A stretch of 64,000 nt of DNA, taken from contig OY970320.1 of NCBI GenBank assembly GCA_963716745.1, positions 1,152,001 through 1,216,000 on the forward strand, written 5' to 3'. The position numbers were made by a program, and so were the translations under genes. This DNA is from an uncultured Gemmatimonadaceae bacterium. Its GTDB lineage: Bacteria > Gemmatimonadota > Gemmatimonadetes > Gemmatimonadales > Gemmatimonadaceae. Positions 1 to 64,000 of this stretch are shown here, one piece after another; the stretch's first letter is position 1; the number at the start of each line of letters is the position of its first letter. The notes under the pieces are model-generated. The model worked only from the letters and a program-made list of their open reading frames with translations. It was not told where the DNA came from and made no database searches.

Positions 1-1591
1 GGAGCGCCGCGCGCGTGCGATCGCGCTGCCGCGCCCAGCTGCGGCCGCCGAGCTTGTGGAGGCGCGGGGGCGGCGTGTCGTCGCCGGTGTCGCGCGCGGC
101 GCGGTAGCGCTCGATCTGATCGATGCGATAGAGCGGCACGTTGAGCCGGTCGCCGCCTTCGTACTCGATGACCGCGGCCTCGATGGTGCTCTCGCCCACG
201 AAGATGCGCTCGATGCCGCGGAAGATGCCCACGCCGTGCTCGAGGTGCACCACGTAGTCGCCAGCCAGCAGCGCGGTGACGTTCACCGCGCCGGCCGCGC
301 CGCTCGCGTAACGCCGCGCGCGCCGGATGCGGCGTTCGCGCCGGAAGATCTCGTGGTCGGTGAGCACGCGCAGTCCTGCGTGACCGCCGCCGGGCGGGAT
401 CACGAAGCCGCCGTCGAGCACGCCGACGGCGAGCGCCGCGCTCGACGGACGCGCCGCGCTCTCGCTCAACAATTCATCGAGGCGCTCCGCCTGCCCCGCG
501 TTGTCGCACAGGATGATCGTGGGCATGCCATCGTCCACGAGACGGCGCAGGCGCTTGATGTCGCGCTCCACCGGCTCGGGCGCGCGCAGCGGGAACAGGA
601 ATTGCGCGGGCGGCGCCTCGGGATCGGCGCCGCGCTCCACGATCGCGATCGTCCCGAACGCCGCGAGGTCGCCGAGTGCGTCGGACGGCGAACGGAACAG
701 CTCGTCGCGGTCCGGCGTGTCCTCGCCGCGGCGGCGCGCGAGCTCCGCATGGTGCTGCGCTTCGTCCCACGCGCGGCGCATCTCGGGCTCGAGATGCGCG
801 TGCGATGGGAGAATGAGCAGCGCGTCGGGCGGGAGTAGGTCGGTGAGCGCGCCGCGCTCGCCGGCGGCGGGCGTTTCGCCATCCTCGCTTTCCTCGCGCG
901 CCGGCGCCTCCACCGGCAGGACCACCGCGCGATCGGCATCGCGCGTGGAGAGTTGCGTCGCGATGTCGAAGTGGCGCAGCGACGCGATCTCGTCGCCGAA
1001 GAATTCCAGGCGCACGGGCTCGGCCATCCCGAAACTGTAGATGTCCACGATCCCGCCGCGCACCGAGAATTGCGCGACTTCGTCGACGAGCGGCACCTGC
1101 TCGAATCCCACCGCGCGCAGATGCGCCGCGAGCGACTCGAGCCGGTGCGCGCCGCCTACTTTCAGCTCGAGGCGTGCGGTACGCACCACGCTCGGCAGCC
1201 GCGTGCGCTCGAGCACGGCGCGCGCGGTGGTGACGAGCATGCGCGCCTCGCCGCGCGCGAGGCGTTCGAGGGTCTCCACGCGCTCGCCCGCGACCTCGAG
1301 ATGCGGCTCGATCTCGCCGAACCCTTCGCGCGGCGGATACAGCGCCGCGCCGCCCGCACCGAGCAACGCATCGAGATCCGCGAGCCATCGCTCCGCCTCG
1401 GCGATCGTCGCGGTGACCACGACGAGCACGCGCCCCGACCCCGCGCCGCGTGCGAGCGCGGCGGCGAGCGCCGCATCGCTGGAGCCGGGCAGCCCGCCGG
1501 CGGTGACGCGCGCGCGCGGCGCGGGCAGCGCGGCAGCGAGGCGCGTGAACACCGGCAGCGCGTCCATCGCGTCGAGCAGCGCGGTGAGCAC
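1..1591 (-). CDS. mfd: Transcription-repair coupling factor, N-terminal part (runs off left edge)
   Basis: Manual translation from GTG at 1591: FSVRGGIVDIYS, RLEFFGDEIASLRHFD, GDYVVHLEHGVGIFRG, YEGGDRLNVP (UvrB-homology and RID/CarD-like motifs). Confidence 0.95.
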   Translation of the reverse strand, partial: MLTALLDAMDALPVFTRLAAALPAPRARVTAGGLPGSSDAALAAALARGAGSGRVLVVVTATIAEAERWLADLDALLGAGGAALYPPREGFGEIEPHLEVAGERVETLERLARGEARMLVTTARAVLERTRLPSVVRTARLELKVGGAHRLESLAAHLRAVGFEQVPLVDEVAQFSVRGGIVDIYSFGMAEPVRLEFFGDEIASLRHFDIATQLSTRDADRAVVLPVEAPAREESEDGETPAAGERGALTDLLPPDALLILPSHAHLEPEMRRAWDEAQHHAELARRRGEDTPDRDELFRSPSDALGDLAAFGTIAIVERGADPEAPPAQFLFPLRAPEPVERDIKRLRRLVDDGMPTIILCDNAGQAERLDELLSESAARPSSAALAVGVLDGGFVIPPGGGHAGLRVLTDHEIFRRERRIRRARRYASGAAGAVNVTALLAGDYVVHLEHGVGIFRGIERIFVGESTIEAAVIEYEGGDRLNVPLYRIDQIERYRAARDTGDDTPPPRLHKLGGRSWARQRDRTRAAL

Positions 1592-3409
1592 TAGCGCTCC
1601 ACCGGACGCCGGTCGGCCGCGGTGAGTGCGCCCTCCACGAGCAGCAATGCGAGCGCGACGCCCAGCAGCCAGCCGCCGATCGCGCGGCGCGGCGCGCCGC
1701 TGAAGGCCGCGGCCGCGAACGCGGCGCTGTCGGTCATGACGCTCACCGCGCGCGCGTGCAGCCGCGACGAGATCGCCGCCGAATCGAGGCGCGCGAGATC
1801 GCTCTCGCCCGGCTCCGCATCCACGACGAGCGCGCCGGCGCGCGCACCGGAGCGAACGAACCAGTACACGCCCGGTTCACCCGGTACGTCGAGCGTGTCG
1901 CCATCGATCGGCGCGCGCGTTCCGGAAGGCGATTCCAACTCGCCGGCGTTCGCTGGACGCGCCACTCGCGACAGCGGCGCCGCGGTGACCACGCGCCCTT
2001 CGGCGCCGAGGTCCTGCGACAGCGCGTCCGCGATCCACGGCACGAAGGCCGCGCGCACAGGGAAGTCCGTCGCGTCAGGAACGAGCGGGCTCGCGACGAG
2101 CACGTAGCCGGGCCCGCGCACGATCCACGGCTCACCAGCGGCGATCGAGATGGTATCGGCCGGCGCCGGCGCGGTGCCGCTCGCGCGCATCAGTGCGTAG
2201 CGAAGCTGCACCGTCACGCCGGCGGGAGCGCTCGCGCTCGCCGCGCCACGCTGGATGGCGCCGAAACGCCACGGGACGCCGAGCCGTTCCAGTGCGCGAT
2301 TCGCGGCGCCAATGCGCACGGGATCCGCGGGCGCGGTGAGCAGCGCGGGCAGCGACGGCGCCGCATCGGCCGACGCGATCGTGATCGCGCTGCCGGCCGA
2401 GACGCGTCCGGCCTGCTCGAGCGCCTCGACCGCGGTGCGCGCGAACATGCCCGCCGACGGATCGACGTGCACGCTCGGCGGCGCGCCGATCCACGCGGCG
2501 AAATTGCGCACGTCGTCGCCGCGCAATTCGTCGGGCTCGAGTTCGACGCGCCCCGCGACCCATCCGCGCTCCGCCGGCGAAGCGCGCACGAAGATCTCGC
2601 CATCGGGGCCGGCGATGCCGCGCGCGAGCGTGCGCGTGCCGAGTTCGATGCGATACGTCACCGAGTCGCTGGCGCGCACGCGCGCGTGCACGGCGCCGCG
2701 CGGCGTCCAGCGCACCGGCTCGGCGGCCGCCATCAGCACCGCGTGATCGGCGGGCGGGCCGCCAGCCGGGCGGTACACGCGAGACGCGCACGTCGCCGAG
2801 CGAGAGCGGCGTGCTCCACGCGCTGGCCTGGGCGTCGGTGACGATCACGAGTTCACGGTCGGGGAGCGGGCTGGCGAGCACGACCGCCGCCGCGTGCCGT
2901 GCGGCGTCTTCGAGGCGCCCGGCGCCCGCGAGCGGCGCGGCCTGCGCGATGCGCGCACGCACGGCGCCGCGATCTCCGCCGTTCACCGTGCCGTCGGCGG
3001 TGATGAGCCAGAGCCGGTCGTCGCCGGAGGCGCGCGACGCGACCGCCATCGCGCGCGACTTGAGATCGTCGAGCACCGCACGACCGTTCACGACCGCGGT
3101 GGTGCTCAGCGAGTTGTCGAGCACGATCGCGATGGCGGTGGGCGCGTGCATGAGGCCCGCGCCCGCGATGCGCGCCATGGGGCGCGCCGCCGCGAGCGCG
3201 AGCAGCAACACCGCGGCCACGCGCAGCAGCATGAGCAGCAGATTGCGCAGTCTGAGCGAGCGGCTGTGCTCACGTTCGGCGCGCTCGAGCCAGCGCACCG
3301 CCGGGAATTCGAGGCGCGCGCCGGTTCGGCGGCGCATCAAGTGGATCACGAGCGGCACCGCGGCCGCGAGCGCCGCGAGCAGCCACCACGGCGAGAGGAA
3401 CGCGATCAC
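1591..3409 (-). CDS. BatA-domain/vWA membrane protein, frameshift near 2780
   Basis: N-term FLSPWWLLAALAAAVPLVIHL..EFPAV..LRNLLLMLLR; vWA motif VLDNSLS; continues in ORF 1591..2778 ending in a TM helix; GTGA overlap with the DUF58 gene stop. Confidence 0.8.
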
Positions 3410-4311
3410 GGCAGCTGCTGGCGCACGGCGAAGGCGCGGCGGAGCGGCACGCCGAAGGGCGCGTCGGTGCCGATCACGACGTGCGTGGCGCCCGCGCGCG
3501 CGAGCTGCTCGCGCCACTCACCCAACGCCTGTGCCACCGTCTGACGGTACGCCACGCGCACGTCGGCGACGCTCGCGGGCACCGCGCGATCGCTTTCGGG
3601 ATCCACGAAGAGCGCGTCGCCGGCGGGCGCGGCGAGATCTTGCTCGGCCGGATCGAGCACCTGCAGCACGGTGACCTGATGTCCCGCGCGGCGCAGCGCG
3701 CGCACCGGGCCGAGCACTTCCTCCGGTTCGAGCAAGAGATCGGAGATCAGCACGATCAGGCCGCGTCGCGGCACGAGACGCCCGGCCTGCGCGAACGCCG
3801 CGCCCGCGCGCGTCGCTCGCCCGGCGCCCGGATCGTCCAGCGACGCGACGAGGCGCTTCCATTGCCCCACGCGCGCGCGCGGCGCGATCGCGGTGCGCAC
3901 CTCCGCGTCGAAGCGGATGAGCCCCACCGCGTCACGCTGACGCAGCAGCAGCAACGCGAGCGCCGCCGCAAGACGCTCGGCGTACGCGAGCTTCGTGAGG
4001 CGCGAGCGGTCGCCGGTCCACGCCATCGAGCGGCTCACATCGAGGATGATCGTCGCGCGAAGATTGGTCTCCTCTTCGAACTGCTTCACGACCAGCCGGT
4101 CGGAGCGCGCCGCGATCTTCCAGTCGATCGTGCGCGGCTCGTCGCCGGGTTGGTATGGCCGGTGCTCCGCGAACTCGACCGAGAATCCCTTGCGCGGCGA
4201 CCGGTGCAGCCCGCTGAGGAACCCATCCACGATCCAGCGGGCGATGACCTCAATGCGGCCGAGCGCGGCGATACTCGCAGGATCCAGCAGGTCGGCTCGA
4301 GCGGATTCCAT
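3406..4311 (-). CDS. DUF58 family vWA protein (MoxR-associated type)
   Basis: GLHRSPRKGFSVEFAEHRPYQPGD, IDWK, VKQFEEETN, LDVSRSM, LISD. Confidence 0.92.
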   Translation of the reverse strand: MESARADLLDPASIAALGRIEVIARWIVDGFLSGLHRSPRKGFSVEFAEHRPYQPGDEPRTIDWKIAARSDRLVVKQFEEETNLRATIILDVSRSMAWTGDRSRLTKLAYAERLAAALALLLLRQRDAVGLIRFDAEVRTAIAPRARVGQWKRLVASLDDPGAGRATRAGAAFAQAGRLVPRRGLIVLISDLLLEPEEVLGPVRALRRAGHQVTVLQVLDPAEQDLAAPAGDALFVDPESDRAVPASVADVRVAYRQTVAQALGEWREQLARAGATHVVIGTDAPFGVPLRRAFAVRQQLP

Positions 4312-4371
4312 GCGGCGTGTAAGGGGAGCGTTGAAGGTAGACATGCACACGACGGCGGGCAATCATCGCGC

Positions 4372-4753
4372 GTTCGCTCGTCCGCGCCCAGGGGACCGCC
4401 ATACGAGCCGCTCGTTCCGTGACTCGCGCACTGCGCGCGCGAGTCCCTCACTGGGCTCGATGTCGGCCCCCTGGCCGCGTCCTCGCTCTAGCGACTTCTA
4501 CCCCACTCACGCCGTTCAGCCCGCCCCCCTCTCATTGCGGAGCATGCGAGGAGCGCTGACGTCGCCGTTCAAGTCCCGAGAGCGAGGACGCGGCCGCGGG
4601 CTTGAGGCGAGCCCAGTGAGGGACTCGCGCGCGCAGTGCGCGAGTCACGTAACGAGCGGCTCGTCCGAAGGCCCGCGGACGCGGACGAGCGACCGTGCGC
4701 GAGTCACGTAACGAGCGGCTCGTCCGAAGGCCCGCGGACGCGGACGAGCGACC
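4372..4753. repeat. Large nested inverted repeat plus 59-bp tandem duplication
   Basis: 57-bp arms 4403-4459 / 4608-4664 (1 mismatch); inner 17-bp stem 4473-4489 / 4579-4595; direct duplication 4636-4694 = 4695-4753. Confidence 0.9.
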
Positions 4754-4805
4754 CGCGCTATATTTGAACGTCGTCGTATATCGTCTCGCAAACCCGGGAA
4801 ATCGA

Positions 4806-6602
4806 TTGAAGCTCGACCATATCCGCAATTTCTGCATCGTCGCGCATATCGATCACGGGAAGAGCACGCTCGCCGACCGGCTCATCGAGAAGACGGGCAC
4901 GATCCAGAAGCGCGAAATGAAGGCGCAGATGCTCGACACGCTCGACCTCGAGCGCGAGCGCGGCATCACCATCAAGCTCAACGCCGTGCGCATGACGTAC
5001 AACGCGCGCGATGGCCGCGCCTACGAGCTGAATCTCATCGACACGCCGGGCCACGTGGACTTCACCTATGAGGTGTCGCGCTCGCTCGCCGCGTGCGAGG
5101 GCGCCATTCTCGTGGTGGACGCGTCGCAGGGGATCCAGGCGCAAACGCTCTCGAATCTCTTCCTCGCGCTCGACGCGGGACTCGAGATCATCCCGATCCT
5201 CAACAAGATCGATCTGCCCGGCGCCGAACCCGAGCGCCGGAAGCAGGAGCTGCACGATCTCATCGGCGCGAACTCGGACGACATCCTCCTCGTGAGCGCG
5301 AAGGAAGGACTCGGCATCGACGAATTGCTCGAGCGCATCGTGGCGGCCGTGCCGCCGCCGGTGGGCGATCCCGAAGCGCCGCTGCGCGCGCTCATCTTCG
5401 ACTCGTACTACGACCGCTACCGCGGCGCGATCCCGAGCGTGCGCGTGGTGGACGGCGTAGTGCGCCCGGGCATGAAGATCACCTTCGGCGCGAGCGAGTC
5501 GGTGTACGATGTGGCCGAGGTCGGCTTCATGCAGCTGCGGCAGGTGAAGACCGAGGAACTTCGCTGCGGCGAGGTGGGCTACGTGGTGGCCAACGTGCGC
5601 CGCGTACAGGAGACGCGCGTCGGCGACACGGTGTTCGACGCCGAGCGTCACGCCGAGGTCGCGCTCCCCGGCTACCAGGACGTACACAGCATGGTGTTCG
5701 CGGGACTCTACCCCACCGACACCGATCAATACCCCGAGTTGCGCGACGCGCTCGAGAAATTGCAGCTCAACGACGCATCGCTGCAGTACCAGCCCGAAAC
5801 GTCCACCGCCCTGGGCTTCGGATACCGCTGCGGATTCCTCGGCCTGCTGCACATGGAGATCGTACGCGAACGGCTCGAGCGCGAGTTCAACTTGAATCTC
5901 GTCACCACCGTGCCCACGGTGGAGTACCACGTGTACAAGCAGGATGGCACCATGCAGCTGCTCGAGAACCCGTCACTCATGCCGCACGGCTCGGTGGTGG
6001 AGCGCGTCGAGGAGCCGTACGTGAAGGCGCGCATCGTCGCGCCCGCGGATTACATCGGCCCCATCATGACGCTCGGCAACGAACGGCGCGGTGTGTACAA
6101 GAACATGTCGTACGTGGACACGAGCCGCGTCGAATTCGACTGGGAATTCCCGCTCGGCGAGATCATCCTCGATTTCTTCGACAAGCTGAAGACCATCAGC
6201 AAAGGCTATGCGACGCTCGACTACGAGATGCTCGCGTATCGCCGGAGCCAGCTCGTGAAGCTCGACATGCTCATCAACGGCGAGCCGATCGACGCGTTCA
6301 GCGTGATCATCCACCAGGACAAGAGCTACGAGTGGGGGCGCAAGGTGGCCGACAAGCTCAAGGAGCTGATCCCGCGGCAATTGTTCGAGGTGGTGATCCA
6401 GGCGGCGATCGGCCAGAAGGTGATCGCGCGCACCACGGTGAAGGCGCTGCGCAAGAACGTGCTCGCGAAGTGTTACGGCGGCGACGTCTCGCGCAAACGC
6501 AAACTCCTCGAGAAGCAGAAGGAGGGGAAGAAGCGCATGAAGCAGGTGGGCAGCGTGGAGATCCCGCAGGAGGCGTTCCTCGCCGTGCTCCAGGTGGACT
6601 GA
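4806..6602 (+). CDS. lepA: Elongation factor 4 (LepA)
   Basis: [60 protein letters not shown]; probable TTG start. Confidence 0.98.
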
Positions 6603-6605
6603 GCG

Positions 6606-7698
6606 ATGACCGCGACGCCGACGGCCGAGCTTCCCGCGGTCCAGCGGCAACGCGTGCTCGATCCACCGCTCGCCGTGGAGCAGTTGGTGTTGCAGACGAG
6701 TTTCCTCGGTGACGCGGTGCTCACCACGCCCCTGATCACGGAACTCGCGATGCGCGGCCCCGTGGACGTGCTCACCACGCCGGCGGCCGCGCCCGTGCTC
6801 GCGAACAATCCACACATCCGCGCGATCCACATCTACGACAAGCGCGGAGCGGACGCGGGCGCCACCGGATTGCACCGCGTGGCGCAGCGCCTGCGCGACG
6901 CGATGCGCGGGCGGCTCGCGACGCGCAGCATCGCGTACCTCGCGCAGGGTTCGCTGCGCACGGCGGCACTGGCCGCGCTTGCGGGCTACGATGATCGCGT
7001 GGGATTCGGCGATGCCGCGGGGCGGTTCTTCTATACTATGCGCGTCGAGCGCCGGAACGACCGGCATCACGCCGAGCGATTGTGGCGTTTGGCGTTCCCA
7101 TCGAACCCGAACGTGGAGCCGCCGGAGGGTGCGTTGCGGCCGCGGTTGTATCCCGGCGCCGCGGATCACGCGGCGGTGGACGCGGTGCTGGGCGCGTGGG
7201 CGCACGAGCCCATCATCGCCTTAGCGCCGGGTTCTGTTTGGGGAACCAAGCGCTGGCCCTACTATAGTATGCTCGCTTCACGGCTTTCCAAGCGGCACCG
7301 GCTGGTCGTGGTGGGGGGCCCGGACGACAAGGCGCTGGCCGCGGAGATCCTGGCGGCGGCCGAACCGGACATGGCGCTGGATGCGACCGGAAGGCTCTCG
7401 TTGCTGGCATTCGAGCGAATTGATCCAGCGCGCGCGGCTGCTCGTGACCAACGATTCCTCGCCGCAGCATTTGGCGAGCGCGATGAACACGCCGACGATC
7501 ACGATCTACGGACCCACAGTGCCGGCCTTCGGCTTCGGCCCCCTCGCGCCGCATTCGCTGATCGCCGAGAACAAGGATCTTCCTTGCCGCCCTTGTCACC
7601 ACCACGGCCCGCCGACGTGTCCACTCACGCACTGGAAATGCATGAAGGAATTGCCGGTGGAGCAAGTCGAGCAGATGGCGAATCAACTCCTTCGCTAG
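6606..7698 (+). CDS. Glycosyltransferase family 9 (LPS heptosyltransferase-like), frameshift near 7410
   Basis: QTSFLGDAVLTTP, APGSVWGTKRWP, then VTNDSSPQHLASA and CRPC in the second frame. Confidence 0.88.
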
Positions 7699-7706
7699 AT
7701 TGAACG

Positions 7707-8697
7707 ATGCCTAACACAAAATTCATCGTCGGAGTCGACCTGGGCGGAACCAACATCGTCGTTGGCGCGATGCCCGAAGATGGCAGCCGCGAGATCGCCG
7801 TCCGCTCCGAGCCCACGCACGCGCAACGAGGCGCCGAAGGCGTCGTCGATCGCATCGTCGCGCTCATCGCGCAGACGATGTCGGATGTCTTCGCGAAGGA
7901 GCGGGCGCAAGCGAGCGATTTCCTCGGCATTGGCGTGGGCGCGCCCGGTCCGCTCGACCGCGAGCGCGGCGTCGTGGTGATCGCACCCAACCTCGGATGG
8001 CGCGATTTCCCGCTGCGCGACGCGATCACCGAGAAGATCCGCCTGCCGCGTGACGCTCGACAACGATGCGAATTGCGCGACGCTCGGCGAATGGTGGCGC
8101 GGCGCCGCGCGCGGCGCGAAGAACGTCGTGGGCGTCACCATCGGGACCGGCATCGGCGGCGGCGTGATCATGGACGGCAAGCTCTATCACGGATCGTCCG
8201 ACGTGGCGGGCGAGATCGGGCACACCACCATCGACTCGACGGGGCGCTACTGCCGCTGCGGCAACTATGGTTGCCTCGAGGCGTACGCGAGCGGGCCCGC
8301 GATCGCGCAGCGCGCGCGCGAGGCGCTCGAGCGCAACGAGGCGAGCGCGCTCTGGAAGATGGCGGGCGGCGATGTCACGCAGCTCACCGCCGCCACGGTG
8401 TACGAGGGCGCGAACCAGGGCGATGCGCTCGCGCTCGAGATCGTGCGCGACACCGCGCGCTTCCTCGGCACCGGCATCGCGAATCTCCTGAACATCCTCA
8501 ACCCCGACGTCGTCGTGATCACCGGCGGCGTGACGAAAGCGGGCGAGCGATTGTTCGAGCCGCTGCGCGCCGAAGTGAAGCGCCGCGCCTTCCGCCCCGC
8601 CGTGGCCGCGTGCCGCATCGTGCCCGGCGAACTCGAAGGCAGCGCTGGCATGGTGGGCGCCGTCGCGACGTTCAAACAGCAGCGCGGCTCGCTGTGA
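7707..8697 (+). CDS. ROK family sugar kinase (glucokinase-like), frameshift near 8045
   Basis: GVDLGGT, GAPGPLD, NDAN, GTGIGGG, GEIGH, CRCGNYGCLE. Confidence 0.92.
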
Positions 8698-8698
8698 G

Positions 8699-9670
8699 AT
8701 GAAGCGGCGCCTCGGCGTCATCGGCACCTTCGTCTGGGACACGATCCACGGGCGGAACATCGCGCCGGTTCAAGAGTGGGGCGGCATCACGTATTCGCTC
8801 GCGGCGCTCGACGCTGCACTCGACGACGAGTGGGAGATCGTGCCGCTCATGAAGGTCGGGAGCGATCTCATCGTGCGCGCGCGCGAGTTCACCGCGTCGC
8901 TCCGCCACATCGCGCCGGACGCCGCGCTCATCGAGGTGCCGCAGCCGAACAATCGCGTCGAGATCGTCTATGAGTCGAGCGAGCGGCGCTGCGAGCGCCT
9001 CACCGGCGGCGTGCCGGGCTGGACGTGGCTCGGGCTCAAGCCGCTGCTCAACAACATCGACGCGCTCTACATCAATTTCCTCTCGGGGTGGGAGCTCGAC
9101 CTCGAGACCGCGCAATTGCTGCGCCAGCACTTCAAGGGTCCCATCTACTGCGACCTGCACATGCTCGTGATGGCGGTGCAGCCCGAGGGATGGCGCGCGC
9201 TGCGGCCGCTGCCGAACGTCGCCGAGTGGTGCCGCTGCTTCGACCTGCTGCAGATGAACGACGAAGAGGTGACGGCGGCGGCGCCCGACCCGATGGCGCT
9301 CGCCGCGACGGCGCTCGCGCACGGCGTGCGCTCATTGTTCGTCACGCTCGGCCCGCGAGGCGCGGTGTACTTCGCGGCGCCGGGCTTCGACCGTCTCGCC
9401 GACTTGACACGCGCGCCACGACTCGACCGTGGCGCCGCCGGCAGCGGACCCATCCGCACCGAACGCGTGGACGCGGATGCGCTGCGTCAAGAGGGAGATC
9501 CCACCGGATGCGGCGATGTGTGGGGCGCGACCTGTTTCTCCCGGCTGCTGCACGGTGATAGCTTACGCTCGTCGATCGATGCCGCGCACGCCGCGGCCGC
9601 TCGCAACGTTTCGCATCGCGGCGCCACCGGACTCACCCGTCACTTGCGCGGAGAGATCAGCTCGACATGA
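8699..9670 (+). CDS. PfkB-family carbohydrate kinase-like protein
   Basis: GGITYS, NDEE, VTLGPRGA, DPTGCGDVWGA. Confidence 0.8.
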   Translation: MKRRLGVIGTFVWDTIHGRNIAPVQEWGGITYSLAALDAALDDEWEIVPLMKVGSDLIVRAREFTASLRHIAPDAALIEVPQPNNRVEIVYESSERRCERLTGGVPGWTWLGLKPLLNNIDALYINFLSGWELDLETAQLLRQHFKGPIYCDLHMLVMAVQPEGWRALRPLPNVAEWCRCFDLLQMNDEEVTAAAPDPMALAATALAHGVRSLFVTLGPRGAVYFAAPGFDRLADLTRAPRLDRGAAGSGPIRTERVDADALRQEGDPTGCGDVWGATCFSRLLHGDSLRSSIDAAHAAAARNVSHRGATGLTRHLRGEISST

Positions 9671-10554
9671 CCGCTGTCGTCAACGTCCCGCCCTCGCTTG
9701 ATGACAAGACGTTCGAGCAAGTGCTCGAGCAGATCGCGCCGCTCGCGCCCGACGAGAAGTTCGTGCTAGATGCGCGCCACACCCGCTGGGCCAGTCCGTA
9801 CGGACTCACCGCGTTGCTGACGCTCGCGCAATCGCGCGCCGCGCGCTCCGAGTTCATCCCGCCCGAAGCGGAAGAGACCGCGGGCTACTGGGCGCGCACT
9901 GGATTCTTTCAGCACGCTTCCGAGCTCTACGACTTCGTGGGCAAAGTGCCGCGCGCGCGCGGCGGCGAGAGCAGCGTGCTGCTCGAGATCACGCCGATCG
10001 CGAAGAGCGACGACGTGCACGAGGTGGTGGGCCGCATCCAGCAGAAAGCCACGCAGATCCTCGTGAAGGAACTCAACGTCGATCCCAAGGCGACGATGGG
10101 ATTCGCGATGACGCTGAGCGAAGCGTGCCAGAACATCGTGGAGCACGCGGGGCGCGGCGGCTGGGTGGCGGTGCAGACCTACACGTGGAAGAAGCGGCTG
10201 CAGGGACGCCGCGTCGTGGTGATCGCGGTGTGCGATGCCGGCGTCGGATTCCGGCAGTCGCTCGAGAGCGCGCACGGCCGGCGCCTTGACGAACGGTGGG
10301 GCGATGGCCGCGCGCTCGAGGAAGCGGTGCTCCGCGGCGTTTCCCGGTTCCAGGATCCGGGCCGCGGTCAAGGCCTCGCGGGCGTGCGACGTTACATTGG
10401 AAGGTGGCAGGGGAAGTTGTCCGTTCGTTCCGGAACCGCTAGAATCGCTATCGTGCCTTCCTGGGATGAGGACGTGCCGCTCGAAGAGAAGCTCCCGAAT
10501 TTCCCGGGCGCCCAGATCCAGATCACCATCCCCGAGCACGTGGCGGATCGATGA
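9667..10554 (+). CDS. STAS-like + HATPase_c (anti-sigma kinase-like) protein
   Basis: N-term VLDARHTRWASPYGL; GHKL boxes LSEACQNIVEH, DAGVGF, GRGQGL. Confidence 0.75.
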   Translation: MTAVVNVPPSLDDKTFEQVLEQIAPLAPDEKFVLDARHTRWASPYGLTALLTLAQSRAARSEFIPPEAEETAGYWARTGFFQHASELYDFVGKVPRARGGESSVLLEITPIAKSDDVHEVVGRIQQKATQILVKELNVDPKATMGFAMTLSEACQNIVEHAGRGGWVAVQTYTWKKRLQGRRVVVIAVCDAGVGFRQSLESAHGRRLDERWGDGRALEEAVLRGVSRFQDPGRGQGLAGVRRYIGRWQGKLSVRSGTARIAIVPSWDEDVPLEEKLPNFPGAQIQITIPEHVADR

Positions 10555-11117
10555 TCAATCACATCGACCTCACCGGCGTGCTGCGCCGCACCGTGTGCGA
10601 CCTCTACTCCGATCTCGTCACGCGCCCCACCGGCGCCGCGGTGCGCGATGGCATCGAGAAGCAGCTCGCGGAACTCGGCGACCGCTCGCTCACCGTGATC
10701 GACTTCTCGCACGTGGGCGTGATCGACTACTCCTGCGCCGACGAGATCGTCGCGAAGCTCCTCATGCGCTACGCCGGCCTCGATGATGCCGCACCGCCGC
10801 CCCGCGATGCGTACTTCGTGTTCCGCGGCGTGCGCGACGAGCACTACGATGCGATCGAAGCGGTGCTCGAGCGCCACGGCCTCGCGATCGTCGCGGAAGT
10901 CGATGGCGGCGACGTGATCCTCATCGGCATCGTCGCCGAAGAAGAGCGCATGGCGTGGGACACGCTCTGCCGCCGCGGCCGGCTCACCGCGCACGAGCTC
11001 GCCTGCGAAGTGGGACTCGCCGGCTTCGACGCCGAGCGCGTGCTCGACCGCCTCTTCCGCCGCCGCCTCGCCATGCGTCTCGAACAGAGTTATGTCGCCG
11101 TGGGAGCGGCGCAGTGA
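10551..11117 (+). CDS. STAS-like (DUF4325-type) protein with possible C-terminal wHTH
   Basis: LVTRPTGAAVR, VIDFSHVGVIDYSCADEIV; ATGA coupling to the upstream gene. Confidence 0.6.
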   Translation: MINHIDLTGVLRRTVCDLYSDLVTRPTGAAVRDGIEKQLAELGDRSLTVIDFSHVGVIDYSCADEIVAKLLMRYAGLDDAAPPPRDAYFVFRGVRDEHYDAIEAVLERHGLAIVAEVDGGDVILIGIVAEEERMAWDTLCRRGRLTAHELACEVGLAGFDAERVLDRLFRRRLAMRLEQSYVAVGAAQ

Positions 11118-11419
11118 ACGAGACGTTCAATCCGCCGCTCCGGGTCATTGATTTCATCGCCACCCGACCCACGGACCTCGAGCGCGGTACGAAGGTATGG
11201 ATGTGCGCGGAGGACGCGCGGCTCCGAATCCTCACGGAGGGGGAACTCGTCTGGGTGTATGGACCTCGTCGTCACGAACTCGCCACGCTGGCGATCGACG
11301 ACGCGATCCCGCGGGGTCACGTGGTGCTGCGTGACATCGCCGGCACACTGCCGTCCGAAGTAGTGACGATCGTGAAACCGAACACCGACGCCCGCACCGG
11401 GCGCGGTCGCAACGTCTGA
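11114..11419 (+). CDS. Small stand-alone double-psi beta-barrel-like (molybdopterin dinucleotide-binding-like) protein
   Basis: VWMCAEDARLRILTEGELVWVYGPR..AIDDAIPRGHVVL; GTGA overlap. Confidence 0.55.
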   Translation: MNETFNPPLRVIDFIATRPTDLERGTKVWMCAEDARLRILTEGELVWVYGPRRHELATLAIDDAIPRGHVVLRDIAGTLPSEVVTIVKPNTDARTGRGRNV

Positions 11420-11431
11420 GCCGCGAGCCTC

Positions 11432-12591
11432 ATGCCCACCTCTGAATCCCGACCCGGCCTCTCGACGCTCGCCTTGCACGGCGCGCGCGAGTCGCGCGAC
11501 GCCGACACGCCGATCGTCTCGCCGCTCTATCAGTCGGTCAACTTCATCCAGGAAGTCGGCACCGGCGACGGGCTGCGCTATCCGCGCTACGGCAACAATC
11601 CGACGGCCGAACTCGTGCAGCGCCGCCTCGCGCTGCTCGAAGGCGCGGAGGCCGGCCTCGTACTCGGCAGCGGCCAGGGCGCCACCGCGTGCGCGCTGCT
11701 CGCCCTGCTCCGCCCCGGCGATCACCTGCTGGCGAGCAAGTGGATCTACGGCGGCACGCACAAGCTGCTCACGCGCGAGTTCGAGGCGATGGGCATCAGC
11801 GTCACACTCGTCGATCCGCTCGAGTCGCGCGGCTGGCGCAAGAAGCTCCGCAAGCACACGCGCGCGGTGTTCGTCGAGACGCCGGTGAACCCGAGCTGCC
11901 GCGTGCTCGACCTGCGGCCGATCAGCTACCTCACGCAGGAGACTGGCCTCACGCTCGTCGTGGACTCCACCTTCGCGTCGCCGATCAACATCCGTCCGCT
12001 CGAGCACGGCGCCGACGTCGTCATCCACTCGGCCACGAAGTATCTCAACGGCCATCACGACATCCTCGGCGGCGCGGTGATGGGCACCAGCGACTACATT
12101 GAGGAAGTGCGGCAGAAGATGATCCTCTGGGGCCAGGCGCCCGACCCGTTCGCGTGCTGGCTGCTCGAGCGCGGACTCAAGACGCTCGAGGTGCGCGTGC
12201 AGCGGCAGAACGAGAACGCGATGAAGGTCGCGCAGTGGTGCGCCGGCCAGAAGGCGTTCACGGCGGTGCATTACCCCGGGCTCGAATCGCATCCCGATCA
12301 TGCGATCGCGCGCGAGCAGATGCGATGGCTTCGGCGGCATGCTCGCCGTGGAAGTGAAAGGCGGCGGGGCGGCGGCGGAGCACATTCCTGCGCCGCCTGC
12401 AGATCTTCGCGCACGCGACGAGCCTGGGCGGCGTGGACTCGCTCGTGTGCGAGCCGCGCTTCACGTCGCACGCGCACATGACGCCCGCCGAGCGCGCGGC
12501 CATCGGCATCCCCGACGGCTTCGTGCGCATCTCCGTGGGCATCGAGAACGCCGCCGATCTCATCGCCGATCTCAAGCAGGCGATCCGCTGA
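11432..12591 (+). CDS. PLP-dependent Cys/Met metabolism enzyme (cystathionine gamma-synthase/lyase family), frameshifts near 12325 and 12385
   Basis: YPRYGNNPT, ETPVNP, VDSTFASP, HSATKYLNGHHD, SLGGVDSL, RISVGIE. Confidence 0.9.
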
Positions 12592-13294
12592 TGATCCGCT
12601 TCACGCGCGTCACGAAGGAGTATCCGCGCACCGGCGTCGCGCTCAACGACGTCACCTTCCGCGTGAACAAGGGCGAGTTCGCGTTCCTCACCGGGCCGAG
12701 CGGCGCCGGGAAGTCCACGATCCTGCGGCTCATCCTCATGGAGGAGCATCCCACCTCGGGCGAAGTGCGCGTGAGCGGCACCGCGGCGAGCGAGATCCGC
12801 CAGCGCGACGTGCCGCTGCTCCGCCGCAAGCTCGGCGTGGTGTTCCAGGATTTCCGGCTGCTCGAGGACCGCACCGCCGAAGAGAACGTCGCCTTCGCGC
12901 TCGAGGTCACGGGTGCCTCGCGCGACGGGCTCGCCGCGCGCGTGAGCCGCCTGCTCACGCAGGTGGGGCTCGCGAGCAAGGGCACGAGCTATCCGCAAGC
13001 GAACTCTCCGGCGGCGAACAGCAGCGCGTCGCGATCGCGCGCGCGCTCGTGCACGATCCGATGCTGCTCATCGCCGACGAGCCCACCGGCAACCTGGACG
13101 AGCGCGCGACGCGCGGCGTCTTCCAATTGCTGCGCGACATCAACGCGGCCGGCACGGCGATCATCATGGCCACGCACAATCTCGACCTCGTGCGCCGCTC
13201 GAACTACCGCGTGATCGAACTGAATCGCGGACAGCTCGTGTACGATTCGGCGGCGCAGCCCGTGCCCGCGGCACCGATGGACGGAGACGCCTAA
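12591..13294 (+). CDS. ftsE: Cell division ATP-binding protein FtsE, frameshift near 12995
   Basis: GPSGAGKST, GVVFQDFRLL, LSGGEQQRVAIARA, ADEPTGNLD; followed by ftsX. Confidence 0.92.
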
Positions 13295-14144
13295 TGCGCC
13301 TCACGCTCCGCGAAGTCGCGCTCGGTCTCCGGCGCTCGCCGCTGCTCAGCACCCTGAGCATCGTCACGATCGCGTTCAGCATGTTCGCCGTGGGGCTGTT
13401 CGGCCTCGTGGCGCTCAACGTGAGCCGCGCGCTGCGCGGCCTCGAAGAGCATGTCGAGATCCGCGCCTTCATCGCCGAGGGCACCTCGCTCGAGGCGATC
13501 ACCACCGCGCTCGGCGACCTCAATGCGTTCCCCGAAGTGCAGCACGTGGAATACGTGACGCCCGAGATGGCGCTCGCCCGCGCGCGGAAGGAGCTCAGCG
13601 AGTTCAGCGACGTGTTCGACGCGAATGTGCTGCCGGGCTCGCTCGACATCCGCCTCAAGGAAGGCTATCGCGATCCCACCAACGTGGCCGCCGTCGCGTC
13701 GCGCGTGCTCAACTATCCGTTCGTGGATGACGTGCGCTACGGCGAGGAATGGGTGAAGAAGCTCTATCGACATCCGCCGCCTCGCCGTGGCGGCGGGCAT
13801 CGTGCTCGGGCATCGCCTTCGCCGCCGTGGCCGTGATCATCATCGGCACCACGATCCGCATGGCCGTGCTGGCGCGCGCGCGCGAGATCTCGATCATGCG
13901 CCTCGTGGGCGCGACGAACGGTTTCGTGCGGCGCCCATTCCTCATCGACGGCTTCCTGAAGGGCGTCGCCGGCGGCGCGCTCGCGCTCGTGCTCACCTGG
14001 GCCGCGAGCCAGCTCATCAGCGACCGGTTCATCACGACCGTATTCTTCGACCGCGACATCGCGCTGCTCGGCATCCTTGGCGGAGGACTCATCGGCCTGC
14101 TCGGCAGCGCCATGTCCGTCGGGCGCCACCTGCGCGACGTGTGA
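13294..14144 (+). CDS. ftsX: Cell division permease FtsX, frameshift near 13770
   Basis: IGTTIRMAVLARAREISIMRLVGATNGFVRRPFL. Confidence 0.9.
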
Positions 14145-15346
14145 GCGCGAGACACGCACTTGCCGCGGCGCTCGCGGCGCTCGCGCTCCTCGCGGGCGCG
14201 CCGCGCGCAATGGCGCAGCAGCCCACCCTGCAGCAGGCGGAGCAGCGGCTGCGCGATGAGCGCGCCCGCCTCGACCAGCTGCGCAACGAGCGCCAGGAAC
14301 TCGAGCGCCGCCGCACGGCGCTCCAGGGCACCGTGCACGATCTCTCGGAAGAGCTCGAGAACGTGAACCGGCAGGTGGAGATGACCGCGCGCGTCGTGCA
14401 GACGCTCGACAGCCAGCTCGCGGCCATCAACGCCGATGTCACCGTCACCACCGCCGACCTCGTGCGCGCGCAGGACGAGCTCGAGGTGAAGAAGGTGGTG
14501 CTCCAGCACCGGCTCGTGGACATCTACAAGCGCGGCGGACTCTACTCGAGCGAAGTGTTGCTGAGCGCGAACAGCTTCGCGGACCTCGTGGCGCGCTACA
14601 AGTATCTGCATCTCGCGGCGCTGCGCGACCAGGCGCTCGTGAAGCGCGTGGACGACCTGCGCAAGCAGATCGACCACCAGCGCGAGAACCTCGTGCACTT
14701 CCAGGACGAGATCGAGATCAATCTCGCCGAGAAGGGCGAAGAGGAGCGCCGCCTGCGCAGCCTGCAGGAGGAGCAGGCGAACAGCCTCGCCAGTGCGAAG
14801 CAGAAGACGCGCGAGACCGAGAAGCGACTCGCGTCGCTCTCCGAGGATGAGCAGAAGCTCACCGACATGATCGGTACGCTCGAGACCGCGCGGGCGAAGG
14901 CCGAGCGCGACTCGCGCGCGCCGAAGGCGGCGCCGACGCTCAAGAAGGGCGGCACCGGTACATTCGATTGGCCGGTGAAGGGGAATCTGCTCTACAGCTT
15001 CGGACGCGTCGTGAATCCCAACAACACCACGGTGCGATGGAACGGCATCGGCATCGCGGCGCCGGAAGGCACCGAGGTGCGCGCGGTCGCATCGGGCAAG
15101 GTGGTCGTCGCCGAAGCGCTCAGTACGTACGGCCTCACGGTGATCGTGCAGCACGCCGGCGGCGATTACTCCGTGTACGGTTCGCTCAGCCGCCTGAACG
15201 TGAAGAAGGGCGACATCGTGAATCGCGCACAGGTGATCGGCTACGCAGGCGTTTCGGATCCCGAACTCCCCGCGCATCTGCACTTCGAGTTGCGCCCCGC
15301 GGGGCACGCGGTGGATCCGCTGGATTACCTCAAGCCGCTCCCGTGA
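14141..15346 (+). CDS. Murein hydrolase activator EnvC-like (coiled coil + M23)
   Basis: Signal peptide, long coiled coil, WPVKG, WNGIGIAAPEG, LHFELR; follows ftsEX. Confidence 0.88.
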   Translation: MSARHALAAALAALALLAGAPRAMAQQPTLQQAEQRLRDERARLDQLRNERQELERRRTALQGTVHDLSEELENVNRQVEMTARVVQTLDSQLAAINADVTVTTADLVRAQDELEVKKVVLQHRLVDIYKRGGLYSSEVLLSANSFADLVARYKYLHLAALRDQALVKRVDDLRKQIDHQRENLVHFQDEIEINLAEKGEEERRLRSLQEEQANSLASAKQKTRETEKRLASLSEDEQKLTDMIGTLETARAKAERDSRAPKAAPTLKKGGTGTFDWPVKGNLLYSFGRVVNPNNTTVRWNGIGIAAPEGTEVRAVASGKVVVAEALSTYGLTVIVQHAGGDYSVYGSLSRLNVKKGDIVNRAQVIGYAGVSDPELPAHLHFELRPAGHAVDPLDYLKPLP

Positions 15347-16226
15347 GCGAAGCGCCGCTCGGCGCGCATTGCAGCACCGCGGGCGGCGGCACGACCACCG
15401 CGCCGCCCCGCGCCAAACTCATCAAGGCCACCGCGCTGCAGCTGTTCACGAAGGCCGCGAGTCGCTGGCAGGAGCGCGAGTGCGACGCCGCCGAGATCAC
15501 GGAGTTCAAAGCGCAGCTCGCGCTCACCGATGTGCGCGTCACCATGGCGCACGATTCGTATCTCATCAATCTCGCGAGCCCCGACAAGACGCTTCGGCGC
15601 CGAGCACCGAGAGCTTCGTTGCGGAATTGCGGCGGTGCGAACAACTCGGCCTCACCTATCTCGTGAGTCACCCGGGCAATTTCATGGACGATCGCGCGAG
15701 CGGGCTCGCGCGCAACGCCGACGCGATCGCGGAGGCGCTCGAACGCGCGCCGGGCCGCACGGTGCTCTGCCTGGAGACGACCGCCGGCAGCGGCACCGCG
15801 CTCGGCGCCACCTTCGAGGAGCTGGCCGCGATCATCGCGCGGCTCCCCAAGGCTCAGCAGAAACGCGTTGGTGTGTGCGTCGACAGCTGTCACGTCTACT
15901 CGGCGGGCTACGATCTCGTGAAGGATTACGACGGCGTGTGGGCGCGCTTCGACGACGTGCTCGGACTTTCGCGCCTGCGCACCATGCACCTGAACGACTC
16001 CAAGACCCCGTTCGCCAGCCGCCGCGACCGTCACGAGCTGATCGGCGAGGGGTCGCTGGGGAAGAGGCCATTCCAACGGATCATGACTGATCCGCGTTTA
16101 GCGGGTGTCGCGAAGGTGATCGAGACGCCGAAGGGCGATGATCACGCGAAAGCCGACGGGAAGATGCTGAGGAGGCTTCGGGGGTATGCGCGCGGGCGCA
16201 GCTTCGAGTCGGTAGAGCAGACCTAG
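15343..16226 (+). CDS. nfo: Endonuclease IV, frameshift near 15600
   Basis: LGAHCSTAGG, HDSYLINLAS, HPG, LETTAGSG, DSCH, HLNDSK, DRHELIGEG, IETP. Confidence 0.93.
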
Positions 16227-16302
16227 ACGCTAGACCTAGACGTTAGACTACTCCCGCAGCCGCAGTTTTATGCTAACGTCTAGGTCTAGCGTCTAGGTCT
16301 GC
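16217..16302. repeat. CTAGAC-type palindrome (perfect 30-bp arms)
   Basis: gcagacctagacgctagacctagacgttag 16217-16246 / reverse complement 16273-16302. Confidence 0.95.
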
Positions 16303-16306
16303 AGTT

Positions 16307-16334
16307 TTGACACGGGCTCTCCCAGCGCTACCTT
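16307..16334 (+). promoter_or_regulatory. Sigma70-type promoter, probably leaderless start
   Basis: TTGACA (16307-16312), 16 nt, TACCTT (16329-16334), 6 nt, ATG at 16341. Confidence 0.65.
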
Positions 16335-16340
16335 GAAAAC

Positions 16341-16694
16341 ATGCCTCGCGTGAGACCCCGACGCCTAAGAGTACTCTCAGCCGTACTGATCGCCGCGACC
16401 CAGTTCGCGGTCGTCGGGTTCGGGCCGCTCGTCGATGGCATCCAGGGTGCGAGTGCGCCGGCGCACGTCGAAGAGTTCGGCATCCATCTCCACTATTCGC
16501 ACGATCCCGACAATTGCGCCGCGTGTGCCGCGTCGCACATGGTCGGCGACTCGCCCCGCGTGCCGACGCCCGCGCTCCTGCTGGCGCCGCAGCGCGATGG
16601 GATCGCGATCGCGCTCGTCGTTCCCGCCGTACATCGCGCCGGCACTCCCAAGTCTCCGCGCGCGCCTCCCCGCTCCGCCGCCGCCGCTCGCTGA
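16341..16694 (+). CDS. DUF2946/CruR-like leader protein 1 (CxxC + RAPP)
   Basis: Basic then hydrophobic N-terminus, HVEEFGIHLHYSHDPDNCAAC, SPRAPP near C-term; directly upstream of a TonB-dependent receptor. Confidence 0.8.
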   Translation: MPRVRPRRLRVLSAVLIAATQFAVVGFGPLVDGIQGASAPAHVEEFGIHLHYSHDPDNCAACAASHMVGDSPRVPTPALLLAPQRDGIAIALVVPAVHRAGTPKSPRAPPRSAAAAR

Positions 16695-16839
16695 ATCCAG
16701 CTGAGCGCCACTGACAATTGATCGCGCGCTCGCTGTGGCCCTTTTGGGGCTCCGCTCGGCGCATCCCAATCTCGGTCTTTCGGCGGAGCCGCATTCGCGT
16801 GCGCCTCCGGGGGACTCGCACATATGCCCGGAGCGATCC

Positions 16840-19202
16840 ATGTCCAGCAGAACACTCGAACGCGTCCGTCAGCTCGCCGGCCTCGCCGCGTGCCTGGCGT
16901 TCGCACTCTTCGTCCCCTCGACCGCGCATGCCGCCGTCGATCCCGATAACTCCGATGTGAGCGGCACCGTCACCGATTCCGCCACCGGCCAATCGCTGCA
17001 AGGCGCGCAGATCAGCATCCTCGACGGCCAGCAGCAGGTCGTGTCCCGCGTGCTCGCCGACGCATTCGGACGGTTCGTGATCCACAACGTGAAGCCCGGG
17101 CAGTATCTCCGTCCTGGTGCGCTTGATCGGCTTTCGCCCGGAGGACCGCCCGATCGAGTTGAAGGACGGAAGGAACGTCTCGCTCTCGTTTAAGCTGGCC
17201 GCAGTCGCCGTCACGTTGCAGTCGATCTCCGTGGCGACTGCCGTGCCGATCACCATCGACACGCGCAGCGGCGTGCAGGTCTTCCAGCAGGATGAGTACC
17301 ACGGCTCGCCCACGAACACGACGTCGCAGATCCTGCAGCAAGCGATCACCGGCGCGGCACGCGCGCCCACGGGAGAGGTGCATATCCGCGGGCAACACGC
17401 GGAATACACCTACTACCTCGACGGCATTCCCGTGTACCCCGGGATCTCCGGCAGCCTCAATGAACTGTTCGATCCGTCCATCGTCGATCGCATCTCGTTC
17501 ATCACCGGCGGCTGGGACGCAGAATACGGCAATCGCAACACCGCGATCGTGAACGTCGCCACGCGCGTTCCTGTCGGCGCATTCCACATGGGCGCGTCCG
17601 CCTATGGCGGGATCGTACAACAGCAATGGTCAGACGTTCGACCTGAGCAGCAGCAATGGCACATGGGGATTCTTCGGCGCCGCGACGCGGCAGGTCACGG
17701 ACATGCGGCAGTATCCCGTGGCGTTCGACACGAGCCAGCTTCAAACCATTCAACTACAGCAATCACGGCGAAGATCTCTTCGGCTTCGGCAAGATCGAAT
17801 ACTCGCCCGGCGACGCGGGATCAGCTGTACCTCGAGGGGAACGCGTCCACCACCACCTTTCAGATCCCGTTCGACTCATCCACCGGCATCATCGACGACC
17901 ATCAGAACGACAAGAACAGTTTCCTGAACTTCGGGTGGCACCACCTCACCGGCTCGCCGCAAGCGGGACCGGATCGAACCCGGCGGCGAAATGTTCACCG
18001 GACTCTTCTACCGGAAGGGGTCGCTCCTCTACACACCGGGCGAGAACGACGATCCTTCATTCATGTTCTTCCCCGATACGACGCCGTACAACCTTCACGA
18101 GGATCGCAATTTCCAGAGCTACGGCCTCACGGCGAGCTATGCCTGGCGCACCGGTCACATGTTCTCGTTCAAGGTCGGTGCGCTCGTCTCGCAGACGACC
18201 GGCCACGAATCGTTCACCTCGGTGGATTCTCTCGGGAACGCCGGGCCGGCGTCGAATGCCGATCTCAACGGCAGCGATGTGGATGGCTACGCGCAGACGG
18301 TGATCGCGCCGTCGGAGTGGCTCGATTTTCACCTCGGCGTTGCGATACGACAACCACGCGGCGCCATTCGCCGGCCACCAATCCCAGTGGAGCCCGCGCG
18401 TGCGCGTCAATTTCTATCCCAGCGCGGGCAGCACGATCTATCTCTACTACGGCCGGCTCTTCATGCCGACCAACGTGGAGGACCTGCGAACCATCACGAG
18501 CGTCGCCGACTCGGGCGTCGTCACCGCGCCAACGCTGCCCGAGCGCAATGATTTCTACGAGATCGGCTACGTGCAACGCGTCGCGATTCGGCGTGCTCAA
18601 GTTCTCCGGCTACCACAAGCAGAGCACTCCCGGGATCGACGACCAGACCGTGCCCGGCTCCGCGATCGTCACATCGGTGAATCTCGCGTCGGTGCACATC
18701 ACGGGCCTCGAAGCTACGTTCGAGGTCCGGCCCGCCGGACCGTGGTCAGGGCTACGTGAACTTCTCGATCAATCATGCATACGGTCGCGGCCCGATCACC
18801 GGGGGCTTCTTCCCGGTGGACTCCACCGGCGTGCCGGGCAACTGGTTCGATCTCGACCACGACCAGCGGATCTCGTCCGTAGCTTCGGTCGTGTATTCGG
18901 GAAAGCGCTGGTTCGCCAGCGCATCGGGAACGTACGGCACCGGGCTCACGAACGGCGCCGAGATCACGCAGCCGATCGGCACCGGGTTCTTCGATTTCAA
19001 CCGCGACATCCACGTCGCGCCGAACTTCATCACGACGCTGAGCGCCGGTTATACCTGGCTCTTCGGCAAGACCGTACTGCGCCCGGTGCTCTACATCGAC
19101 AACGTCTTCAACTCGCAATATCTCCTCAAGGGGCAATTCTTCAGCGGCGCTTCGGCAGGACGGCCGCGCACCGTGCAACTGCAGGTGTCGGTGAATCTGT
19201 AA
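16840..19202 (+). CDS. TonB-dependent receptor with N-terminal carboxypeptidase-regulatory-like domain, multiple frameshifts
   Basis: Signal peptide, VSGTVTDSATG, plug HIRGQHAEYTYYLDG..ITGGWDAEYG, SPRVRV, DHDQR, DNVFN, GRPRTVQLQVSVNL. Confidence 0.88.
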
Positions 19203-19228
19203 CGAACGGGCCGGCTGGCGCGTTTTAC

Positions 19229-19311
19229 CTACAGACTGAGACGTTAGACTTAGACGTTAGAAGGCTACGACTCCCGCATTCTAAGTCTCAGTCTAAAGTC
19301 TCAGTCTGTAG
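19229..19311. repeat. Variant TAGAC/GAGAC palindrome
   Basis: ctacagactgagacgttagacttagacgttagaa ... ttctaagtctcagtctaaagtctcagtctgtag. Confidence 0.85.
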
Positions 19312-19315
19312 TGTT

Positions 19316-19344
19316 TTGCCAACCCGGAACCAGCCAGGTAGCTT
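19316..19344 (+). promoter_or_regulatory. Sigma70-type promoter, probably leaderless start
   Basis: TTGCCA (19316-19321), 17 nt, TAGCTT (19339-19344), 6 nt, ATG at 19351. Confidence 0.65.
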
Positions 19345-19350
19345 GATAGT

Positions 19351-19720
19351 ATGAAGCCCATGAATCCGCCGCCGCCGATCCCGACTCCGCGTCCTCGCCG
19401 CCGCCCTCGTGGCGGCGTCGCAGTTCGCGGTGTCGGCGTTCGCGCCGATGGCGGATTCCGGGGCCGGCAACAGCGCGCCGTCGCACGTCGAGGCGTTCGG
19501 CGTGAGCCTGCATTTCGCGCACAATCCCGACGATTGCGCGGCGTGCCTGGCGCAGTCGATCATCGGCATCACGTCGCACGGGTCGGCGACGATCGTCGCC
19601 CAGGACGCCGCGACATCCGAGTTCGACGCGGCCGCGCCTGCGGCCGCCACGCGCATCGCCTGGAGTCCCGGCGCTCCGCGCGCACCTCCCGCCCCGCTCC
19701 GCGCGCGCCTCAGCAGCTGA
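19351..19720 (+). CDS. DUF2946/CruR-like leader protein 2 (CxxC + RAPP), probable 1-nt insertion near 19363
   Basis: RRRRSRLRVLAAALVAASQFAV..APSHVEAFGVSLHFAHNPDDCAAC..APRAPP; paralog of 16341..16694. Confidence 0.78.
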
Positions 19721-19824
19721 TCTGAGCGCGCCCGCCGGCCATCGTGCCGGCGCCAAGCCGACCGCACGCCGCACCGCCGCCGCGATAGTCGCGGCCGCAC
19801 GGCGCGCGCCGACATCACGGAGAC

Positions 19825-21244
19825 ATGCGCATTCCATCGATCACTCGCCGCGGCTTGGGGCCTCATCGCCCTTCCGCTCGCGGCTCAGCAGTCCGACTCC
19901 ATCGCCCGCGCCTTGCACGTCGCGGACTCGATCGCGCGTTGGCGCGCCGATTCCGCGAACGTCGCCAAGGAGCGTCAGCGCATCATGCACGAGCCGCGCG
20001 CGCACCCGCCGGCTCCGCTGCCGCCACCGCCGATCCGCCTCACGAAACAGCAGGCGATCGACAGCGCGCTCGCGCACAATCCCACGATCGTGATCGCGCG
20101 CGAACAGGTCGCGCAGGCGAACGCGCGCGTCACGCAGGCCACCGCCTTCCCCGACCCCACGCTCGGCTTCACGGTGCAAGGCGTCGGGCGCGCGATCAAT
20201 CCGCACCCCGCATTCGAGACCGACATCATCGCCGGCTTCACGATCCCCTTCCCGCAGAAGTTCTGGCTCCACGGGCAGGCGGCCGACGGTGACGTCGGGA
20301 ATCTCGAGGCGGCCTACCGCACGCAGCGCGCAGGTGATCGCCACGGAAACGGCGCAGGCCTACGACTCGCTGCTCGTCTCGCTGAAGCACCGCGACGATC
20401 TGCTGCTCGCGCGCGCACTCTCGCAGGATTTCCTCAAGAAGACGCAGGCCCGCTTCAACGCGGGCACCACCGCGCGACTCGACGTCGTGAAGGCGCAGGT
20501 CGGCGTCGCGCAGAGTGGAGAACGATCTCATCGCGAACGAGCGCGGCGTCGCGCAACGCGCGCGCCGCGCTCAACCGGCTGCATCGGCCGCATCCTCGGC
20601 GCGGGCATCGACGCGGTGGACACGCTCGCGATCGTGCCCGTTCCCGAGGACTACGACCGGCTCCAGCAGGTCGCGATGGAGCATCGCCCCGAGCTCGCCG
20701 GCATCGAGCGCCAGATCGCGGCGGCGCACTCCGCCGAGAAGCTCGCGCAGCAGTACTACTTTCCCGACCTCAACGTGAGCTTCCAGCACAACGATCCGTA
20801 CGGCGTGCCCGGGCCTGCCCGTCATGAGTTGGACCAGCGGCGTCGGCATCAGCGTCCCGCTGCTCTTCTGGCAGCACCAGAACGGCGAGGTCGCCGAGGC
20901 GAAGCATCTCGAGCTCGAGCTCGCCGCCACGCAGCGCGACGTGTTCGCGCAGGTGGAGCAGGACCTCCGCAACGCGTACTCCACCGCCACCACGAGCTAC
21001 CGGCAGGCGGTGTTCATTCGCGATGAGCTGCTGCCGTCCGCGCAGGAGCAATACGACATCGCATTCAAGACGTACAGTCTGGGCGGCGCGAGCTGCGCTC
21101 GAAGTGATCGACTCGCAGAACGCCTTGCTCGACGCGAAGAACCAGTTCGCTACCGCGCTCGGCGCGCTGAATGATGCCGTCGCCGACCTGCAGCGCGCCG
21201 TCGGTGCGCCGCTCGACACCATGCCTTCGGACACCCGCCAATGA
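19825..21244 (+). CDS. TolC/CzcC-family outer membrane efflux protein, multiple frameshifts
   Basis: QAIDSALAHNP, RFNAGTTARLDVVKAQV, EHRPEL, GISVPLLFWQHQNGEV, LEVIDSQ. Confidence 0.85.
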
Positions 21245-22414
21245 GTGATCACATCATGCGGCACGCCGCGCGCGTCATCCTCCTCGCGGCCATCGCCGGC
21301 GCGGCCGCCTGCTCGGCGAAGAACGAGCGCGGCGAACGGCGCCGGCCGACAGCAGCCGCGCCGGACGCAGCGCGCCGCTGACGCTCTCGCCCGACCAGCG
21401 CGAGCACCTGACGCATGGTCCCCGTGACCATGGAGAGCTATCGTCCCACGATCGCAGACCACGGGCACCGTGGCATTCGACGGCGAACATCTCCACGCAG
21501 GTGCTCGCGCCGATCTCCGGACCGGTGCTGCGGCTGCTCGTGGAGGTCGGCGCGTCAGGTGAACCGCGGCGATCCGCTCGCGCTGCTCTCGTCGCCCGAC
21601 TTCGCCGCGGCGGTGTCCGCGTACCGCAAGGCGCAGGCGGCGGCGCTGCAGACGAAGCGCGTCGCCGATCTCAACGCCGAGCTCTTCAAGGCCGATGGGA
21701 TCGCGAAGCGCGACCTCGAGCAGAGTCGAGGAGGACGCCGAAGCCGCCGCAGTCGGACCGCGACGCCGCGCTCCAGCAGCTGCGCGCGCTCGGCGTGGAC
21801 TCGGTCACGATCGCCGCGCTGCAGGATCCGAAGAAGAGCGTGCCGGTACAGGCGTACATTCGCGCGCCGATCGCCGGCACCGTGGTGGAGAAGCTGATCA
21901 CGCCGGGCCAACTGCTGCAGGCGGGCACGACGCCGTGCTTCACCGTGGCCGATCTGTCGCGCATGTGGGTGCTCGCGAACGTATTCGAGTCGGACCTCGC
22001 GTTCGTCTCGCCGGGGGACAAGGCGCAGATCACCGGCGCGGCGCTGCCGCATCCGCTCACGGGCGTCGCGATCTACGTCGCGGCGCTGGTGGATCCCTCG
22101 ACGCGCGCCACCAGCGTGCGCATCGAGGTGCCCAACACGGGGCGCGTGCTGCGGAAGGACATGTACGTCGAAGCGGCGATCCAGTCGTCGCGCACGATCA
22201 AGGGGATGCTCATTCCCGTCTCGGCGGTGCTGCGCGATGACAACAACCTGCCCTTCGTGTTCGTGGAGAGCGACCGAAGGGCACGTTCTCCCGCCGCGTG
22301 GTCACGCTGGGCAACAGGCTCGGCGACCGCTACGAGGTGAAAGACGGCCTCAAGGAAGGCGAACAGGTGACGGCGGAGGGCGGGCTCTTCCTCGAGTTCG
22401 CGCAGGGCCAGTGA
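21241..22414 (+). CDS. RND efflux periplasmic adaptor (CzcB/CusB-like), multiple frameshifts
   Basis: Lipoprotein-like GAAAC, APISG, RAPIAGTVVE, VADLSRMWVLANVFESDL, VDPSTR, IPVSAV. Confidence 0.87.
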
Positions 22415-25400
22415 GCCGGCCGGAAGTACCGAAGGATCGCGCCGCTCACACGGCGAGCTTCGTCAACTACCTCGTGGCGGCGGCGGTCGACCAATGGCCG
22501 ATCGTCGCCTTCCTCGCGCTGCTGTTCGTCGGCGTCGGCATCTGGTCGTTCCTGCGCCTGCCGGTGGACGCGTATCCCGACCTGTCGCCGCCGATGGTCG
22601 AGATCATGACGCAATGGCCGGGCCACGCCGCCGAGGAAGTCGAGCAGCTCATCACCGCGCCCATCGAACTCTCGATGAACGGCGTCCCGAATCTCAAGGT
22701 GATGCGCTCGATCTCGCTCTACGGCCTCTCCGATGTGACGCTCACCTTCCGCGACAACACCGACGATTACTTCGCGCGGCAGCGCGTGTTCGAGCGGCTG
22801 CCCGACGTCGCAGCTGCCAGAGGGGATCACGCCGAGTGTGTCGCCGCTCTTCTCGCCGTCGGGGCTCGTGTACCGCTACGTGATCGAGAGCAAGGACCGG
22901 AGCGCGATGGAGCTCAAGAACATCCAGGACTGGGTGCTCGAGCGCCAATACCGCTCCGTGCCCGGCGTGGCCGACATGAGCTCGCTCGGCGGCGAGACGA
23001 TGCAGTACCAGGTCGTGATCGATCCGGTGCGGCTCGCCGGCCGCGGACTCACGGTGCCCGCCGTCGCCGCCGCGCTCTCCGCGAACAACAGCAATGCGGG
23101 CGGCGGGTTCTACTCCGAAGGCGGCCAGTTCTACTACGTGCGCGGGCTCGGCCGCATGGCGACCACCGAGGACATCGGGCGCACCGTGGTGGCCGTGAGC
23201 AACGGCACGCCCGTGCTCGTGAGAGACATCGGCGAGGTGGTGATCGGCGCGGCGCCGCGACTCGGGACAGTTCGGCTTCGACAGCGTGAACGACGCCGTC
23301 GAGGGCGTGATCCTCATGACGCGCGGCGAGCAGGCACAGGTCGTGCTGAAGAAGGTGCAGGCCAAGACGACCGAGTTGAACGACTCGCTCTTGCCGAAGG
23401 ACGTGCACATTCGCCCCTACTACGACCGCAGCGAACTGATCGCACTCACCACACGCACGGTGGAAGACAACTTGCTGCGCGGCATCATCTTCGTGCTCGT
23501 CGTACTGATGTTCTTCCTGTACGACGTGCGGTCGGGGCTGATCGTGGCCACGACGATCCCGCTCTCGCTGCTCTTCGCCTTCATCTGCCTCGATCTGCGG
23601 CACGTGCCGGCCAATCTCCTCTCCATCGGCGCGATCGACTTCGGCATCATCGTCGACGGGGCCGTCGTCATGGTGGAGAACATATTCCGCCAGCTTTCCG
23701 CACGGCGTGAGGAAAAAGACGTGAGCGTGCGTGAAGTCATCATCGCCGCCGCCGCGGAGGTGGACCGGCCCGATCCTGTATGCGGTGGCGGTGATCATCG
23801 CGGGATTCCTGCCCATCTACGTGCTCGCGGGCCCGTCGGGCACGCTGTTCCGCCCGATGGCCGATACGACGATCTTCGCGTTGATCGGCTCGCTCCTCCT
23901 CACGCTCACGCTGCTGCCCGTGCTCTGCTTCTTCGTGCTCGGCGGCCATGCGCGCGAGCGGCACAATCCGGGCTTCGAGTGGATCAAGCGGCACTACACG
24001 CGCGGCCTCGACTGGTCGATGCGAGTACCCATGGCGCGTGATCGGCGGTTCTACGCTGCTGCTCGGCGTCGCGCTGGCGCTCATCCCGTTCATCGGCGCG
24101 GAGTTCATGCCCAAGCTCGACGAGGGCGCACTCTGGGTGCGTTCCACGATGCCGTACACGATCTCCTTCGAGGAATCGTCGCGCATCGTGCCGCAGATCC
24201 GCGCGGTGCTGCGCTCGTTCCCGATGGTCACCGTCGTGGCGGATGAGCACGGCCGTCCCGACGACGGCACCGACGCCACCGGTTTCTTCAATGCCGAGTT
24301 CTACGTTGGGCTCAAGCCCTACAACGAATGGACGGGACCGATCCGCACGAAGGCGCAGCTCATCGACAGCGTGGACAAGCGCCTCGCCTCGTTCACCGGC
24401 ATCACGTTCAACTATACGCAGCCCGCCGAGGATGCGGTGAACGAGGCCGAGACCGGTCTGAAGAGTTCGCTCGACGTGAAGGTGTTCGGCACCGATCTGG
24501 AGCTGCTCGAGAAGAAGGGGAACGAGATCAAGAAGGTGATCGAGGCGGTGCCGGGGATCACGCACGTGACCGTGGTGGAGGAACTGGGCCAGCCGAGTCT
24601 CACGATCAGCATCGATCGCGCGAAGACGTCGCGGTACGGCATCAACGTGGACGACGTGAACGGACTCGTGGAAGCGGCGGTGGGCGGCAGCGCGGCCACG
24701 ACCATCGTGCAGGGCGAACGGCGGTTCGATCTCGTGGTGCGTCTCAAGCCCGAGTCGCGCCGCACGCCGGAGGAGATCGGGCACATCCTGGTCGCGGCGC
24801 CCGGCGGACAGCAGATCCCGCTGCGCGAACTGGCCGACGTGCGCGTGAACAACGGTGCGTCGTTCATCTACCGTCAGGACAATTCGCGTTTCATCGGCAT
24901 CCAGTACTCGGTGGAGGGCCGCGATCTCGCGAGCGCCGTGCAGGAAGCGCAGAAGGCCGTGGCCGCGAAAGTGCGCGTGCCGCCCGGCTATCGCGTGCGC
25001 TGGGGCGGCGAGTACGAGGATTACACCGCGTCGCGCGACCAGCTGCAGTTCGTGCTGCCGGTCACGATCGTGCTCATCTTCCTCATCCTCTTCTCTCTGT
25101 ACAACAATTTCAAATTCCCCTGGATCACCGTGGTCGGCGTGGTGCTCTCGGGGCCGATCGGCGGGATCTTCACGCTCTGGCTCACCGGCACGCCGTTCTC
25201 GGCGAGTTCGGGTATCGGATTCCTCGCGTTGTTCGGCGTGTCCGTGCAGACGGCCGTCGTGTACATCTCCTATGTGAACGAGTTGCGGCGCGATGGCATG
25301 GACATCGTGCGCGCCACGCATGAGGCTGCGCTGCTGCGGCTGCGGCCGATCATGATGACGGCGCTCGTCGCCGCACTCGGCCTGCTGCCCGCCGCACTCT

Positions 25401-25543
25401 CCACCGGCGTCGGGAGCGATTCGCAGCGGCCCTTCGCGCTCGTGATCGTGGGCGGATTGTTCTCACGGCTCCTGATCAGTGTGTTCCTCATGCCGTCGCT
25501 CTATGTGGTGGTCGCGAAGGAGGGCGACCGCCTCGAGGTCTGA
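22411..25543 (+). CDS. CusA/CzcA-family heavy-metal RND transporter, several frameshifts
   Basis: LPVDAYPDLS, AEEVEQLIT, RSISLYGLS, GAIDFGIIVDGAVVMVEN, EFMPKLDEG, RLRPIMMTALVAALG. Confidence 0.92.
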
Positions 25544-25590
25544 GCGCGCTCATTCTTGCGCGACGGAACGTCAGGGCGTAGCGTGGACCG

Positions 25591-26244
25591 ATGAGCGAGC
25601 AACGGGCGATCACCGAGCGGGAAGTGCGCCGCCTCGCGCGCGACGGCGCGAAGATCATCGACGTGCGCGGCGCGATCGTGACGCCCGGTGCACGCTCGGC
25701 CGCGCGCGAGTTGGGGGTGATCCTCACCGGATCCGAAACGCCCACCTCCGTGCTCCCCATCCGCGCGTACGGTGCGTTCGACCCGAGACCGTTCGTGCCG
25801 AGCACCGTGGCGCTCGCGTGCGACCAGTCGGGCACGATGATCAAGGAAGCGGTGGCCGCGCGCCTCTATCAGTTGCAGCACACCGTGACCGATCTCGTGG
25901 GCCCGGAGAAATCGCTGCTCGAAACGACCGCCGCGGCGGTGCTCGTCGCGCGCGAAGTCTCCTCCGGCCGCGCCCGCTTTGGCGTCGTGGTGGATGGCAC
26001 CGGCGTCAGCGCGTGCATCGCGGCCAATAAGATCAAAGGCGTGCGCGCGGCGCTCTGCCACGATGTCACCACCGCGGTCAGCGCACGCGAACACTCGGAT
26101 GCGAACGTCCTCGCGCTCGCCGGTTCCCTCATCGGCCCCCGCCTCGCCACGGCCATCGTCGAGACGTTCCTCACGCGGGACTTCGTGCCGGAGCGCTACG
26201 CGGCTCGGCTCGAGAAGCTGAAAGAACTGGACGAGCAGAGATAA
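25591..26244 (+). CDS. RpiB/LacAB-family protein with extra N-terminal domain, non-canonical active site
   Basis: DGTGVSACIAANKIKGVRAA, AREHSDANVLAL; DQSG instead of DHxG and DGTG instead of CGTG. Confidence 0.8.
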   Translation: MSEQRAITEREVRRLARDGAKIIDVRGAIVTPGARSAARELGVILTGSETPTSVLPIRAYGAFDPRPFVPSTVALACDQSGTMIKEAVAARLYQLQHTVTDLVGPEKSLLETTAAAVLVAREVSSGRARFGVVVDGTGVSACIAANKIKGVRAALCHDVTTAVSAREHSDANVLALAGSLIGPRLATAIVETFLTRDFVPERYAARLEKLKELDEQR

Positions 26245-26245
26245 C

Positions 26246-26358
26246 TACGGGACTGGCACCGCTGACGGCGGGATTAGCATTGGAGGCTCAGCTCTTCCCA
26301 ACGCCAATCCCGCCCTCGGTGGTACCAGTCCCGCCGTCAGCGGTGCCAATCCCGCCGC
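26246..26358. repeat. 21-nt-unit palindrome (GGTACCAGTCCCGCCGTCAGC family), copy 1
   Basis: ggcaccgctgacggcgggatt ... aatcccgcc..ggtaccagtcccgccgtcagcggtgcc. Confidence 0.85.
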
Positions 26359-26385
26359 TTCGGTCTCCAGAGTAACTTTCCTCGA

Positions 26386-28632
26386 ATGAAAAAGCAGGAC
26401 GCACTCGATTACCACAGCAGTGGAAGACCCGGCAAGATCGCCGTCGTCCCCACCAAGCCACTCAACAATCAGCGCGACCTCGCGCTCGCGTACACACCGG
26501 GCGTCGCTGAGCCGTGCCTCGCGATCCAGGCGAATCCGGACGACGCCTACCTGTACACCGCGCGCGGCAATCTCGTCGCGGTCGTGACGAACGGCACCTC
26601 CGTGCTCGGCCTCGGCAACATCGGCGCGCTCGCAGGCAAGCCGGTGATGGAAGGCAAGGGGAACCTCTTCAAGCAGTTCGCGGACCTCGACGTGTTCGAC
26701 ATCGAGGTGAACGCCGAGGATCCCGAGGATGTGATCCGCTTCTGCCAGATGCTCGAGCCCACGGTGGGCGGAATCAATCTCGAGGACATCCGCGCCCCCG
26801 ATTGCTTCCGCATCGAAGAAGAGCTCAAGCGCACGCTCAAGATCCCGGTGTTCCACGACGATCAGCACGGCACCGCGATCATCTCTGGCGCGGCGCTCCT
26901 GAACGCGCTCGAGATCGTGCACAAGAAGATCGACGAGGTGCGCGTCGTCTTCTCCGGCGCCGGCGCCGCCGCGGTCGCCACCGCGAATCACTACATGCGC
27001 CTCGGCGTGAAGCGCGAGCACATCACGATGTGCGACGCGCACGGCGTGATCTTCGAAGGACGCACGATCGAGATGGACCCATACAAGGGCCGCTTCGCGC
27101 AGCGCACGGAGATGCGCACGATCAGCCAGGTGCTCGTCGGCGCCGACGTGTTCGTGGGCCTCTCGCGCGGCGGCGTGATCTCGGGCGCGATGATCGCGGC
27201 GATGGCGAAGGATCCCATCGTGTTCGCGCTCGCGAATCCCACGCCCGAGATCCTGCCGCACGAAGTGCACGCCGCGCGCGCCGATGCGATCGTCGCCACC
27301 GGCCGCAGCGATTATCCCAATCAGGTGAACAACGTCCTCGGTTTTCCTTTCATCTTCCGCGGCGCGCTCGATGCACGCGCGACGCAGGTGACCGAGGAGA
27401 TGAAGATGGCCGCCACACGCGCGCTCGCCGCGCTCGCGCGCGAGCCGGTGCCCGATTCCGTCGCGCGGCTGTACGGCCTGAAGAACGTCGCCTTCGGACG
27501 CGACTATCTCATTCCCTTCCCCTTCGACCCGCGCGTCCTCCTCTGGGTCGCGCCCGCGGTCGCGTGGGCCGCGGTGGCCAGCGGCGTCGCGCGCGTGATC
27601 ATCGACGCCGAGGATTATCGCGCGCTGCTCGAATCACGTTTGAGCCGCGCGCGCGGCATCATGCGCGGACTCATCAACCAGGCGGTGCAGGATCCGCGCC
27701 GCGTCGTCTTCCCCGAGGGCGAGGACGAACGGATCATCAAGGCTGCCCGCATCGTGCTTGACGAAGGGATCGCCGAGCCCGTGCTCCTCGGGAACATCGA
27801 CGCCATCCGCCGCACCGCGTCGGAAGTGCGCATCTCCCTCGAAGGTCTCACGCTCGCCGACCCGGCGGACCCGACCCGTCTCGACGCCTTCGCCGACTAT
27901 CTGTTCGAGCGCCGCCGTCACAAGGGAATGACCAAGGCCGATGCTCGCGCGCGCGTAACCGACCCCGACTACTTCGGCAGCCTCATGGTGGCCGCCGGCG
28001 ACGCCAATGCGCTCGTCTCCGGCGTCACGCAACAGTACCCGGCCACCATCCGTCCCGCGCTCGAAGTGATCGGAGCGCACCCCAAGGGCGGCCTGGTGAG
28101 CGGCTTCTACATGCTCGTGTTCGAGAAGCACGTCGTGTTCCTCGGCGACACGACGGTCACCATCGCGCCCACCGCCGAGAAGCTCGCGCAGATCGCGTAC
28201 TCGGCCGGGCGGCTGCTGCGGACGTTCGGCATCGAACCGCGCGTCGCGATGCTATCTTTCTCGAACTTCGGTTCCGTGCGGGACGAGGAGGCGGAGCGCG
28301 TGGCCGCGGCGGTGAAACTGATCCGCCAGCGCGATCCGAGTCTCGTGGTGGATGGCGAGATGCAGGCCGATCTCGCCATGAACGAGGAGAAACTGCGGAG
28401 CCAGTTCCCGCTGAGCCTGCTCTCCGGGCCGGCGAACGTCCTGATCTTCCCGAACTTGAGTGCGGGCAATATCGCGTACAAGTTACTCCGTGAGTTGGGC
28501 GGGGCCACGGCCATCGGGCCGATCCTGGTAGGCATGCGGCTCCCCGTGCACGTGCTGGAAGCCGGATGCGATGTGCAGAGCATCGTCAACATGGCCGCGG
28601 TAGCTGTTGTGGACGCGCAGTCACGCAAATAG
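26386..28632 (+). CDS. maeB: NADP-dependent malic enzyme with PTA domain
   Basis: LAYTPGVAEPC, KPVMEGKG, FHDDQHGTA, TGRSDYPNQVNN, DGEMQAD, GNIAYKL. Confidence 0.96.
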   Translation: MKKQDALDYHSSGRPGKIAVVPTKPLNNQRDLALAYTPGVAEPCLAIQANPDDAYLYTARGNLVAVVTNGTSVLGLGNIGALAGKPVMEGKGNLFKQFADLDVFDIEVNAEDPEDVIRFCQMLEPTVGGINLEDIRAPDCFRIEEELKRTLKIPVFHDDQHGTAIISGAALLNALEIVHKKIDEVRVVFSGAGAAAVATANHYMRLGVKREHITMCDAHGVIFEGRTIEMDPYKGRFAQRTEMRTISQVLVGADVFVGLSRGGVISGAMIAAMAKDPIVFALANPTPEILPHEVHAARADAIVATGRSDYPNQVNNVLGFPFIFRGALDARATQVTEEMKMAATRALAALAREPVPDSVARLYGLKNVAFGRDYLIPFPFDPRVLLWVAPAVAWAAVASGVARVIIDAEDYRALLESRLSRARGIMRGLINQAVQDPRRVVFPEGEDERIIKAARIVLDEGIAEPVLLGNIDAIRRTASEVRISLEGLTLADPADPTRLDAFADYLFERRRHKGMTKADARARVTDPDYFGSLMVAAGDANALVSGVTQQYPATIRPALEVIGAHPKGGLVSGFYMLVFEKHVVFLGDTTVTIAPTAEKLAQIAYSAGRLLRTFGIEPRVAMLSFSNFGSVRDEEAERVAAAVKLIRQRDPSLVVDGEMQADLAMNEEKLRSQFPLSLLSGPANVLIFPNLSAGNIAYKLLRELGGATAIGPILVGMRLPVHVLEAGCDVQSIVNMAAVAVVDAQSRK

Positions 28633-28685
28633 CCGGCGCCGCGGCGCCGCTCTCTTTCATAGACCTCGAGCCGCAGGATCACATC

Positions 28686-30308
<1,623 letters not shown>

Positions 30309-30321
30309 CGGCGCCCGAAAC

Positions 30322-31539
30322 GTGACCACGATCCGCGATCCACTCTGGAACAACATCCGTGTGGACGCGGTCGCCCGGCAGCTCATCGACACGCCCGCGC
30401 TCCAGCGGCTGCGCTACGTGCGGCAGCTGGGGCTCGCGCATCTCGTCTATCCCGGCGCCACGCATTCGCGCTTCGAGCACGCGCTCGGCGCGTACCATCT
30501 CGCGAAACGCACGCTGCACGCGCTGGGCGACGCAGGGGCGCTCGCCGGCGTGCGCGGCGATGAGCCGGCGATCGTCGCCGCCACGGCGCTCCTGCACGAC
30601 GTGGGTCACTACCCGTTCAGTCACGCGCTCGAGGAGATCGGCGTCGCGCATCATGAGGAGGTGGCGCGCGATCTGATCACGGGCGGCGAGGCCGCCGCCA
30701 TTTTGAAGAAGGAATACGGTCCCGACGCGCCCGCGCGCGTCATGGCGCTCATCCAGGGGAAGAGCGAGTCGCCGTTGCAAGGACTCATCTCGGGTTCGCT
30801 CGACCTCGACAAGATCGACTATCTCAAACGCGACGCGAAGATGTGCGGCGTCCCGTATGGCGAGATCGATGAGGATCGCCTGCTCTTCGCCATCGTGCTG
30901 CTCGCCGATCCCACGACGAAGCGCACGGTGACCGGCGTACGCGCGAAGGCGCTGAGCGCGCTCGAGTCGCTGCTCTTCGCCAAGTACCAGATGTACCGGA
31001 ACGTCTACTGGCATCACGCCGTGCGCAGCGCCACCGCGATGTACAAGCGGCTGGTAGAGGACGCGCTGCGCGCCGGAACGCTCAGCGCCGCCTCGCTCGT
31101 GCACTTCACCGACGAGGGATTGTTGCACGCGCTCGAACAAGGCACGCCGCATCCCCTGCTCGCCGCGATCCGCATGCGGCGGCTGTTCAAGCGCGCCTTC
31201 GAGACGCCCGCGGCGACGCTCGAGGGCCGCGATCTCGAATGGATCGCTACCGACCGCGACCGCGTGCGCGTCGCCGAGGAGAGCCTTGGGAAGGCCGCCG
31301 GCCTCGCGCCCGGCGAACTGCTGCTCGATTACCCCGCCAAGACGCAAATGCTCTCACTCGACCTGCCGGTGCTCATGCGCGACGACTCGGTGGTGCGTCT
31401 CACCGCCGCCGGCATGGCCGGCGCGATCGACTTGCCTTTACTCGCCGACAGGCTGTACAAGTCGGCGCGGTGGCTGAGGGTGTTCACGGCGCATCGCGTG
31501 ACGTTGAGCGAAGCGCAGGTATTTCAGGCTCTCAGCTAG
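30322..31539 (+). CDS. HD-domain phosphohydrolase (dNTPase-like)
   Basis: QRLRYVRQLG, HSRFEHALG, LLHDVGHYPFSH, DLDKIDYLKRD. Confidence 0.9.
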   Translation: MTTIRDPLWNNIRVDAVARQLIDTPALQRLRYVRQLGLAHLVYPGATHSRFEHALGAYHLAKRTLHALGDAGALAGVRGDEPAIVAATALLHDVGHYPFSHALEEIGVAHHEEVARDLITGGEAAAILKKEYGPDAPARVMALIQGKSESPLQGLISGSLDLDKIDYLKRDAKMCGVPYGEIDEDRLLFAIVLLADPTTKRTVTGVRAKALSALESLLFAKYQMYRNVYWHHAVRSATAMYKRLVEDALRAGTLSAASLVHFTDEGLLHALEQGTPHPLLAAIRMRRLFKRAFETPAATLEGRDLEWIATDRDRVRVAEESLGKAAGLAPGELLLDYPAKTQMLSLDLPVLMRDDSVVRLTAAGMAGAIDLPLLADRLYKSARWLRVFTAHRVTLSEAQVFQALS

Positions 31540-31543
31540 GTAG

Positions 31544-31642
31544 CGCTCGGGATTCGGCACTCGGGACTCGCGCCCGCGAGAATACCGCCCCATGTTACCC
31601 GCCGTTGGCTGTCAGCGAGTCCCGAGTCCCGAATCCCGAACG
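31544..31642. repeat. Heptamer-built palindrome (CCCGAGT units)
   Basis: ctcgggattcggcactcgggactcgc ... gcgagtcccgagtcccgaatcccga. Confidence 0.8.
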
Positions 31643-31689
31643 TCGCTGCCACTTAGATCCATCGTCACTCTCCAACCCCAGCCCAAACG

Positions 31690-32175
31690 ATGATCCTCAT
31701 TCTCCGCTTGCTCCACATCGTCCTCGGCGCCTGTTGGGTCGGTGCCGTGGTCGCCTTCGCGCTCTTCGTCGAACCCGCCATCCGCGCGGCCGGTGCGGCG
31801 GGCAGCGCCGTGATGATGCAGATCGTGGCGCGGAAATTCAGCCAGGCCATGGCCGCCACAGCCGGCCTCACCGTGCTCACCGGGTTCCTCCTCTTCTGGC
31901 ACGACGCGCGCACCGGCGGCCCCTCCTGGCCGAGCACGCCGGTGGGCATGGGATTCTCGGTGGGCGGTGTCGCGGCGCTCTCCGCGATGCTCGTGGGCCT
32001 CTTCATGATGAGGCCCACGATCGAGAAGATTGGCAAGCTTATGACGGCCGCCGCCGGCGGCCCGCCATCCGCCGAGGTGATCGCGCTCATGGCTAAGGCG
32101 CACAAAGGCGGACGCATCGTCGCCGCGCTCCTCTTGATCGCGGTCGCAGCGATGTCCGTCGCGCGATACCTCTAA
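31690..32175 (+). CDS. Four-TM hypothetical membrane protein
   Basis: LRLLHIVLGACWVG start and four hydrophobic segments. Confidence 0.75.
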   Translation: MILILRLLHIVLGACWVGAVVAFALFVEPAIRAAGAAGSAVMMQIVARKFSQAMAATAGLTVLTGFLLFWHDARTGGPSWPSTPVGMGFSVGGVAALSAMLVGLFMMRPTIEKIGKLMTAAAGGPPSAEVIALMAKAHKGGRIVAALLLIAVAAMSVARYL

Positions 32176-32191
32176 CCGCCCTGAGTAGGGA

Positions 32192-32341
32192 ATTCCTGCT
32201 GGAGAAACGAATGGCGACGTTGGACGTTAGCCTGCGTGGAACGTAAGAGTGGGGCTGGGACGACATTCGTCGTGACCAGCCCCACTCTCCGCTTCCACGC
32301 CCTCCAACGTCCAACGTCGCCGTTCGTTGGTCCAGCAGGAA
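32192..32341. repeat. Long imperfect intergenic hairpin with CCAACGT heptamers
   Basis: ttcctgctgg/ccagcaggaa, ggcgacgttggacgtt/aacgtccaacgtcgcc, agagtggggctgg/ccagccccactct. Confidence 0.8.
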
Positions 32342-32396
32342 GTCCCGACTCCTCTCCACTCGCTACTCGCCGTCCCAGCGTGCATCTTCCCTCGCA

Positions 32397-34644
32397 ATGA
32401 ATTCCCTGCAATCCCGCCTCTCCCCCGCCCTGGCCGGCCGCTACACGCTCGACCGTGAGCTCGGCGAAGGCGGAATGGCCATCGTGTACCTCGCGCACGA
32501 CGTGCGCCACGATCGCCAGGTCGCGGTCAAAGTGCTCCGCCCGGAGATCTCCGCCGAGATCGGCGCCGAGCGATTCCTGCGCGAGATCAAGATGGCCGCC
32601 GGACTCACGCACCCGCACATCCTCCCGGTGTTCGACTCCGGCGAAGCCGATGGGCTGCTCTTCTACGTGATGCCGAGCATGGAAGGGCGTTCGCTGCGCG
32701 AGCGCCTCGACAAGGAGCGCCAGCTGCAGCTTGAGCGACGCCCTCCGCCTCACGCGTGAGGTTGCGTCCGCACTCGATTACGCGCACCGGCACAACGTGA
32801 TGCACCGCGACATCAAGCCCGAGAACATTCTGCTGCATGAGGGCGCGGCCATGGTCGCCGACTTCGGCATCGGCAAGGCGCTCTCCGGCGAAGGCCGCTC
32901 GATCACGCAGACCGGTCTCGCGATCGGCACGCCCGCGTACATGAGCCCCGAACAATCTGCCGGCGAACTCGGCACCGATGGCCGAAGCGATCTCTATTCC
33001 CTCGGCTGCGTGCTGTACGAGATGCTCACCGGCGAGCCGCCCTTCACCGGCGTCACGCCGCAGGCGATCATCGCGAAGCGCTTCGTGTCGCCCATCCCGA
33101 GCGTGCGCACCACGCGCGATGTGCCCGAGGCGGTGGACGCCGCGGTCACCCGCGCCCTCGCGCGCACACCGGTGGACCGCTATCCCACTGCCGCCGATTT
33201 CGCCGAAGCGCTGCGCACCATCGGCCGCGACGGCACGGGTCCGCAGCGCGCCGCCACCGAGTCGAACAAGGCCGCCCCGAAGGCGATCGCCGTGCTCCCC
33301 TTCAAGAACATGAGCGCCGATCCGGAGAACGAGTATTTCTCCGACGGCATGACCGAGGAGATCATCAACGCCCTCGGGAAATTGCCCGGCATCCACGTGG
33401 CGTCGCGCACCAGTTCCTTCGCCTTCAAGGGGAAGGAGGTGGACGTGCGTCAGATCGGCGAGAAGCTGGGCGTCGCCTCGGTGCTCGAGGGCAGCGTGCG
33501 CAAGATCGGCAACAAGATCCGCCTCACGGCACAACTGATCAGCGTCGACAGCGGCTATCACATCTGGAGCGAGACGTTCGATCGCCAGCTCGAGGATGTG
33601 TTCGCCGTGCAGGACGAGATCTCGCGCGCCATCGTCGATGCGCTCAAGCTCCGGCTCGCGGGCGACGAGGCACAGGTCCTTGCGCCCACGAAGAATCTCG
33701 AAGCGTACACGCTCTACCTGAAAGGACGCTTCTTCTTCGCCAAACTCTCCGAGCCCGCGCTGCGCCGCTCGCTCGATCTCTTCCAACAGGCGCTGCTGCA
33801 GGATCCCGCGCTCGCCCGCGCCTACGCCGGCATCGCCGATGCGTGGTGCAATCTCGCCGACGATTGGGTCGCGCCCGACGACGCGTATCCGCGCGCGAAA
33901 GGCGCCGCCGAACGCGCGCTGCAGCGCGAGCCCGAGCTCGCGGAAGCGATCACATCGCTCGGCAAGGTGCTCGGTTGGCACGAATGGAAGTTCGCCGAGG
34001 CGGAGACGCAGCTCGCGCGCGCGGTGGCGCTGAGCCCCAACTACGCGGAAGCGCACTACGTGCACGCCACGCTGCTCCCCTCCGTCGGCCGGCTGCACGA
34101 CGGGATCGAGACGATGCGCAAGGCGCTGCTGCTTGATCCGCTCTCGGTGCATTACAGCGAATGGCTCACGCGCTTCCTGCTGTTCGATCGCGACTATGAT
34201 GCCGCCATCGTGCACGGTCTTCGCACGATCGACATGGATGAGATCTGTCATCGCGCGCAGCACTACATCGGCTCCGCGCACCTCGCGCTCGGCGACGCCA
34301 AAGAGGCGCTCAACTGGTACCGGCGCGCGCAGTCGCTCGAGCGCGCGCCGCGCTCGTGGGACGCGCTGATCGTGCGCGCCCTCGCCGCGCTCGGCCAGCG
34401 CGAGGAGGCGGACGCGATCCTCAAGCGGCTGGAAGAGGAGGGGAAACATCAGTACCTGCGCGCCGAGATCATCGCGACTGGTTACGCCGCCGTCGGCGAT
34501 CTGGACGGCGCATTCGCATCGCTCGAGCGCGCGTACCAGTCGCGCTCGGCGGGATTGCTCTATCTCCATCTCGATCCGGGATACGAGCCGTTGCGGAAGG
34601 ATCCGCGGTACGCGGATCTCGTCAAACGGATCGGAGTGCGCTGA
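32397..34644 (+). CDS. Hanks-type Ser/Thr kinase with TolB-like and TPR domains, frameshift near 32730
   Basis: LGEGGMA, VAVK, HRDIKPEN, DFG, GTPAYMSPE; IAVLPFKNMS..YFSDGMTEE; TPR-like repeats. Confidence 0.92.
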
Positions 34645-34663
34645 GCGCACCACGGCCCATCCC

Positions 34664-35014
34664 GCATTCAACAAGGGCGACACCACCGCGATGGCCGCGG
34701 CATGCGCGCCGCAGGCGTCGATCATCGATGAATTCCCACCGCACGTGTGGCAGGGCACAGGCGCGTGCATGGCGTGGGCCAATGCCTTCAACGGCGACGC
34801 CGAGAAGAACAAGATCACGGAGCCATTCGTGACCCTCGGCAAGCCGAGGCACGTCGACATTACCGGGGACGTCGCCTACGTGGTGGTCCCCGCGACGTAC
34901 ACGTTCAAGAAGAACGGGAAGCCGGTGAGAGAGAAGAATTCGATGCTCACGCTGTCACTCGCGAAGAGCGCAGGCGGTTGGCTCATCACCGGCTGGGCCT
35001 GGGCGAAGCACTAA
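34664..35014 (+). pseudogene. NTF2/SnoaL-like protein, apparently missing its N-terminus
   Basis: AFNKGDTTAMAAAC..IIDEFPPHVWQG..GDVAYVVVPATY..WLITGWAW; no room for a signal peptide after the kinase stop. Confidence 0.5.
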
Positions 35015-35070
35015 CACGCACGACTCGGTACTCACGCCGTTACTGACTCGGAACTCGAATCACCGAGGAG

Positions 35071-35841
35071 TCAGGTAACGGCGTCCGTTTCCTGCGTGAT
35101 GAGTTTATCCCCATCAATGCTCGCGACGCGCACCACGATCGCCGTGATGTTGTCGAGCCCGCCGCGGCCGTTCGCCTCGGAGATCAGCGCGTCCACCACC
35201 CGCTGCGCATTCGCGCGCGACTGCAGCAGCGTCTGGAGCCGGCGGTCGTCCACCATGCCGGTGAGGCCATCGCTCGCGACGAGGAATGTGTCGCCCTGCT
35301 TCACCGGGCCCGTGTACGTATCGGGCTCCACGTCCGCACTGGCGCCCACGCAGCGCGTGATCACGTTCGAATAGGGGTGATACCGCGCCTGTTCCGGCGT
35401 GAGGAATCCCGCGTCCACCTGCTCCTGCACATACGAGTGGTCCTTCGTGAGCTGGTGCAGCACGCCCTCGCGCAGCAGGTACACGCGCGAATCGCCCACC
35501 TGGCCGATGAGGTATTTCCCGTCGCGCAGCAGCAGCACGCTCGCGGTGGTGCCCATCCCCTGCTTGTCCACTTCGGTGAGCGTGCGCTCGAAGATCGCGA
35601 GGTTCGCGCGTTTCATCGCCTGTCCCACCTGCGCGATCACGCTGTCGTCGATGTCCTTCACGGAGCGCAGCTCGTCGGCAATGATCCCCACCGCCATCTC
35701 GCTCGCGACCTCGCCCGCCGCATGGCCGCCCATGCCGTCGGCAACGACGAAGAGACCGGCGCGCACATCCGTGTGCAGCGAATCTTCGTTGCCCGGCCGG
35801 ATCATTCCGACGTTGGTGGCCTGCCCGACTTCGAGTTGCAC
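35071..35841 (-). CDS. PP2C-family Ser/Thr phosphatase
   Basis: RPGNED, VADGMGGHAAGEVAS, GMGTT, VGDSR, SDGL, GGLDNIT. Confidence 0.93.
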   Translation of the reverse strand: MQLEVGQATNVGMIRPGNEDSLHTDVRAGLFVVADGMGGHAAGEVASEMAVGIIADELRSVKDIDDSVIAQVGQAMKRANLAIFERTLTEVDKQGMGTTASVLLLRDGKYLIGQVGDSRVYLLREGVLHQLTKDHSYVQEQVDAGFLTPEQARYHPYSNVITRCVGASADVEPDTYTGPVKQGDTFLVASDGLTGMVDDRRLQTLLQSRANAQRVVDALISEANGRGGLDNITAIVVRVASIDGDKLITQETDAVT

Positions 35842-35842
35842 C

Positions 35843-37108
35843 CTAACGACCCAAGAGGTAGAGGACGAGTGCGCCGAGAGCCAGGACACCAATGAGCCAC
35901 ACCCACACCGGCATGGCCTTCGCTCGCGCCGGCAACGCCGGGCGCGCATCCGCGCGCTCCTTGGCCGCCACCGCGCCTGCCCGGGGCGGTGTCACCGATT
36001 GCGATTGCGGCGGCGTCTTTCCGGGCGTCTGCTTCACCGTGGAGCGTGCCTTGCCATCGGCCGGCTTGAGCGCCGCGATCGCGCGCGTCTGCCCCGCGCC
36101 GCCGGCTTCGGCATCCGAAGCGCGAAAGATGAATTTCACGCCGCCGAATCGCAGATCCGGCGCGCCGACCAATTGCTGTTCACCGTTGATCCGCTTGCCG
36201 CCCACGTAGGTGCCGTTGGTGGAGCCCATGTCCACCACCCACCATCCCGCCTCGCGCCGCTGGAGCTTCACGTGGGTGTCGGAGATGCTCTCGTCCGCGA
36301 TCACGATGTCGTTATGGGCGCCGCGCCCGATGTGCGTGAGCGGCGAGCGCACCTCGAACGACTTTCCGTTCAGCACGCCGGAGCTGGTCACAGTCAGCGT
36401 GCCGAGCACGGTGCGCTCCGCCGCGGCGACCACGCGCGGGCCGGCCGACGGCGCGAGATTGTCGGCGTGGAAGCGGAATTCCTCGGTGCCCACCACGATC
36501 AGATCGCCCTTGCCGAGCCGCACCGGCGCCGCAATGCGCGAACCGTTCACGGTCACGCCGTTCGTGCTCGTGTCGGTGAGCACGTAACCGTCGGGCGTCG
36601 AACCGATCACGGCGTGCTTGCGCGACACATCCCCCGAGCTGACCACCACATCGCATGTCGGGTCTCGGCCGAGCACGAGGCCACCCACCGGCACCGAATA
36701 CTCACGGCCATCCACCAAGGAGATGAGCCGGCCGCCCGTGGCCGCGGTAGGTTTGTGCTGCGCCATTGGTGAAGAAGCTCCCGGCGTCGGGAGCTTCACG
36801 TTCGGAACGTATTGGGTGTTCCCCGCCTTCTTGTCGTCGCCGAAGAAGAGCTCACGGCCGCCGATCTCCATCTTGTCGCCGTGCAGCAGCGGCGATGGCT
36901 CCGCGCCCAGCGCCACGCCGTTCACCTTCACGACCGCATCGGCGCCACGCCACACGACGGTCTCGCCGTCGGCGCCCACCACCAGCCGCGCGAACACGCC
37001 CTCCGCGCCACCCCCGGCGAGCCGGATCTGCGCGTCATTCCCCGAGCCGACGGCGTTCTCGCCGGCGACCAGTGGAAACTGCTGTCCCTCGAGCTTGATA
37101 TACGGCAT
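35843..37108 (-). CDS. Membrane-anchored protein with three FHA domains
   Basis: GRDPTCD..VSRKHA..STNGV; GRGAHND..ISDTH..STNGT; degenerate first FHA; C-terminal TM helix. Confidence 0.88.
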   Translation of the reverse strand: MPYIKLEGQQFPLVAGENAVGSGNDAQIRLAGGGAEGVFARLVVGADGETVVWRGADAVVKVNGVALGAEPSPLLHGDKMEIGGRELFFGDDKKAGNTQYVPNVKLPTPGASSPMAQHKPTAATGGRLISLVDGREYSVPVGGLVLGRDPTCDVVVSSGDVSRKHAVIGSTPDGYVLTDTSTNGVTVNGSRIAAPVRLGKGDLIVVGTEEFRFHADNLAPSAGPRVVAAAERTVLGTLTVTSSGVLNGKSFEVRSPLTHIGRGAHNDIVIADESISDTHVKLQRREAGWWVVDMGSTNGTYVGGKRINGEQQLVGAPDLRFGGVKFIFRASDAEAGGAGQTRAIAALKPADGKARSTVKQTPGKTPPQSQSVTPPRAGAVAAKERADARPALPARAKAMPVWVWLIGVLALGALVLYLLGR

Positions 37109-37203
37109 CAGCACCAGGCAGGCGTGAAAGCGCGCACCCGGAGGGCGCGCGCCGCAACTCGAAACTATTTCCCGGGGAGAGCGGCGGCAAGGAGCCAATA
37201 CTA

Positions 37204-37281
37204 CAGACCTAGACGTTAGACCTAGACGCTAGAATGCGTCCGTAGCTGTCTTCTAGCGTCTAGGTCTAGCGTCTAGGTCTG
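37204..37281. repeat. CTAGAC-type palindrome
   Basis: 31-bp arms 37204-37234 / 37251-37281, one mismatch. Confidence 0.93.
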
Positions 37282-37296
37282 CTGTTAAGTTGAAGC

Positions 37297-40140
37297 ATGA
37301 AGTCCCACTTGGTCATCAGAGGCGCGCGGCAGCACAACCTCCGGGGAGTCGACCTCGACATCCCCCGGCGCGCCATCACGGTGATCACCGGGCCCTCCGG
37401 ATCGGGCAAGAGTTCGCTCGCGTTCGACACGATCTACGCCGAGGGGCAGCGGCGCTACGTCGAGTCGCTCTCGGCGTACGCGCGGCAGTTCCTCGAGCGC
37501 ATGGAGAAGCCCGACGTCGATTTCATCGACGGTCTCTCCCCCGCCGTCGCGATCGAACAGAAGAACCCCACGCGCACGTCGCGATCCACCGTGGGCACCG
37601 CCACAGAGATCTACGACTTTCTGCGGCTGCTCTGGGCGCGTACCGGCCACACGCATTGCGCCGTATGCGGCCGCGAGCTCAGACCCGACAGCGTTCAGAC
37701 CGTCACCGATCGCCTGCTTGCGCTCGACGCCGGCACCCGGTTCTCGATCGCGTTCCCGCTCCGCCTCAGCGAACAGGTGACGCACGCGCAGGTCGTCGAG
37801 GGCCTTCGCGCGCAGGGCTTCGTGCGCGTTCTGCAGGACGGCACGCTCAAACATCTCGACGAGTTGAGCGAGACCGACGATCTCACCGCCGCGAAGGAGT
37901 TGTTGATCGTCGTCGATCGTCTGCAGGTCCCGTCCGACGTCGCCTCTCTTCCCGACACCACCCGCCGCCTCGCCGACGCCCTAAGCACCGCCTTCGCCGA
38001 GGGCGACGGCGACGCTGTGGCCCTCGTAGTTGCAGGCGACAGCCGACAGCCGACAGCCGGTGTTCGCCTTTCATTCACCACCCACTTCGAATGTCCCGAA
38101 GGACACGGAAAGGCCCCCACTCCGACGCCCCAACTTTTCTCCTTCAATAATCCGCGAGGCGCCTGCCCCACCTGCAATGGATTCGGCGCCACGCTCGAGT
38201 ACGATGAGCAGCTCATCGTCCCGCACCCCGAGCGCACGCTCCGCGAGGGCGCGATCGACCCGTGGACCAAGCCGCGCTATGACGGCCGCCGCGCCGCGCT
38301 GGCCGCGTTCGCGAAGAAGGAGAGCATCCCTTTCGATACGCCCTGGCGCGAGCTCACCGCCGACCAGCACCGCCAACTCTTCCACGCGAAGTCCCGCGGC
38401 TACAAAGGGATCATTCCGTTCCTGCAAGACCTCGAGCCCAAGAAGTACAAGCAGTACATCCGCGTGTTCCTCAGGCAGTACCAGCTCGCACACATCTGCC
38501 GCGACTGCCACGGCGCGCGGCTGCAGCCCGCGTCCCTCAATGTGCGCGTCGCCGGGCAGAACATCGCGCAGGTGAGCGCGCTCCCGGTCGAACAGCTCGA
38601 CGCGTGGCTCACCGATCTCAAGTTGTCGGCATTCGAGCAGCAGATCGCCACACATATCCTGCGCGAGGCGCGCGCCCGCACGCGCTTCCTCGTGGACGTC
38701 GGACTCGGCTACCTCTCGCTCGACCGCGCCACGCGTTCGCTCTCCGGCGGCGAAGCCCAGCGCATCGCGCTCGCGAATTCGCTGGGCGCGCACCTCGTGG
38801 ATGCGCTCTACGTGCTCGATGAGCCCAGCATCGGCCTGCACCCGCGCGATGTGAGCCGTCTGCTGACCTTGCTCAAGCGCCTCAAGGACGACGGCAATAC
38901 CGTGATCGTCGTGGAGCACGATCTCGAAGCGATCCGCGCCGCCGATCATATGGTGGAACTCGGCCCCGGCAGCGGCGAGAACGGCGGCCGAGTGGTGTTC
39001 GCCGGCCCGATCGCGGACGCGGCGAAGAGTCCGCTCACCGGCAAGTATCTCACCGGCCAAGAGCGCATCCCGCTTCCCGCTTCCCGCGCCGTCCCGCGCT
39101 CCTGGCTCACGGTGAGCGGTGCGCGCGAGCACAACCTGATCAACGTCACCGCCAAGTTCCCGCTCAACGCGATGACCGTCGTCACCGGCGTGAGCGGCAG
39201 CGGCAAGAGCACGCTCATCCACAATGTGCTCTACCGAGCCCTCGAGAACCGCCTTCGCGGCGACAGCACCGCCAAACAGCACCTCGGCGAGATCATCGGC
39301 GCGTTCGACACACTCACGGGCTGGGAGACGCTCGAGGACGTGGTGCTCGTGGACCAGAGCCCCATCGGCAAGAGCCCGCGCTCGAACCCCGTGACCTACG
39401 TGAAAGCCTGGGACGAAGTGCGTCGCATCTTCGCGGCGCAACCGCTCAGTAAACAGAAGCGATTCAGTGCCGGCACCTTCAGCTTCAACGTGAAGGGCGG
39501 CCGCTGCGACGTGTGCGAGGGCGCCGGGCAGATCCAGATCGAGATGGTGTTCATGGCCGACGTGTACGTGCCGTGCGACGAATGCGGCGGCAAACGCTTC
39601 AAGCCATCCGTGCTGGAAGTGAGAGTGAACGGCAAGAACATCTACGACGTGCTGCAGCTCACCGTGGATGAAGCGATCCGTTTCTTCCCGCGCGAGGAGA
39701 AACTCGGTCAGGCGCTATGGCAGTTGCAGCAAGTCGGCCTCGGCTACCTGCGGCTCGGGCAGCCCGCGCCAACACTCAGCGGCGGCGAGAGCCAACGCAT
39801 CAAGATCGCTCGCGAACTCGCGACCAGCGGCCGCGCGCAGGGGCGCAAGCTCTACATTATGGACGAGCCCACCACGGGTCTTCATCTGGACGACATCAAG
39901 AAACTCGCGCGGGTGTTCGAGCGTCTCGTGGACCATGGGCACACGCTCATCGTGATCGAACACAATCTGGATGTCATCAAGCTGGCCGACTGGGTGGTGG
40001 ACTTGGGCCCCGAAGCGGGAGCCGGTGGCGGCACGGTGGTCGCGATGGGCCGCCCGGAGGAGGTCGCGTTGGTGGAGGCGAGTCACACCGGCCGGTGGCT
40101 GCGCACCGTACTGAATCCCGCACGCCACATTGGCTCGTGA
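37297..40140 (+). CDS. uvrA: Excinuclease ABC subunit A
   Basis: GARQHNL, GPSGSGKSS, EGQRRYVESLS, LSGGEAQRI, second GVSGSGKST, LSGGESQRIK, CxxC zinc modules. Confidence 0.96.
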   Translation: MKSHLVIRGARQHNLRGVDLDIPRRAITVITGPSGSGKSSLAFDTIYAEGQRRYVESLSAYARQFLERMEKPDVDFIDGLSPAVAIEQKNPTRTSRSTVGTATEIYDFLRLLWARTGHTHCAVCGRELRPDSVQTVTDRLLALDAGTRFSIAFPLRLSEQVTHAQVVEGLRAQGFVRVLQDGTLKHLDELSETDDLTAAKELLIVVDRLQVPSDVASLPDTTRRLADALSTAFAEGDGDAVALVVAGDSRQPTAGVRLSFTTHFECPEGHGKAPTPTPQLFSFNNPRGACPTCNGFGATLEYDEQLIVPHPERTLREGAIDPWTKPRYDGRRAALAAFAKKESIPFDTPWRELTADQHRQLFHAKSRGYKGIIPFLQDLEPKKYKQYIRVFLRQYQLAHICRDCHGARLQPASLNVRVAGQNIAQVSALPVEQLDAWLTDLKLSAFEQQIATHILREARARTRFLVDVGLGYLSLDRATRSLSGGEAQRIALANSLGAHLVDALYVLDEPSIGLHPRDVSRLLTLLKRLKDDGNTVIVVEHDLEAIRAADHMVELGPGSGENGGRVVFAGPIADAAKSPLTGKYLTGQERIPLPASRAVPRSWLTVSGAREHNLINVTAKFPLNAMTVVTGVSGSGKSTLIHNVLYRALENRLRGDSTAKQHLGEIIGAFDTLTGWETLEDVVLVDQSPIGKSPRSNPVTYVKAWDEVRRIFAAQPLSKQKRFSAGTFSFNVKGGRCDVCEGAGQIQIEMVFMADVYVPCDECGGKRFKPSVLEVRVNGKNIYDVLQLTVDEAIRFFPREEKLGQALWQLQQVGLGYLRLGQPAPTLSGGESQRIKIARELATSGRAQGRKLYIMDEPTTGLHLDDIKKLARVFERLVDHGHTLIVIEHNLDVIKLADWVVDLGPEAGAGGGTVVAMGRPEEVALVEASHTGRWLRTVLNPARHIGS

Positions 40141-40191
40141 ATCACGGGCCGCTGGCGACAGCCGACAGTCGACTGCCGACGTCCGGATTTC

Positions 40192-40220
40192 TTGATTTAC
40201 CCCTCTCGCACGACTAGACT
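40192..40220 (+). promoter_or_regulatory. Sigma70 promoter of tRNA-Asn
   Basis: TTGATT, 17 nt, TAGACT. Confidence 0.7.
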
Positions 40221-40232
40221 TCCCCTCCCTGA

Positions 40233-40306
40233 TCCCGAGTAGCTCAGCTGGTCAGAGCGGGTGACTGTTAATCACTAGGTCGGGGGTTCGAGTCCCTCCT
40301 CGGGAG
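40233..40306 (+). tRNA. tRNA-Asn (GTT)
   Basis: Acceptor TCCCGAG/CTCGGGA, D arm AGCTCAGCTGGTCAGAGC, anticodon loop CTGTTAA, T loop GTTCGAG; CCA not encoded directly after the discriminator. Confidence 0.97.
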
Positions 40307-40311
40307 CTCCA

Positions 40312-40357
40312 GAAACGGCAAAGGCCGCTCCAATTCGGAGCGGCCTTTGTCGTTTTT
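40312..40357. terminator. Bidirectional intrinsic terminator
   Basis: aaacggcaaaggccgctcc-aattc-ggagcggcctttgtcgttttt between the convergent tRNA and DUF4142 genes. Confidence 0.85.
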
Positions 40358-40373
40358 AGAACCCCCTGGCGCC

Positions 40374-40895
40374 CTACTTCGCCAGCAGCGCTTCCGCCAT
40401 CTTCAGGTGCGCGCCGAACGCCGGCGCCGCGTTCTGCACGAACGTCTTGAGCTCCGCGTTCTGGATCGCGGGCAGGAACTGGTTCGTGACGGCGTCGATC
40501 ACCGCCTTGTGGTACGCCACTTCGTGCTCGAGGAATGCCGAGTCGAATGCCGGACCGCTCAGGCCGTTCAGCTTCTTCATCGTGGCGTTGTAGTCGAGCA
40601 GCAGCGGGAAGTCCGCCGGCACCGGCACCGGCGTGACGCCAAGCTTCGTCGCCAGCGCGCGCGCCTGCTTCTGCAGGCCGCCGTGGTCGCTCGCGAGGTG
40701 CGCGCCGAACTCGCGCACATCCGCCCGTGCCGCCTTCTTCGAGGCGAGAGTGCCGGTGGAGATATCCCATGTGTTCGCCGCGTCGAAGATGCCGACGATC
40801 TGCGCGTCGGTGATGAACAGCTTCCGTCCGCCCGCGAACGCCGACAGCGCGATGACCGCGCCGAGCGCCGCAAAACCGATCCATGACCTGCGCAT
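40374..40895 (-). CDS. Secreted DUF4142 (ferritin-like) protein
   Basis: Signal peptide; DAQIVGI, VREFGAHLASDH, FDSAFLEHEVAYH, HLKMA. Confidence 0.85.
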   Translation of the reverse strand: MRRSWIGFAALGAVIALSAFAGGRKLFITDAQIVGIFDAANTWDISTGTLASKKAARADVREFGAHLASDHGGLQKQARALATKLGVTPVPVPADFPLLLDYNATMKKLNGLSGPAFDSAFLEHEVAYHKAVIDAVTNQFLPAIQNAELKTFVQNAAPAFGAHLKMAEALLAK

Positions 40896-41024
40896 GAGAA
40901 AACTCCTTTGAAGTGGGTTGCCGCCGCCGGCGCACCCGCGCCGGCCGGAGCCCCGAGAGTAGTGCCGGGCGTCTAATATGTCAAGTTTCTTGTGTACATA
41001 TAATATGTCCACTATATTCCCACT

Positions 41025-41649
41025 ATGACCCCCGCCCGCCTCGCCCTCACGCCGCCCCGCCAGCGCGTGCTCGCCGCCCTGCGCACCGGATCGCGCACGG
41101 TGAACGATCTCGCCGGCGGGCTGCACGTCACCGACAACGCCGTGCGCGGGCATCTCGCCGCGCTCGAGCGCGCCGGCCTCGTGCGCGCCACCGGCACCGT
41201 GCGGTCGGGCGATGGCCGGGAAGCCCGCCGTGGAATATGAGGTCACCCAGCAGGCCGAGATCGCGCTCTCGCGAGCCTACGCGCCGGTGCTCGAGGCGCT
41301 CGTCGCCACGCTGGAGCGGCGGCTCGACGGCCGCGCGCTGCTCGAGGCCTTCCGCGATGCGGGGCGCCGACTCGCCGAAGGCGCAAAGCGCCCGGCCTCG
41401 CTCGCCGCGTGCGCCAACATGGTACGCACGCTCCTCACCGATCTCGGCGGTTCGGTCACTGTCACGCGCAAACGCACGCATATCGACGTGCAGGCCAGCG
41501 GCTGTCCGCTCGCGGCGGCCGTCACGGGCGTGCCCGCGAGTTGCACGATGGTGGAAGCGATGCTCGAGGCGCAGACCGGGCGTCCGGTGCAGCAGCGCTG
41601 CGCGCACGGCGCGCGCCCGAGCTGCGCCTTCCGGATCATGGCGGGCTAG
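41025..41649 (+). CDS. wHTH regulator with Cys-rich C-terminal sensor domain (SufR-like architecture), frameshift near 41215
   Basis: TVNDLAGGLHVTDNAVRGHLAALERAGLV, GKPAVEY, GCPL..C..C..C. Confidence 0.8.
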
Positions 41650-41698
41650 GGTGGATGCAGTGCGTACCGCAGTTCGTACGGCAGTCTAACGTCTCAGT

Positions 41699-43127
41699 CT
41701 AACGTCCAACGTCTGCCGTTCCGGTTTTCCGCGCCGCCTTGATCTCGTACATCCGCGCGTCCGCGTTCGCGAGCATCGCTTCCGCCGTCACGCCGCTCTC
41801 CGAATAAATGGCCACGCCGACGCTCAGTGTCACACGCGGCTCTTCGACATCGTCGGCCAGCAGCCCGCCGATGCGCGCCGCGACCGCCTGCGCCGCGCGC
41901 TCGTCGGTCTCCGGCAGGATCAGCGCGAACTCATCGCCCCCGTATCGCGCCAGCGTATCGGTGGATCGCGAGGATCCGCGAAGCGCCTCCGCCACACGCA
42001 CCAGCGCCCGGCTGCCCGTCAGAATGCCCGTGCCGATCGTTGATCTTCTTCAGGTCGTCCACATCCGCCATGAGCAGCGCGAATGGCCGACCGGTGCGCT
42101 CGACGCGGCCGATCTCGGCCACGAGGCGCTCGAGCAAGAGACGATAGTTCGCGAGGCCGGTGAGCGGATCCGTCACCGACAGCACTCGCAGCTGTCCTTC
42201 GAGCCGGCTCCGCTCCGCGATCACCGCCGCGAGCGTCAGCGTCGTGACCGCGAACACGCCCGAGTAGGTCTGCAACAAGAGCAGCGACTCATGCTGCGTC
42301 TCGCGCACGAAGGGGCCGTATCCCAGCAACGTGCCCACGACCGCGATACCGGAGAGGATGAGCATACCCGTCGCCGTCTCACGCGAACCGAAGCGGAACG
42401 CCGCCCAAAGTAATGGCGGAAGACAGAGGAATTCGAGCGGATAGTCCTTCACATCGGTGGGGAAGTAACCGCCGAACACCAGAGCGCCAATGCCGATGAG
42501 CGTGATGTACATCGCCGCCGCTTCGCGCGCGCGCGCGGGACTCCACCACGAGCGCGGCCACTTGTTCCAGAGCAGGATCGCCGGTGCGACGACCAGCGCA
42601 CCCACCGCGTCGCCCAGCCACCACGTAGTCCATATGTGGCCGAAATTCGACCATGGCGCGAAGCCGGCCAGCGCGAGACCGGTAATGCCGATCGTCGGAC
42701 TGATGATCGTCGCGACGAGCCCCGCGAACAGGGCGAAGCGAAACACGCCTTCCGGATGCTCGAAGCTGGAGCGCCCGCCGCCGTAGTGGTTCACGAGCCA
42801 TGCCGCCGCAAGCGCTTCGAGCGTGTTGCCCGTGGCGATCCCGAACGAGGTCGCGAGCGATCCTGCGGTGAGCATGTTCACCGCGAATGCGCCGATGAAG
42901 ATCGCCGGCCACGCGTCCGTGCCCAGCAGGAGCACCGCGGCGATCGCAATGCCGGTGGGCGGCCATACCGCGGTGGCGCTGGCATTCACGAAGGCGAGGC
43001 GCAGCCCGAGCTTCGCCGCGATGAAGTAGACCGCGGCGAGCGCCGCGATCGTCGCGAGACGACGCGGCATGTTCCGGGTGGGAGCGGGCATCCGGGCGGG
43101 GGCTGAGGTGATGGGCGGACTCCGCAT
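41699..43127 (-). CDS. MASE1 + GGDEF diguanylate cyclase, frameshift near 42015 (start may be 43070)
   Basis: VWPPTGIA, WWLGDAVG, DPLTGLAN, DVDDLKKINDRHGH, ARYGGDEF. Confidence 0.88.
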
Positions 43128-43158
43128 ATTCGACCGCGGGGCCCGCCCTATGGTAACG

Positions 43159-44023
43159 CTAAAAGCGCTGCGCCACACCGACCCCGACCGTCGCCGTCCG
43201 CATCGAGATCACGTTGCCGTCCTCCATGCTCTGTTCATCCTGCGCGAACGACGAAAATCGAAGCGCTCCCGTGATACCAAAGTTCGGCGTGACCGCATAA
43301 CGCGACTCCGCCGTGAATTGCGCGGCCGTCTGCGTGATGGTCACCGTGCCTCCCTCGCTTCGGAGGCTGTTCACCCATGGCAGCCACGCTCCGGTGAGCG
43401 ACAGTCCGATCTGCCAGCGCGCACCGATCGGCGCGCGATAGTCGAGCCCCAGCTCGGGCACCGGCAATTCCTGAGCGTAGAAGTCCTCCTTCGTTTCACG
43501 CGTCGCGCTGCTCGGCGCGAGCGTGCCCTCCAGCACGAACTCGAGGACGACGAAGCTGATGCCGGCGGTGCCGCTGAGCACACCACCGCCAATGCCCGCA
43601 ATGCGCCGCGAACCCGTGATCGTCGCCGCGACGAAATTCGGGAACTCCGTGCTCGTCACGAGGCGGCTCCCCGCCGCGAGCGTGGTGCCGTTGAAGTACA
43701 CATCCTGTGACGGTACGGTCTCGCCCCACAGGGAGACGCTCGTGACCGCGAACGAGATCCGCGTGCGCGCGTCGGGCAGCCAATCGAGTTCGACGGCGGC
43801 GGCCCAGAAGGAGCGAATGGCGAGCGAGTGACGGAAGTCGAGGCGCGTGCCCGCGACTTCGTTCTCGCGCACCTGCACGAATCCCGTCGGCGCGCCCGCC
43901 GCGTACATCGGCCAGGATCTCCCAGCGCTTGCCAGGCACCGAGTCGCTCGCGGTGCGCTGACTGGCGGCCGGCAGCGCGGCCACGGCGATCACGAGGAGA
44001 ACACTAGTCGCCCGGCGGAGCAT
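43159..44023 (-). CDS. Outer-membrane beta-barrel hypothetical protein, frameshift near 43908
   Basis: Signal peptide in one frame, amphipathic strands and C-terminal Phe (VGVAQRF) in the other. Confidence 0.65.
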
Positions 44024-44570
44024 ACGGCGCCTTGATCCGCACCGGCGCGATCATCTCCCCCCACTGCAGCCTGAGCACCGCCGAATCGCGCACGACCACC
44101 GGGAAGTAATACGTCAACGTCTCGAGGTAGGCGCCCCGCTCCGTGTGCACCGGCACGCGCAGCGCGTCGTTCGATTCGCCGGGATACTGCGTGTGGAAGA
44201 CGTGCGCCTTCCGGCTCAAGATGAATTGCCAGGTCGAACTATCCTGGGGCATGATCCAGATCGAGTACTCGCCTTGCTTCACATCGCGCCCCTCGATCTG
44301 GACGTCGTGGTCGAAGGCAATGCGTGTCGCCGAGTCGGCGCCCGGATGCCGAATGCGGTCGAACTTCACGACCGCGCCGTCGCCGAAGAGCGTGCGACCC
44401 CTCGCGAACGGCCGGCCATACGCGATCTCGATCGTGGTGTACGCGACGGTCTGACCCACGCTGCCGCGTTGGCTCAACGGATATCTCATGCCCTGCGGCG
44501 TGGCGGCGCGCGTGGCATCGAGAAGCGCGAGCGAGATCAGGAGGAGTGACTGTACGAAATTCATGTGCAC
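44004..44570 (-). CDS. DUF2911 domain protein
   Basis: PLSQRGSVGQTV, IAYGRPFARGRTLFG, GADSATRI, GEYSIW, LQWG. Confidence 0.85.
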   Translation of the reverse strand: MHMNFVQSLLLISLALLDATRAATPQGMRYPLSQRGSVGQTVAYTTIEIAYGRPFARGRTLFGDGAVVKFDRIRHPGADSATRIAFDHDVQIEGRDVKQGEYSIWIMPQDSSTWQFILSRKAHVFHTQYPGESNDALRVPVHTERGAYLETLTYYFPVVVRDSAVLRLQWGEMIAPVRIKAPYAPPGD

Positions 44571-44724
44571 CGATCCGGAGAGATTGACTGTCCTACGATA
44601 CTACATGCGCGTGGAGTGACTAGTACCAGTGCGACAGCGCCCCGCGGACCCCGAGCGCTCTATGAGGGTATGACAGATTGCAGTCGCATCACATGTTCGA
44701 TCAACCCGAATACTGGAGCTTCCA

Positions 44725-45177
44725 ATGCACAATAGATCGCTTGTCGCGGCCCTCGTGGCCGCGTGCTTCGTTGCGCCCCTCAGCGCGCGCGCGCAATCGT
44801 CGCCGCCCAGCAAGATCACGGTCTGCAAGGACGGCACCACCACGACCTCGGTCGGTGCGGGCACCTGCTCCGGGCATGGAGGGGTGGATAAGGACGCGAC
44901 CAAGTTGAAGAACGCGAAGACCGGCGCCGACAAGGTTGGCGCGGCCACGGAGATCGCGGCGCAGAACACCGGGAAGGCGGTGTCGAAGGGCGCCGAGGAC
45001 GTCGGCAAGACCGCGAAGGGCGCGTCGACGGAAGCGGTCGGCGACCACACGAGCGTTTCGGCGGATGGCGCCACCGCGAAGTGCAAGGACGGCACCTACT
45101 CGCATGCCACGCATGAACAGGGCACGTGTGCGAAGCATGGAGGGGTCGCAGTCTGGATCCACAAGCCGACGCCGTAA
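44725..45177 (+). CDS. Secreted protein with two DUF3761-like CKDG..C..HGGV modules
   Basis: CKDGTTTTSVGAGTCSGHGGV and ATAKCKDGTYSH..GTCAKHGGV. Confidence 0.8.
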   Translation: MHNRSLVAALVAACFVAPLSARAQSSPPSKITVCKDGTTTTSVGAGTCSGHGGVDKDATKLKNAKTGADKVGAATEIAAQNTGKAVSKGAEDVGKTAKGASTEAVGDHTSVSADGATAKCKDGTYSHATHEQGTCAKHGGVAVWIHKPTP

Positions 45178-45211
45178 CGAACGACTCACTACGCTACGCG
45201 TGTAGGCTTTC

Positions 45212-45343
45212 GTACCGCTGAAAAAGCGCGTTTAGCAACTGAGCGTATGGTACCACCCTGCGTACGTGGGACTGCTCCCGCGGTCCCACCAACGCCGAGT
45301 CGTACCATACGCTCAGTTGCTAAACGCGCCGTTCCAGCGGAAC
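45212..45343. repeat. GTACCATACGC-family palindrome, copy 1
   Basis: Perfect 28-bp arms 45226-45253 / 45302-45329 with inner hairpin 45266-45289. Confidence 0.92.
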
Positions 45344-45442
45344 GAGGGCCCACACACGCTGTCCCAGCGGTACCAATCCCCACGTACGCCCTTCGTGAGT
45401 GCGGGAGCGAACCATCCGGGCGCGAAGTTTGTCAAACTCCCG

Positions 45443-47410
45443 ATGCTCTTCCTCGCGTTCCTCCTCGCCGCGGCCCAGGCGCCGCCGATCGTTCCCATCG
45501 CGAAGCTCTTCGGCAACGCCGCGGTCTGGGAAGTGCGCGTTTCGCCCGCGGGCGATCGCATTGCCTATCTCAAAGCGGTGCGCGGGAAGATGAACATCTA
45601 CGTGCGCCCGCTCGCGGGCGGCCCCGACCGCGCGGTCACGCACGATACGGCCGGCGGCATCAATGAATACCGCTGGAGCGCCGACGGCCATCGCCTCATC
45701 TATCTCAAGGACAACGGCGGCGACGAAGGCTATCACCTCTTCGCCGTCGACGCCGACGCTCCCGCCACGCCGCGCGACCTCACGCCCTACCCGCAGATCG
45801 TGACGGAGCTGCTCGCGCTGCCCGCGGCCACGCCGGGCGTCGCGATCGTCACGCTCAACAAGCGCAACCCGCAGCTCGCCGACGCATACCGCCTGGACCT
45901 CGCGACCGGCGCGCTCACCATGGCGGCGCAGAATCCCGGCACCTTCCTCGGCTATCTCGCCGACGGCGCCAACCAGGTGCGCGCCGCGTACTCGGTGGAC
46001 ACCCTCGGCCAGTACCATCTCTGGACGCGCGCGACCGAACGCAATGCGTGGCACGATCTGCAGACGTTCCCGGTGGAGGACAAGGTCACGCCGCTGCGCT
46101 TCCATCCCGACGGGCATCGCATCTACATGCTGAGCAACCACGGCTCCGACCTCATGCGCCTCGTGCTCAAGGATGTCGTGACCGGCGCGGAGCTCGAGAT
46201 CGACCAGGATCCGTTGGGCGAGGCCGACATCGACGCCGCCATCTTCGACCCGGCCAATGGGGAACTGCTCGCCACGCGGTACATCGGCGACACCGTGCGC
46301 TGGTATCCGAAGACGATCGCGACGTGGCGGCTCGTGGCCGCCGCGCGGCTCACTGGGCGCAGCCTGTCCGAGATCGGCGACGGGTCGCGCAACGGCGCGA
46401 AGTGGACGTTCCGCGTCGAGTCGCCCACCGATCCCGGCGCGATCTTCAGCTTCAATGCGAAGAGCGGCCGCGCGCAGGTGCTATTCGAGCTCTTCCCCGA
46501 CCTCAAGGGAACGGCATTCGCGCGCACCGTGCCGGTCAAGTTCAACAGCCGCGACGGGCTCACGCTCCACGGTTATCTCACGCTCCCGCCCGGTCTCGAG
46601 CCGCGCGCGCTGCCGCTGCTCGTCGATGTGCACGGTGGCCCATGGAGCCGCGATGCGCCCGGCTTCGACCCCGAGACGCAGCTGCACGCGAATCGCGGGT
46701 ACGCGGTGCTGCAGGTGAACTACCGCGGGTCCACCGGCTTCGGGAAGAAGTTCGCGCGCGCGGCGCGCCACGAATTCGGCCGCGCGATGCTGAACGATCT
46801 GCTGGACGGTGCGCACTGGACCGTCGTGGCCGGCACGGTGGACCCCAAACGCATCGCGATCACCGGCGGCTCGTATGGCGGCTACGCCGCGCTCGCCGGC
46901 ATCACGTTCGCGCCGGACGCGTTCGTCTGCGCCGCGGAATTCGCGGGGCCAAGCGATCTCATTACCCTCATGGAGTCGTTCCCGCCGTCGTGGGCGCCCT
47001 TCCTGCCGCGCCTTTGGTATCCGATGGCGGGCGATCCGCACCACGCGGACGACAGCGCGATGCTCGTCTCGCGATCGCCGATCCATCACGTGGACTCGGC
47101 GCGCGTGCCACTGCTCATCTTCCAGGGCGTGAACGACCCCCGCGTGACGCAGACGCAGTCCGACCGCATCGCGCTCGCCCTGCATGCGCGCGGCGTCCCG
47201 GTCACGTACCTGCTCGCGTCCAACACCGGCCACAACTTCGGCGACGCCGCGACGTCGCTCGCCGTGAATCGCGCGACGGAGATCTTCTTCGCCCAATGCC
47301 TCGGCGGCCGAGTCGAGGCCGGAGTTGACAGTGCGATCACGAACACGATCGCGATGCTCACCGTGAATCTCGACTCACTCGCGAGCAATAAGGGCGCGTC
47401 TAGGCCTTAG
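45443..47410 (+). CDS. S9 family peptidase (acylaminoacyl/dipeptidyl-type)
   Basis: VHGGPW, QVNYRGSTGFG, GGSYGG, GVNDPRV, GHNF. Confidence 0.92.
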   Translation: MLFLAFLLAAAQAPPIVPIAKLFGNAAVWEVRVSPAGDRIAYLKAVRGKMNIYVRPLAGGPDRAVTHDTAGGINEYRWSADGHRLIYLKDNGGDEGYHLFAVDADAPATPRDLTPYPQIVTELLALPAATPGVAIVTLNKRNPQLADAYRLDLATGALTMAAQNPGTFLGYLADGANQVRAAYSVDTLGQYHLWTRATERNAWHDLQTFPVEDKVTPLRFHPDGHRIYMLSNHGSDLMRLVLKDVVTGAELEIDQDPLGEADIDAAIFDPANGELLATRYIGDTVRWYPKTIATWRLVAAARLTGRSLSEIGDGSRNGAKWTFRVESPTDPGAIFSFNAKSGRAQVLFELFPDLKGTAFARTVPVKFNSRDGLTLHGYLTLPPGLEPRALPLLVDVHGGPWSRDAPGFDPETQLHANRGYAVLQVNYRGSTGFGKKFARAARHEFGRAMLNDLLDGAHWTVVAGTVDPKRIAITGGSYGGYAALAGITFAPDAFVCAAEFAGPSDLITLMESFPPSWAPFLPRLWYPMAGDPHHADDSAMLVSRSPIHHVDSARVPLLIFQGVNDPRVTQTQSDRIALALHARGVPVTYLLASNTGHNFGDAATSLAVNRATEIFFAQCLGGRVEAGVDSAITNTIAMLTVNLDSLASNKGASRP

Positions 47411-47541
47411 TACCGCTGTAACGGCGCGTCTAGCAACTGAGCGTATGGTACGGCGATTCGTGATTGGGACCGCGGAAGCAGTCCCACGAACGCCGAGCCG
47501 TACCATACGCTCACTTGCTAGACGCGCTTTTTCAGTGGTAC
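47410..47541. repeat. GTACCATACGC-family palindrome, copy 2
   Basis: gcgcgtctagcaactgagcgtatggtac ... gtaccatacgctcacttgctagacgcgc. Confidence 0.9.
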
Positions 47542-47568
47542 CAGGGCCCACACGCGCCGTTCAAACGC

Positions 47569-48723
47569 TCATTGAGGATGCGCGTCCCCTCCCGACAGCG
47601 GCCGCAGTCTCACGATCATCCCTCCGTTCGATCCGATCACCCCGATGTACAGCAGTCCATCCGGTCCTTGCTGCACGGCACGCACGCGCCACGTCCTGTC
47701 TTCCATCAGCCGCTCCTCGTGGATCACGCGGTCGCCGTCCACCACGAGTCGCACGAGCCGGCCCCGCACCAGGCCGCCGACAAAGGCGCTGCTCCTCCAT
47801 CCCGGGAACGCATCGCCGGTATAGAAGATGAGCCCAGTGGGCGCGATGTCCGGCACCCAGTAGTAGATCGGTTGCACCATTCCGTTGGCGTGTGTGATCC
47901 CCTTCCCGACGAGTGTGCCGTCGTATTCGATGCCATATCCGATGACCGGCCAGCCGTAGTTCAACCCGCGCTTGATGATGTTCACTTCGTCGCCGCCGCG
48001 GGGGCCGTGCTCGTGCTCCCACAAGGCGCCGGTGAACGGGTTCACGGCGAGACCCACGGGATTGCGCACGCCGTAGGCCCAGATCTCCGGGCGCGCGCCC
48101 TTGCGTCCGACGAACGGATTGTCGCGGGGGACCGTTCCGTCCTCGTTCAGCCGGATGATCTTGCCGAGGTCGGAGGCGAGATCCTGCGCCACCGCGGGGG
48201 TATTCCGCTGGCCGACGGTGATGAATAGGTAGCCGCCGCGGAGCACGAGGCGCGAGCCGAATTCGTTGCTGTTCTTCAATCGCGGCTGCGCGACGAAGAT
48301 GGTCTGGCGGTCGACGAGGGCTGCGCCGCGCAGGTGCGCACGGATCACGACGAGCCCCATGCTCGCCGAGTCCTCGCTCGCGTAGGCGAGGTAGATCCAG
48401 CCGTTCTTGGCGAAGGCCGGGTGAACGACGACCTCGAGCAAGCCGCCATCCACTTTTCCGTGCACCGGCGGCACGCCGCTCACCACCGTCTTCGCACCCG
48501 TGTTCACGTCTACGATGCTGAGTTCGCCGGTGGGACGGTCGGCGGCGAGCATGCGCCCGTCGGGAAGGAAAGCGAAGCTCACCGGCGCGATCAGCCCGCT
48601 CACGACCACTTCGGCGATGAAGCGGGCATTCTGGCTCTCGTACGTCCAACTGCTCGCAGTGGAATCCGAAGCTTTGGATTGACCCGCGAGCGGCGCGGCG
48701 ACCAAGCAGCCCCGTGAACGCAA
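47569..48723 (-). CDS. PQQ-dependent soluble sugar dehydrogenase (YliI/Asd type); N-terminus uncertain
   Basis: GGLLEVVVHPAF, FGSRL, PRDNPF, YGVRNP, EHGPRGGDEVN, NYGWP, RVRAVQQGPDG. Confidence 0.88.
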   Translation of the reverse strand: MRSRGCLVAAPLAGQSKASDSTASSWTYESQNARFIAEVVVSGLIAPVSFAFLPDGRMLAADRPTGELSIVDVNTGAKTVVSGVPPVHGKVDGGLLEVVVHPAFAKNGWIYLAYASEDSASMGLVVIRAHLRGAALVDRQTIFVAQPRLKNSNEFGSRLVLRGGYLFITVGQRNTPAVAQDLASDLGKIIRLNEDGTVPRDNPFVGRKGARPEIWAYGVRNPVGLAVNPFTGALWEHEHGPRGGDEVNIIKRGLNYGWPVIGYGIEYDGTLVGKGITHANGMVQPIYYWVPDIAPTGLIFYTGDAFPGWRSSAFVGGLVRGRLVRLVVDGDRVIHEERLMEDRTWRVRAVQQGPDGLLYIGVIGSNGGMIVRLRPLSGGDAHPQ

Positions 48724-48795
48724 TGAATGCTTTCGATGGCCGAACTATTCACCGGACCCGAGGGCGCGTCTAGGCCCTACTAGCGAAAAACAAAC

Positions 48796-48870
48796 TTGAC
48801 AGGATCGACAGGATTGACACTGATGGAACGGCTCACGCGGCCCATCATCTCAATCCTGTCAATCCTGTCA
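48796..48870. repeat. 9-nt-unit palindrome (GACAGGATT)
   Basis: tgacaggatcgacaggattgacactgatgg ... ccatcatctcaatcctgtcaatcctgtca. Confidence 0.85.
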
Positions 48871-48901
48871 GGTAGTTCTGTTGTTGAACTGCCGAGTCAG
48901 G

Positions 48902-49447
48902 TTACGCCGCGACAGCCGCCTTCTGCCGCACCGCCTCGAACTCGAGATCGATGTCGATCGTGTCTCCCACGGCGAAGCCGCCCGCCTCGAGCAGCATGTT
49001 CCAGTGGAGCCCGAACTCCTTGCGGTCGATCTGCGTCTTGGCCGAGAAGCCGGCGCGGTCGTTGCCTTGCATATCCACGATCATCCCCTCGAGCTCGGCA
49101 TCGAGCACCACCGGGCGCGTGGTGCCGCGGATCGTGAGCTCGCCGACGACCCGGTAGCCATCGCCGTGGCGGTCGATGCGCGAGCTCCGGAAGGTCATCA
49201 CTGGGAAGTTCGCGGCATCGAAGAAATCGGGCGACTTGAGGTGCGCGTCGCGCTGCGGCTCGTTGGTGTTGATGCTGTTGACGTCGATCTCCACCTCGGC
49301 GCGGGACTGGGCCGGATCCTGTTCATTGAACTCGAACATCCCCGTCCACTTGGTGAAGTGCCCGCGCACCTTGGAGACCATCATGTGGCGGACGCTGAAC
49401 CCGATGTTCGCGTGCGCCGTGTCGAATTGCCATTGCGTGTTGGACAT
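48902..49447 (-). CDS. YceI family protein
   Basis: WQFDTAH, FSVRHMMVSKVRG, RDAHLKSPDFFD, GELTIRG. Confidence 0.93.
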   Translation of the reverse strand: MSNTQWQFDTAHANIGFSVRHMMVSKVRGHFTKWTGMFEFNEQDPAQSRAEVEIDVNSINTNEPQRDAHLKSPDFFDAANFPVMTFRSSRIDRHGDGYRVVGELTIRGTTRPVVLDAELEGMIVDMQGNDRAGFSAKTQIDRKEFGLHWNMLLEAGGFAVGDTIDIDLEFEAVRQKAAVAA

Positions 49448-49535
49448 TGGAACTATCTCCTTGTTTGAATATCTGGATATTGGAATATATCGAACAGCCG
49501 CATGCAGCCGGCCTCATCGTTGCCGTGCGTGGGGA

Positions 49536-49877
49536 TCAGCGGCGGCGCGCGCTCCGCGCCGGGGTCTTCCGCGTCCGGGCCGCCGCCCGCGGCACCGCCG
49601 GCGCCAGCCGGTCGGGCAGCGCTCCGACCAGCGCCGCCACCAGCGGCCGGTTCACGACGATCAGCCCGTGCTGGGCCTCGCGGCGCATGAGCAGCACGCC
49701 GGAATCGACGAGCAGCTTCAGGTGATGCGAGATCGTGGGCTGCGCGAGGGGGAACCGCTCCCCCAACTCCCCGCACGACAACTCCCCCGCCGCCGCCACT
49801 TCCCGCACCATCTGGAAACGCGTCGGATGGCCGATGGCCTTGAGGGCTCTCACCGCTTCGGCGTCTGTCATATTCAT
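49536..49877 (-). CDS. ArsR/SmtB family repressor
   Basis: LKAIGHPTRFQMV, ELSCGEL, AQPTISHHLKLLVDSG. Confidence 0.9.
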   Translation of the reverse strand: MNMTDAEAVRALKAIGHPTRFQMVREVAAAGELSCGELGERFPLAQPTISHHLKLLVDSGVLLMRREAQHGLIVVNRPLVAALVGALPDRLAPAVPRAAARTRKTPARSARRR

Positions 49878-49890
49878 ATATTTAAATATA
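49870..49890. promoter_or_regulatory. Putative ArsR operator over the start codon
   Basis: AT-rich imperfect palindrome atattcatatatttaaatat; similar motif at 49462-49495 before yceI. Confidence 0.6.
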
Positions 49891-49913
49891 ACGGTGGAAA
49901 AGTCAAGGGGGTC

Positions 49914-49976
49914 TCGTGCATCGTGCCTCGTGCTTCGTGCATCGCCACGGCCGTTCCGATGCACGATGCGCGATGC
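49914..49976. repeat. Heptamer-built palindrome (TCGTGCA/CGATGCA)
   Basis: tcgtgcatcgtgcctcgtgcttcgtgcatcg ... cgatgcacgatgcgcgatgc; related run at 58820-58850. Confidence 0.8.
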
Positions 49977-50027
49977 CCCTCCTTCCCCGCGCCCCCGGCC
50001 CTCCCCATACTAGACCCCCCGGAGGCC

Positions 50028-50915
50028 ATGACCATGTCCATGCACACTGAGCCACCCACCGCCGACACCCTCAAGCGCAAACCGCGCGAAGACGAGATCG
50101 ACTTCTTCGGACTCACCCACCGCGGCAGAGTCCGCAAGAACAACAACGATCACTTCCTCCTCGCCTCCCTGCACAAACGCATGGAGGTCCGCCTCACCAG
50201 CCTCCCCGGCCTCGAACAATCCCTCGTCAGCGACCAGCGGCTCGCCTTCATCGGCATGGTCGCCGATGGCGTCGGCGGCACCGAAGGCGGCGAAGAGGCC
50301 AGCCGAACCGCGCTCGCGAACGTCACCGAGTTCCTCGCCACCAGCCTCCAGGCCTACTACAGCAGCCCCGACGCGCGAGAAGAAGCCTTCCGCGGTACGC
50401 TCCAGAAGGCCGCCACCGAGTCGCACAACACCGTGCTCAAGCGCGCGCAGGAACTCTCGGACGCCCGCAAGCGCGCCACCACGCTCACGCTCTGGATGGG
50501 TGTGTGGCCCTACGCCTACGTCCTCCAGGTGGGCGACTCCCGCTACTATATCTACCGCGACGACGTACTCACCCAGGTCACGCGCGACCAGACCTACGCC
50601 GAGGATCTCGTGGATGCCGGCGCGATCAGCCGCGACCAGGCCAAGGATTCCCCGCTCAAGAACGTCCTCTCCAGCGCCATCGGCGGCAAGGAGAATCTCC
50701 CGGTGGTGACCCGCCTCACATCACACTGGGACAACATCCATCTGATGTGCAGCGACGGTCTCACGAAGCACGTGAGCGATGACCGGATCAAATCGCGCCT
50801 CCGAAGCATGGTCTCGGCGCGCGAGACGGCCGAGTTGCTGCTCCAGGACGCGCTGGACGACGGCGGAACCGACAACATCACGATCATCGTGGGCCGGGCG
50901 ATCAAGAAGGACTGA
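50028..50915 (+). CDS. PP2C-family phosphatase
   Basis: THRGRVRKNNNDH, VADGVGG, VGDSR, CSDGL, GGTDNIT; GGAGG RBS. Confidence 0.92.
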   Translation: MTMSMHTEPPTADTLKRKPREDEIDFFGLTHRGRVRKNNNDHFLLASLHKRMEVRLTSLPGLEQSLVSDQRLAFIGMVADGVGGTEGGEEASRTALANVTEFLATSLQAYYSSPDAREEAFRGTLQKAATESHNTVLKRAQELSDARKRATTLTLWMGVWPYAYVLQVGDSRYYIYRDDVLTQVTRDQTYAEDLVDAGAISRDQAKDSPLKNVLSSAIGGKENLPVVTRLTSHWDNIHLMCSDGLTKHVSDDRIKSRLRSMVSARETAELLLQDALDDGGTDNITIIVGRAIKKD

Positions 50916-51034
50916 ACTTCGGGCGACCGGCCGCGCCTACTCGCACGCGGCCGCGCGGCGCGATATAATAACCCCCCACGCAAGTTCAGCCCCTGGGAGT
51001 CGCCACAATGTCGTCCCGTTCGGGTTTGCGATCC

Positions 51035-51694
51035 ATGCGCTCCTCACGCACCGCGGCCCTGGCCATCGCCGCGCTCGCGGGCCTTGCCGGTCGTGCGGCC
51101 GCACAAGCGCCCTCGTCGCCAAGCACCGTGGTGCAGGAGTCCTTCGCCGCGCTCGCCGCGAAGAATTGGGACGCCGTCGCAGCCCTCGCGTCGCCGCAGT
51201 TCCTCGAGCAGTTCCGGGCGAAGCAACTCTTCTATGCCGAAGAGGATGAGCGTCAGAAGCTCGAGAAGAAGAAGAATCCCGAGAGCTACGGCATGCCCAA
51301 GTGCGTGCAGAAGTACTTCGAATCGCAGGAAGGCAATTTCAGCAAGCGATTCCTCGAGAATTTCTACCACGTGGACAACCTGCTGCAGCTCGAGGTGCTG
51401 ACGCCCGCGCAATTCTTTGCCGCGTGGCTCTCCGGCACCCGCAATCTCAAGCAGTCCGATGAGGCGGCCGGCCCCCGCATCGTCGTCCCGACGCGTACGA
51501 TCGTCGGCGAGCTGGTGGAAGGCGATTCGGTGGCGCACGTGCTCTACCGCCGCACCCCGAACACTCCGGGCGACTCCGATCAGGGCATCAAGATCATCAC
51601 CCTCCGGCGCTACAATGGCGTCTGGAAGACCTACCCCAACGACGACATGATCCTCGCGGGGCGCAGCTTCGCGTGGTGGTCGAACGCGAAATGA
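51035..51694 (+). CDS. Secreted hypothetical protein
   Basis: Signal peptide ending AAAQ; coding-like codon bias; ATGA coupling to purE. Confidence 0.7.
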   Translation: MRSSRTAALAIAALAGLAGRAAAQAPSSPSTVVQESFAALAAKNWDAVAALASPQFLEQFRAKQLFYAEEDERQKLEKKKNPESYGMPKCVQKYFESQEGNFSKRFLENFYHVDNLLQLEVLTPAQFFAAWLSGTRNLKQSDEAAGPRIVVPTRTIVGELVEGDSVAHVLYRRTPNTPGDSDQGIKIITLRRYNGVWKTYPNDDMILAGRSFAWWSNAK

Positions 51695-52386
51695 GCCCAC
51701 TCAAGAAGCGACCCGCCGCCAAGAAGACCGCCAAGAAGACCGCCAAGAAGAGCGCCAGGAGACCGGCGCCCAAGCGATCCGCCGCGAAGAAGACGGCGAA
51801 GCCGGCGCCCAAGAAGGCCGCCACCAAGGGCACATCCGCTCCGGCGCCCAAGCCCATCCCGCGCTCGATCCAGCCCATCCCGAAACCGTCGCGCGCGCCG
51901 GCCGCGCGGCCGGCGCCGCTCGTCGGCATCGTCATGGGCAGCCGCACGGATCTCGATACGCTCGCGTCGGCCACAGAGATGCTCGACGCGCTGCAGGTCC
52001 CGTACGAGATGCGGATCCTTTCCGCGCACCGCACGCCCGACGAGACCGCCGCCTGGGCGAAGGGCGCGGAGGCGCGCGGGCTCGAGGTGATCATCGCCGC
52101 CGCCGGCGGCGCCGCGCATCTGCCTGGCGTCATTGCCGCGCAGACGGTGTTGCCCGTCCTCGGCGTCCCCGTCGATGCGACCTCGCTCAACGGACTGGAT
52201 GCACTCCTCTCGATCGTGCAGATGCCCAAAGGCGTGCCGGTGGGCACGCTCGCGATCGGGAAGTCGGGCGCCGCCAACGCGGCGCTCCTCGCAACGGCGA
52301 TCCTCGCCTCGAAGCGGCCAGAGCTGCGAGAGAAGCTCCGCGGCTGGCGAGCGGCAAGGGTGGCGGAAGCACTCGCGCAGAACTGA
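51691..52386 (+). CDS. purE: N5-CAIR mutase PurE with Lys/Ala/Pro-rich N-terminal extension
   Basis: GIVMGS, SAHRTP, AGGAAHLPGV, GLDALLSIVQMPKGVPVGT, NAALLA. Confidence 0.93.
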   Translation: MSPLKKRPAAKKTAKKTAKKSARRPAPKRSAAKKTAKPAPKKAATKGTSAPAPKPIPRSIQPIPKPSRAPAARPAPLVGIVMGSRTDLDTLASATEMLDALQVPYEMRILSAHRTPDETAAWAKGAEARGLEVIIAAAGGAAHLPGVIAAQTVLPVLGVPVDATSLNGLDALLSIVQMPKGVPVGTLAIGKSGAANAALLATAILASKRPELREKLRGWRAARVAEALAQN

Positions 52387-52524
52387 ACCGCGAACGGCGG
52401 GGTTAGTACCGCTAACGGCGTGTGTGGCGTTGGCGTTGGGACCGGCGCGACTCCCAACGCCAACGCCACAAACGCATCCGGCGGTACCAACCCCGCCTAT
52501 CGCGGTACCAGTCCCGCCGTCAGC
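52387..52524. repeat. 21-nt-unit palindrome, copy 2
   Basis: accgcgaacggcggggttagtaccgc..ggcgttggcgttggg / cccaacgccaacgcc..ggtaccagtcccgccgtcagc. Confidence 0.85.
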
Positions 52525-53506
52525 CTTTCCTCGCCGCCGCCGCGAATCTTCGCACTATGGAACCCGCCGGCTCGATGGCGTGGATCCCATCCACCGATTT
52601 CCCCGCCTGCCAGTAATCCGCCGTTTCGCTCAATGACGACTTCTTGAGCGAATGCAATGACCTGAGCGCGTAGATCATCCGCATCCAATGCTTCCGCTTC
52701 CGCCCGCGGAGCATCCAGCGCGCGAACGGGCCGGCTCTGAGCCCCATCCGCTGGATCGTCGGCGTATCGATCACCGACACCGGCACGCCGGTGATCCGCT
52801 CCGTGAGCACGATGCGCGACGAATCGCTATCGACGATCGCCTGTTTGTACGCATCAGCCGCACGGCATTCGGGCGTCGCAATGAATCGCGTGCCCATCTG
52901 CACGCCCGCATATCCCATCTCCAGCGCCGCCACGAATTCGGGCGAATCGCCCACGCCCCCCGCGCAGATCAACGGAACCCCGAGATCGCCGAGTTCATCG
53001 ATGAGCTGCCGCGCGCTTTTCGGTCCCGCGTGGCCCCCCGCGCGATCGTTCACCGCGATCAGTCCGTGCACGCCGCCGTCGAGCCCCTTCTGCGCCCACT
53101 TCCGCTCGGTCACGTCATGGTACACTACGCCGCCGGCGCCGCGCACGGCGTCCACCACCCAACGCGGATTCCCGAGCGATGTCACGAAGAAGCGGATCCC
53201 TTCTTCCAGCGCGATGCTCACCCAGCGAACCATGCGTTCGTGATACGCGCGCGACGACTGCTCGATCAGCGCGTTCATCCCGACCGGCTTCTTCGTCAGC
53301 GACGCGATGAGCTGCAGTCCCGCGCGATACTCGTGTCCGTGCACGTACGTGAGCGAGATCGGCTGGACGATCCCGATCCCGCCGGCCTCCGACACGGCCG
53401 CGACCAGTTCCGGATTCCCGCACGGATACATCGCGCCGCCGATGAGCGGCACCTCGATGTGCGCCTGCCGCGTGAACGCGGTGTCGAGCAGCGAGACGCC
53501 GCTCAC
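52520..53506 (-). CDS. Nitronate monooxygenase-like flavin oxidoreductase
   Basis: PLIGGAM, LVAAVSEAGGIG, AGGHAG, AGGVGD, GVQMGTRF, WQAGKSV. Confidence 0.9.
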   Translation of the reverse strand: MSGVSLLDTAFTRQAHIEVPLIGGAMYPCGNPELVAAVSEAGGIGIVQPISLTYVHGHEYRAGLQLIASLTKKPVGMNALIEQSSRAYHERMVRWVSIALEEGIRFFVTSLGNPRWVVDAVRGAGGVVYHDVTERKWAQKGLDGGVHGLIAVNDRAGGHAGPKSARQLIDELGDLGVPLICAGGVGDSPEFVAALEMGYAGVQMGTRFIATPECRAADAYKQAIVDSDSSRIVLTERITGVPVSVIDTPTIQRMGLRAGPFARWMLRGRKRKHWMRMIYALRSLHSLKKSSLSETADYWQAGKSVDGIHAIEPAGSIVRRFAAAARKG

Positions 53507-53997
53507 TTCACCGCCGGCGCCGCCGGACCGATCCGCCAGCGCGCCGTGCATCGCGCGACATCCTCCCCCGCCGCGTTCCGGATCACCGCCACGAAATCGT
53601 ACTCCTGCTCCACACGCGCATCCACCGGCCCGGTCGTGCACTCCGCCGTCAGCAGCCCGCGCGCCTTCTTGAGGAATTGGATCTCGAGGCGCACTGGGAT
53701 GCCGCGCGAATCATCCGGCAATCCGAACGTGCCCGCGAGTCCCGTCGTCAACTCGCCCAGGTTCATGAGCGCGATCGCGTGGATGGACTTGAGATGGTTC
53801 CTCACGGTCCACCGGTCGCGCATCGTGGTCTTCGCATATCCTTCTCGCAATTCCACGACGCGCGCACCGATCGTGCGCGTATAAGGCGCCGTATACCCCA
53901 GCGCCTTGATGAACAACCATTTTCCGCCCGGCAGCGGACTGAGCCGGATCCACAGATCGCGCAGCCGCGCGTACGGAGAGCGCACCGGATTCGCCAT
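53503..53997 (-). CDS. Hotdog-fold thioesterase-like protein (DUF4442 type)
   Basis: APYTRTI, VRNHLKSIHAIALMNLGE, FLKKARG. Confidence 0.85.
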   Translation of the reverse strand: MANPVRSPYARLRDLWIRLSPLPGGKWLFIKALGYTAPYTRTIGARVVELREGYAKTTMRDRWTVRNHLKSIHAIALMNLGELTTGLAGTFGLPDDSRGIPVRLEIQFLKKARGLLTAECTTGPVDARVEQEYDFVAVIRNAAGEDVARCTARWRIGPAAPAVK

Positions 53998-54102
53998 GAC
54001 GAACGCTATGAGTGAGTCGTACCATACGCCAGACGCCACACACGCCTCTGCGTTCCCGGTCTTGCCCTCGCGTTGAACGCCGAATAACTCTTTCTCACCT
54101 TC

Positions 54103-54981
54103 ATGGCCGACGAACCAGCGCTCTCCGCCCCTCCCGCTCCTCCCGCGCCGGCGGGGGAAGCGCCGCGCCCGGCGAAGCCCCGATCTGCGGGCCTCTGGAT
54201 CGGCGCCTGCTACAATCCCCACATCGGCCGCGAGCTGCTCGCCGCCGCCGAGCTGTTCGATCATCTCGTCATCACCGAGCCGCCGCGTCAGAGCGACCCG
54301 CATTTCCCCGCCCTTCGCGAACGGCTGGCGCTGCCGGTGCACGATTTCCACGGACAACTCTCCGATCCGGTGGACGAGCGATCCACCGAGGTGCTCAAAC
54401 AGCTCGCCGCCATCTGCAACGCACCCTGGGTCACGGAACGCGTGCAATGCCTTCGCACGCTCGACGGAAAATACGACCTCGACTCGGTCTTTCCGCCGCT
54501 GTACACCGAAGAGATGCGCGAACGCTATTCCGCCAACGCGCTCGCCCTCGCCACTGCGCTCGGCCGGCCGCTGCTCATCGAGAACGTGCCGTCCGCGTTC
54601 ACGCTGCCCGGCTCCTCAATGAGCGAAGGGCGGTTCGTCACACGCCTTCTCGAGACGAGCCCCGGCGCGCTGCTCCTGAACCTCTCGCACATCTGGGTGA
54701 GCGCCGAGCTGCGCAACGCCGACCCGTACGGCCTGATGCACGAGTATCCGCTCGAGCGCGTGTGGGTGATCCACACGGGCGGCATGGTGGAGGATCCCGA
54801 CCTCGAGGGGCCGTGGATGGCTCCCGTGGCGCCGAGCGATGAGATGATGGAGTTCACGCAGTACGCGGTGGATTGCTGCCGCGGCGTGCGCGCCGTGACG
54901 TACGACGCCGCGAGTCCCGCGCTCGAGGCGCGGCTGGTGATCGGCGCCGTCACGCAGCTCCGCGAACGGCTGGCGCGCTGA
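54103..54981 (+). CDS. DUF692 / multinuclear non-heme iron enzyme (MNIO)-like protein, divergent
   Basis: PVH, APWVTER, FPPLYTEE, LGRPLLIENVP, MSEGRF, LLLNLSH, PLERVWVIHTGG follow the order of DUF692 motifs. Confidence 0.78.
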   Translation: MADEPALSAPPAPPAPAGEAPRPAKPRSAGLWIGACYNPHIGRELLAAAELFDHLVITEPPRQSDPHFPALRERLALPVHDFHGQLSDPVDERSTEVLKQLAAICNAPWVTERVQCLRTLDGKYDLDSVFPPLYTEEMRERYSANALALATALGRPLLIENVPSAFTLPGSSMSEGRFVTRLLETSPGALLLNLSHIWVSAELRNADPYGLMHEYPLERVWVIHTGGMVEDPDLEGPWMAPVAPSDEMMEFTQYAVDCCRGVRAVTYDAASPALEARLVIGAVTQLRERLAR

Positions 54982-54983
54982 CC

Positions 54984-55799
54984 GTGGACGCCGACCGCAC
55001 GCTCCAGGACTCGCTGATCCGCTTGATGGCGGACGCACCGTTCCGTCACGCGCTCACCCACGTGGACGGCGGCAGCGCGTACGGCGGCCTGTCGGCCGCG
55101 CAGGTGGACAAGATCCGCGCCGGCGAAGCGCGTCGCATCGATCGCTTCGCGAAATTCCTTGCGCGCGAGTTCTATCTGCGCCGCATCACGCACTATCACA
55201 AGTACTCCCGCGCACTCTCGCGCTTCACCGGGCGATCGCCCACGGGCCTGCTCTCCACGCCGGAGTTCGCGAATCTCCTGCCCACGGTGATCCTCGGCAG
55301 CCGCACCACCGCGCGTGACATCGCGCGCCTCGTGCAGGCGTACCTCGCCGACGCGCGCGGCGCGCCGCCGTACGCCGCCGATCTCGTGCGATACGAGAAC
55401 GCGCAGCTCATCGCCGAGAGCGGTCCGCGCGTCGTTTCCAGCACCCCGCTCCGCGCGCGGCCGCAACTGGCCGTGGTGGTGAATCCTGAAGCAGCGATCC
55501 TTCGCTTCGCGTGGGACCTTCCCGCGATCTTCCAGCCCCTGCTCGCGCTCGCCGCGAACGACGACGCGGCCGCGGAGCCGCCCGAGACCGTGAAGGAGGA
55601 GACGACCCTCGTCTTCGCCCGGTCGCCGCGCGGACGCGTCACCGTGCTGCGCTGGACCGAGACCATCGAGACGCTCACCGCGTATCTCGATGGCGAGCGG
55701 CCATTGTCCGACGCGATCGACGCCGCATCGATGCCGCCGCGAGAGGGGCTCGAGATCGCGAATGCACTTCTAGATGCCGGGGTCCTGATCCCGTCCTGA
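54984..55799 (+). CDS. MNIO partner-like protein (DUF2063/RRE-like by position and motifs)
   Basis: LQDSLIRL, PPYAADLVRYE, RFAWDLPAIF, C-terminal LDGERPL..LLDAGVL wHTH-like; 2 nt after the DUF692 stop. Confidence 0.6.
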   Translation: MDADRTLQDSLIRLMADAPFRHALTHVDGGSAYGGLSAAQVDKIRAGEARRIDRFAKFLAREFYLRRITHYHKYSRALSRFTGRSPTGLLSTPEFANLLPTVILGSRTTARDIARLVQAYLADARGAPPYAADLVRYENAQLIAESGPRVVSSTPLRARPQLAVVVNPEAAILRFAWDLPAIFQPLLALAANDDAAAEPPETVKEETTLVFARSPRGRVTVLRWTETIETLTAYLDGERPLSDAIDAASMPPREGLEIANALLDAGVLIPS

Positions 55800-55930
55800 A
55801 CCGCTGACGGCGGGACTGGCACCGCTGACGGCGGGATTGGCGTTGGATACTTCATGGGGGCCGGCGCGACGCGCCGGCCCCCAGCCTCATCTATCGCCAA
55901 TCCCGCCGTCAGCGGTACCAGTCCCGCCGT
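55800..55930. repeat. 21-nt-unit palindrome, copy 3
   Basis: accgctgacggcgggactggc accgctgacggcgggattggc ... gccaatcccgccgtcagcggtaccagtcccgccgt. Confidence 0.9.
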
Positions 55931-55998
55931 TATTGCTCCCGCACAGATCCGATGACGCGCTTCGGTCGTAGATACCCGTCCAAACCACGGGTCCCCCG

Positions 55999-56331
55999 AT
56001 GCGCACCGTTCTCGCGATCACCCTGCTTCTCCTTATTGGCCGGCCTGCGCCTCAGGCTGCCATCGCCTTGAGGGGATTCGGCGTCCACCCCGACACGCTC
56101 ACCGTCGTGGCTGGCACGCGGATCACCTTCACCAACGAAGACGACATCGAGCACACCGTCACCGCGGGCGTCCCGGATCATCCGGACGGCCGCTTCATGT
56201 CGGCGCTCAGCACCAAGGGCGCCACCTTCGCCGTGACGCTCACGAAGCCGGGGACCTACCCCTTCTTCTGCGAGCGGCACCCGTTCATGCACGGCGAGAT
56301 CCTCGTCACCTCACCGGAGAGCAAGCCATGA
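55999..56331 (+). CDS. Secreted cupredoxin (plastocyanin/amicyanin-like)
   Basis: NEDDIEHTVT and YPFFCERHPFMHG type-1 Cu ligands. Confidence 0.88.
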   Translation: MRTVLAITLLLLIGRPAPQAAIALRGFGVHPDTLTVVAGTRITFTNEDDIEHTVTAGVPDHPDGRFMSALSTKGATFAVTLTKPGTYPFFCERHPFMHGEILVTSPESKP

Positions 56332-56993
56332 CCCGTTCCACCCGCATGCCCCGCATGATCGCGCTCGCCCTCGGCGGCGTCGCCCTCGCCGGCGCGATCT
56401 CCAGCACGTCGGCGCGCCCCGCGGCGGCGCATCAACCCGCGGCGTCGATGACCGAGTGCGACCTCCGCGTCGCGCTCAATCATCTCCTGTCGGAGCACGT
56501 GTACCTCGCGTCCGACGCGACCGGCGCCGCGCTCGGCGGCCGGGATCCGGAGTTCAAGGCCGCCGTCGCCGCGCTCGACGCGAATTCCGTGGATCTCTCG
56601 AAGGCGATCGGCATGGTATACGGCCCCGACGCCGAGACCGCGTTCCTCGCGCTGTGGCGCCGTCACATCGGTTTCGTCGTGGACTACACCGTCGCGACGG
56701 CCAAGAAGGACGTGGCCGGCCAGACCAAGGCCGTGAACGCGCTGCTCGGCTATACGAATGACTTCGGCGCATTCCTGGCCGGCGCGAATCCGAATCTGCC
56801 CAAGGATGTGGTGGCGGGCCTCGTGAAGACGCACATCCTCACGCTCAAGGCCGTGATCGACGCGCAGGCCGCGGGTGATCTGGGCAAGGCCTACATGGAC
56901 GAGCGCACCGCCGCGGCGCATATGCAGATGATCGCCGATCCACTGGCGGCCGCGATTGCGAAGCAGTTCCCGGCGAAGTTCCCGATGAACTAA
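56328..56993 (+). CDS. Secreted helical His/Glu-patterned protein, function unknown
   Basis: Signal peptide; LLSEHVYLA, LWRRHIGF, VKTHILTL, AAHMQMIAD; ATGA coupling to cupredoxin. Confidence 0.75.
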   Translation: MTRSTRMPRMIALALGGVALAGAISSTSARPAAAHQPAASMTECDLRVALNHLLSEHVYLASDATGAALGGRDPEFKAAVAALDANSVDLSKAIGMVYGPDAETAFLALWRRHIGFVVDYTVATAKKDVAGQTKAVNALLGYTNDFGAFLAGANPNLPKDVVAGLVKTHILTLKAVIDAQAAGDLGKAYMDERTAAAHMQMIADPLAAAIAKQFPAKFPMN

Positions 56994-57150
56994 CTGCGAA
57001 CGGCGTCGCTGGTACCGCGAACGGCGGGGTTGGCACCGCCGACGGCGCGATTGGCGTTGGCGTTGGGAACTGCGACTCCGCTCGGAGCCAGCAGTTCCCA
57101 ACGCCAACGCTGAGCGCGCCGTTCGCGGTACCAATCCCGCCGTCAGCGGT
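56994..57150. repeat. 21-nt-unit palindrome, copy 4
   Basis: ggtaccgcgaacggcggggttggcaccgccgacggc..ggcgttgggaactgc / gcagttcccaacgcc..ggtaccaatcccgccgtcagcggt. Confidence 0.88.
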
Positions 57151-57219
57151 TGTCACTCTCCCAACCAATCGCGCGTATGGGATGTCGAAGGTAGGTCCTC
57201 CAACCCCACCGGGCCCCTC

Positions 57220-58251
57220 ATGCGCGCTACACTCGCTGCCGCACTGCTCCTCGCTCCGACCCTTCTCGTCGCCCAATCCGATCAACGGACCCTGAGCGGC
57301 TCGAGCATCGCGATCTACAACCTCGTCGGCCAGATCCGCGCGGTGGGCGGCACGGGCAGCGACGTGTCCGTCGCGGTCACGCGCAGCGGCCCCGATGCCG
57401 CGAAGCTCTCGATCGAGACCGGGATGATCGGCGGCAAGAACACCTTCCGCGTGATCTTCCCCGATACGCACATCATCTATCCCAAGCTCGGCCGCCACTC
57501 GACCACCACGCTCGACGTGAACGATGACGGCACGTTCAACAACAGGTCTCACGGGCGTCGCGTCCGCATCAGCGGCGACGGCACCGGTCTCGAAGCCGCC
57601 GCCGACCTCGTGGTCAGCATTCCGGCGGGCAAGACCGTGGCACTCAACCTCGGCGTCGGCAGCGTGAACGTGTCCAACGTCGACGGCAACATCAGCGTGG
57701 ATGCGGACGGCGCGGACGTCACCACCGAGAACACGAAGGGCAGTCTGTCGCTCGACACCGGATCCGGCGGCGCGAAGATCACCAATGCCGAAGGCGACCT
57801 CACGATCGACAGCGGCTCCGGTGAGGTCACGATCTCCAAGGTGAAGGGCTCCATCCTGAAACTCGATTCCGGTTCCGGCGACATTCGCGCCGACGCGATC
57901 GCGGTGGACAAGGCCGATCTCGACAGCGGTTCCGGCCAGGTGACGATCAATGGTCTCGGCGCGCGCCAGATCTCACTCGACTCCGGCAGCGGCGACGTCG
58001 ACATCGGCCTCACCGGCGACGTGGACCGCCTGGTGATCGACAGCGGCTCGGGCACGGTGACGCTGCGCATCCCCTCGACGCTCGGCGCCGAGCTCGACAT
58101 CGACGCGGGCAGCGGCGGCGTGAAGGCCGACATGGCGATCCAGGTGACGCACTACGAGAGCGACCACCTCATCGGCAAGATCGGCGACGGGAAAGGGAGC
58201 ATTAAGATCGACTCGGGTTCGGGTGAGGTGCGCCTGGTGAAGTCGAACTGA
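57220..58251 (+). CDS. DUF4097 adhesin-like beta-solenoid protein
   Basis: Signal peptide and repeated D-[ST]-G-S-G turns. Confidence 0.85.
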   Translation: MRATLAAALLLAPTLLVAQSDQRTLSGSSIAIYNLVGQIRAVGGTGSDVSVAVTRSGPDAAKLSIETGMIGGKNTFRVIFPDTHIIYPKLGRHSTTTLDVNDDGTFNNRSHGRRVRISGDGTGLEAAADLVVSIPAGKTVALNLGVGSVNVSNVDGNISVDADGADVTTENTKGSLSLDTGSGGAKITNAEGDLTIDSGSGEVTISKVKGSILKLDSGSGDIRADAIAVDKADLDSGSGQVTINGLGARQISLDSGSGDVDIGLTGDVDRLVIDSGSGTVTLRIPSTLGAELDIDAGSGGVKADMAIQVTHYESDHLIGKIGDGKGSIKIDSGSGEVRLVKSN

Positions 58252-58253
58252 GA

Positions 58254-58339
58254 ACTGCAGACCTAGACGCTAGACCTAGACGCTAGAAGGCGAAGGGCGT
58301 CGCGTTCTAACGTCTAGGTCTAGCGTCCAGCTCTGCAGT
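58254..58339. repeat. CTAGAC-type palindrome
   Basis: actgcagacctagacgctagacctagacgctagaa ... ttctaacgtctaggtctagcgtccagctctgcagt. Confidence 0.9.
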
Positions 58340-58356
58340 ATCGACATGATTGTGGC

Positions 58357-58809
58357 ATGGACGCACCCAACATCGCCGAGCTGAGCACCGAAGAGATCAC
58401 CGCCTTCCTCGACCGCAACCACGTCGGCCGCATCGCGTACTCAATGCATGACCGCGTGAACATCGAGCCGATCCATTACGTGCACGCCGCCGGCTGGCTC
58501 TACGGGCGCACATCGAAGGGGGCCAAACTCACCACGCTGCAGAAGAACATGTGGGTCGCGTTCGAGGTCGACGAGGTGAAGTCACTCTTCGACTGGCAGA
58601 GCGTGGTGGTGCACGGTGGCATCTACATCGTAGATCCCGAGACTCCACTGGGCGCGAAGGACGAGTGGAGCCACGCCCTCACCCTGCTGCGGAAACTCCT
58701 GCCCGCCACCTTCCGTGAGGACGACCCCGTTCCCTTCCGCGATGTCGTGTTCCGCATCGCTGTGCAGGAAGTGACGGGGAGGCGTTCATCGAGCAACGTG
58801 CATCGTTGA
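58357..58809 (+). CDS. Pyridoxamine 5'-phosphate oxidase-like FMN-binding protein
   Basis: VGRIAY, PIHY, GAKL, VAFEVD, WQSVVVHG, VTGRR. Confidence 0.88.
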   Translation: MDAPNIAELSTEEITAFLDRNHVGRIAYSMHDRVNIEPIHYVHAAGWLYGRTSKGAKLTTLQKNMWVAFEVDEVKSLFDWQSVVVHGGIYIVDPETPLGAKDEWSHALTLLRKLLPATFREDDPVPFRDVVFRIAVQEVTGRRSSSNVHR

Positions 58810-58848
58810 TCGTAATCTAGGCACGATGCCCGATGCACGATGTACGCA

Positions 58849-59551
58849 TCACGTCCCTCCAAACCACTCGTACCCCTCGTCGCTCCAGTATCCTCCATTC
58901 TGCGCCGGCAGGAACACGACCTTCGTGAGGTATTTCGTGTTCTTGTAGCCGAGCTTCACGGGCGAGTGCACGCGTGCCGGCGCACCGTGGTCGGGGCCGA
59001 GCATGTGATCGTCCATGGCGTACGCGACGAGCGTCTGCGGATGCATCGCGCTCGCGAGATCCCAGGACTCGTGGTAGTTGTCGTCAAAACTCTGGAAGTC
59101 GACGAAGCCGGCATCCGGAGTCACGCCCGCCAGCTGCGCGAGCGTGCTCACGCGCACGCCTCGCCACACCGCGACCGCGGTCCATCCCTCGACGCAGAAA
59201 TGGTCCACCCGCTGCTGGATCGCGGGCAGCTTCATCAGATCATCCAGCGACAGCTTGAGCGGCGTCTTCACTGCACCGCTCACTTCGAGCGACCATGGGC
59301 CGCGCACTCTCTCGTCCCACATCGGCACGTGGTCCGAGATGAAGTACGATGGGAACGAGTGTCCGGCGGAGAGCGCCCGCGCGCTCGCGCGGTCGATCGA
59401 GCGGTGACGGAAGAGGCCCGCTTCGACGATCTGATTCTTCTTCTCCGCGAACTGGAGCAACGGCTGCGCGGCGCGCGGTCCCTGGCTGTCGCACGCCTCG
59501 AGCACCGCCGCGGCGAGCGCGAAGGCGCCCGTGCGCAGGAAGTCGCGTCGA

Positions 59552-59562
<11 letters not shown>
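58849..59562 (-). CDS. Tat-exported molybdopterin oxidoreductase (sulfite oxidase/MsrP-like)
   Basis: DRRDFL, HFCVEGW, HPQTLVAY, HGAPAR, KLGYKNTK, GGYW. Confidence 0.9.
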
Positions 59563-61154
<1,592 letters not shown>

Positions 61155-61155
61155 C

Positions 61156-61459
61156 TGAACTACAACTGCGACTTCGTCACTTGCACGCTTCGCTCTGCAG
61201 TCAACAGTAAACAGTCATTGAGTAATGGCCAGTCGACAGTCAACAGTCGACAGCCAACAGAAAACTGATCGAGGGGGCGGTGAGTGCGCTGTGCACTCGT
61301 CGCCCCCTCGTTGACTGCGGCCAGTAACGGCGCACCTACCTCGCGCGCGGAACCGCTTTCTGTTGGCTGTAGACTGTTGACTGTTGACTGGCAGTCACTC
61401 AATGACTGTTTACTGTTGACTGCAAAGTGAATCGTGCAAGTGATGCAGTCCGCAGTTCA
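61156..61459. repeat. About 300-nt nested palindrome of CAACAGT heptamers between convergent genes
   Basis: tcacttgcacg/cgtgcaagtga, tgcagtcaacagtaaacagtcattgagt/actcaatgactgtttactgttgactgca, cagccaacagaaa/tttctgttggctg; inner hairpin 61270-61310. Confidence 0.92.
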
Positions 61460-62503
61460 CTCAGAAGCCTTCCGGACCAATGGAGAGTAGCCCACCCCCT
61501 CCGGCTCCCGTCCAACGAAAACCGTCCCAATAATATCTCTCTTCCCAACCGACACGATCGCGATCCCATCCACCGCCCCCAATGCCACGAACGCCCACGC
61601 GCCGTCCGGCGTCATGGCGATCCCCAAGGGCACAGTATTACTCTCATAACCCTCGGCCGACGTCGCGCCGTGCATCGCCGCTTTCGAGATCTGCATCCGG
61701 ATCGCGTTCACTTCCTTGCGCGTCGCCACATCGATCACGCGCAGTTCGGAGGATTTCGCGCAGGTCACCAACGCCAGCTTTCCATCGGGCGTGAAGCGGA
61801 TGCGCATGGGATAATTTCCCGTCCCGATCGTCGCGAGCACCGACAGATCGTTCGCGGAGAGCACCGTGATCCCGTTCGACGCGCGGCTCGTCACCCACAC
61901 TTCCTGGCCGTCGGGACGCAACGCGAGTCCCTCGGCGCCCTTCGGCAGCACTGCCGTCTTCAGCGTCGAGCGCGCCGCCACGTCGATGATGGACACGCTG
62001 CCCGACACGAGATTCGTGACGTACGCGCGGCTGCCGTCGGCTGAGAGCGCGAATAGCTGCGAGCCCGCCTGTCCCGTGCGGATCACCGCCGTCACCACGC
62101 CGCTGTCCACGTTGAGCACGAGGATCGCGCTGTCCGATTCGCTCGTCACGAGCGCGTTCTTCCCGTCGGGAAGCCACACGATACCGTGCGGCCGCCGGTG
62201 CGGCGCGAGCGAGATCGTCCGGTCGAGCGCGCCCTGCGAGATGTCGATCACATCGATCGTCGAGCCGGCGGCACGCGGCGGCCCGTAGTCGCTTACGAGC
62301 GCGAACTTCCCGTCGGGCGACACCGCCACTTCATGCGGCCCCTCCCCCGTCGCGATCGTGGCCGTCACAGCGCGCGTCTTGAGATCCACGAGCGACACCG
62401 TGGACCCCGCCTTGTTCACCACCACCACCGTCCCCGTCTGCGCGGCCGCCGTTGCCGTGCATACGAGAACCGTCGCCATCGCCAAGGCTCTACCTGCTCT
62501 CAT
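61457..62503 (-). CDS. Secreted YVTN/YncE-type beta-propeller protein
   Basis: Repeats TGEGPHEVAVSPDG, AYVTN, GAEGLALRPDG, YPMRIRFTPDG. Confidence 0.88.
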   Translation of the reverse strand: MRAGRALAMATVLVCTATAAAQTGTVVVVNKAGSTVSLVDLKTRAVTATIATGEGPHEVAVSPDGKFALVSDYGPPRAAGSTIDVIDISQGALDRTISLAPHRRPHGIVWLPDGKNALVTSESDSAILVLNVDSGVVTAVIRTGQAGSQLFALSADGSRAYVTNLVSGSVSIIDVAARSTLKTAVLPKGAEGLALRPDGQEVWVTSRASNGITVLSANDLSVLATIGTGNYPMRIRFTPDGKLALVTCAKSSELRVIDVATRKEVNAIRMQISKAAMHGATSAEGYESNTVPLGIAMTPDGAWAFVALGAVDGIAIVSVGKRDIIGTVFVGREPEGVGYSPLVRKASE

Positions 62504-62623
62504 CTCTCCTCCGCGATCTGGATTCCAGACTCCAGAATGTACCTCGAACGCACGTCTGTCGACGCACGACTCCCGACTCTCGCCTCTTGTCGTTGTTTGT
62601 TTGAACCCCCCATCTTCCCAATC

Positions 62624-63700
62624 GTGCCTCTCCTTCCGCTCTACGGCCACGATGCGCTCCGCCTCCGCCTCCGCGACGCGGTCGCGCGCGGTGCGCTGCC
62701 CGCGAGTCTCATGCTCCACGGCCCGCGTGGCATCGGAAAACAGCGCCTCGCGCTGTGGCTCGGCCAGCTCCTGTTGTGCGACGGCAGCGGCGAGCATCCG
62801 TGCGGCACATGCACCCAATGCAAGTACGTTCTGCAGCTCGTGCATCCCGACCTTCGCTGGTTCTTCCCGCGCCTCAAGGCCGACAGCGCGGATGATCCCG
62901 CGCCGCAGGAAGTGCTCGACGAGTATGCCGAGGCCGCCAGCGAACGTGCGGCGAACGGCGGATTGTATGCCCCGCCGTCCGGCCTCGAGGCGATCTTCGT
63001 TGCGTCGGTGCGCGGGCTCGTGCAGCACGCGGCATACACGCCCACGGTGGCGAAGCGCAAAGTGCTCATCGTCGGCGACGCCGAGCGGATGGTGGCGCAG
63101 GCCGGCGCCGAAGCGGCCGCGAACGCGTTCCTGAAGCTGCTCGAGGAGCCGCCGGCCGACACCACGGTGATCATCACGACGAGCGAGCCGGGCGCGCTCC
63201 TCCCCACGATCCGGTCGCGCGTCGTCGCGCTGCGTGTCGCGCCGCTGCCCGAGCGCGATGTGCGCGCATGGCTCGCGAACGCGCAGGTGCGCACCGCACT
63301 CGACGAGGCCGGAGCGCCCAAGGGCGACGACGCGCGCGCGGAACTCGCCGCCGGCGCGCCGGGTCTGCTGCTGGCGTCAGCTTCGCGCGACGAGGCCGTG
63401 ACCGCGGCCCGGCAGCTGCTCGCCGCCGCGACCGGCGACCGCGCCACACAGGCGCGCGCGATATTGTCCTTGGGCGGATCGAAGGCGCGAGGCTTCTTCT
63501 CCGACATGCTGGATGCCATGACGTCGCTCCTGCATCAGCGAGCGCGCGAGGCCGTGACGCACAACGACCCGCACGCCGCGGTTGCCGCGAGCCGGGCGAT
63601 CGACGCCGTGCAGGAAGCGCGCGAGGGCGCCGCCAATAATCTCAATCCGCATCTCCTCGGCGCGGCGCTCGTGCGCAGTCTCGAGCGGACTCTCGGATGA
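62624..63700 (+). CDS. holB: DNA polymerase III delta-prime subunit
   Basis: HGPRGIGK, PCGTCTQC, HPDL, AANAFLKLLEEPP, LLPTIRSR. Confidence 0.9.
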   Translation: MPLLPLYGHDALRLRLRDAVARGALPASLMLHGPRGIGKQRLALWLGQLLLCDGSGEHPCGTCTQCKYVLQLVHPDLRWFFPRLKADSADDPAPQEVLDEYAEAASERAANGGLYAPPSGLEAIFVASVRGLVQHAAYTPTVAKRKVLIVGDAERMVAQAGAEAAANAFLKLLEEPPADTTVIITTSEPGALLPTIRSRVVALRVAPLPERDVRAWLANAQVRTALDEAGAPKGDDARAELAAGAPGLLLASASRDEAVTAARQLLAAATGDRATQARAILSLGGSKARGFFSDMLDAMTSLLHQRAREAVTHNDPHAAVAASRAIDAVQEAREGAANNLNPHLLGAALVRSLERTLG

Positions 63701-64000
63701 AGCGGCGAACGCTCACGCACACCGGCGACGATGGCGCCGCACGCATGGTGGATGTCTCGGCGAAAGTCGATTCCGAGCGCTTCGCGGTGGCGGCCGGAGC
63801 CATCCGAATGAAGGCCGAAACTCTCAAGGCCATAAAGCGGAACTCATTGGCCAAGGGAGACGTATTATCTGTAGCCAAACTGGCAGGGATCATGGCGGCG
63901 AAGCGAACTGCCGAGCTGATTCCCTTGTGCCATCCCCTGAATCTGGCTAATGTTAAACTTGTTCTAACCCTGGATCAGAAGCTGCCGGGGGTGCGTTGTG
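63697..64000 (+). CDS. moaC: Cyclic pyranopterin monophosphate synthase (runs off right edge)
   Basis: LTH..ARMVDVSAK, KGDVL, AGIMAAKRT, LIPLCHPL. Confidence 0.95.
   Translation, partial: MKRRTLTHTGDDGAARMVDVSAKVDSERFAVAAGAIRMKAETLKAIKRNSLAKGDVLSVAKLAGIMAAKRTAELIPLCHPLNLANVKLVLTLDQKLPGVRC

Follow-up and report, generated by a model that had tools for sequence, protein, structure and literature searches.

The two leaders, their promoter-like sequences, the intergenic regions and the cargo genes described here lie on the forward strand of the window, by which we mean the whole 64,000-nt stretch of DNA that was analysed. Leader A (16341-16694) is an intact ORF of 117 aa with a CxxC motif at 16515-16526, a RAPP motif at 16659-16670 and a 7-residue tail to the stop codon. 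It is laid out as a signal-anchor helix, a block of H42/E44/G47/H51/H54/C59/C62, a variable linker of 44 residues and RAPP. An intergenic region of 145 nt (16695-16839) separates it from the gene of a TonB-dependent receptor (16840-19202), whose CarboxypepD_reg, Plug and barrel parts are recognised via the orthologue in the relative G003. Leader B (19351-19720 when counted from the ATG at 19351; the conserved frame, paralogous to leader A, spans 19364-19720) has its CxxC at 19535-19546, its RAPP at 19679-19690 and a tail of 9 residues. After 104 nt (19721-19824) there follow the genes of a TolC/OEP-family outer-membrane factor (19825-21244), an RND_mfp membrane-fusion protein closest to CzcB/NccB (21226-22411) and a heavy-metal RND pump of the CusA/CzcA family carrying the motif DFGIIVDGAVVMVEN (22540-25543). 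In the assembly the frame of each of these four cargo genes is broken. The preliminary description of this DNA had named the same downstream genes, a TonB-dependent receptor after A and TolC-MFP-CusA/CzcA RND after B, and had reported that no regulator gene lies in the locus; indeed, none is found between nfo and rpiB.

Leaders A and B have in common the signal-anchor N-terminus, the HxE..G...H..H....CxxC block and the C-terminal RAPP, and the CxxC reads CAAC in both. As read from the sequence, both N-termini have a basic region followed by a hydrophobic stretch; in the AlphaFold2 model residues 7-35 form a TM helix (pLDDT 82-97) and the remainder is mostly coil. BLASTP aligns the two with 27/50 identities (E 5e-20), and the earlier observation of twin paralogous ORFs of about 120 aa with CxxC and RAPP holds. 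In A and B alike 44 residues intervene between CxxC and RAPP, and the observation that the second Cys lies exactly 45 codons before the Arg of RAPP is true for both. They are the sole two copies of the family in the 3.29 Mb genome. Three of the 28,855 six-frame open frames of at least 60 aa carry CxxC-(42-47)-RAPP at the C-terminus and two of them are the leaders, a rarity of the motif pair that excludes chance. The third match (window 48784-49134) was rejected as an Arg-rich off-frame artefact. Besides the leaders, no C-terminal RAPP was found among 2,101 coding-like frames of the genome. The sequence surrounding RAPP has a C>G bias of 0.37 for A and 0.26 for B, the 99th percentile of the genome being 0.32; part of this bias follows of necessity from the codons for Pro, Ala and Arg.

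Both leaders have a promoter-like sequence that, as read by eye, ends 6 nt 5' of the ATG: TTGACA-16 nt-TACCTT at 16307-16334 for leader A and TTGCCA-17 nt-TAGCTT at 19316-19344 for the ATG at 19351. A consensus promoter scan made no call at 16307-16334. No Shine-Dalgarno sequence is present ahead of leader A. Among 48 leaders of the family, 35 have a -10-like TAnnnT ending 5-10 nt before the start (2.1 expected) and 2 have a Shine-Dalgarno-like motif. A -10-like box abutting the start, together with the missing Shine-Dalgarno, suggests that most leaders of the family are on leaderless mRNAs. Between nfo and leader A there is also a palindromic TAGAC-unit hairpin (16217-16302; 30-nt arms, 100% complementary), and a second TAGAC/GAGAC copy lies at 19229-19311 (27-nt arms, 93% complementary). 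This hairpin is a dispersed repeat with 60 loci in the genome, 4 of them in the window, which rules it out as an element specific to the module.

The 104-nt region after leader B is conserved in G003, where it stands ahead of a porin-ZnuABC operon. Compared with shuffled sequence, the two intergenic regions show no extra stability when folded (z-scores -0.11 and +0.27), and little covariation is seen in them in alignments of five close relatives; neither folding nor alignment found a significant stem-loop masking the ribosome-binding site after leader B. When a stalled ribosome is modelled, the predicted accessibility of the Shine-Dalgarno sequence rises only modestly, from 0.16 to 0.34 after B and from 0.25 to 0.30 after A; in the accessibility modelling across 47 loci the start was not callable in 9.

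The sister family of the leaders has 518 representatives (HMM hits). CxxC and RxPP are retained in 148 of the best 150 of these 518, so the expectation that homologues keep CxxC, RAPP and their spacing was borne out; the gap is 44 residues in 125 of the 148, 43 in 10, 45 in 11, 46 in 1 and 47 in 1. Exact RAPP occurs in 141 of the best 150, 1-9 residues from the end, and 89 of the best 150 end 3 residues beyond the motif. Within the same best 150, H54, C59, C62, R107, P109 and P110 are invariant, and Q21, H42, E44, G47, H51 and A108 are conserved to at least 90%. In 22 genus- or family-level relatives E44, G47, H54, C59, C62 and RAPP are invariant and the gap is 44 residues in 21, with 43 in the remaining one. 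The sequence of the linker turns over while its length is kept; copy B of G003 and copy B of the window differ by two compensating 10-residue indels.

The proposed membership in DUF2946 failed when checked with the Pfam profile. Leader A scores 10.1 bits against PF11162 (E 1.4), below the cut-off of 23.7, leader B is unmatched, and a six-frame genome search with PF11162 gave no match at either leader locus. In the best 150 of the 518 the profile matches 110 at E<=1 and only 6 at E<=1e-4, and weak matches to DUF6153 are found in 37 at E<=1. The nearest Atlas clusters are from Gemmatimonadota, and in one of them DUF2946 is annotated on 11% of members. The likeness to DUF2946 and CruR thus stands for CxxC, RAPP, the spacing of about 45, the export signal and the leading position in the operon, but not for the Pfam score. 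By these features the leaders look like members of a diverged clade in Gemmatimonadales that is sister to DUF2946.

A recognised neighbour was found for 47 of 50 leaders, and all 47 leaders lie directly 5' of a transporter operon on the same strand. Operons were surveyed in 41 Gemmatimonadota relatives with OEP, MFP, RND, TBDR, porin-like protein, ZnuA/B/C and nfo as queries. An RND, Znu-like or TonB operon follows the leader in 38 of the 41: TolC-MFP-CzcA-type exporters in 23, porin plus ZnuABC/AztABC-like importers in 12 and TonB receptors in 3. The importer operons open with the gene of a porin-like protein, behind which lie those of ZnuA (PF01297, E 2e-53) and ABC-3 (E 8e-50). Their best NCBIfam families are those of zinc AztC/AztA/AztB, with MntC second-best, at scores below the equivalog cut-offs (AztC 117 bits against 350, AztA 199.5 against 220, AztB 101 against 280). 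ZnuA-family binding proteins are able to carry Mn or Fe too. Judged by these families, the metal imported in the relatives could be Zn or Mn.

Copper had initially been assumed to be the sensed metal, and CxxC, a classic Cu(I) motif, keeps it a candidate; the cargo points elsewhere. The motif DFGIIVDGAVVMVEN of the window pump fits DFGX3DGAX3VEN, the signature given for TM4 of HME1/HME2 pumps (PMC3637150), and the RND orthologue in G005 scores 871.5 bits against TIGR00914, above the cut-off of 701. By its motif, the window pump is an HME-RND divalent-cation pump of the CzcA/CzrA/NczA type (HME1/2). This motif and the Znu/Azt-like importers direct attention away from copper, and zinc or some other divalent cation is a likelier candidate than copper for the sensed metal. 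It is important to note that a near-identical cassette of leader, intergenic region and opening codons of the adjoining gene is followed by an exporter in some species and by an importer in sister species. A single simple regulatory sign does not explain this, and the 'two-arm' logic of opposite signs for import and export proposed earlier stays unproven.

Taken together, we consider it probable, at roughly 70%, that leaders A and B are cis-acting, metal-responsive translation-arrest peptides of the CruR/CutF type in a sister clade of DUF2946. The motifs, their spacing and conservation, the position in the operon and the cargo families were observed directly. What follows on the arrest, on the binding and identity of the metal and on the sign of the response is put forward conditionally. 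Each leader would be translated, probably from a leaderless transcript starting at its own ATG, and the N-terminal signal-anchor would direct the growing peptide to the membrane. Arrest would set in when the P and A sites of the ribosome hold the two Pro codons of RAPP; during the arrest the 44-residue linker would occupy the exit tunnel and the His/Glu/His/His/Cys/Cys block would be situated just outside. Metal bound to the His/Glu/Cys block may then alter the duration of the arrest. The stalled ribosome would cover the end of the leader ORF and the beginning of the 104-145 nt intergenic region, and expression of the downstream operon could be set either by blocking of Rho, as in CruR, or by unmasking of the next ribosome-binding site, as in CutF.

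A main role in trans for the small proteins, as periplasmic accessories or chaperones of the transporters that are anchored in the membrane and bind metal, with RAPP causing a pause of no regulatory consequence, is highly improbable. Such a role would suit the conserved putative ligand set with its signal anchor and the sharing of operons with transporters, and CutF was originally proposed as a chaperone (PMC9426467). However, the stretch between CxxC and RAPP is free in sequence, fixed in length and coil in the model, which is ruler-like behaviour and not that of a folded domain. RAPP itself also speaks against a role in trans, being placed near the very end in those 141 of the best 150 of the 518 and otherwise missing from the coding-like frames of the genome. 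The leaders could also be copper-specific CruR orthologues, A turning off a copper-importing TonB receptor and B turning on a copper exporter. We regard this as unlikely even though CxxC, RAPP and the spacing match the copper sensor CruR, as well as CutF, and a leader followed by a TonB receptor is the canonical CruR arrangement. The window pump bears the HME1/2 motif, which we take not to be of the CusA type, and none of the 41 surveyed operons, as seen with the survey queries, has space for the usual copper genes right behind the leader, 12 of them being Znu/Azt-like. Moreover, the conserved extra His/Glu ligands are absent from the published description of DUF2946.

Could the locus be decaying, leader B and the four cargo genes being pseudogenes with nothing regulated here? 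The ORF previously listed at 19351 holds up as a conserved frame with its motifs (19364-19720), but it is not continuous from an ATG in the assembly, since the two ATGs (19351 and 19360) belong to another frame and a TGA at 19361 shuts the conserved frame just upstream of 19364. In addition, there are several frame changes in each of the four cargo genes (TonB receptor, OEP, MFP and RND), at least five of them in the TonB receptor, and OEP, MFP and RND each align across several frames. Decay nevertheless seems quite improbable. The lack of an in-frame ATG in leader B is due to one extra base near 19366-19368 as compared to the orthologues of the relatives G002, G003, G004 and G005, in which the CCGCCG run behind the ATG is one base shorter and the frame is open from the ATG. 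At 19368 the base is also missing in short-read contigs of two public runs that are about 91% alike, and at 19843 a base is missing in contigs of three public runs with a likeness of about 98%; single-base differences from public-run contigs are found at 18338, 18752, 19368, 20332, 20517 and 20815-20825. Breaks also occur outside the locus: across about 8-25.5 kb of the window the frame track shifts often, and the genes of a Cys/Met PLP enzyme (11420-12478 / 12358-12588) and of a Ser/Thr kinase (32247-32756 / 32671-34641) are each in two pieces. The single Fur gene of the genome is split too, and the genome, although closed in 1 contig, has a completeness of only 89.8%. Intact counterparts occur in relatives, namely receptors of 829 aa (G004) and 824 aa (G005) and an RND protein of 1040 aa (G005). 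The frame breaks in the TonB receptor and TolC-MFP-RND genes are probably assembly indels.

A wider and more tentative reading is possible, although we hold it rather doubtful: Gemmatimonadales would use zinc- or divalent-responsive leaderless RAPP arrest peptides instead of dedicated metal-sensing transcription factors, in a portable cassette that has been re-plugged repeatedly. The cassette would run from the leader through the intergenic region into the opening codons of the adjoining outer-membrane gene, and over evolution it would have been placed by turns before Czc-type exporters, TonB receptors and porin-ZnuABC importers. In that case the sign of the response would be set by something besides the cargo, and the strict 44-residue linker would be a molecular ruler that puts the metal site at the exit of the tunnel or the translocon.

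The kind of leader is already known, as both leaders carry the published hallmarks of CruR/DUF2946: CXXC, C-terminal RAPP, spacing of about 45, an export signal, the lead of a metal operon and a long intergenic region (PMC9426467). In contrast to the copper-sensing CruR and CutF, relatives of the leaders precede zinc-type exporters and importers, not copper genes. For CruR (Bp2923 of Bordetella pertussis; PF11162), likewise a small exported protein heading its operon, an arrest mechanism with blocking of Rho has been published (PMC9426467), and arrest at RAPP was observed in vitro (PMC12992588). Leader A resembles it further in having a TonB-dependent transporter downstream; the spacer is fixed in both (45 residues in Bp2923, 44 in the leaders), and the model agrees with the description of Bp2923 as a helix and then mostly coil (PMC9426467). 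Unlike CruR, leaders A and B score under the Pfam cut-off, add a conserved H-x-E-x2-G-x3-H-x2-H block, are probably on leaderless mRNAs and come from Gemmatimonadota, a phylum unnamed in the main text and 3 supplementary files of PMC9426467; most of their relatives precede Czc-type RND exporters or Znu-like importers instead of copper genes.

In CutF of Rhodobacter capsulatus, also a DUF2946 protein, a stall at the Pro-rich C-terminus under metal is described to unmask the ribosome-binding site of a detoxification gene (10.1101/2025.02.05.636593), which offers a model for leader B switching on an exporter. As described there, CutF has CxxxC, PPP and a multicopper oxidase as cargo, whereas the leaders have CxxC and RAPP and the cargo of B is a TolC-MFP-RND pump. 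The RAPP/RGPP arrest peptides ApdA/ApdP and SLIV_16130 (Streptomyces lividans) are like the leaders in their C-terminal RAPP, N-terminal localisation signal and position 5' of the regulated gene (PMC12992588). In SLIV_16130 Cys and His residues are conserved and the gene that follows is metal-related; its H58-x2-H61-x4-C66 spacing resembles H51-x2-H54-x4-C59 of the leaders. The cargo of these peptides differs, being Sec/YidC or copper-related, and the main text of PMC12992588 makes no mention of an efflux pump, RND, TolC or ABC transporter. CC2720/CCNA_02805 of Caulobacter crescentus is a DUF2946 ORF upstream of czrCBA (PMC4176598). It is proteobacterial and recognised by Pfam, unlike the leaders, and PMC4176598 and PMC3637150 do not address a role in arrest. 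According to the same sources, it is co-transcribed with the Cd/Zn HME-RND operon from a promoter 5' of the small ORF, with no regulator nearby. Compared by published description, CC2720-czrCBA is the closest precedent for leader B.

Two paralogous leader ORFs are present in the window, and apart from the broken start of the second one this twin arrangement is real. Leader A, which heads a TonB receptor, is intact at 16341-16694 (+, 117 aa); the paralogous reading frame of leader B, which heads the OEP (TolC)-MFP-RND exporter genes, is 19364-19720 (+). The source genome is closed (3.29 Mb, 67% G+C), and tblastn finds no leader copies in it besides A and B. The closest named relative, found in a single-protein scan at one locus, is a MAG of an uncultured Gemmatimonadaceae bacterium whose leader is 95% identical. 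Both leaders begin with a basic and then hydrophobic N-terminus, share the block SAP.HVE.FG..LH..H.PD.CAAC and carry PRAPP near the C-terminus, followed by a tail of 7 residues in A and 9 in B; their linkers have no mutual similarity. The preliminary description had proposed that the ORFs are paralogues, that RAPP lies at 16659-16670 and 19679-19690, and that the second Cys precedes the Arg of RAPP by 45 codons in both. We find the same RAPP positions and the same spacing, i.e. 44 intervening residues, and BLASTP supports the paralogy (27/50 identities, E 5e-20). RAPP itself is not a rare motif: the 2,101 coding-like frames of the genome contain 28 instances (20-48 in 12 permutations), all of them more than 10 residues away from a frame end. 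A third CxxC-(42-47)-RAPP frame at 48784-49134 (+), opposite another gene, was rejected as a chance match because it is an Arg-rich off-frame reading without an anchor and without the His block.

The start of leader B needs separate comment. The preliminary description placed the ORF at 19351; its conserved body stands, its start does not. The ATGs at 19351 and 19360 are both off the frame of the conserved body, and TGA at 19361 closes the frame of that body. Orthologues in four relatives (G002, G003, G004 and G005) have one base fewer in the CCGCCG run, and there the ATG reads into ...RRRSRLRVL... Breaks are also found in the cargo genes: alignment of the TonB receptor with the G003 orthologue passes through frames 1, 2, 3, 1, 2, 3, and OEP, MFP and RND align in several pieces. 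In G004 and G005 the receptor frames are open (829/824 aa), as is the RND frame in G005 (1040 aa). We compared positions 16200-21200 with contigs from public soil and rhizosphere runs; the runs contain only 0.05-0.14 of the window, and no RNA run was among them. These contigs lack single bases at 18338, 18752, 19368, 19843, 20332, 20517 and 20815-20825; for 19843 three runs concur, with contigs about 98% alike. Decay of the genes is a minor rival explanation, and it is opposed by the fact that breaks also hit genes outside the locus: the Cys/Met PLP enzyme (11420-12588) and the Ser/Thr kinase (32247-34641) are split, and so is the only Fur gene of the genome (genome positions 2933728-2934085). 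Many genes here shift frame without a stop, including nfo and the ftsX/envC region, and the codon-position G+C track changes phase frequently from about 8 to 25.5 kb of the window. Genome completeness is 89.8% despite a single closed contig, and relatives assembled in few contigs likewise reach only 63-83%. We read the breaks as probable assembly indels, in a pattern typical of uncorrected long-read data.

Conservation of the leader was assessed with a profile built from alignment A1 of 22 leaders (the window pair, 12 from the same genus or family and 8 proteins from databases, with one row supplied by the unpublished genome G012). Searched against 1.84 billion cluster representatives, it matched 518 at E<=1e-3, of which 264 reach E<=1e-10. 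CxxC and RxPP are both present in 148 of the best 150 of the 518, the remaining two having unrelated C-termini. Spacer lengths among these best 150 are 44 residues (125 members), 43 (10), 45 (11), and 46 and 47 (one each); the motif is RAPP in 141, RGPP in 3, RSPP in 2 and RPPP in 2, and the tail beyond it has three residues in 89. Conservation of CxxC, RAPP and their spacing, on which the preliminary description depended, thus holds in the homologues. In alignment A2 of these 150 sequences mean column identity is only 13%, H54, C59, C62, R107, P109 and P110 are invariant, and conservation is 90% or higher at Q21, H42, E44, G47, H51 and A108. Q21 (window 16401-16403) is a glutamine mid-way along the hydrophobic anchor helix. 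AlphaFold2 on A2 predicts a confident helix at 7-35 followed mostly by coil (mean pLDDT 75, pTM 0.37). The linkers of window B and G003 B differ by two 10-residue indels that cancel each other. Judged from the alignments, the linker is constrained in length and unconstrained in sequence.

Within Gemmatimonadota the leader is found in 52 of 301 sampled genomes (E<=1e-5), all in two families of one order (37/71 genomes of f1 and 14/125 of f2); a search of 104 genomes from ten other families gave no match. We placed the neighbours of 41 leaders at 40 loci by tblastn with annotated G003, G004 and G005 proteins. OEP-MFP-RND follows 23 of the 41 leaders, a porin-like protein of ~450 aa and then ZnuA-(ATPase)-ABC-3 permease follows 12, a TonB receptor follows three (one weak), and none of the queried genes follows the other three. 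By Pfam, OEP is directly downstream at 21/28 loci. In G003, which belongs to the genus of the window, the genes downstream of copy B encode the porin-like protein, ZnuA (PF01297, E 2e-53), an ABC ATPase and an ABC-3 permease (E 8e-50); the best NCBIfam matches of these importer proteins are zinc AztC/AztA/AztB, all under cut-off, with Mn MntC next. The porin-like protein (locus L020 of G003, 6532-7893) belongs to no Pfam family and gives weak BBP2 and Porin_O_P hints. The window pump is a TIGR00914 member with DFGIIVDGAVVMVEN, which fits the HME1/HME2 signature DFGX3DGAX3VEN, as given in the text of PMC3637150. From these cargo genes we infer that the metal is more likely zinc or another divalent cation than copper, and the copper assumption of the preliminary description is probably wrong given an HME1/HME2-type pump and Znu-like importers. 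The claim that no regulator gene lies in the locus agrees with our finding of none between nfo and rpiB. An ORF with a histidine-kinase-type ATPase domain, apparently a fragment, lies ~6 kb upstream (9562-10551, +), the ORF scan showed no response regulator, and the genome's only Fur-family gene is 1.8 Mb away.

A maximum-likelihood tree of 50 leaders leaves the cargo types intermixed. Its starred branches require at least four changes each for the exporter (RND) and importer (ZNU) labels and two for the TonB receptor (TBDR). Sister leaders head an exporter in G016 and an importer in G072 (99/91), and the importer-heading G003 B groups as sister to the exporter-heading B copies of G000, G004 and G005 (96/84). 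In both sister pairs the DNA can be aligned across the intergenic region and the start codon and for 20-35 codons into the following gene, and exporter and importer part only after that. The N-terminal 60-142 residues of the porin-like protein align with the TolC-family protein of the sister species (tblastn, E about 1e-9; window 19825-20050), which places the exchange point of the cassette inside the first gene. Cargo types look like alternatives to each other: a ZnuA-family gene was found neither in the window genome nor in 5/5 exporter-type genomes tested, whose completeness of 76-99% leaves absence unproven, and a TIGR00914-grade pump occurs in only 2/5 importer-type genomes. The zinc-dependent endonuclease IV gene nfo (window 15358-16190) immediately precedes the leader in many genera (loci L063, L066, L071, L073, L074, L078, L080-L082, L084, L085, L088, L093 and L020-L023), regardless of whether the following operon is RND, Znu-like or TonB. 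The chromosomal site of the leader is thus conserved while the cargo changes.

In the window's genus, copies A and B fall into a single clade (97/93), which makes the TonB-heading copy A a genus-level duplicate. TonB receptors are also headed by a second, deep leader clade, and G098 has an independent twin arrangement, leader-OEP-MFP-RND-leader-TBDR. The proposal that the leaders form an import arm and an export arm is too simple, since sister leaders head exporter and importer alike (G016/G072 and G003 B). These swaps count against the simple idea that the sequence class of a leader dictates import off and export on. The sign of the response may come from small peptide differences or from a second regulator, or it may be equal for both cargo types; by eye, no residues near RAPP are specific to exporter-type or importer-type leaders.

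Both leaders are preceded by long palindromes, of TAGAC units before A (16217-16302) and of TAGAC/GAGAC units before B (19229-19311). These are members of a family scattered over 60 genomic loci; its four loci in the window are 16211-16310, 19223-19320, 37204-37283 and 58253-58339. Arms are up to 30 nt with 100% complementarity, often with a short T run behind, and the palindromes look like generic REP- or terminator-like elements. Their dispersal over 60 loci, and G003 copy B lacking one, rule them out as operators or parts of the module. Between hairpin and ATG there is a promoter-like sequence, TTGACA-16 nt-TACCTT in A and TTGCCA-17 nt-TAGCTT in B, each ending 6 nt before the ATG and without a Shine-Dalgarno motif; a consensus sigma-70 scan of 16100-20000 returned no promoters. 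We counted such boxes across the family with our own regular expression and controls, omitting two leaders with no callable start. In 35/48 leaders a TAnnnT box ends 5-10 nt ahead of the start codon (2.1 expected from shuffles; 6% in a control set of 893 long frames, taken at their first ATG), and a Shine-Dalgarno-like motif occurs in 2/48 leaders versus 18% of controls. The box near the start and the scarcity of Shine-Dalgarno motifs suggest that the leader mRNAs are leaderless, beginning at the leader start codon. Such starts would fit two separate transcription units in the window.

By analogy with published paradigms, the arrested ribosome would have the two RAPP Pro codons in its P and A sites. 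The ribosomal exit tunnel plus a few residues corresponds roughly to the length of the 44-residue linker, so the H42-C62 block of the arrested chain would lie just beyond the tunnel or in the translocon. Co-translational folding of Zn fingers has been followed by force-profile work. Here, metal-dependent folding or retention of the H42-C62 block could alter the tension on the nascent chain. As to how arrest might reach the downstream genes, there are hints only. In B, the OEP ribosome-binding site includes CGGAG, for which CUCCG 18-22 nt past the Arg codon is a possible pairing partner. With a modelled stalled ribosome, predicted Shine-Dalgarno accessibility doubles in B (0.16 to 0.34) and goes from 0.25 to 0.30 in A, in a model for which the start could not be called at 9/47 loci. 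The C>G peak over the RAPP region (0.37 in A, 0.26 in B; genome 99th percentile 0.32) would be compatible with a Rho site as in cruR, yet is in good part codon-forced. Folds of the intergenic regions are no better than those of shuffles (z = -0.11 for A and +0.27 for B), and RNAalifold on five close relatives, a set of little power, finds little covariation.

Experimentally supported metal-responsive arrest peptides so far concern copper only, via CruR and CutF. A large sister family invisible to Pfam, with an extended His/Glu/Cys ligand set and a position before Czc-type exporters and Znu-like importers, would carry nascent-chain metal sensing into zinc-type homeostasis and into a poorly studied soil phylum. 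The same cassette before importers and exporters is a natural experiment on how the output sign of an arrest peptide is encoded, and the invariant spacer of 44 residues, free to vary in sequence, offers a clean test case for pulling-force and ruler models. Leaders of this family escape annotation and DUF2946-based surveys. Against PF11162 (cut-off 23.7 bits) leader A scores 10.1 bits and B has no match, so that the membership in DUF2946 looked for by HMM fails. Among 150 family members PF11162 matches 110 at E<=1 and only 6 at E<=1e-4, and DUF6153 weakly matches 37 at E<=1 (best E 1.4e-6). A spacing similar to H-x2-H-x4-C has been reported for SLIV_16130, an arrest peptide of Streptomyces; together with the DUF6153 matches it is a hint that RAPP leaders with His and Cys form a broader superfamily. 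NCBIfam gave no family for the leaders, and in the ESM Atlas protein P0001 adjoins Gemmatimonadota clusters, and in one of these 11% of the members carry DUF2946. From such comparisons we file the leader family as a putative sister clade of DUF2946.

The kind of leader is already known from the CruR and CutF publications, and the naming of our leaders as CruR/CutF-type and DUF2946-like is right by the published features, the function proposed for them being unproven. The CruR paper takes CXXC and RAPP as the defining motifs of DUF2946, with 45 residues between them in Bp2923, and describes DUF2946 genes as first in the operon with a long intergenic region behind; the cargo it names includes TonB transporters, PepSY_TM, ScoC, PCuAC, YcnI, CopC and others (PMC9426467). 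The text of that paper and three of its supplementary files mention neither zinc, Gemmatimonad, OEP nor ZnuA. CruR arrest at RAPP has been demonstrated in vitro, in a text that mentions no efflux, TolC, RND or ABC transporter (EMBO J, PMC12992588). A literature search for the RAPP motif and efflux matched only the CruR paper, and in the main texts and supplementary files covered we found nothing that ties RAPP leaders to efflux pumps or zinc. On the exporter side the paradigm is CutF (10.1101/2025.02.05.636593). A precedent comes from published work on Caulobacter, where CC2720/CCNA_02805, an ORF with a DUF2946 domain, shares a transcript with the Cd/Zn pump czrCBA, at a locus described without a regulator gene nearby.

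Follow-up and report, generated by a model that had tools for sequence, protein, structure and literature searches.

A putative divergent DUF2946 arrest leader in front of a ZneA-like RND efflux operon in an uncultured Gemmatimonadaceae bacterium

CutF and CruR, two leaders of the DUF2946 family, are the described systems closest to the locus treated here. As presented by Ozturk et al. 2023, CutF stalls with copper and thereby turns on a downstream detoxification gene, and the same source reports that CutF-like proteins most often have OEP, ACR_tran and HlyD_D23 proteins as neighbours, TonB-like proteins being second in frequency (PMC9973294). CruR is reported to stall by RAPP arrest, its two proline codons occupying the P and A sites of the ribosome (PMC12992588), and the Caulobacter DUF2946 protein CC2720 is reported to adjoin czrCBA on its 5′ side (PMC4176598). 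An arrest leader before a Cus/Czc-type RND operon is the commonest published context of such genes, so that finding one there is no surprise.

The stretch of DNA analysed here (the window; 64,000 nucleotides from an uncultured Gemmatimonadaceae bacterium) carries two such leaders. It is rather probable that positions 19351–19720 encode a divergent DUF2946 arrest leader of an RND unit of the ZneA/CzcA kind, with metal acting as the ON signal, and that the frameshifts in the present assembly are errors. An earlier, sequence-only reading of this DNA had offered two options, the first being that metal switches expression on, which is plausible but not new, since the account of CutF already in print describes a precedent (PMC9973294). 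What is new is the zinc-type pump cargo, the leaderless-looking mRNAs, a predicted pairing of stall codons with the ribosome-binding site (RBS) in short-spacer relatives, and a porin-ZnuABC cargo in sister species. The locus offers a clean example of a divergent leader from beyond the Proteobacteria whose cargo is probably of the divalent-cation (Zn) type.

The two leaders, their family and their cargoes

Leader copy 2 (19351..19720, + strand) is of a 122-residue type in which a signal-peptide-like N-terminus is followed by H-x-E-x2-G-x3-H-x2-H-x4-CAAC (including SLHFAH), exactly 44 residues, RAPP (codons 19679–19690) and a 9-residue tail. In this leader type the N-terminal segment, judged signal-peptide-like by its sequence, consists of a basic N-region and then a hydrophobic stretch (RLRVLAAALVAASQFAVSAFAP). 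Frame 1 holds the only ATGs, at 19351 and 19360, while the body is read in frame 2, where 19364–19720 gives ...SLHFAHNPDDCAAC-(44 aa)-RAPPAPLRARLSS up to the stop codon. The paralogous leader copy 1 (16341..16694, +; 117 aa) is intact and comprises a signal-peptide-like N-terminus, H42-x-E44, G47, H51, H54, C59AAC62, R107APP and a 7-residue tail, the motif order being HLHYSH...CAAC-44 aa-RAPP. Each copy is the first gene of its set and lies on the same strand as its cargo, copy 1 preceding a TonB receptor and copy 2 an OEP-adaptor-RND series; the claim that one leader type heads both is thus borne out, CAAC, the 44-residue interval and RAPP being common to the two. The further proposal that the His-rich segment tunes metal selectivity finds little support, as the differing positions (H49/S, Y52/F and S53/A) fall in non-conserved columns and the conserved candidate ligands (H42, E44, H51, H54, C59 and C62) are identical in both copies.

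The family was sampled as 150 cluster representatives from a search with a profile of the leader family. CxxC together with R[AGS]PP occurs in 138 of the 150, and the interval between the two motifs in these 138 ranges from 43 to 47 residues (44 in 113, 43 in 12 and 45 in 11). The motif is RAPP itself in 135/138, and it lies 1–9 residues from the C-terminus in 135/138, with a distance of 3 residues in 74/138; the tails of 7 and 9 residues in the window compare with 3 as the usual length among relatives. C59 and C62 are invariant in both the 19-sequence and the 150-sequence comparison, and Q21 and P29 in the hydrophobic N-terminal segment are near-invariant across the family. The 44-residue interval is fixed in length and unconserved in sequence, which points to a ruler rather than a fold. 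These same features bear on the proposal that the product is a mature periplasmic metal-binding protein, such as a CzcI/CusF-like chaperone or a trans regulator, rather than a cis-acting arrest leader. The signal-peptide-like N-terminus and the six conserved potential ligands would suit such a protein, and CzcI-type proteins encoded 5′ of czcCBA are described as presumed regulators that have no proline motif (PMC9973294). The proposal is nevertheless judged most unlikely given the near-universal RAPP, its closeness to the C-terminus, the ruler-like interval, and the stall-site/Shine-Dalgarno (SD) complementarity of relatives, which includes compensatory changes.

The two copies in the window have no match in Pfam or NCBIfam (PF11162: none at E<=0.1), and a genome-wide PF11162 scan returned nothing at either leader position. 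PF11162 is matched at E<=0.01 by 44 of the 150 representatives, and one family member (G266:C56:33378-33671), which matches the leader-family profile at E 1e-25, scores 24.1 bits against PF11162, for which the gathering score is 23.7 bits. By these profile matches, both leaders are classed as divergent DUF2946 (CruR/CutF) members that themselves fall below the Pfam cut-off.

The operon 3′ of leader copy 2 (19825–25543) consists of an outer-membrane efflux protein (OEP/TolC-like, PF02321; 19825..21244, +), a CzcB-like periplasmic adaptor (21241..22414, +; HlyD_D23, CzcB/NccB TIGR00999, IhpB-like) and an HME-type RND pump (22414..25543, +; ACR_tran, TIGR00914). In the sister genome G003 a porin occupies the place of the OEP, and its N-terminus is similar to the first 70–150 residues of the OEP. 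TIGR00914 is the best NCBIfam match of both RND fragments tested (E 1.7e-124 and 1.2e-42), with scores below the full-length cut-off because both queries are fragments. The nearest solved chain is that of ZneA (4k0e), which is the best match of the C-terminal 531 residues of the pump (E 1.3e-96, 327.5 bits), versus 233–235 bits for CusA. TM4 carries DFGIIVDGAVVMVEN (DFG..DGA..VEN), which we take to be a motif of the HME1/2 type (Nies 2003). Judged on match scores, the pump is nearer ZneA/CzcA (the divalent-cation type) than CusA, so that copper is not the obvious ligand.

Frame changes in the present assembly

The break in leader copy 2 is one among about 45 single-base insertions at 17.1–22.8 kb. 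A 1-nt insertion had been placed near 19363; against the sister genome G004 an extra G is found at about 19368, within ATGAATCC[G]CCGCC, and the G004 orthologue has one uninterrupted frame (MKPMNPRRRSRLRVL...), although the short-read contigs compared do not span the site. Nor is the leader the sole broken gene, a point beyond the sequence-only reading. Relative to intact orthologues, all changes are +1 and number six in the TonB-dependent receptor (16841..19202, +; in succession), four in the RND pump (all before 24030, with 23948–25543 intact), at least three in the OEP, where three were counted against orthologues, and two or three in the adaptor. The alignment of the window with G004 holds 106 gaps, nearly every one a single nucleotide; surplus bases of the window are concentrated at 17107–22819, and surplus bases of G004 at 22.5–25.5 kb. 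Paired indels at 16730/16736 likewise set the window apart from both G004 and a short-read contig.

Were the frameshifts real, the receptor-leader-RND block would be a decaying pseudogene cluster and the leader dead, an outcome that the sequence-only reading had allowed for. This region does hold 22 same-strand frame switches in 17.0–25.5 kb, where the median for 8.5 kb of this genome is 5; in addition, position 19368 falls outside short-read contig coverage and genome completeness is only 89.8%. The region is in the top 0.6% of 8.5-kb intervals for frame switches, similar clusters occur elsewhere in the genome, and the unrelated flanking genes at 12–16 kb are also hit by indels. Decay is further argued against by the exclusive occurrence of +1 single-base insertions, with no deletions or larger indels, and by the absence from independent short-read contigs of at least nine of the extra bases (at 20332, 20517, 20815/17/22/25, 22268, 22274 and 22811). 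The genes that are broken differ from one sister assembly (long-read-like) to the next, and amino-acid identity is nevertheless 90–96%; G003, G004 and G005 all have an unbroken receptor, with CarboxypepD_reg, Plug and barrel domains in G003, and the pump is intact in G005. Because the sister assembly and the short-read contigs lack the extra bases and the sisters are broken in different genes, the frameshifts, that of the leader included, look like long-read assembly error rather than gene decay, and a dead leader is considered quite improbable. The assembly contains patches of single-base insertions, and its apparent pseudogenes need read-level confirmation.

Expression signals, cargo exchange and the sense of the switch

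Both leaders are preceded by REP-like hairpins, to which no strand is assigned. The first (16217..16302), with perfect 30-nt arms built of 13-mers (AGACCTAGACGNT), belongs to a repeat dispersed across the genome and lies directly 5′ of a promoter-like site (TTGACA-N16-TACCTT; 16307..16334, +) that ends 6 nt before the ATG at 16341 and was not called by a consensus promoter scan. The second (19229..19311), with 27-nt arms, lies between the receptor stop and a promoter-like site of leader 2 (TTGCCA-N17-TAGCTT; 19316..19344, +) that ends 6 nt before the ATG at 19351. As no SD sequence precedes either ATG and the promoter-like sites are so close, the arrangement suggests that both leader mRNAs are leaderless and that leader 2 forms its own transcription unit.

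Leader 1 is separated from the receptor by a structured spacer (16695..16840, +; 146 nt) with GGAG 6 nt before the ATG at 16841, and a C-rich, G-poor stretch runs across the end of the leader 1 ORF. The GC-rich spacer between leader 2 and the OEP gene (19721..19824, +; 104 nt) has three hairpins kept in the five genus members, and the consensus fold of this region has GGAG..AUG of the OEP gene base-paired to the RAPP codons. For copy 2 in the window the RNA switch is not supported and this pairing is not distinguishable from chance: among 21 other segments of the same ORF, 9 do as well as the predicted stall-site/SD duplex (-13.9) or better, masking of the ribosome footprint lowers the predicted SD accessibility from 0.58 to 0.29, and the spacer fold has z = -1.29. 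In the minimum-energy fold, footprint-SD pairing is absent for leader copy 1, and among relatives the SD/AUG of the next gene pairs with the stalled-ribosome footprint in 15 of 24 loci. Native duplexes average -14.2 kcal/mol, versus -11.95 +/- 0.5 in cross-genus permutations, and 0/5000 permutations were as low, a figure that overstates the support since loci of related genomes are not independent. Of 27 loci, 12 gain predicted SD accessibility when the footprint is masked and 1 loses it. The pairing of stall codons with the RBS is therefore an in silico prediction backed only in short-spacer relatives.

Among 23 loci of other genomes, the gene directly 3′ of the leader encodes an OEP in 15 and a porin, then ZnuA, in 6; full OEP-adaptor-RND sets follow the leader in two genomes (G016 and G017). 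In sister species the same module fronts a porin-ZnuABC importer (6/6 such loci examined); among species of one genus, importers or exporters stand behind it. The exchange takes place within single genera at the same chromosomal slot, and the putative recombination joint falls inside the first cargo gene, some 58 nt from its start. A portable cassette (leaderless promoter, RAPP leader, spacer and first-cargo signal peptide) may have been reused in this lineage before opposite cargoes, a ZneA-type efflux pump and a porin plus ZnuABC-type importer, although this is put forward tentatively. The leaders being near-identical, either the sense of the switch would depend on a small number of residues or bases beyond the conserved core, or one cargo would be induced counter-intuitively. 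Import of Mn/Zn when a competing metal is in excess is one example of such induction. If the cassette reading is true, it would provide a natural paired system for what sets CruR-versus-CutF polarity. In this lineage the same leader module stands before three kinds of cargo, namely a receptor, an exporter and a porin-ABC importer, and the set could serve to ask what decides whether a RAPP stall is prolonged or relieved by metal.

Near-identical modules before an importer are hard to square with a single sense in which metal means ON, and they favour CruR-type polarity for both copies, with stalling as the default, metal relieving it to turn expression OFF, and the RND genes co-induced with the receptor in metal starvation for a purpose other than detoxification, the second option of the sequence-only reading. 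The conserved ligand set and 44-residue ruler of both copies agree with this, as do the long spacers, comparable to the 162 nt of CruR (PMC9426467), and the C-rich, G-poor ORF ends (C/G about 2 across both), which suit Rho loading. Even so, such polarity appears unlikely here: the pump bears the hallmarks of a metal-cation exporter in its ZneA likeness and its TM4 motif, and the conserved N-terminal segment (Q21, P29) suits the export-dependent CutF better than CruR. Moreover, OEP/RND genes are the commonest CutF-like neighbours, and in CutF-CutO, the one studied case with a detoxification gene behind the leader, metal means ON (PMC9973294).

In the preferred reading, with metal as the ON signal, the leader would be translated, probably from a leaderless mRNA, and its N-terminus would engage the Sec pathway. 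With the ribosome at R-A-P-P, the His/Glu/Cys site would lie 45–65 residues back, just outside the exit tunnel, where binding of a metal, probably Zn or another divalent cation, would lengthen the stall. The stalled ribosome might then hold the structured spacer open or shield it from termination, and expression of OEP, adaptor and pump would follow, as with CutF. The upstream paralogue would govern the TonB receptor with the same hardware.

Comparison with known systems

The leaders of SecM-secA and MifM share R-A-(G/P)-P near the C-terminus of an exported leader and a stall that melts an RBS-hiding helix, as described in the sources cited (PMC9973294; PMC12992588). These leaders sense translocation load and not metal, and in the family treated here the helix is backed only in short-spacer relatives. 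With ZneCAB and CzcCBA the window operon shares a pump that matches ZneA best, TIGR00914, a CzcB/NccB adaptor and an OEP, although its reading frames are broken in the assembly and its divalent-cation substrate is a predicted one. CzcI-czcCBA of Cupriavidus metallidurans and CC2720-czrCBA of Caulobacter crescentus, as described, also place a small DUF2946-like gene directly 5′ of a Zn/Co/Cd-type RND operon (PMC9973294; PMC4176598); CzcI, likened to the window by description, differs in that the source gives it no C-terminal proline motif (PMC9973294).

CruR (Bp2923) of Bordetella pertussis combines CXXC and RAPP at a fixed spacing of about 45 residues and, like copy 1, stands before the gene of a TonB-dependent transporter, from which a long spacer separates it, of 162 nt versus 146 nt for copy 1 (PMC9426467); its RAPP-dependent arrest is reported as demonstrated in vitro (PMC12992588). 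In CruR, however, only 3 residues follow RAPP (7 and 9 in the window), copper relieves the stall and Rho then terminates transcription, and no signal peptide is required. The window family, by contrast, conserves its N-terminal segment, and the cargo of copy 2 is an exporter. CutF of Rhodobacter capsulatus (DUF2946; cutFOG) has CxxxC and a multicopper oxidase across a short spacer, whereas the window leaders have H-x-E..H..H..CxxC plus RAPP without a Pfam match, spacers of 104 and 146 nt, and a ZneA-like cargo. It resembles them in being small and exported and in carrying a Cys motif that precedes a proline arrest motif at the C-terminus by about 45 residues, as described in the sources cited (PMC9973294; 10.1101/2025.02.05.636593). 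CutF is also presented as the first gene of a metal-detoxification operon, in which the stall exposes the ribosome-binding site of the next gene (PMC9973294).

Two leaders and their family

The genome is a single contig of 3.29 Mb (67% G+C; estimated completeness 89.8%) in which leaders 1 and 2 are the only two ORFs of their kind that are not chance GC-rich frames. Leader 1 (16341-16694) is an intact 117-aa paralogue of leader 2, and carries HLHYSH..CAAC, 44 further residues, and the C-terminal arrest motif RAPP. Leader 2 begins at ATG 19351 in frame 1, where it reads MKPMNPPPP..., and its body lies in frame 2 from 19364, with IRRRRSRLRVLAAALVAASQFAVSAFAP...HVEAFGVSLHFAHNPDDCAAC, 44 residues, RAPPAPLRARLSS, and a stop at 19720. 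The gene order is leader 1, TonB-dependent receptor (16841-19202), leader 2, outer-membrane efflux protein (OEP; 19825-21244), CzcB/HlyD_D23 adaptor (ending at about 22414), RND efflux pump (ending at 25543), RpiB, and malic enzyme. The sequence-only reading had placed an arrest-type leader at the head of an RND efflux operon, and this is confirmed, as leader 2 is followed by OEP, adaptor and pump.

Neither leader matches a Pfam or NCBIfam model, and PF11162, scanned against the genome that holds the window, gives only three weak, unrelated places. An alignment of 19 relatives, taken from a protein database as well as from the genus and family, has E44, G47, H54, C59, C62 and R107-A-P-P110 invariant, with Q21, P29, H42, H51 and A64 nearly so. 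Searched against 1.84 billion representatives, the leader profile finds 451 proteins at E<=1e-3, nearly all of 100-125 aa. Among the top 150 matches, CxxC with R[AGS]PP is present in 138, RAPP itself in 135, and an H-x-E-x2-G-x3-H-x2-H motif in 118; the CxxC-RAPP spacer, unconserved in sequence, measures 44 residues in 113, 43 in 12 and 45 in 11, and the tail after RAPP is three residues long in 74. Roy et al. 2022 define the family by CXXC and RAPP set 45 +/- 1-2 residues apart (PMC9426467); the window leaders have these motifs at this spacing, although their own score is below the Pfam cut-off. PF11162 (DUF2946) is matched by 44 of the top 150 at E<=0.01 and DUF6153 by 14. In a scan of 71 same-family genomes, one ORF of a relative (G266:C56:33378-33671) reaches 24.1 bits for PF11162 against a cut-off of 23.7, and the same ORF is matched by the leader profile at E 1e-25. 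Based on these matches of relatives, the two window leaders are, as judged from sequence, divergent members of the CruR/CutF family. A weak second DUF2946 match is seen in another relative, G016 (C16:115749-116027, minus strand, 20.7 bits), about 10 kb from its leader-RND operon.

Both copies are preceded by a TTGACA/TTGCCA-N16-17-TA(C/G)CTT element that ends 6 nt before the ATG (promoter-like sites within 16307-16343 and 19316-19353, stretches that include the ATG), and no Shine-Dalgarno (SD) sequence is found before either ATG. Most relatives (loci L024-L057) likewise have a -10-like TAnnnT hexamer that ends 6-9 nt ahead of the leader's ATG, and all but one lack an SD-like sequence. A sigma-70 consensus scan of 16100-19950 returns no promoter, both promoter-like sites falling below its thresholds. 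The closeness of the element to the ATG, together with the lack of an SD, suggests that the leader mRNAs are probably leaderless, points to two separate transcription units, and favours ATG 19351 as the real initiation codon of copy 2. Perfect REP-like hairpins of tandem 13-mers (AGACCTAGACGNT) lie just upstream of the leader promoters (16217-16302 and 19229-19311); they recur at about 37205-37271 and about 58259 and at dozens of intergenic places genome-wide, and this dispersal led to their rejection as leader-specific operators.

Frameshifts in the receptor and efflux genes

Relative to intact orthologues, +1 frame changes number six in succession in the receptor, four in the pump, three in the OEP and two to three in the adaptor. 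A codon-usage Viterbi frame plot places 22 same-strand frame switches between 17.0 and 25.5 kb against a median of five per 8.5-kb window, which puts this stretch in the top 0.6% of such windows; comparable clusters occur elsewhere in the genome, and 24-64 kb of the window is clean. The patch of single-base insertions (12000-24000) also affects unrelated neighbouring genes at 12-16 kb, with the M23 peptidase region and, near 15600-15940, an AP-endonuclease-like gene as examples. Aligned over 12.4 kb with the sister G004 (91.8% identity), the window shows 106 gaps, nearly all of one base; its own surplus bases, roughly 45 in number, cluster at 17107-22819 and those of G004 at 22.5-25.5 kb. The receptor is intact in the sisters G003, G004 and G005, and the pump in G005 (94-96% amino-acid identity), while G002 and G004 are broken at other places than the window. 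Short-read contigs from soil metagenomes are without the window's surplus bases at 20332, 20517, 20815, 20817, 20822, 20825, 22268, 22274 and 22811. Insertions that are single-base and one-directional, that fall in reciprocal patches, and that disregard gene function argue for long-read consensus error, not decay.

Leader 2 differs from G004 by one surplus G at 19368 (context ATGAATCC[G]CCGCC), and minus this base it reads MKPMNPRRRSRL..., the same as G004. Position 19368 is spanned by none of the short-read contigs; the alignment of contig X1 starts at 19370 after nine unaligned letters, which is a hint only. That the frameshift is real and leader 2 a dead pseudogene, a case raised in the sequence-only reading, is improbable, as G004 is without the surplus G and the insertion pattern is error-like; an artefact is the likeliest explanation of the frameshift. 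Genes that look like pseudogenes in this assembly call for confirmation at read level. The spacer that follows leader 1 has, at 16730 and 16736, a one-base insertion paired with a one-base deletion relative to G004 and to a short-read contig alike, so that folds of this spacer may rest on slightly wrong sequence.

Exchange of cargo behind the leader

The leader profile has matches in 45 of the 301 genomes drawn from the phylum as a whole, including 36 of the 69 that belong to the window's family, in most cases one match per genome; the unpublished genome G012 (locus L051) is inside the 45/301 tally and is excluded from scans, alignments, the downstream count and all claims. A downstream gene is definable in 23 of the 29 returned loci, the window genome's own not being counted; those set aside are L030, L042, L052 and L053 (leader regex failed), L036 (contig end, no downstream gene) and L051. 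The next gene is an OEP in 15 of the 23 (E<=1e-36); in six it encodes a Pfam-less protein, about 450 aa long, with ..HKPHPF or ..HAAHKF at its end, and the two other picks (L029, L049) have no family and look like wrong frames. Full OEP-adaptor-RND sets are found in the relatives G016 and G017.

The Pfam-less protein, encoded at L058, L059, L060, L061 and L062, also stands behind leader 2 in G003 (L023:6535-7893). Its structural model, of modest quality (pLDDT 64.8), has an N-terminal helix and a barrel of about 16 strands, like the general porins OmpT, OprP and OprO. The helix is an ARADS-repeat, and the C-terminus is His-rich with Phe as last residue. In all six porin-type loci examined the next gene is ZnuA, followed by an ABC-3 permease and, in three, by the ATPase too. 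The porin-like protein is invariably placed after the leader and before ZnuA-ZnuB(-ZnuC); it may be a dedicated metal-uptake porin.

G016 (L063), with exporter cargo behind its leader, and G076 (L058), with porin-ZnuABC cargo, belong to one genus; they share 73% DNA identity from the promoter through leader and spacer to ~58 nt into the cargo gene, where homology ends. The window and G003 are syntenic for the AP-endonuclease-like gene, receptor, leader 2 (19395-19561 compared with L023), RpiB and malic enzyme, and the cargo alone differs. In G000 (the window's genome), G004 and G005 the G003 porin matches the start of the OEP gene, with no more than its first 80-150 residues aligning, and as a query it finds no match in G016 or G017. 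One and the same leader module fronts either an RND exporter or a porin-ZnuABC importer, and the exchange is seen inside a single genus and at a single chromosomal slot. A full-text literature search found neither such leaders before porin-ZnuABC operons nor cargo exchange behind one leader module, and the supplements of two mBio papers may list such contexts. This lineage-specific exchange is the part worth following.

Ligand, switch polarity and published systems

The intact C-terminal 531 aa of the pump score 327 bits with ZneA (4k0e) against 233-235 bits with CusA, and the adaptor matches CzcB/NccB and IhpB models. The pump's TM4 reads DFGIIVDGAVVMVEN, which is reported to mark divalent-cation HME pumps (Nies 2003). 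For the ZnuA-like binding protein of G003, zinc-type chains rank first with Mn-type close behind. The pump, the CzcB/NccB-like adaptor and this binding protein suggest a divalent cation, perhaps zinc, as the leader's ligand, a better guess than copper.

The stall is the ON state in both studied paradigms, metal lengthening it in CutF and relieving it in CruR (PMC9973294, PMC9426467). The RNA of the relatives supports a stall that switches expression on by exposing the ribosome-binding site. The SD/AUG of the next gene is paired, in the minimum-energy fold of 15 of 24 loci, with the 24 nt under a RAPP-stalled ribosome (paired SD/AUG-footprint bases 13/13 in L032, 14/14 in L033 and 11/11 in L034), and the stall-site/SD helix shows compensatory changes (CAGAGAA/UUCUCUG vs AAGAAGU/ACUUCUU). 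Native duplexes average -14.2 against -11.95 +/- 0.5 kcal/mol for cross-genus permutations, with 0 of 5000 permutations as low, a figure that overstates the support as related loci are non-independent. When the footprint is masked, SD accessibility goes up by more than 0.1 in 12 of 27 loci and down in a single one, copy 2 of the window.

For that copy, a RAPP-codon/SD helix is attractive in minimum-energy and consensus folds; in five sequences of the genus, three of them nearly identical, it is kept with three inner hairpins and three compensatory pairs. It was rejected for the window, as it fails both footprint masking and an own-ORF control (9 of 21 other windows of the ORF give as good a duplex); the spacer fold has z = -1.29. 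Folds of copy 1 are without footprint-SD pairing. Both copies have long spacers and an ORF end rich in C and poor in G, which would fit a Rho-dependent mechanism as well. In each, the leader stop codon falls within a GC-rich hairpin (16684-16706 and 19701-19735), the 5' arm of which is formed by codons of the post-RAPP tail, which is long in this genus (seven and nine residues; three in most relatives).

Copy 2 is somewhat better read as CutF-like than otherwise, such that metal would prolong the stall and turn the exporter on; in this estimate the RNA folds count for less than published precedent and the type of cargo. Opposite polarity, or one shared by both copies, stays a credible rival. 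The sequence-only reading, which took the arrangement to imply opposite polarity or a non-detoxifying pump, is upheld in part, and is largely anticipated by the literature.

Ozturk et al. 2023 name OEP, ACR_tran and HlyD_D23 genes as the commonest neighbours of CutF-like proteins, TonB-like proteins coming next; they add that copper specificity does not hold for all of these proteins and that CutF is not isofunctional with CruR, and they place CzcI ahead of czcCBA (PMC9973294). A Caulobacter table lists a DUF2946 gene immediately before czrCBA (PMC4176598), and RAPP is described as a portable arrest core, CruR stalling while its two Pro codons occupy the P and A sites (PMC12992588). By these neighbours, the czrCBA table and the arrest work, a leader before an RND operon is already of known type, and the core finding is a known arrangement whose interpretation the literature largely anticipates.
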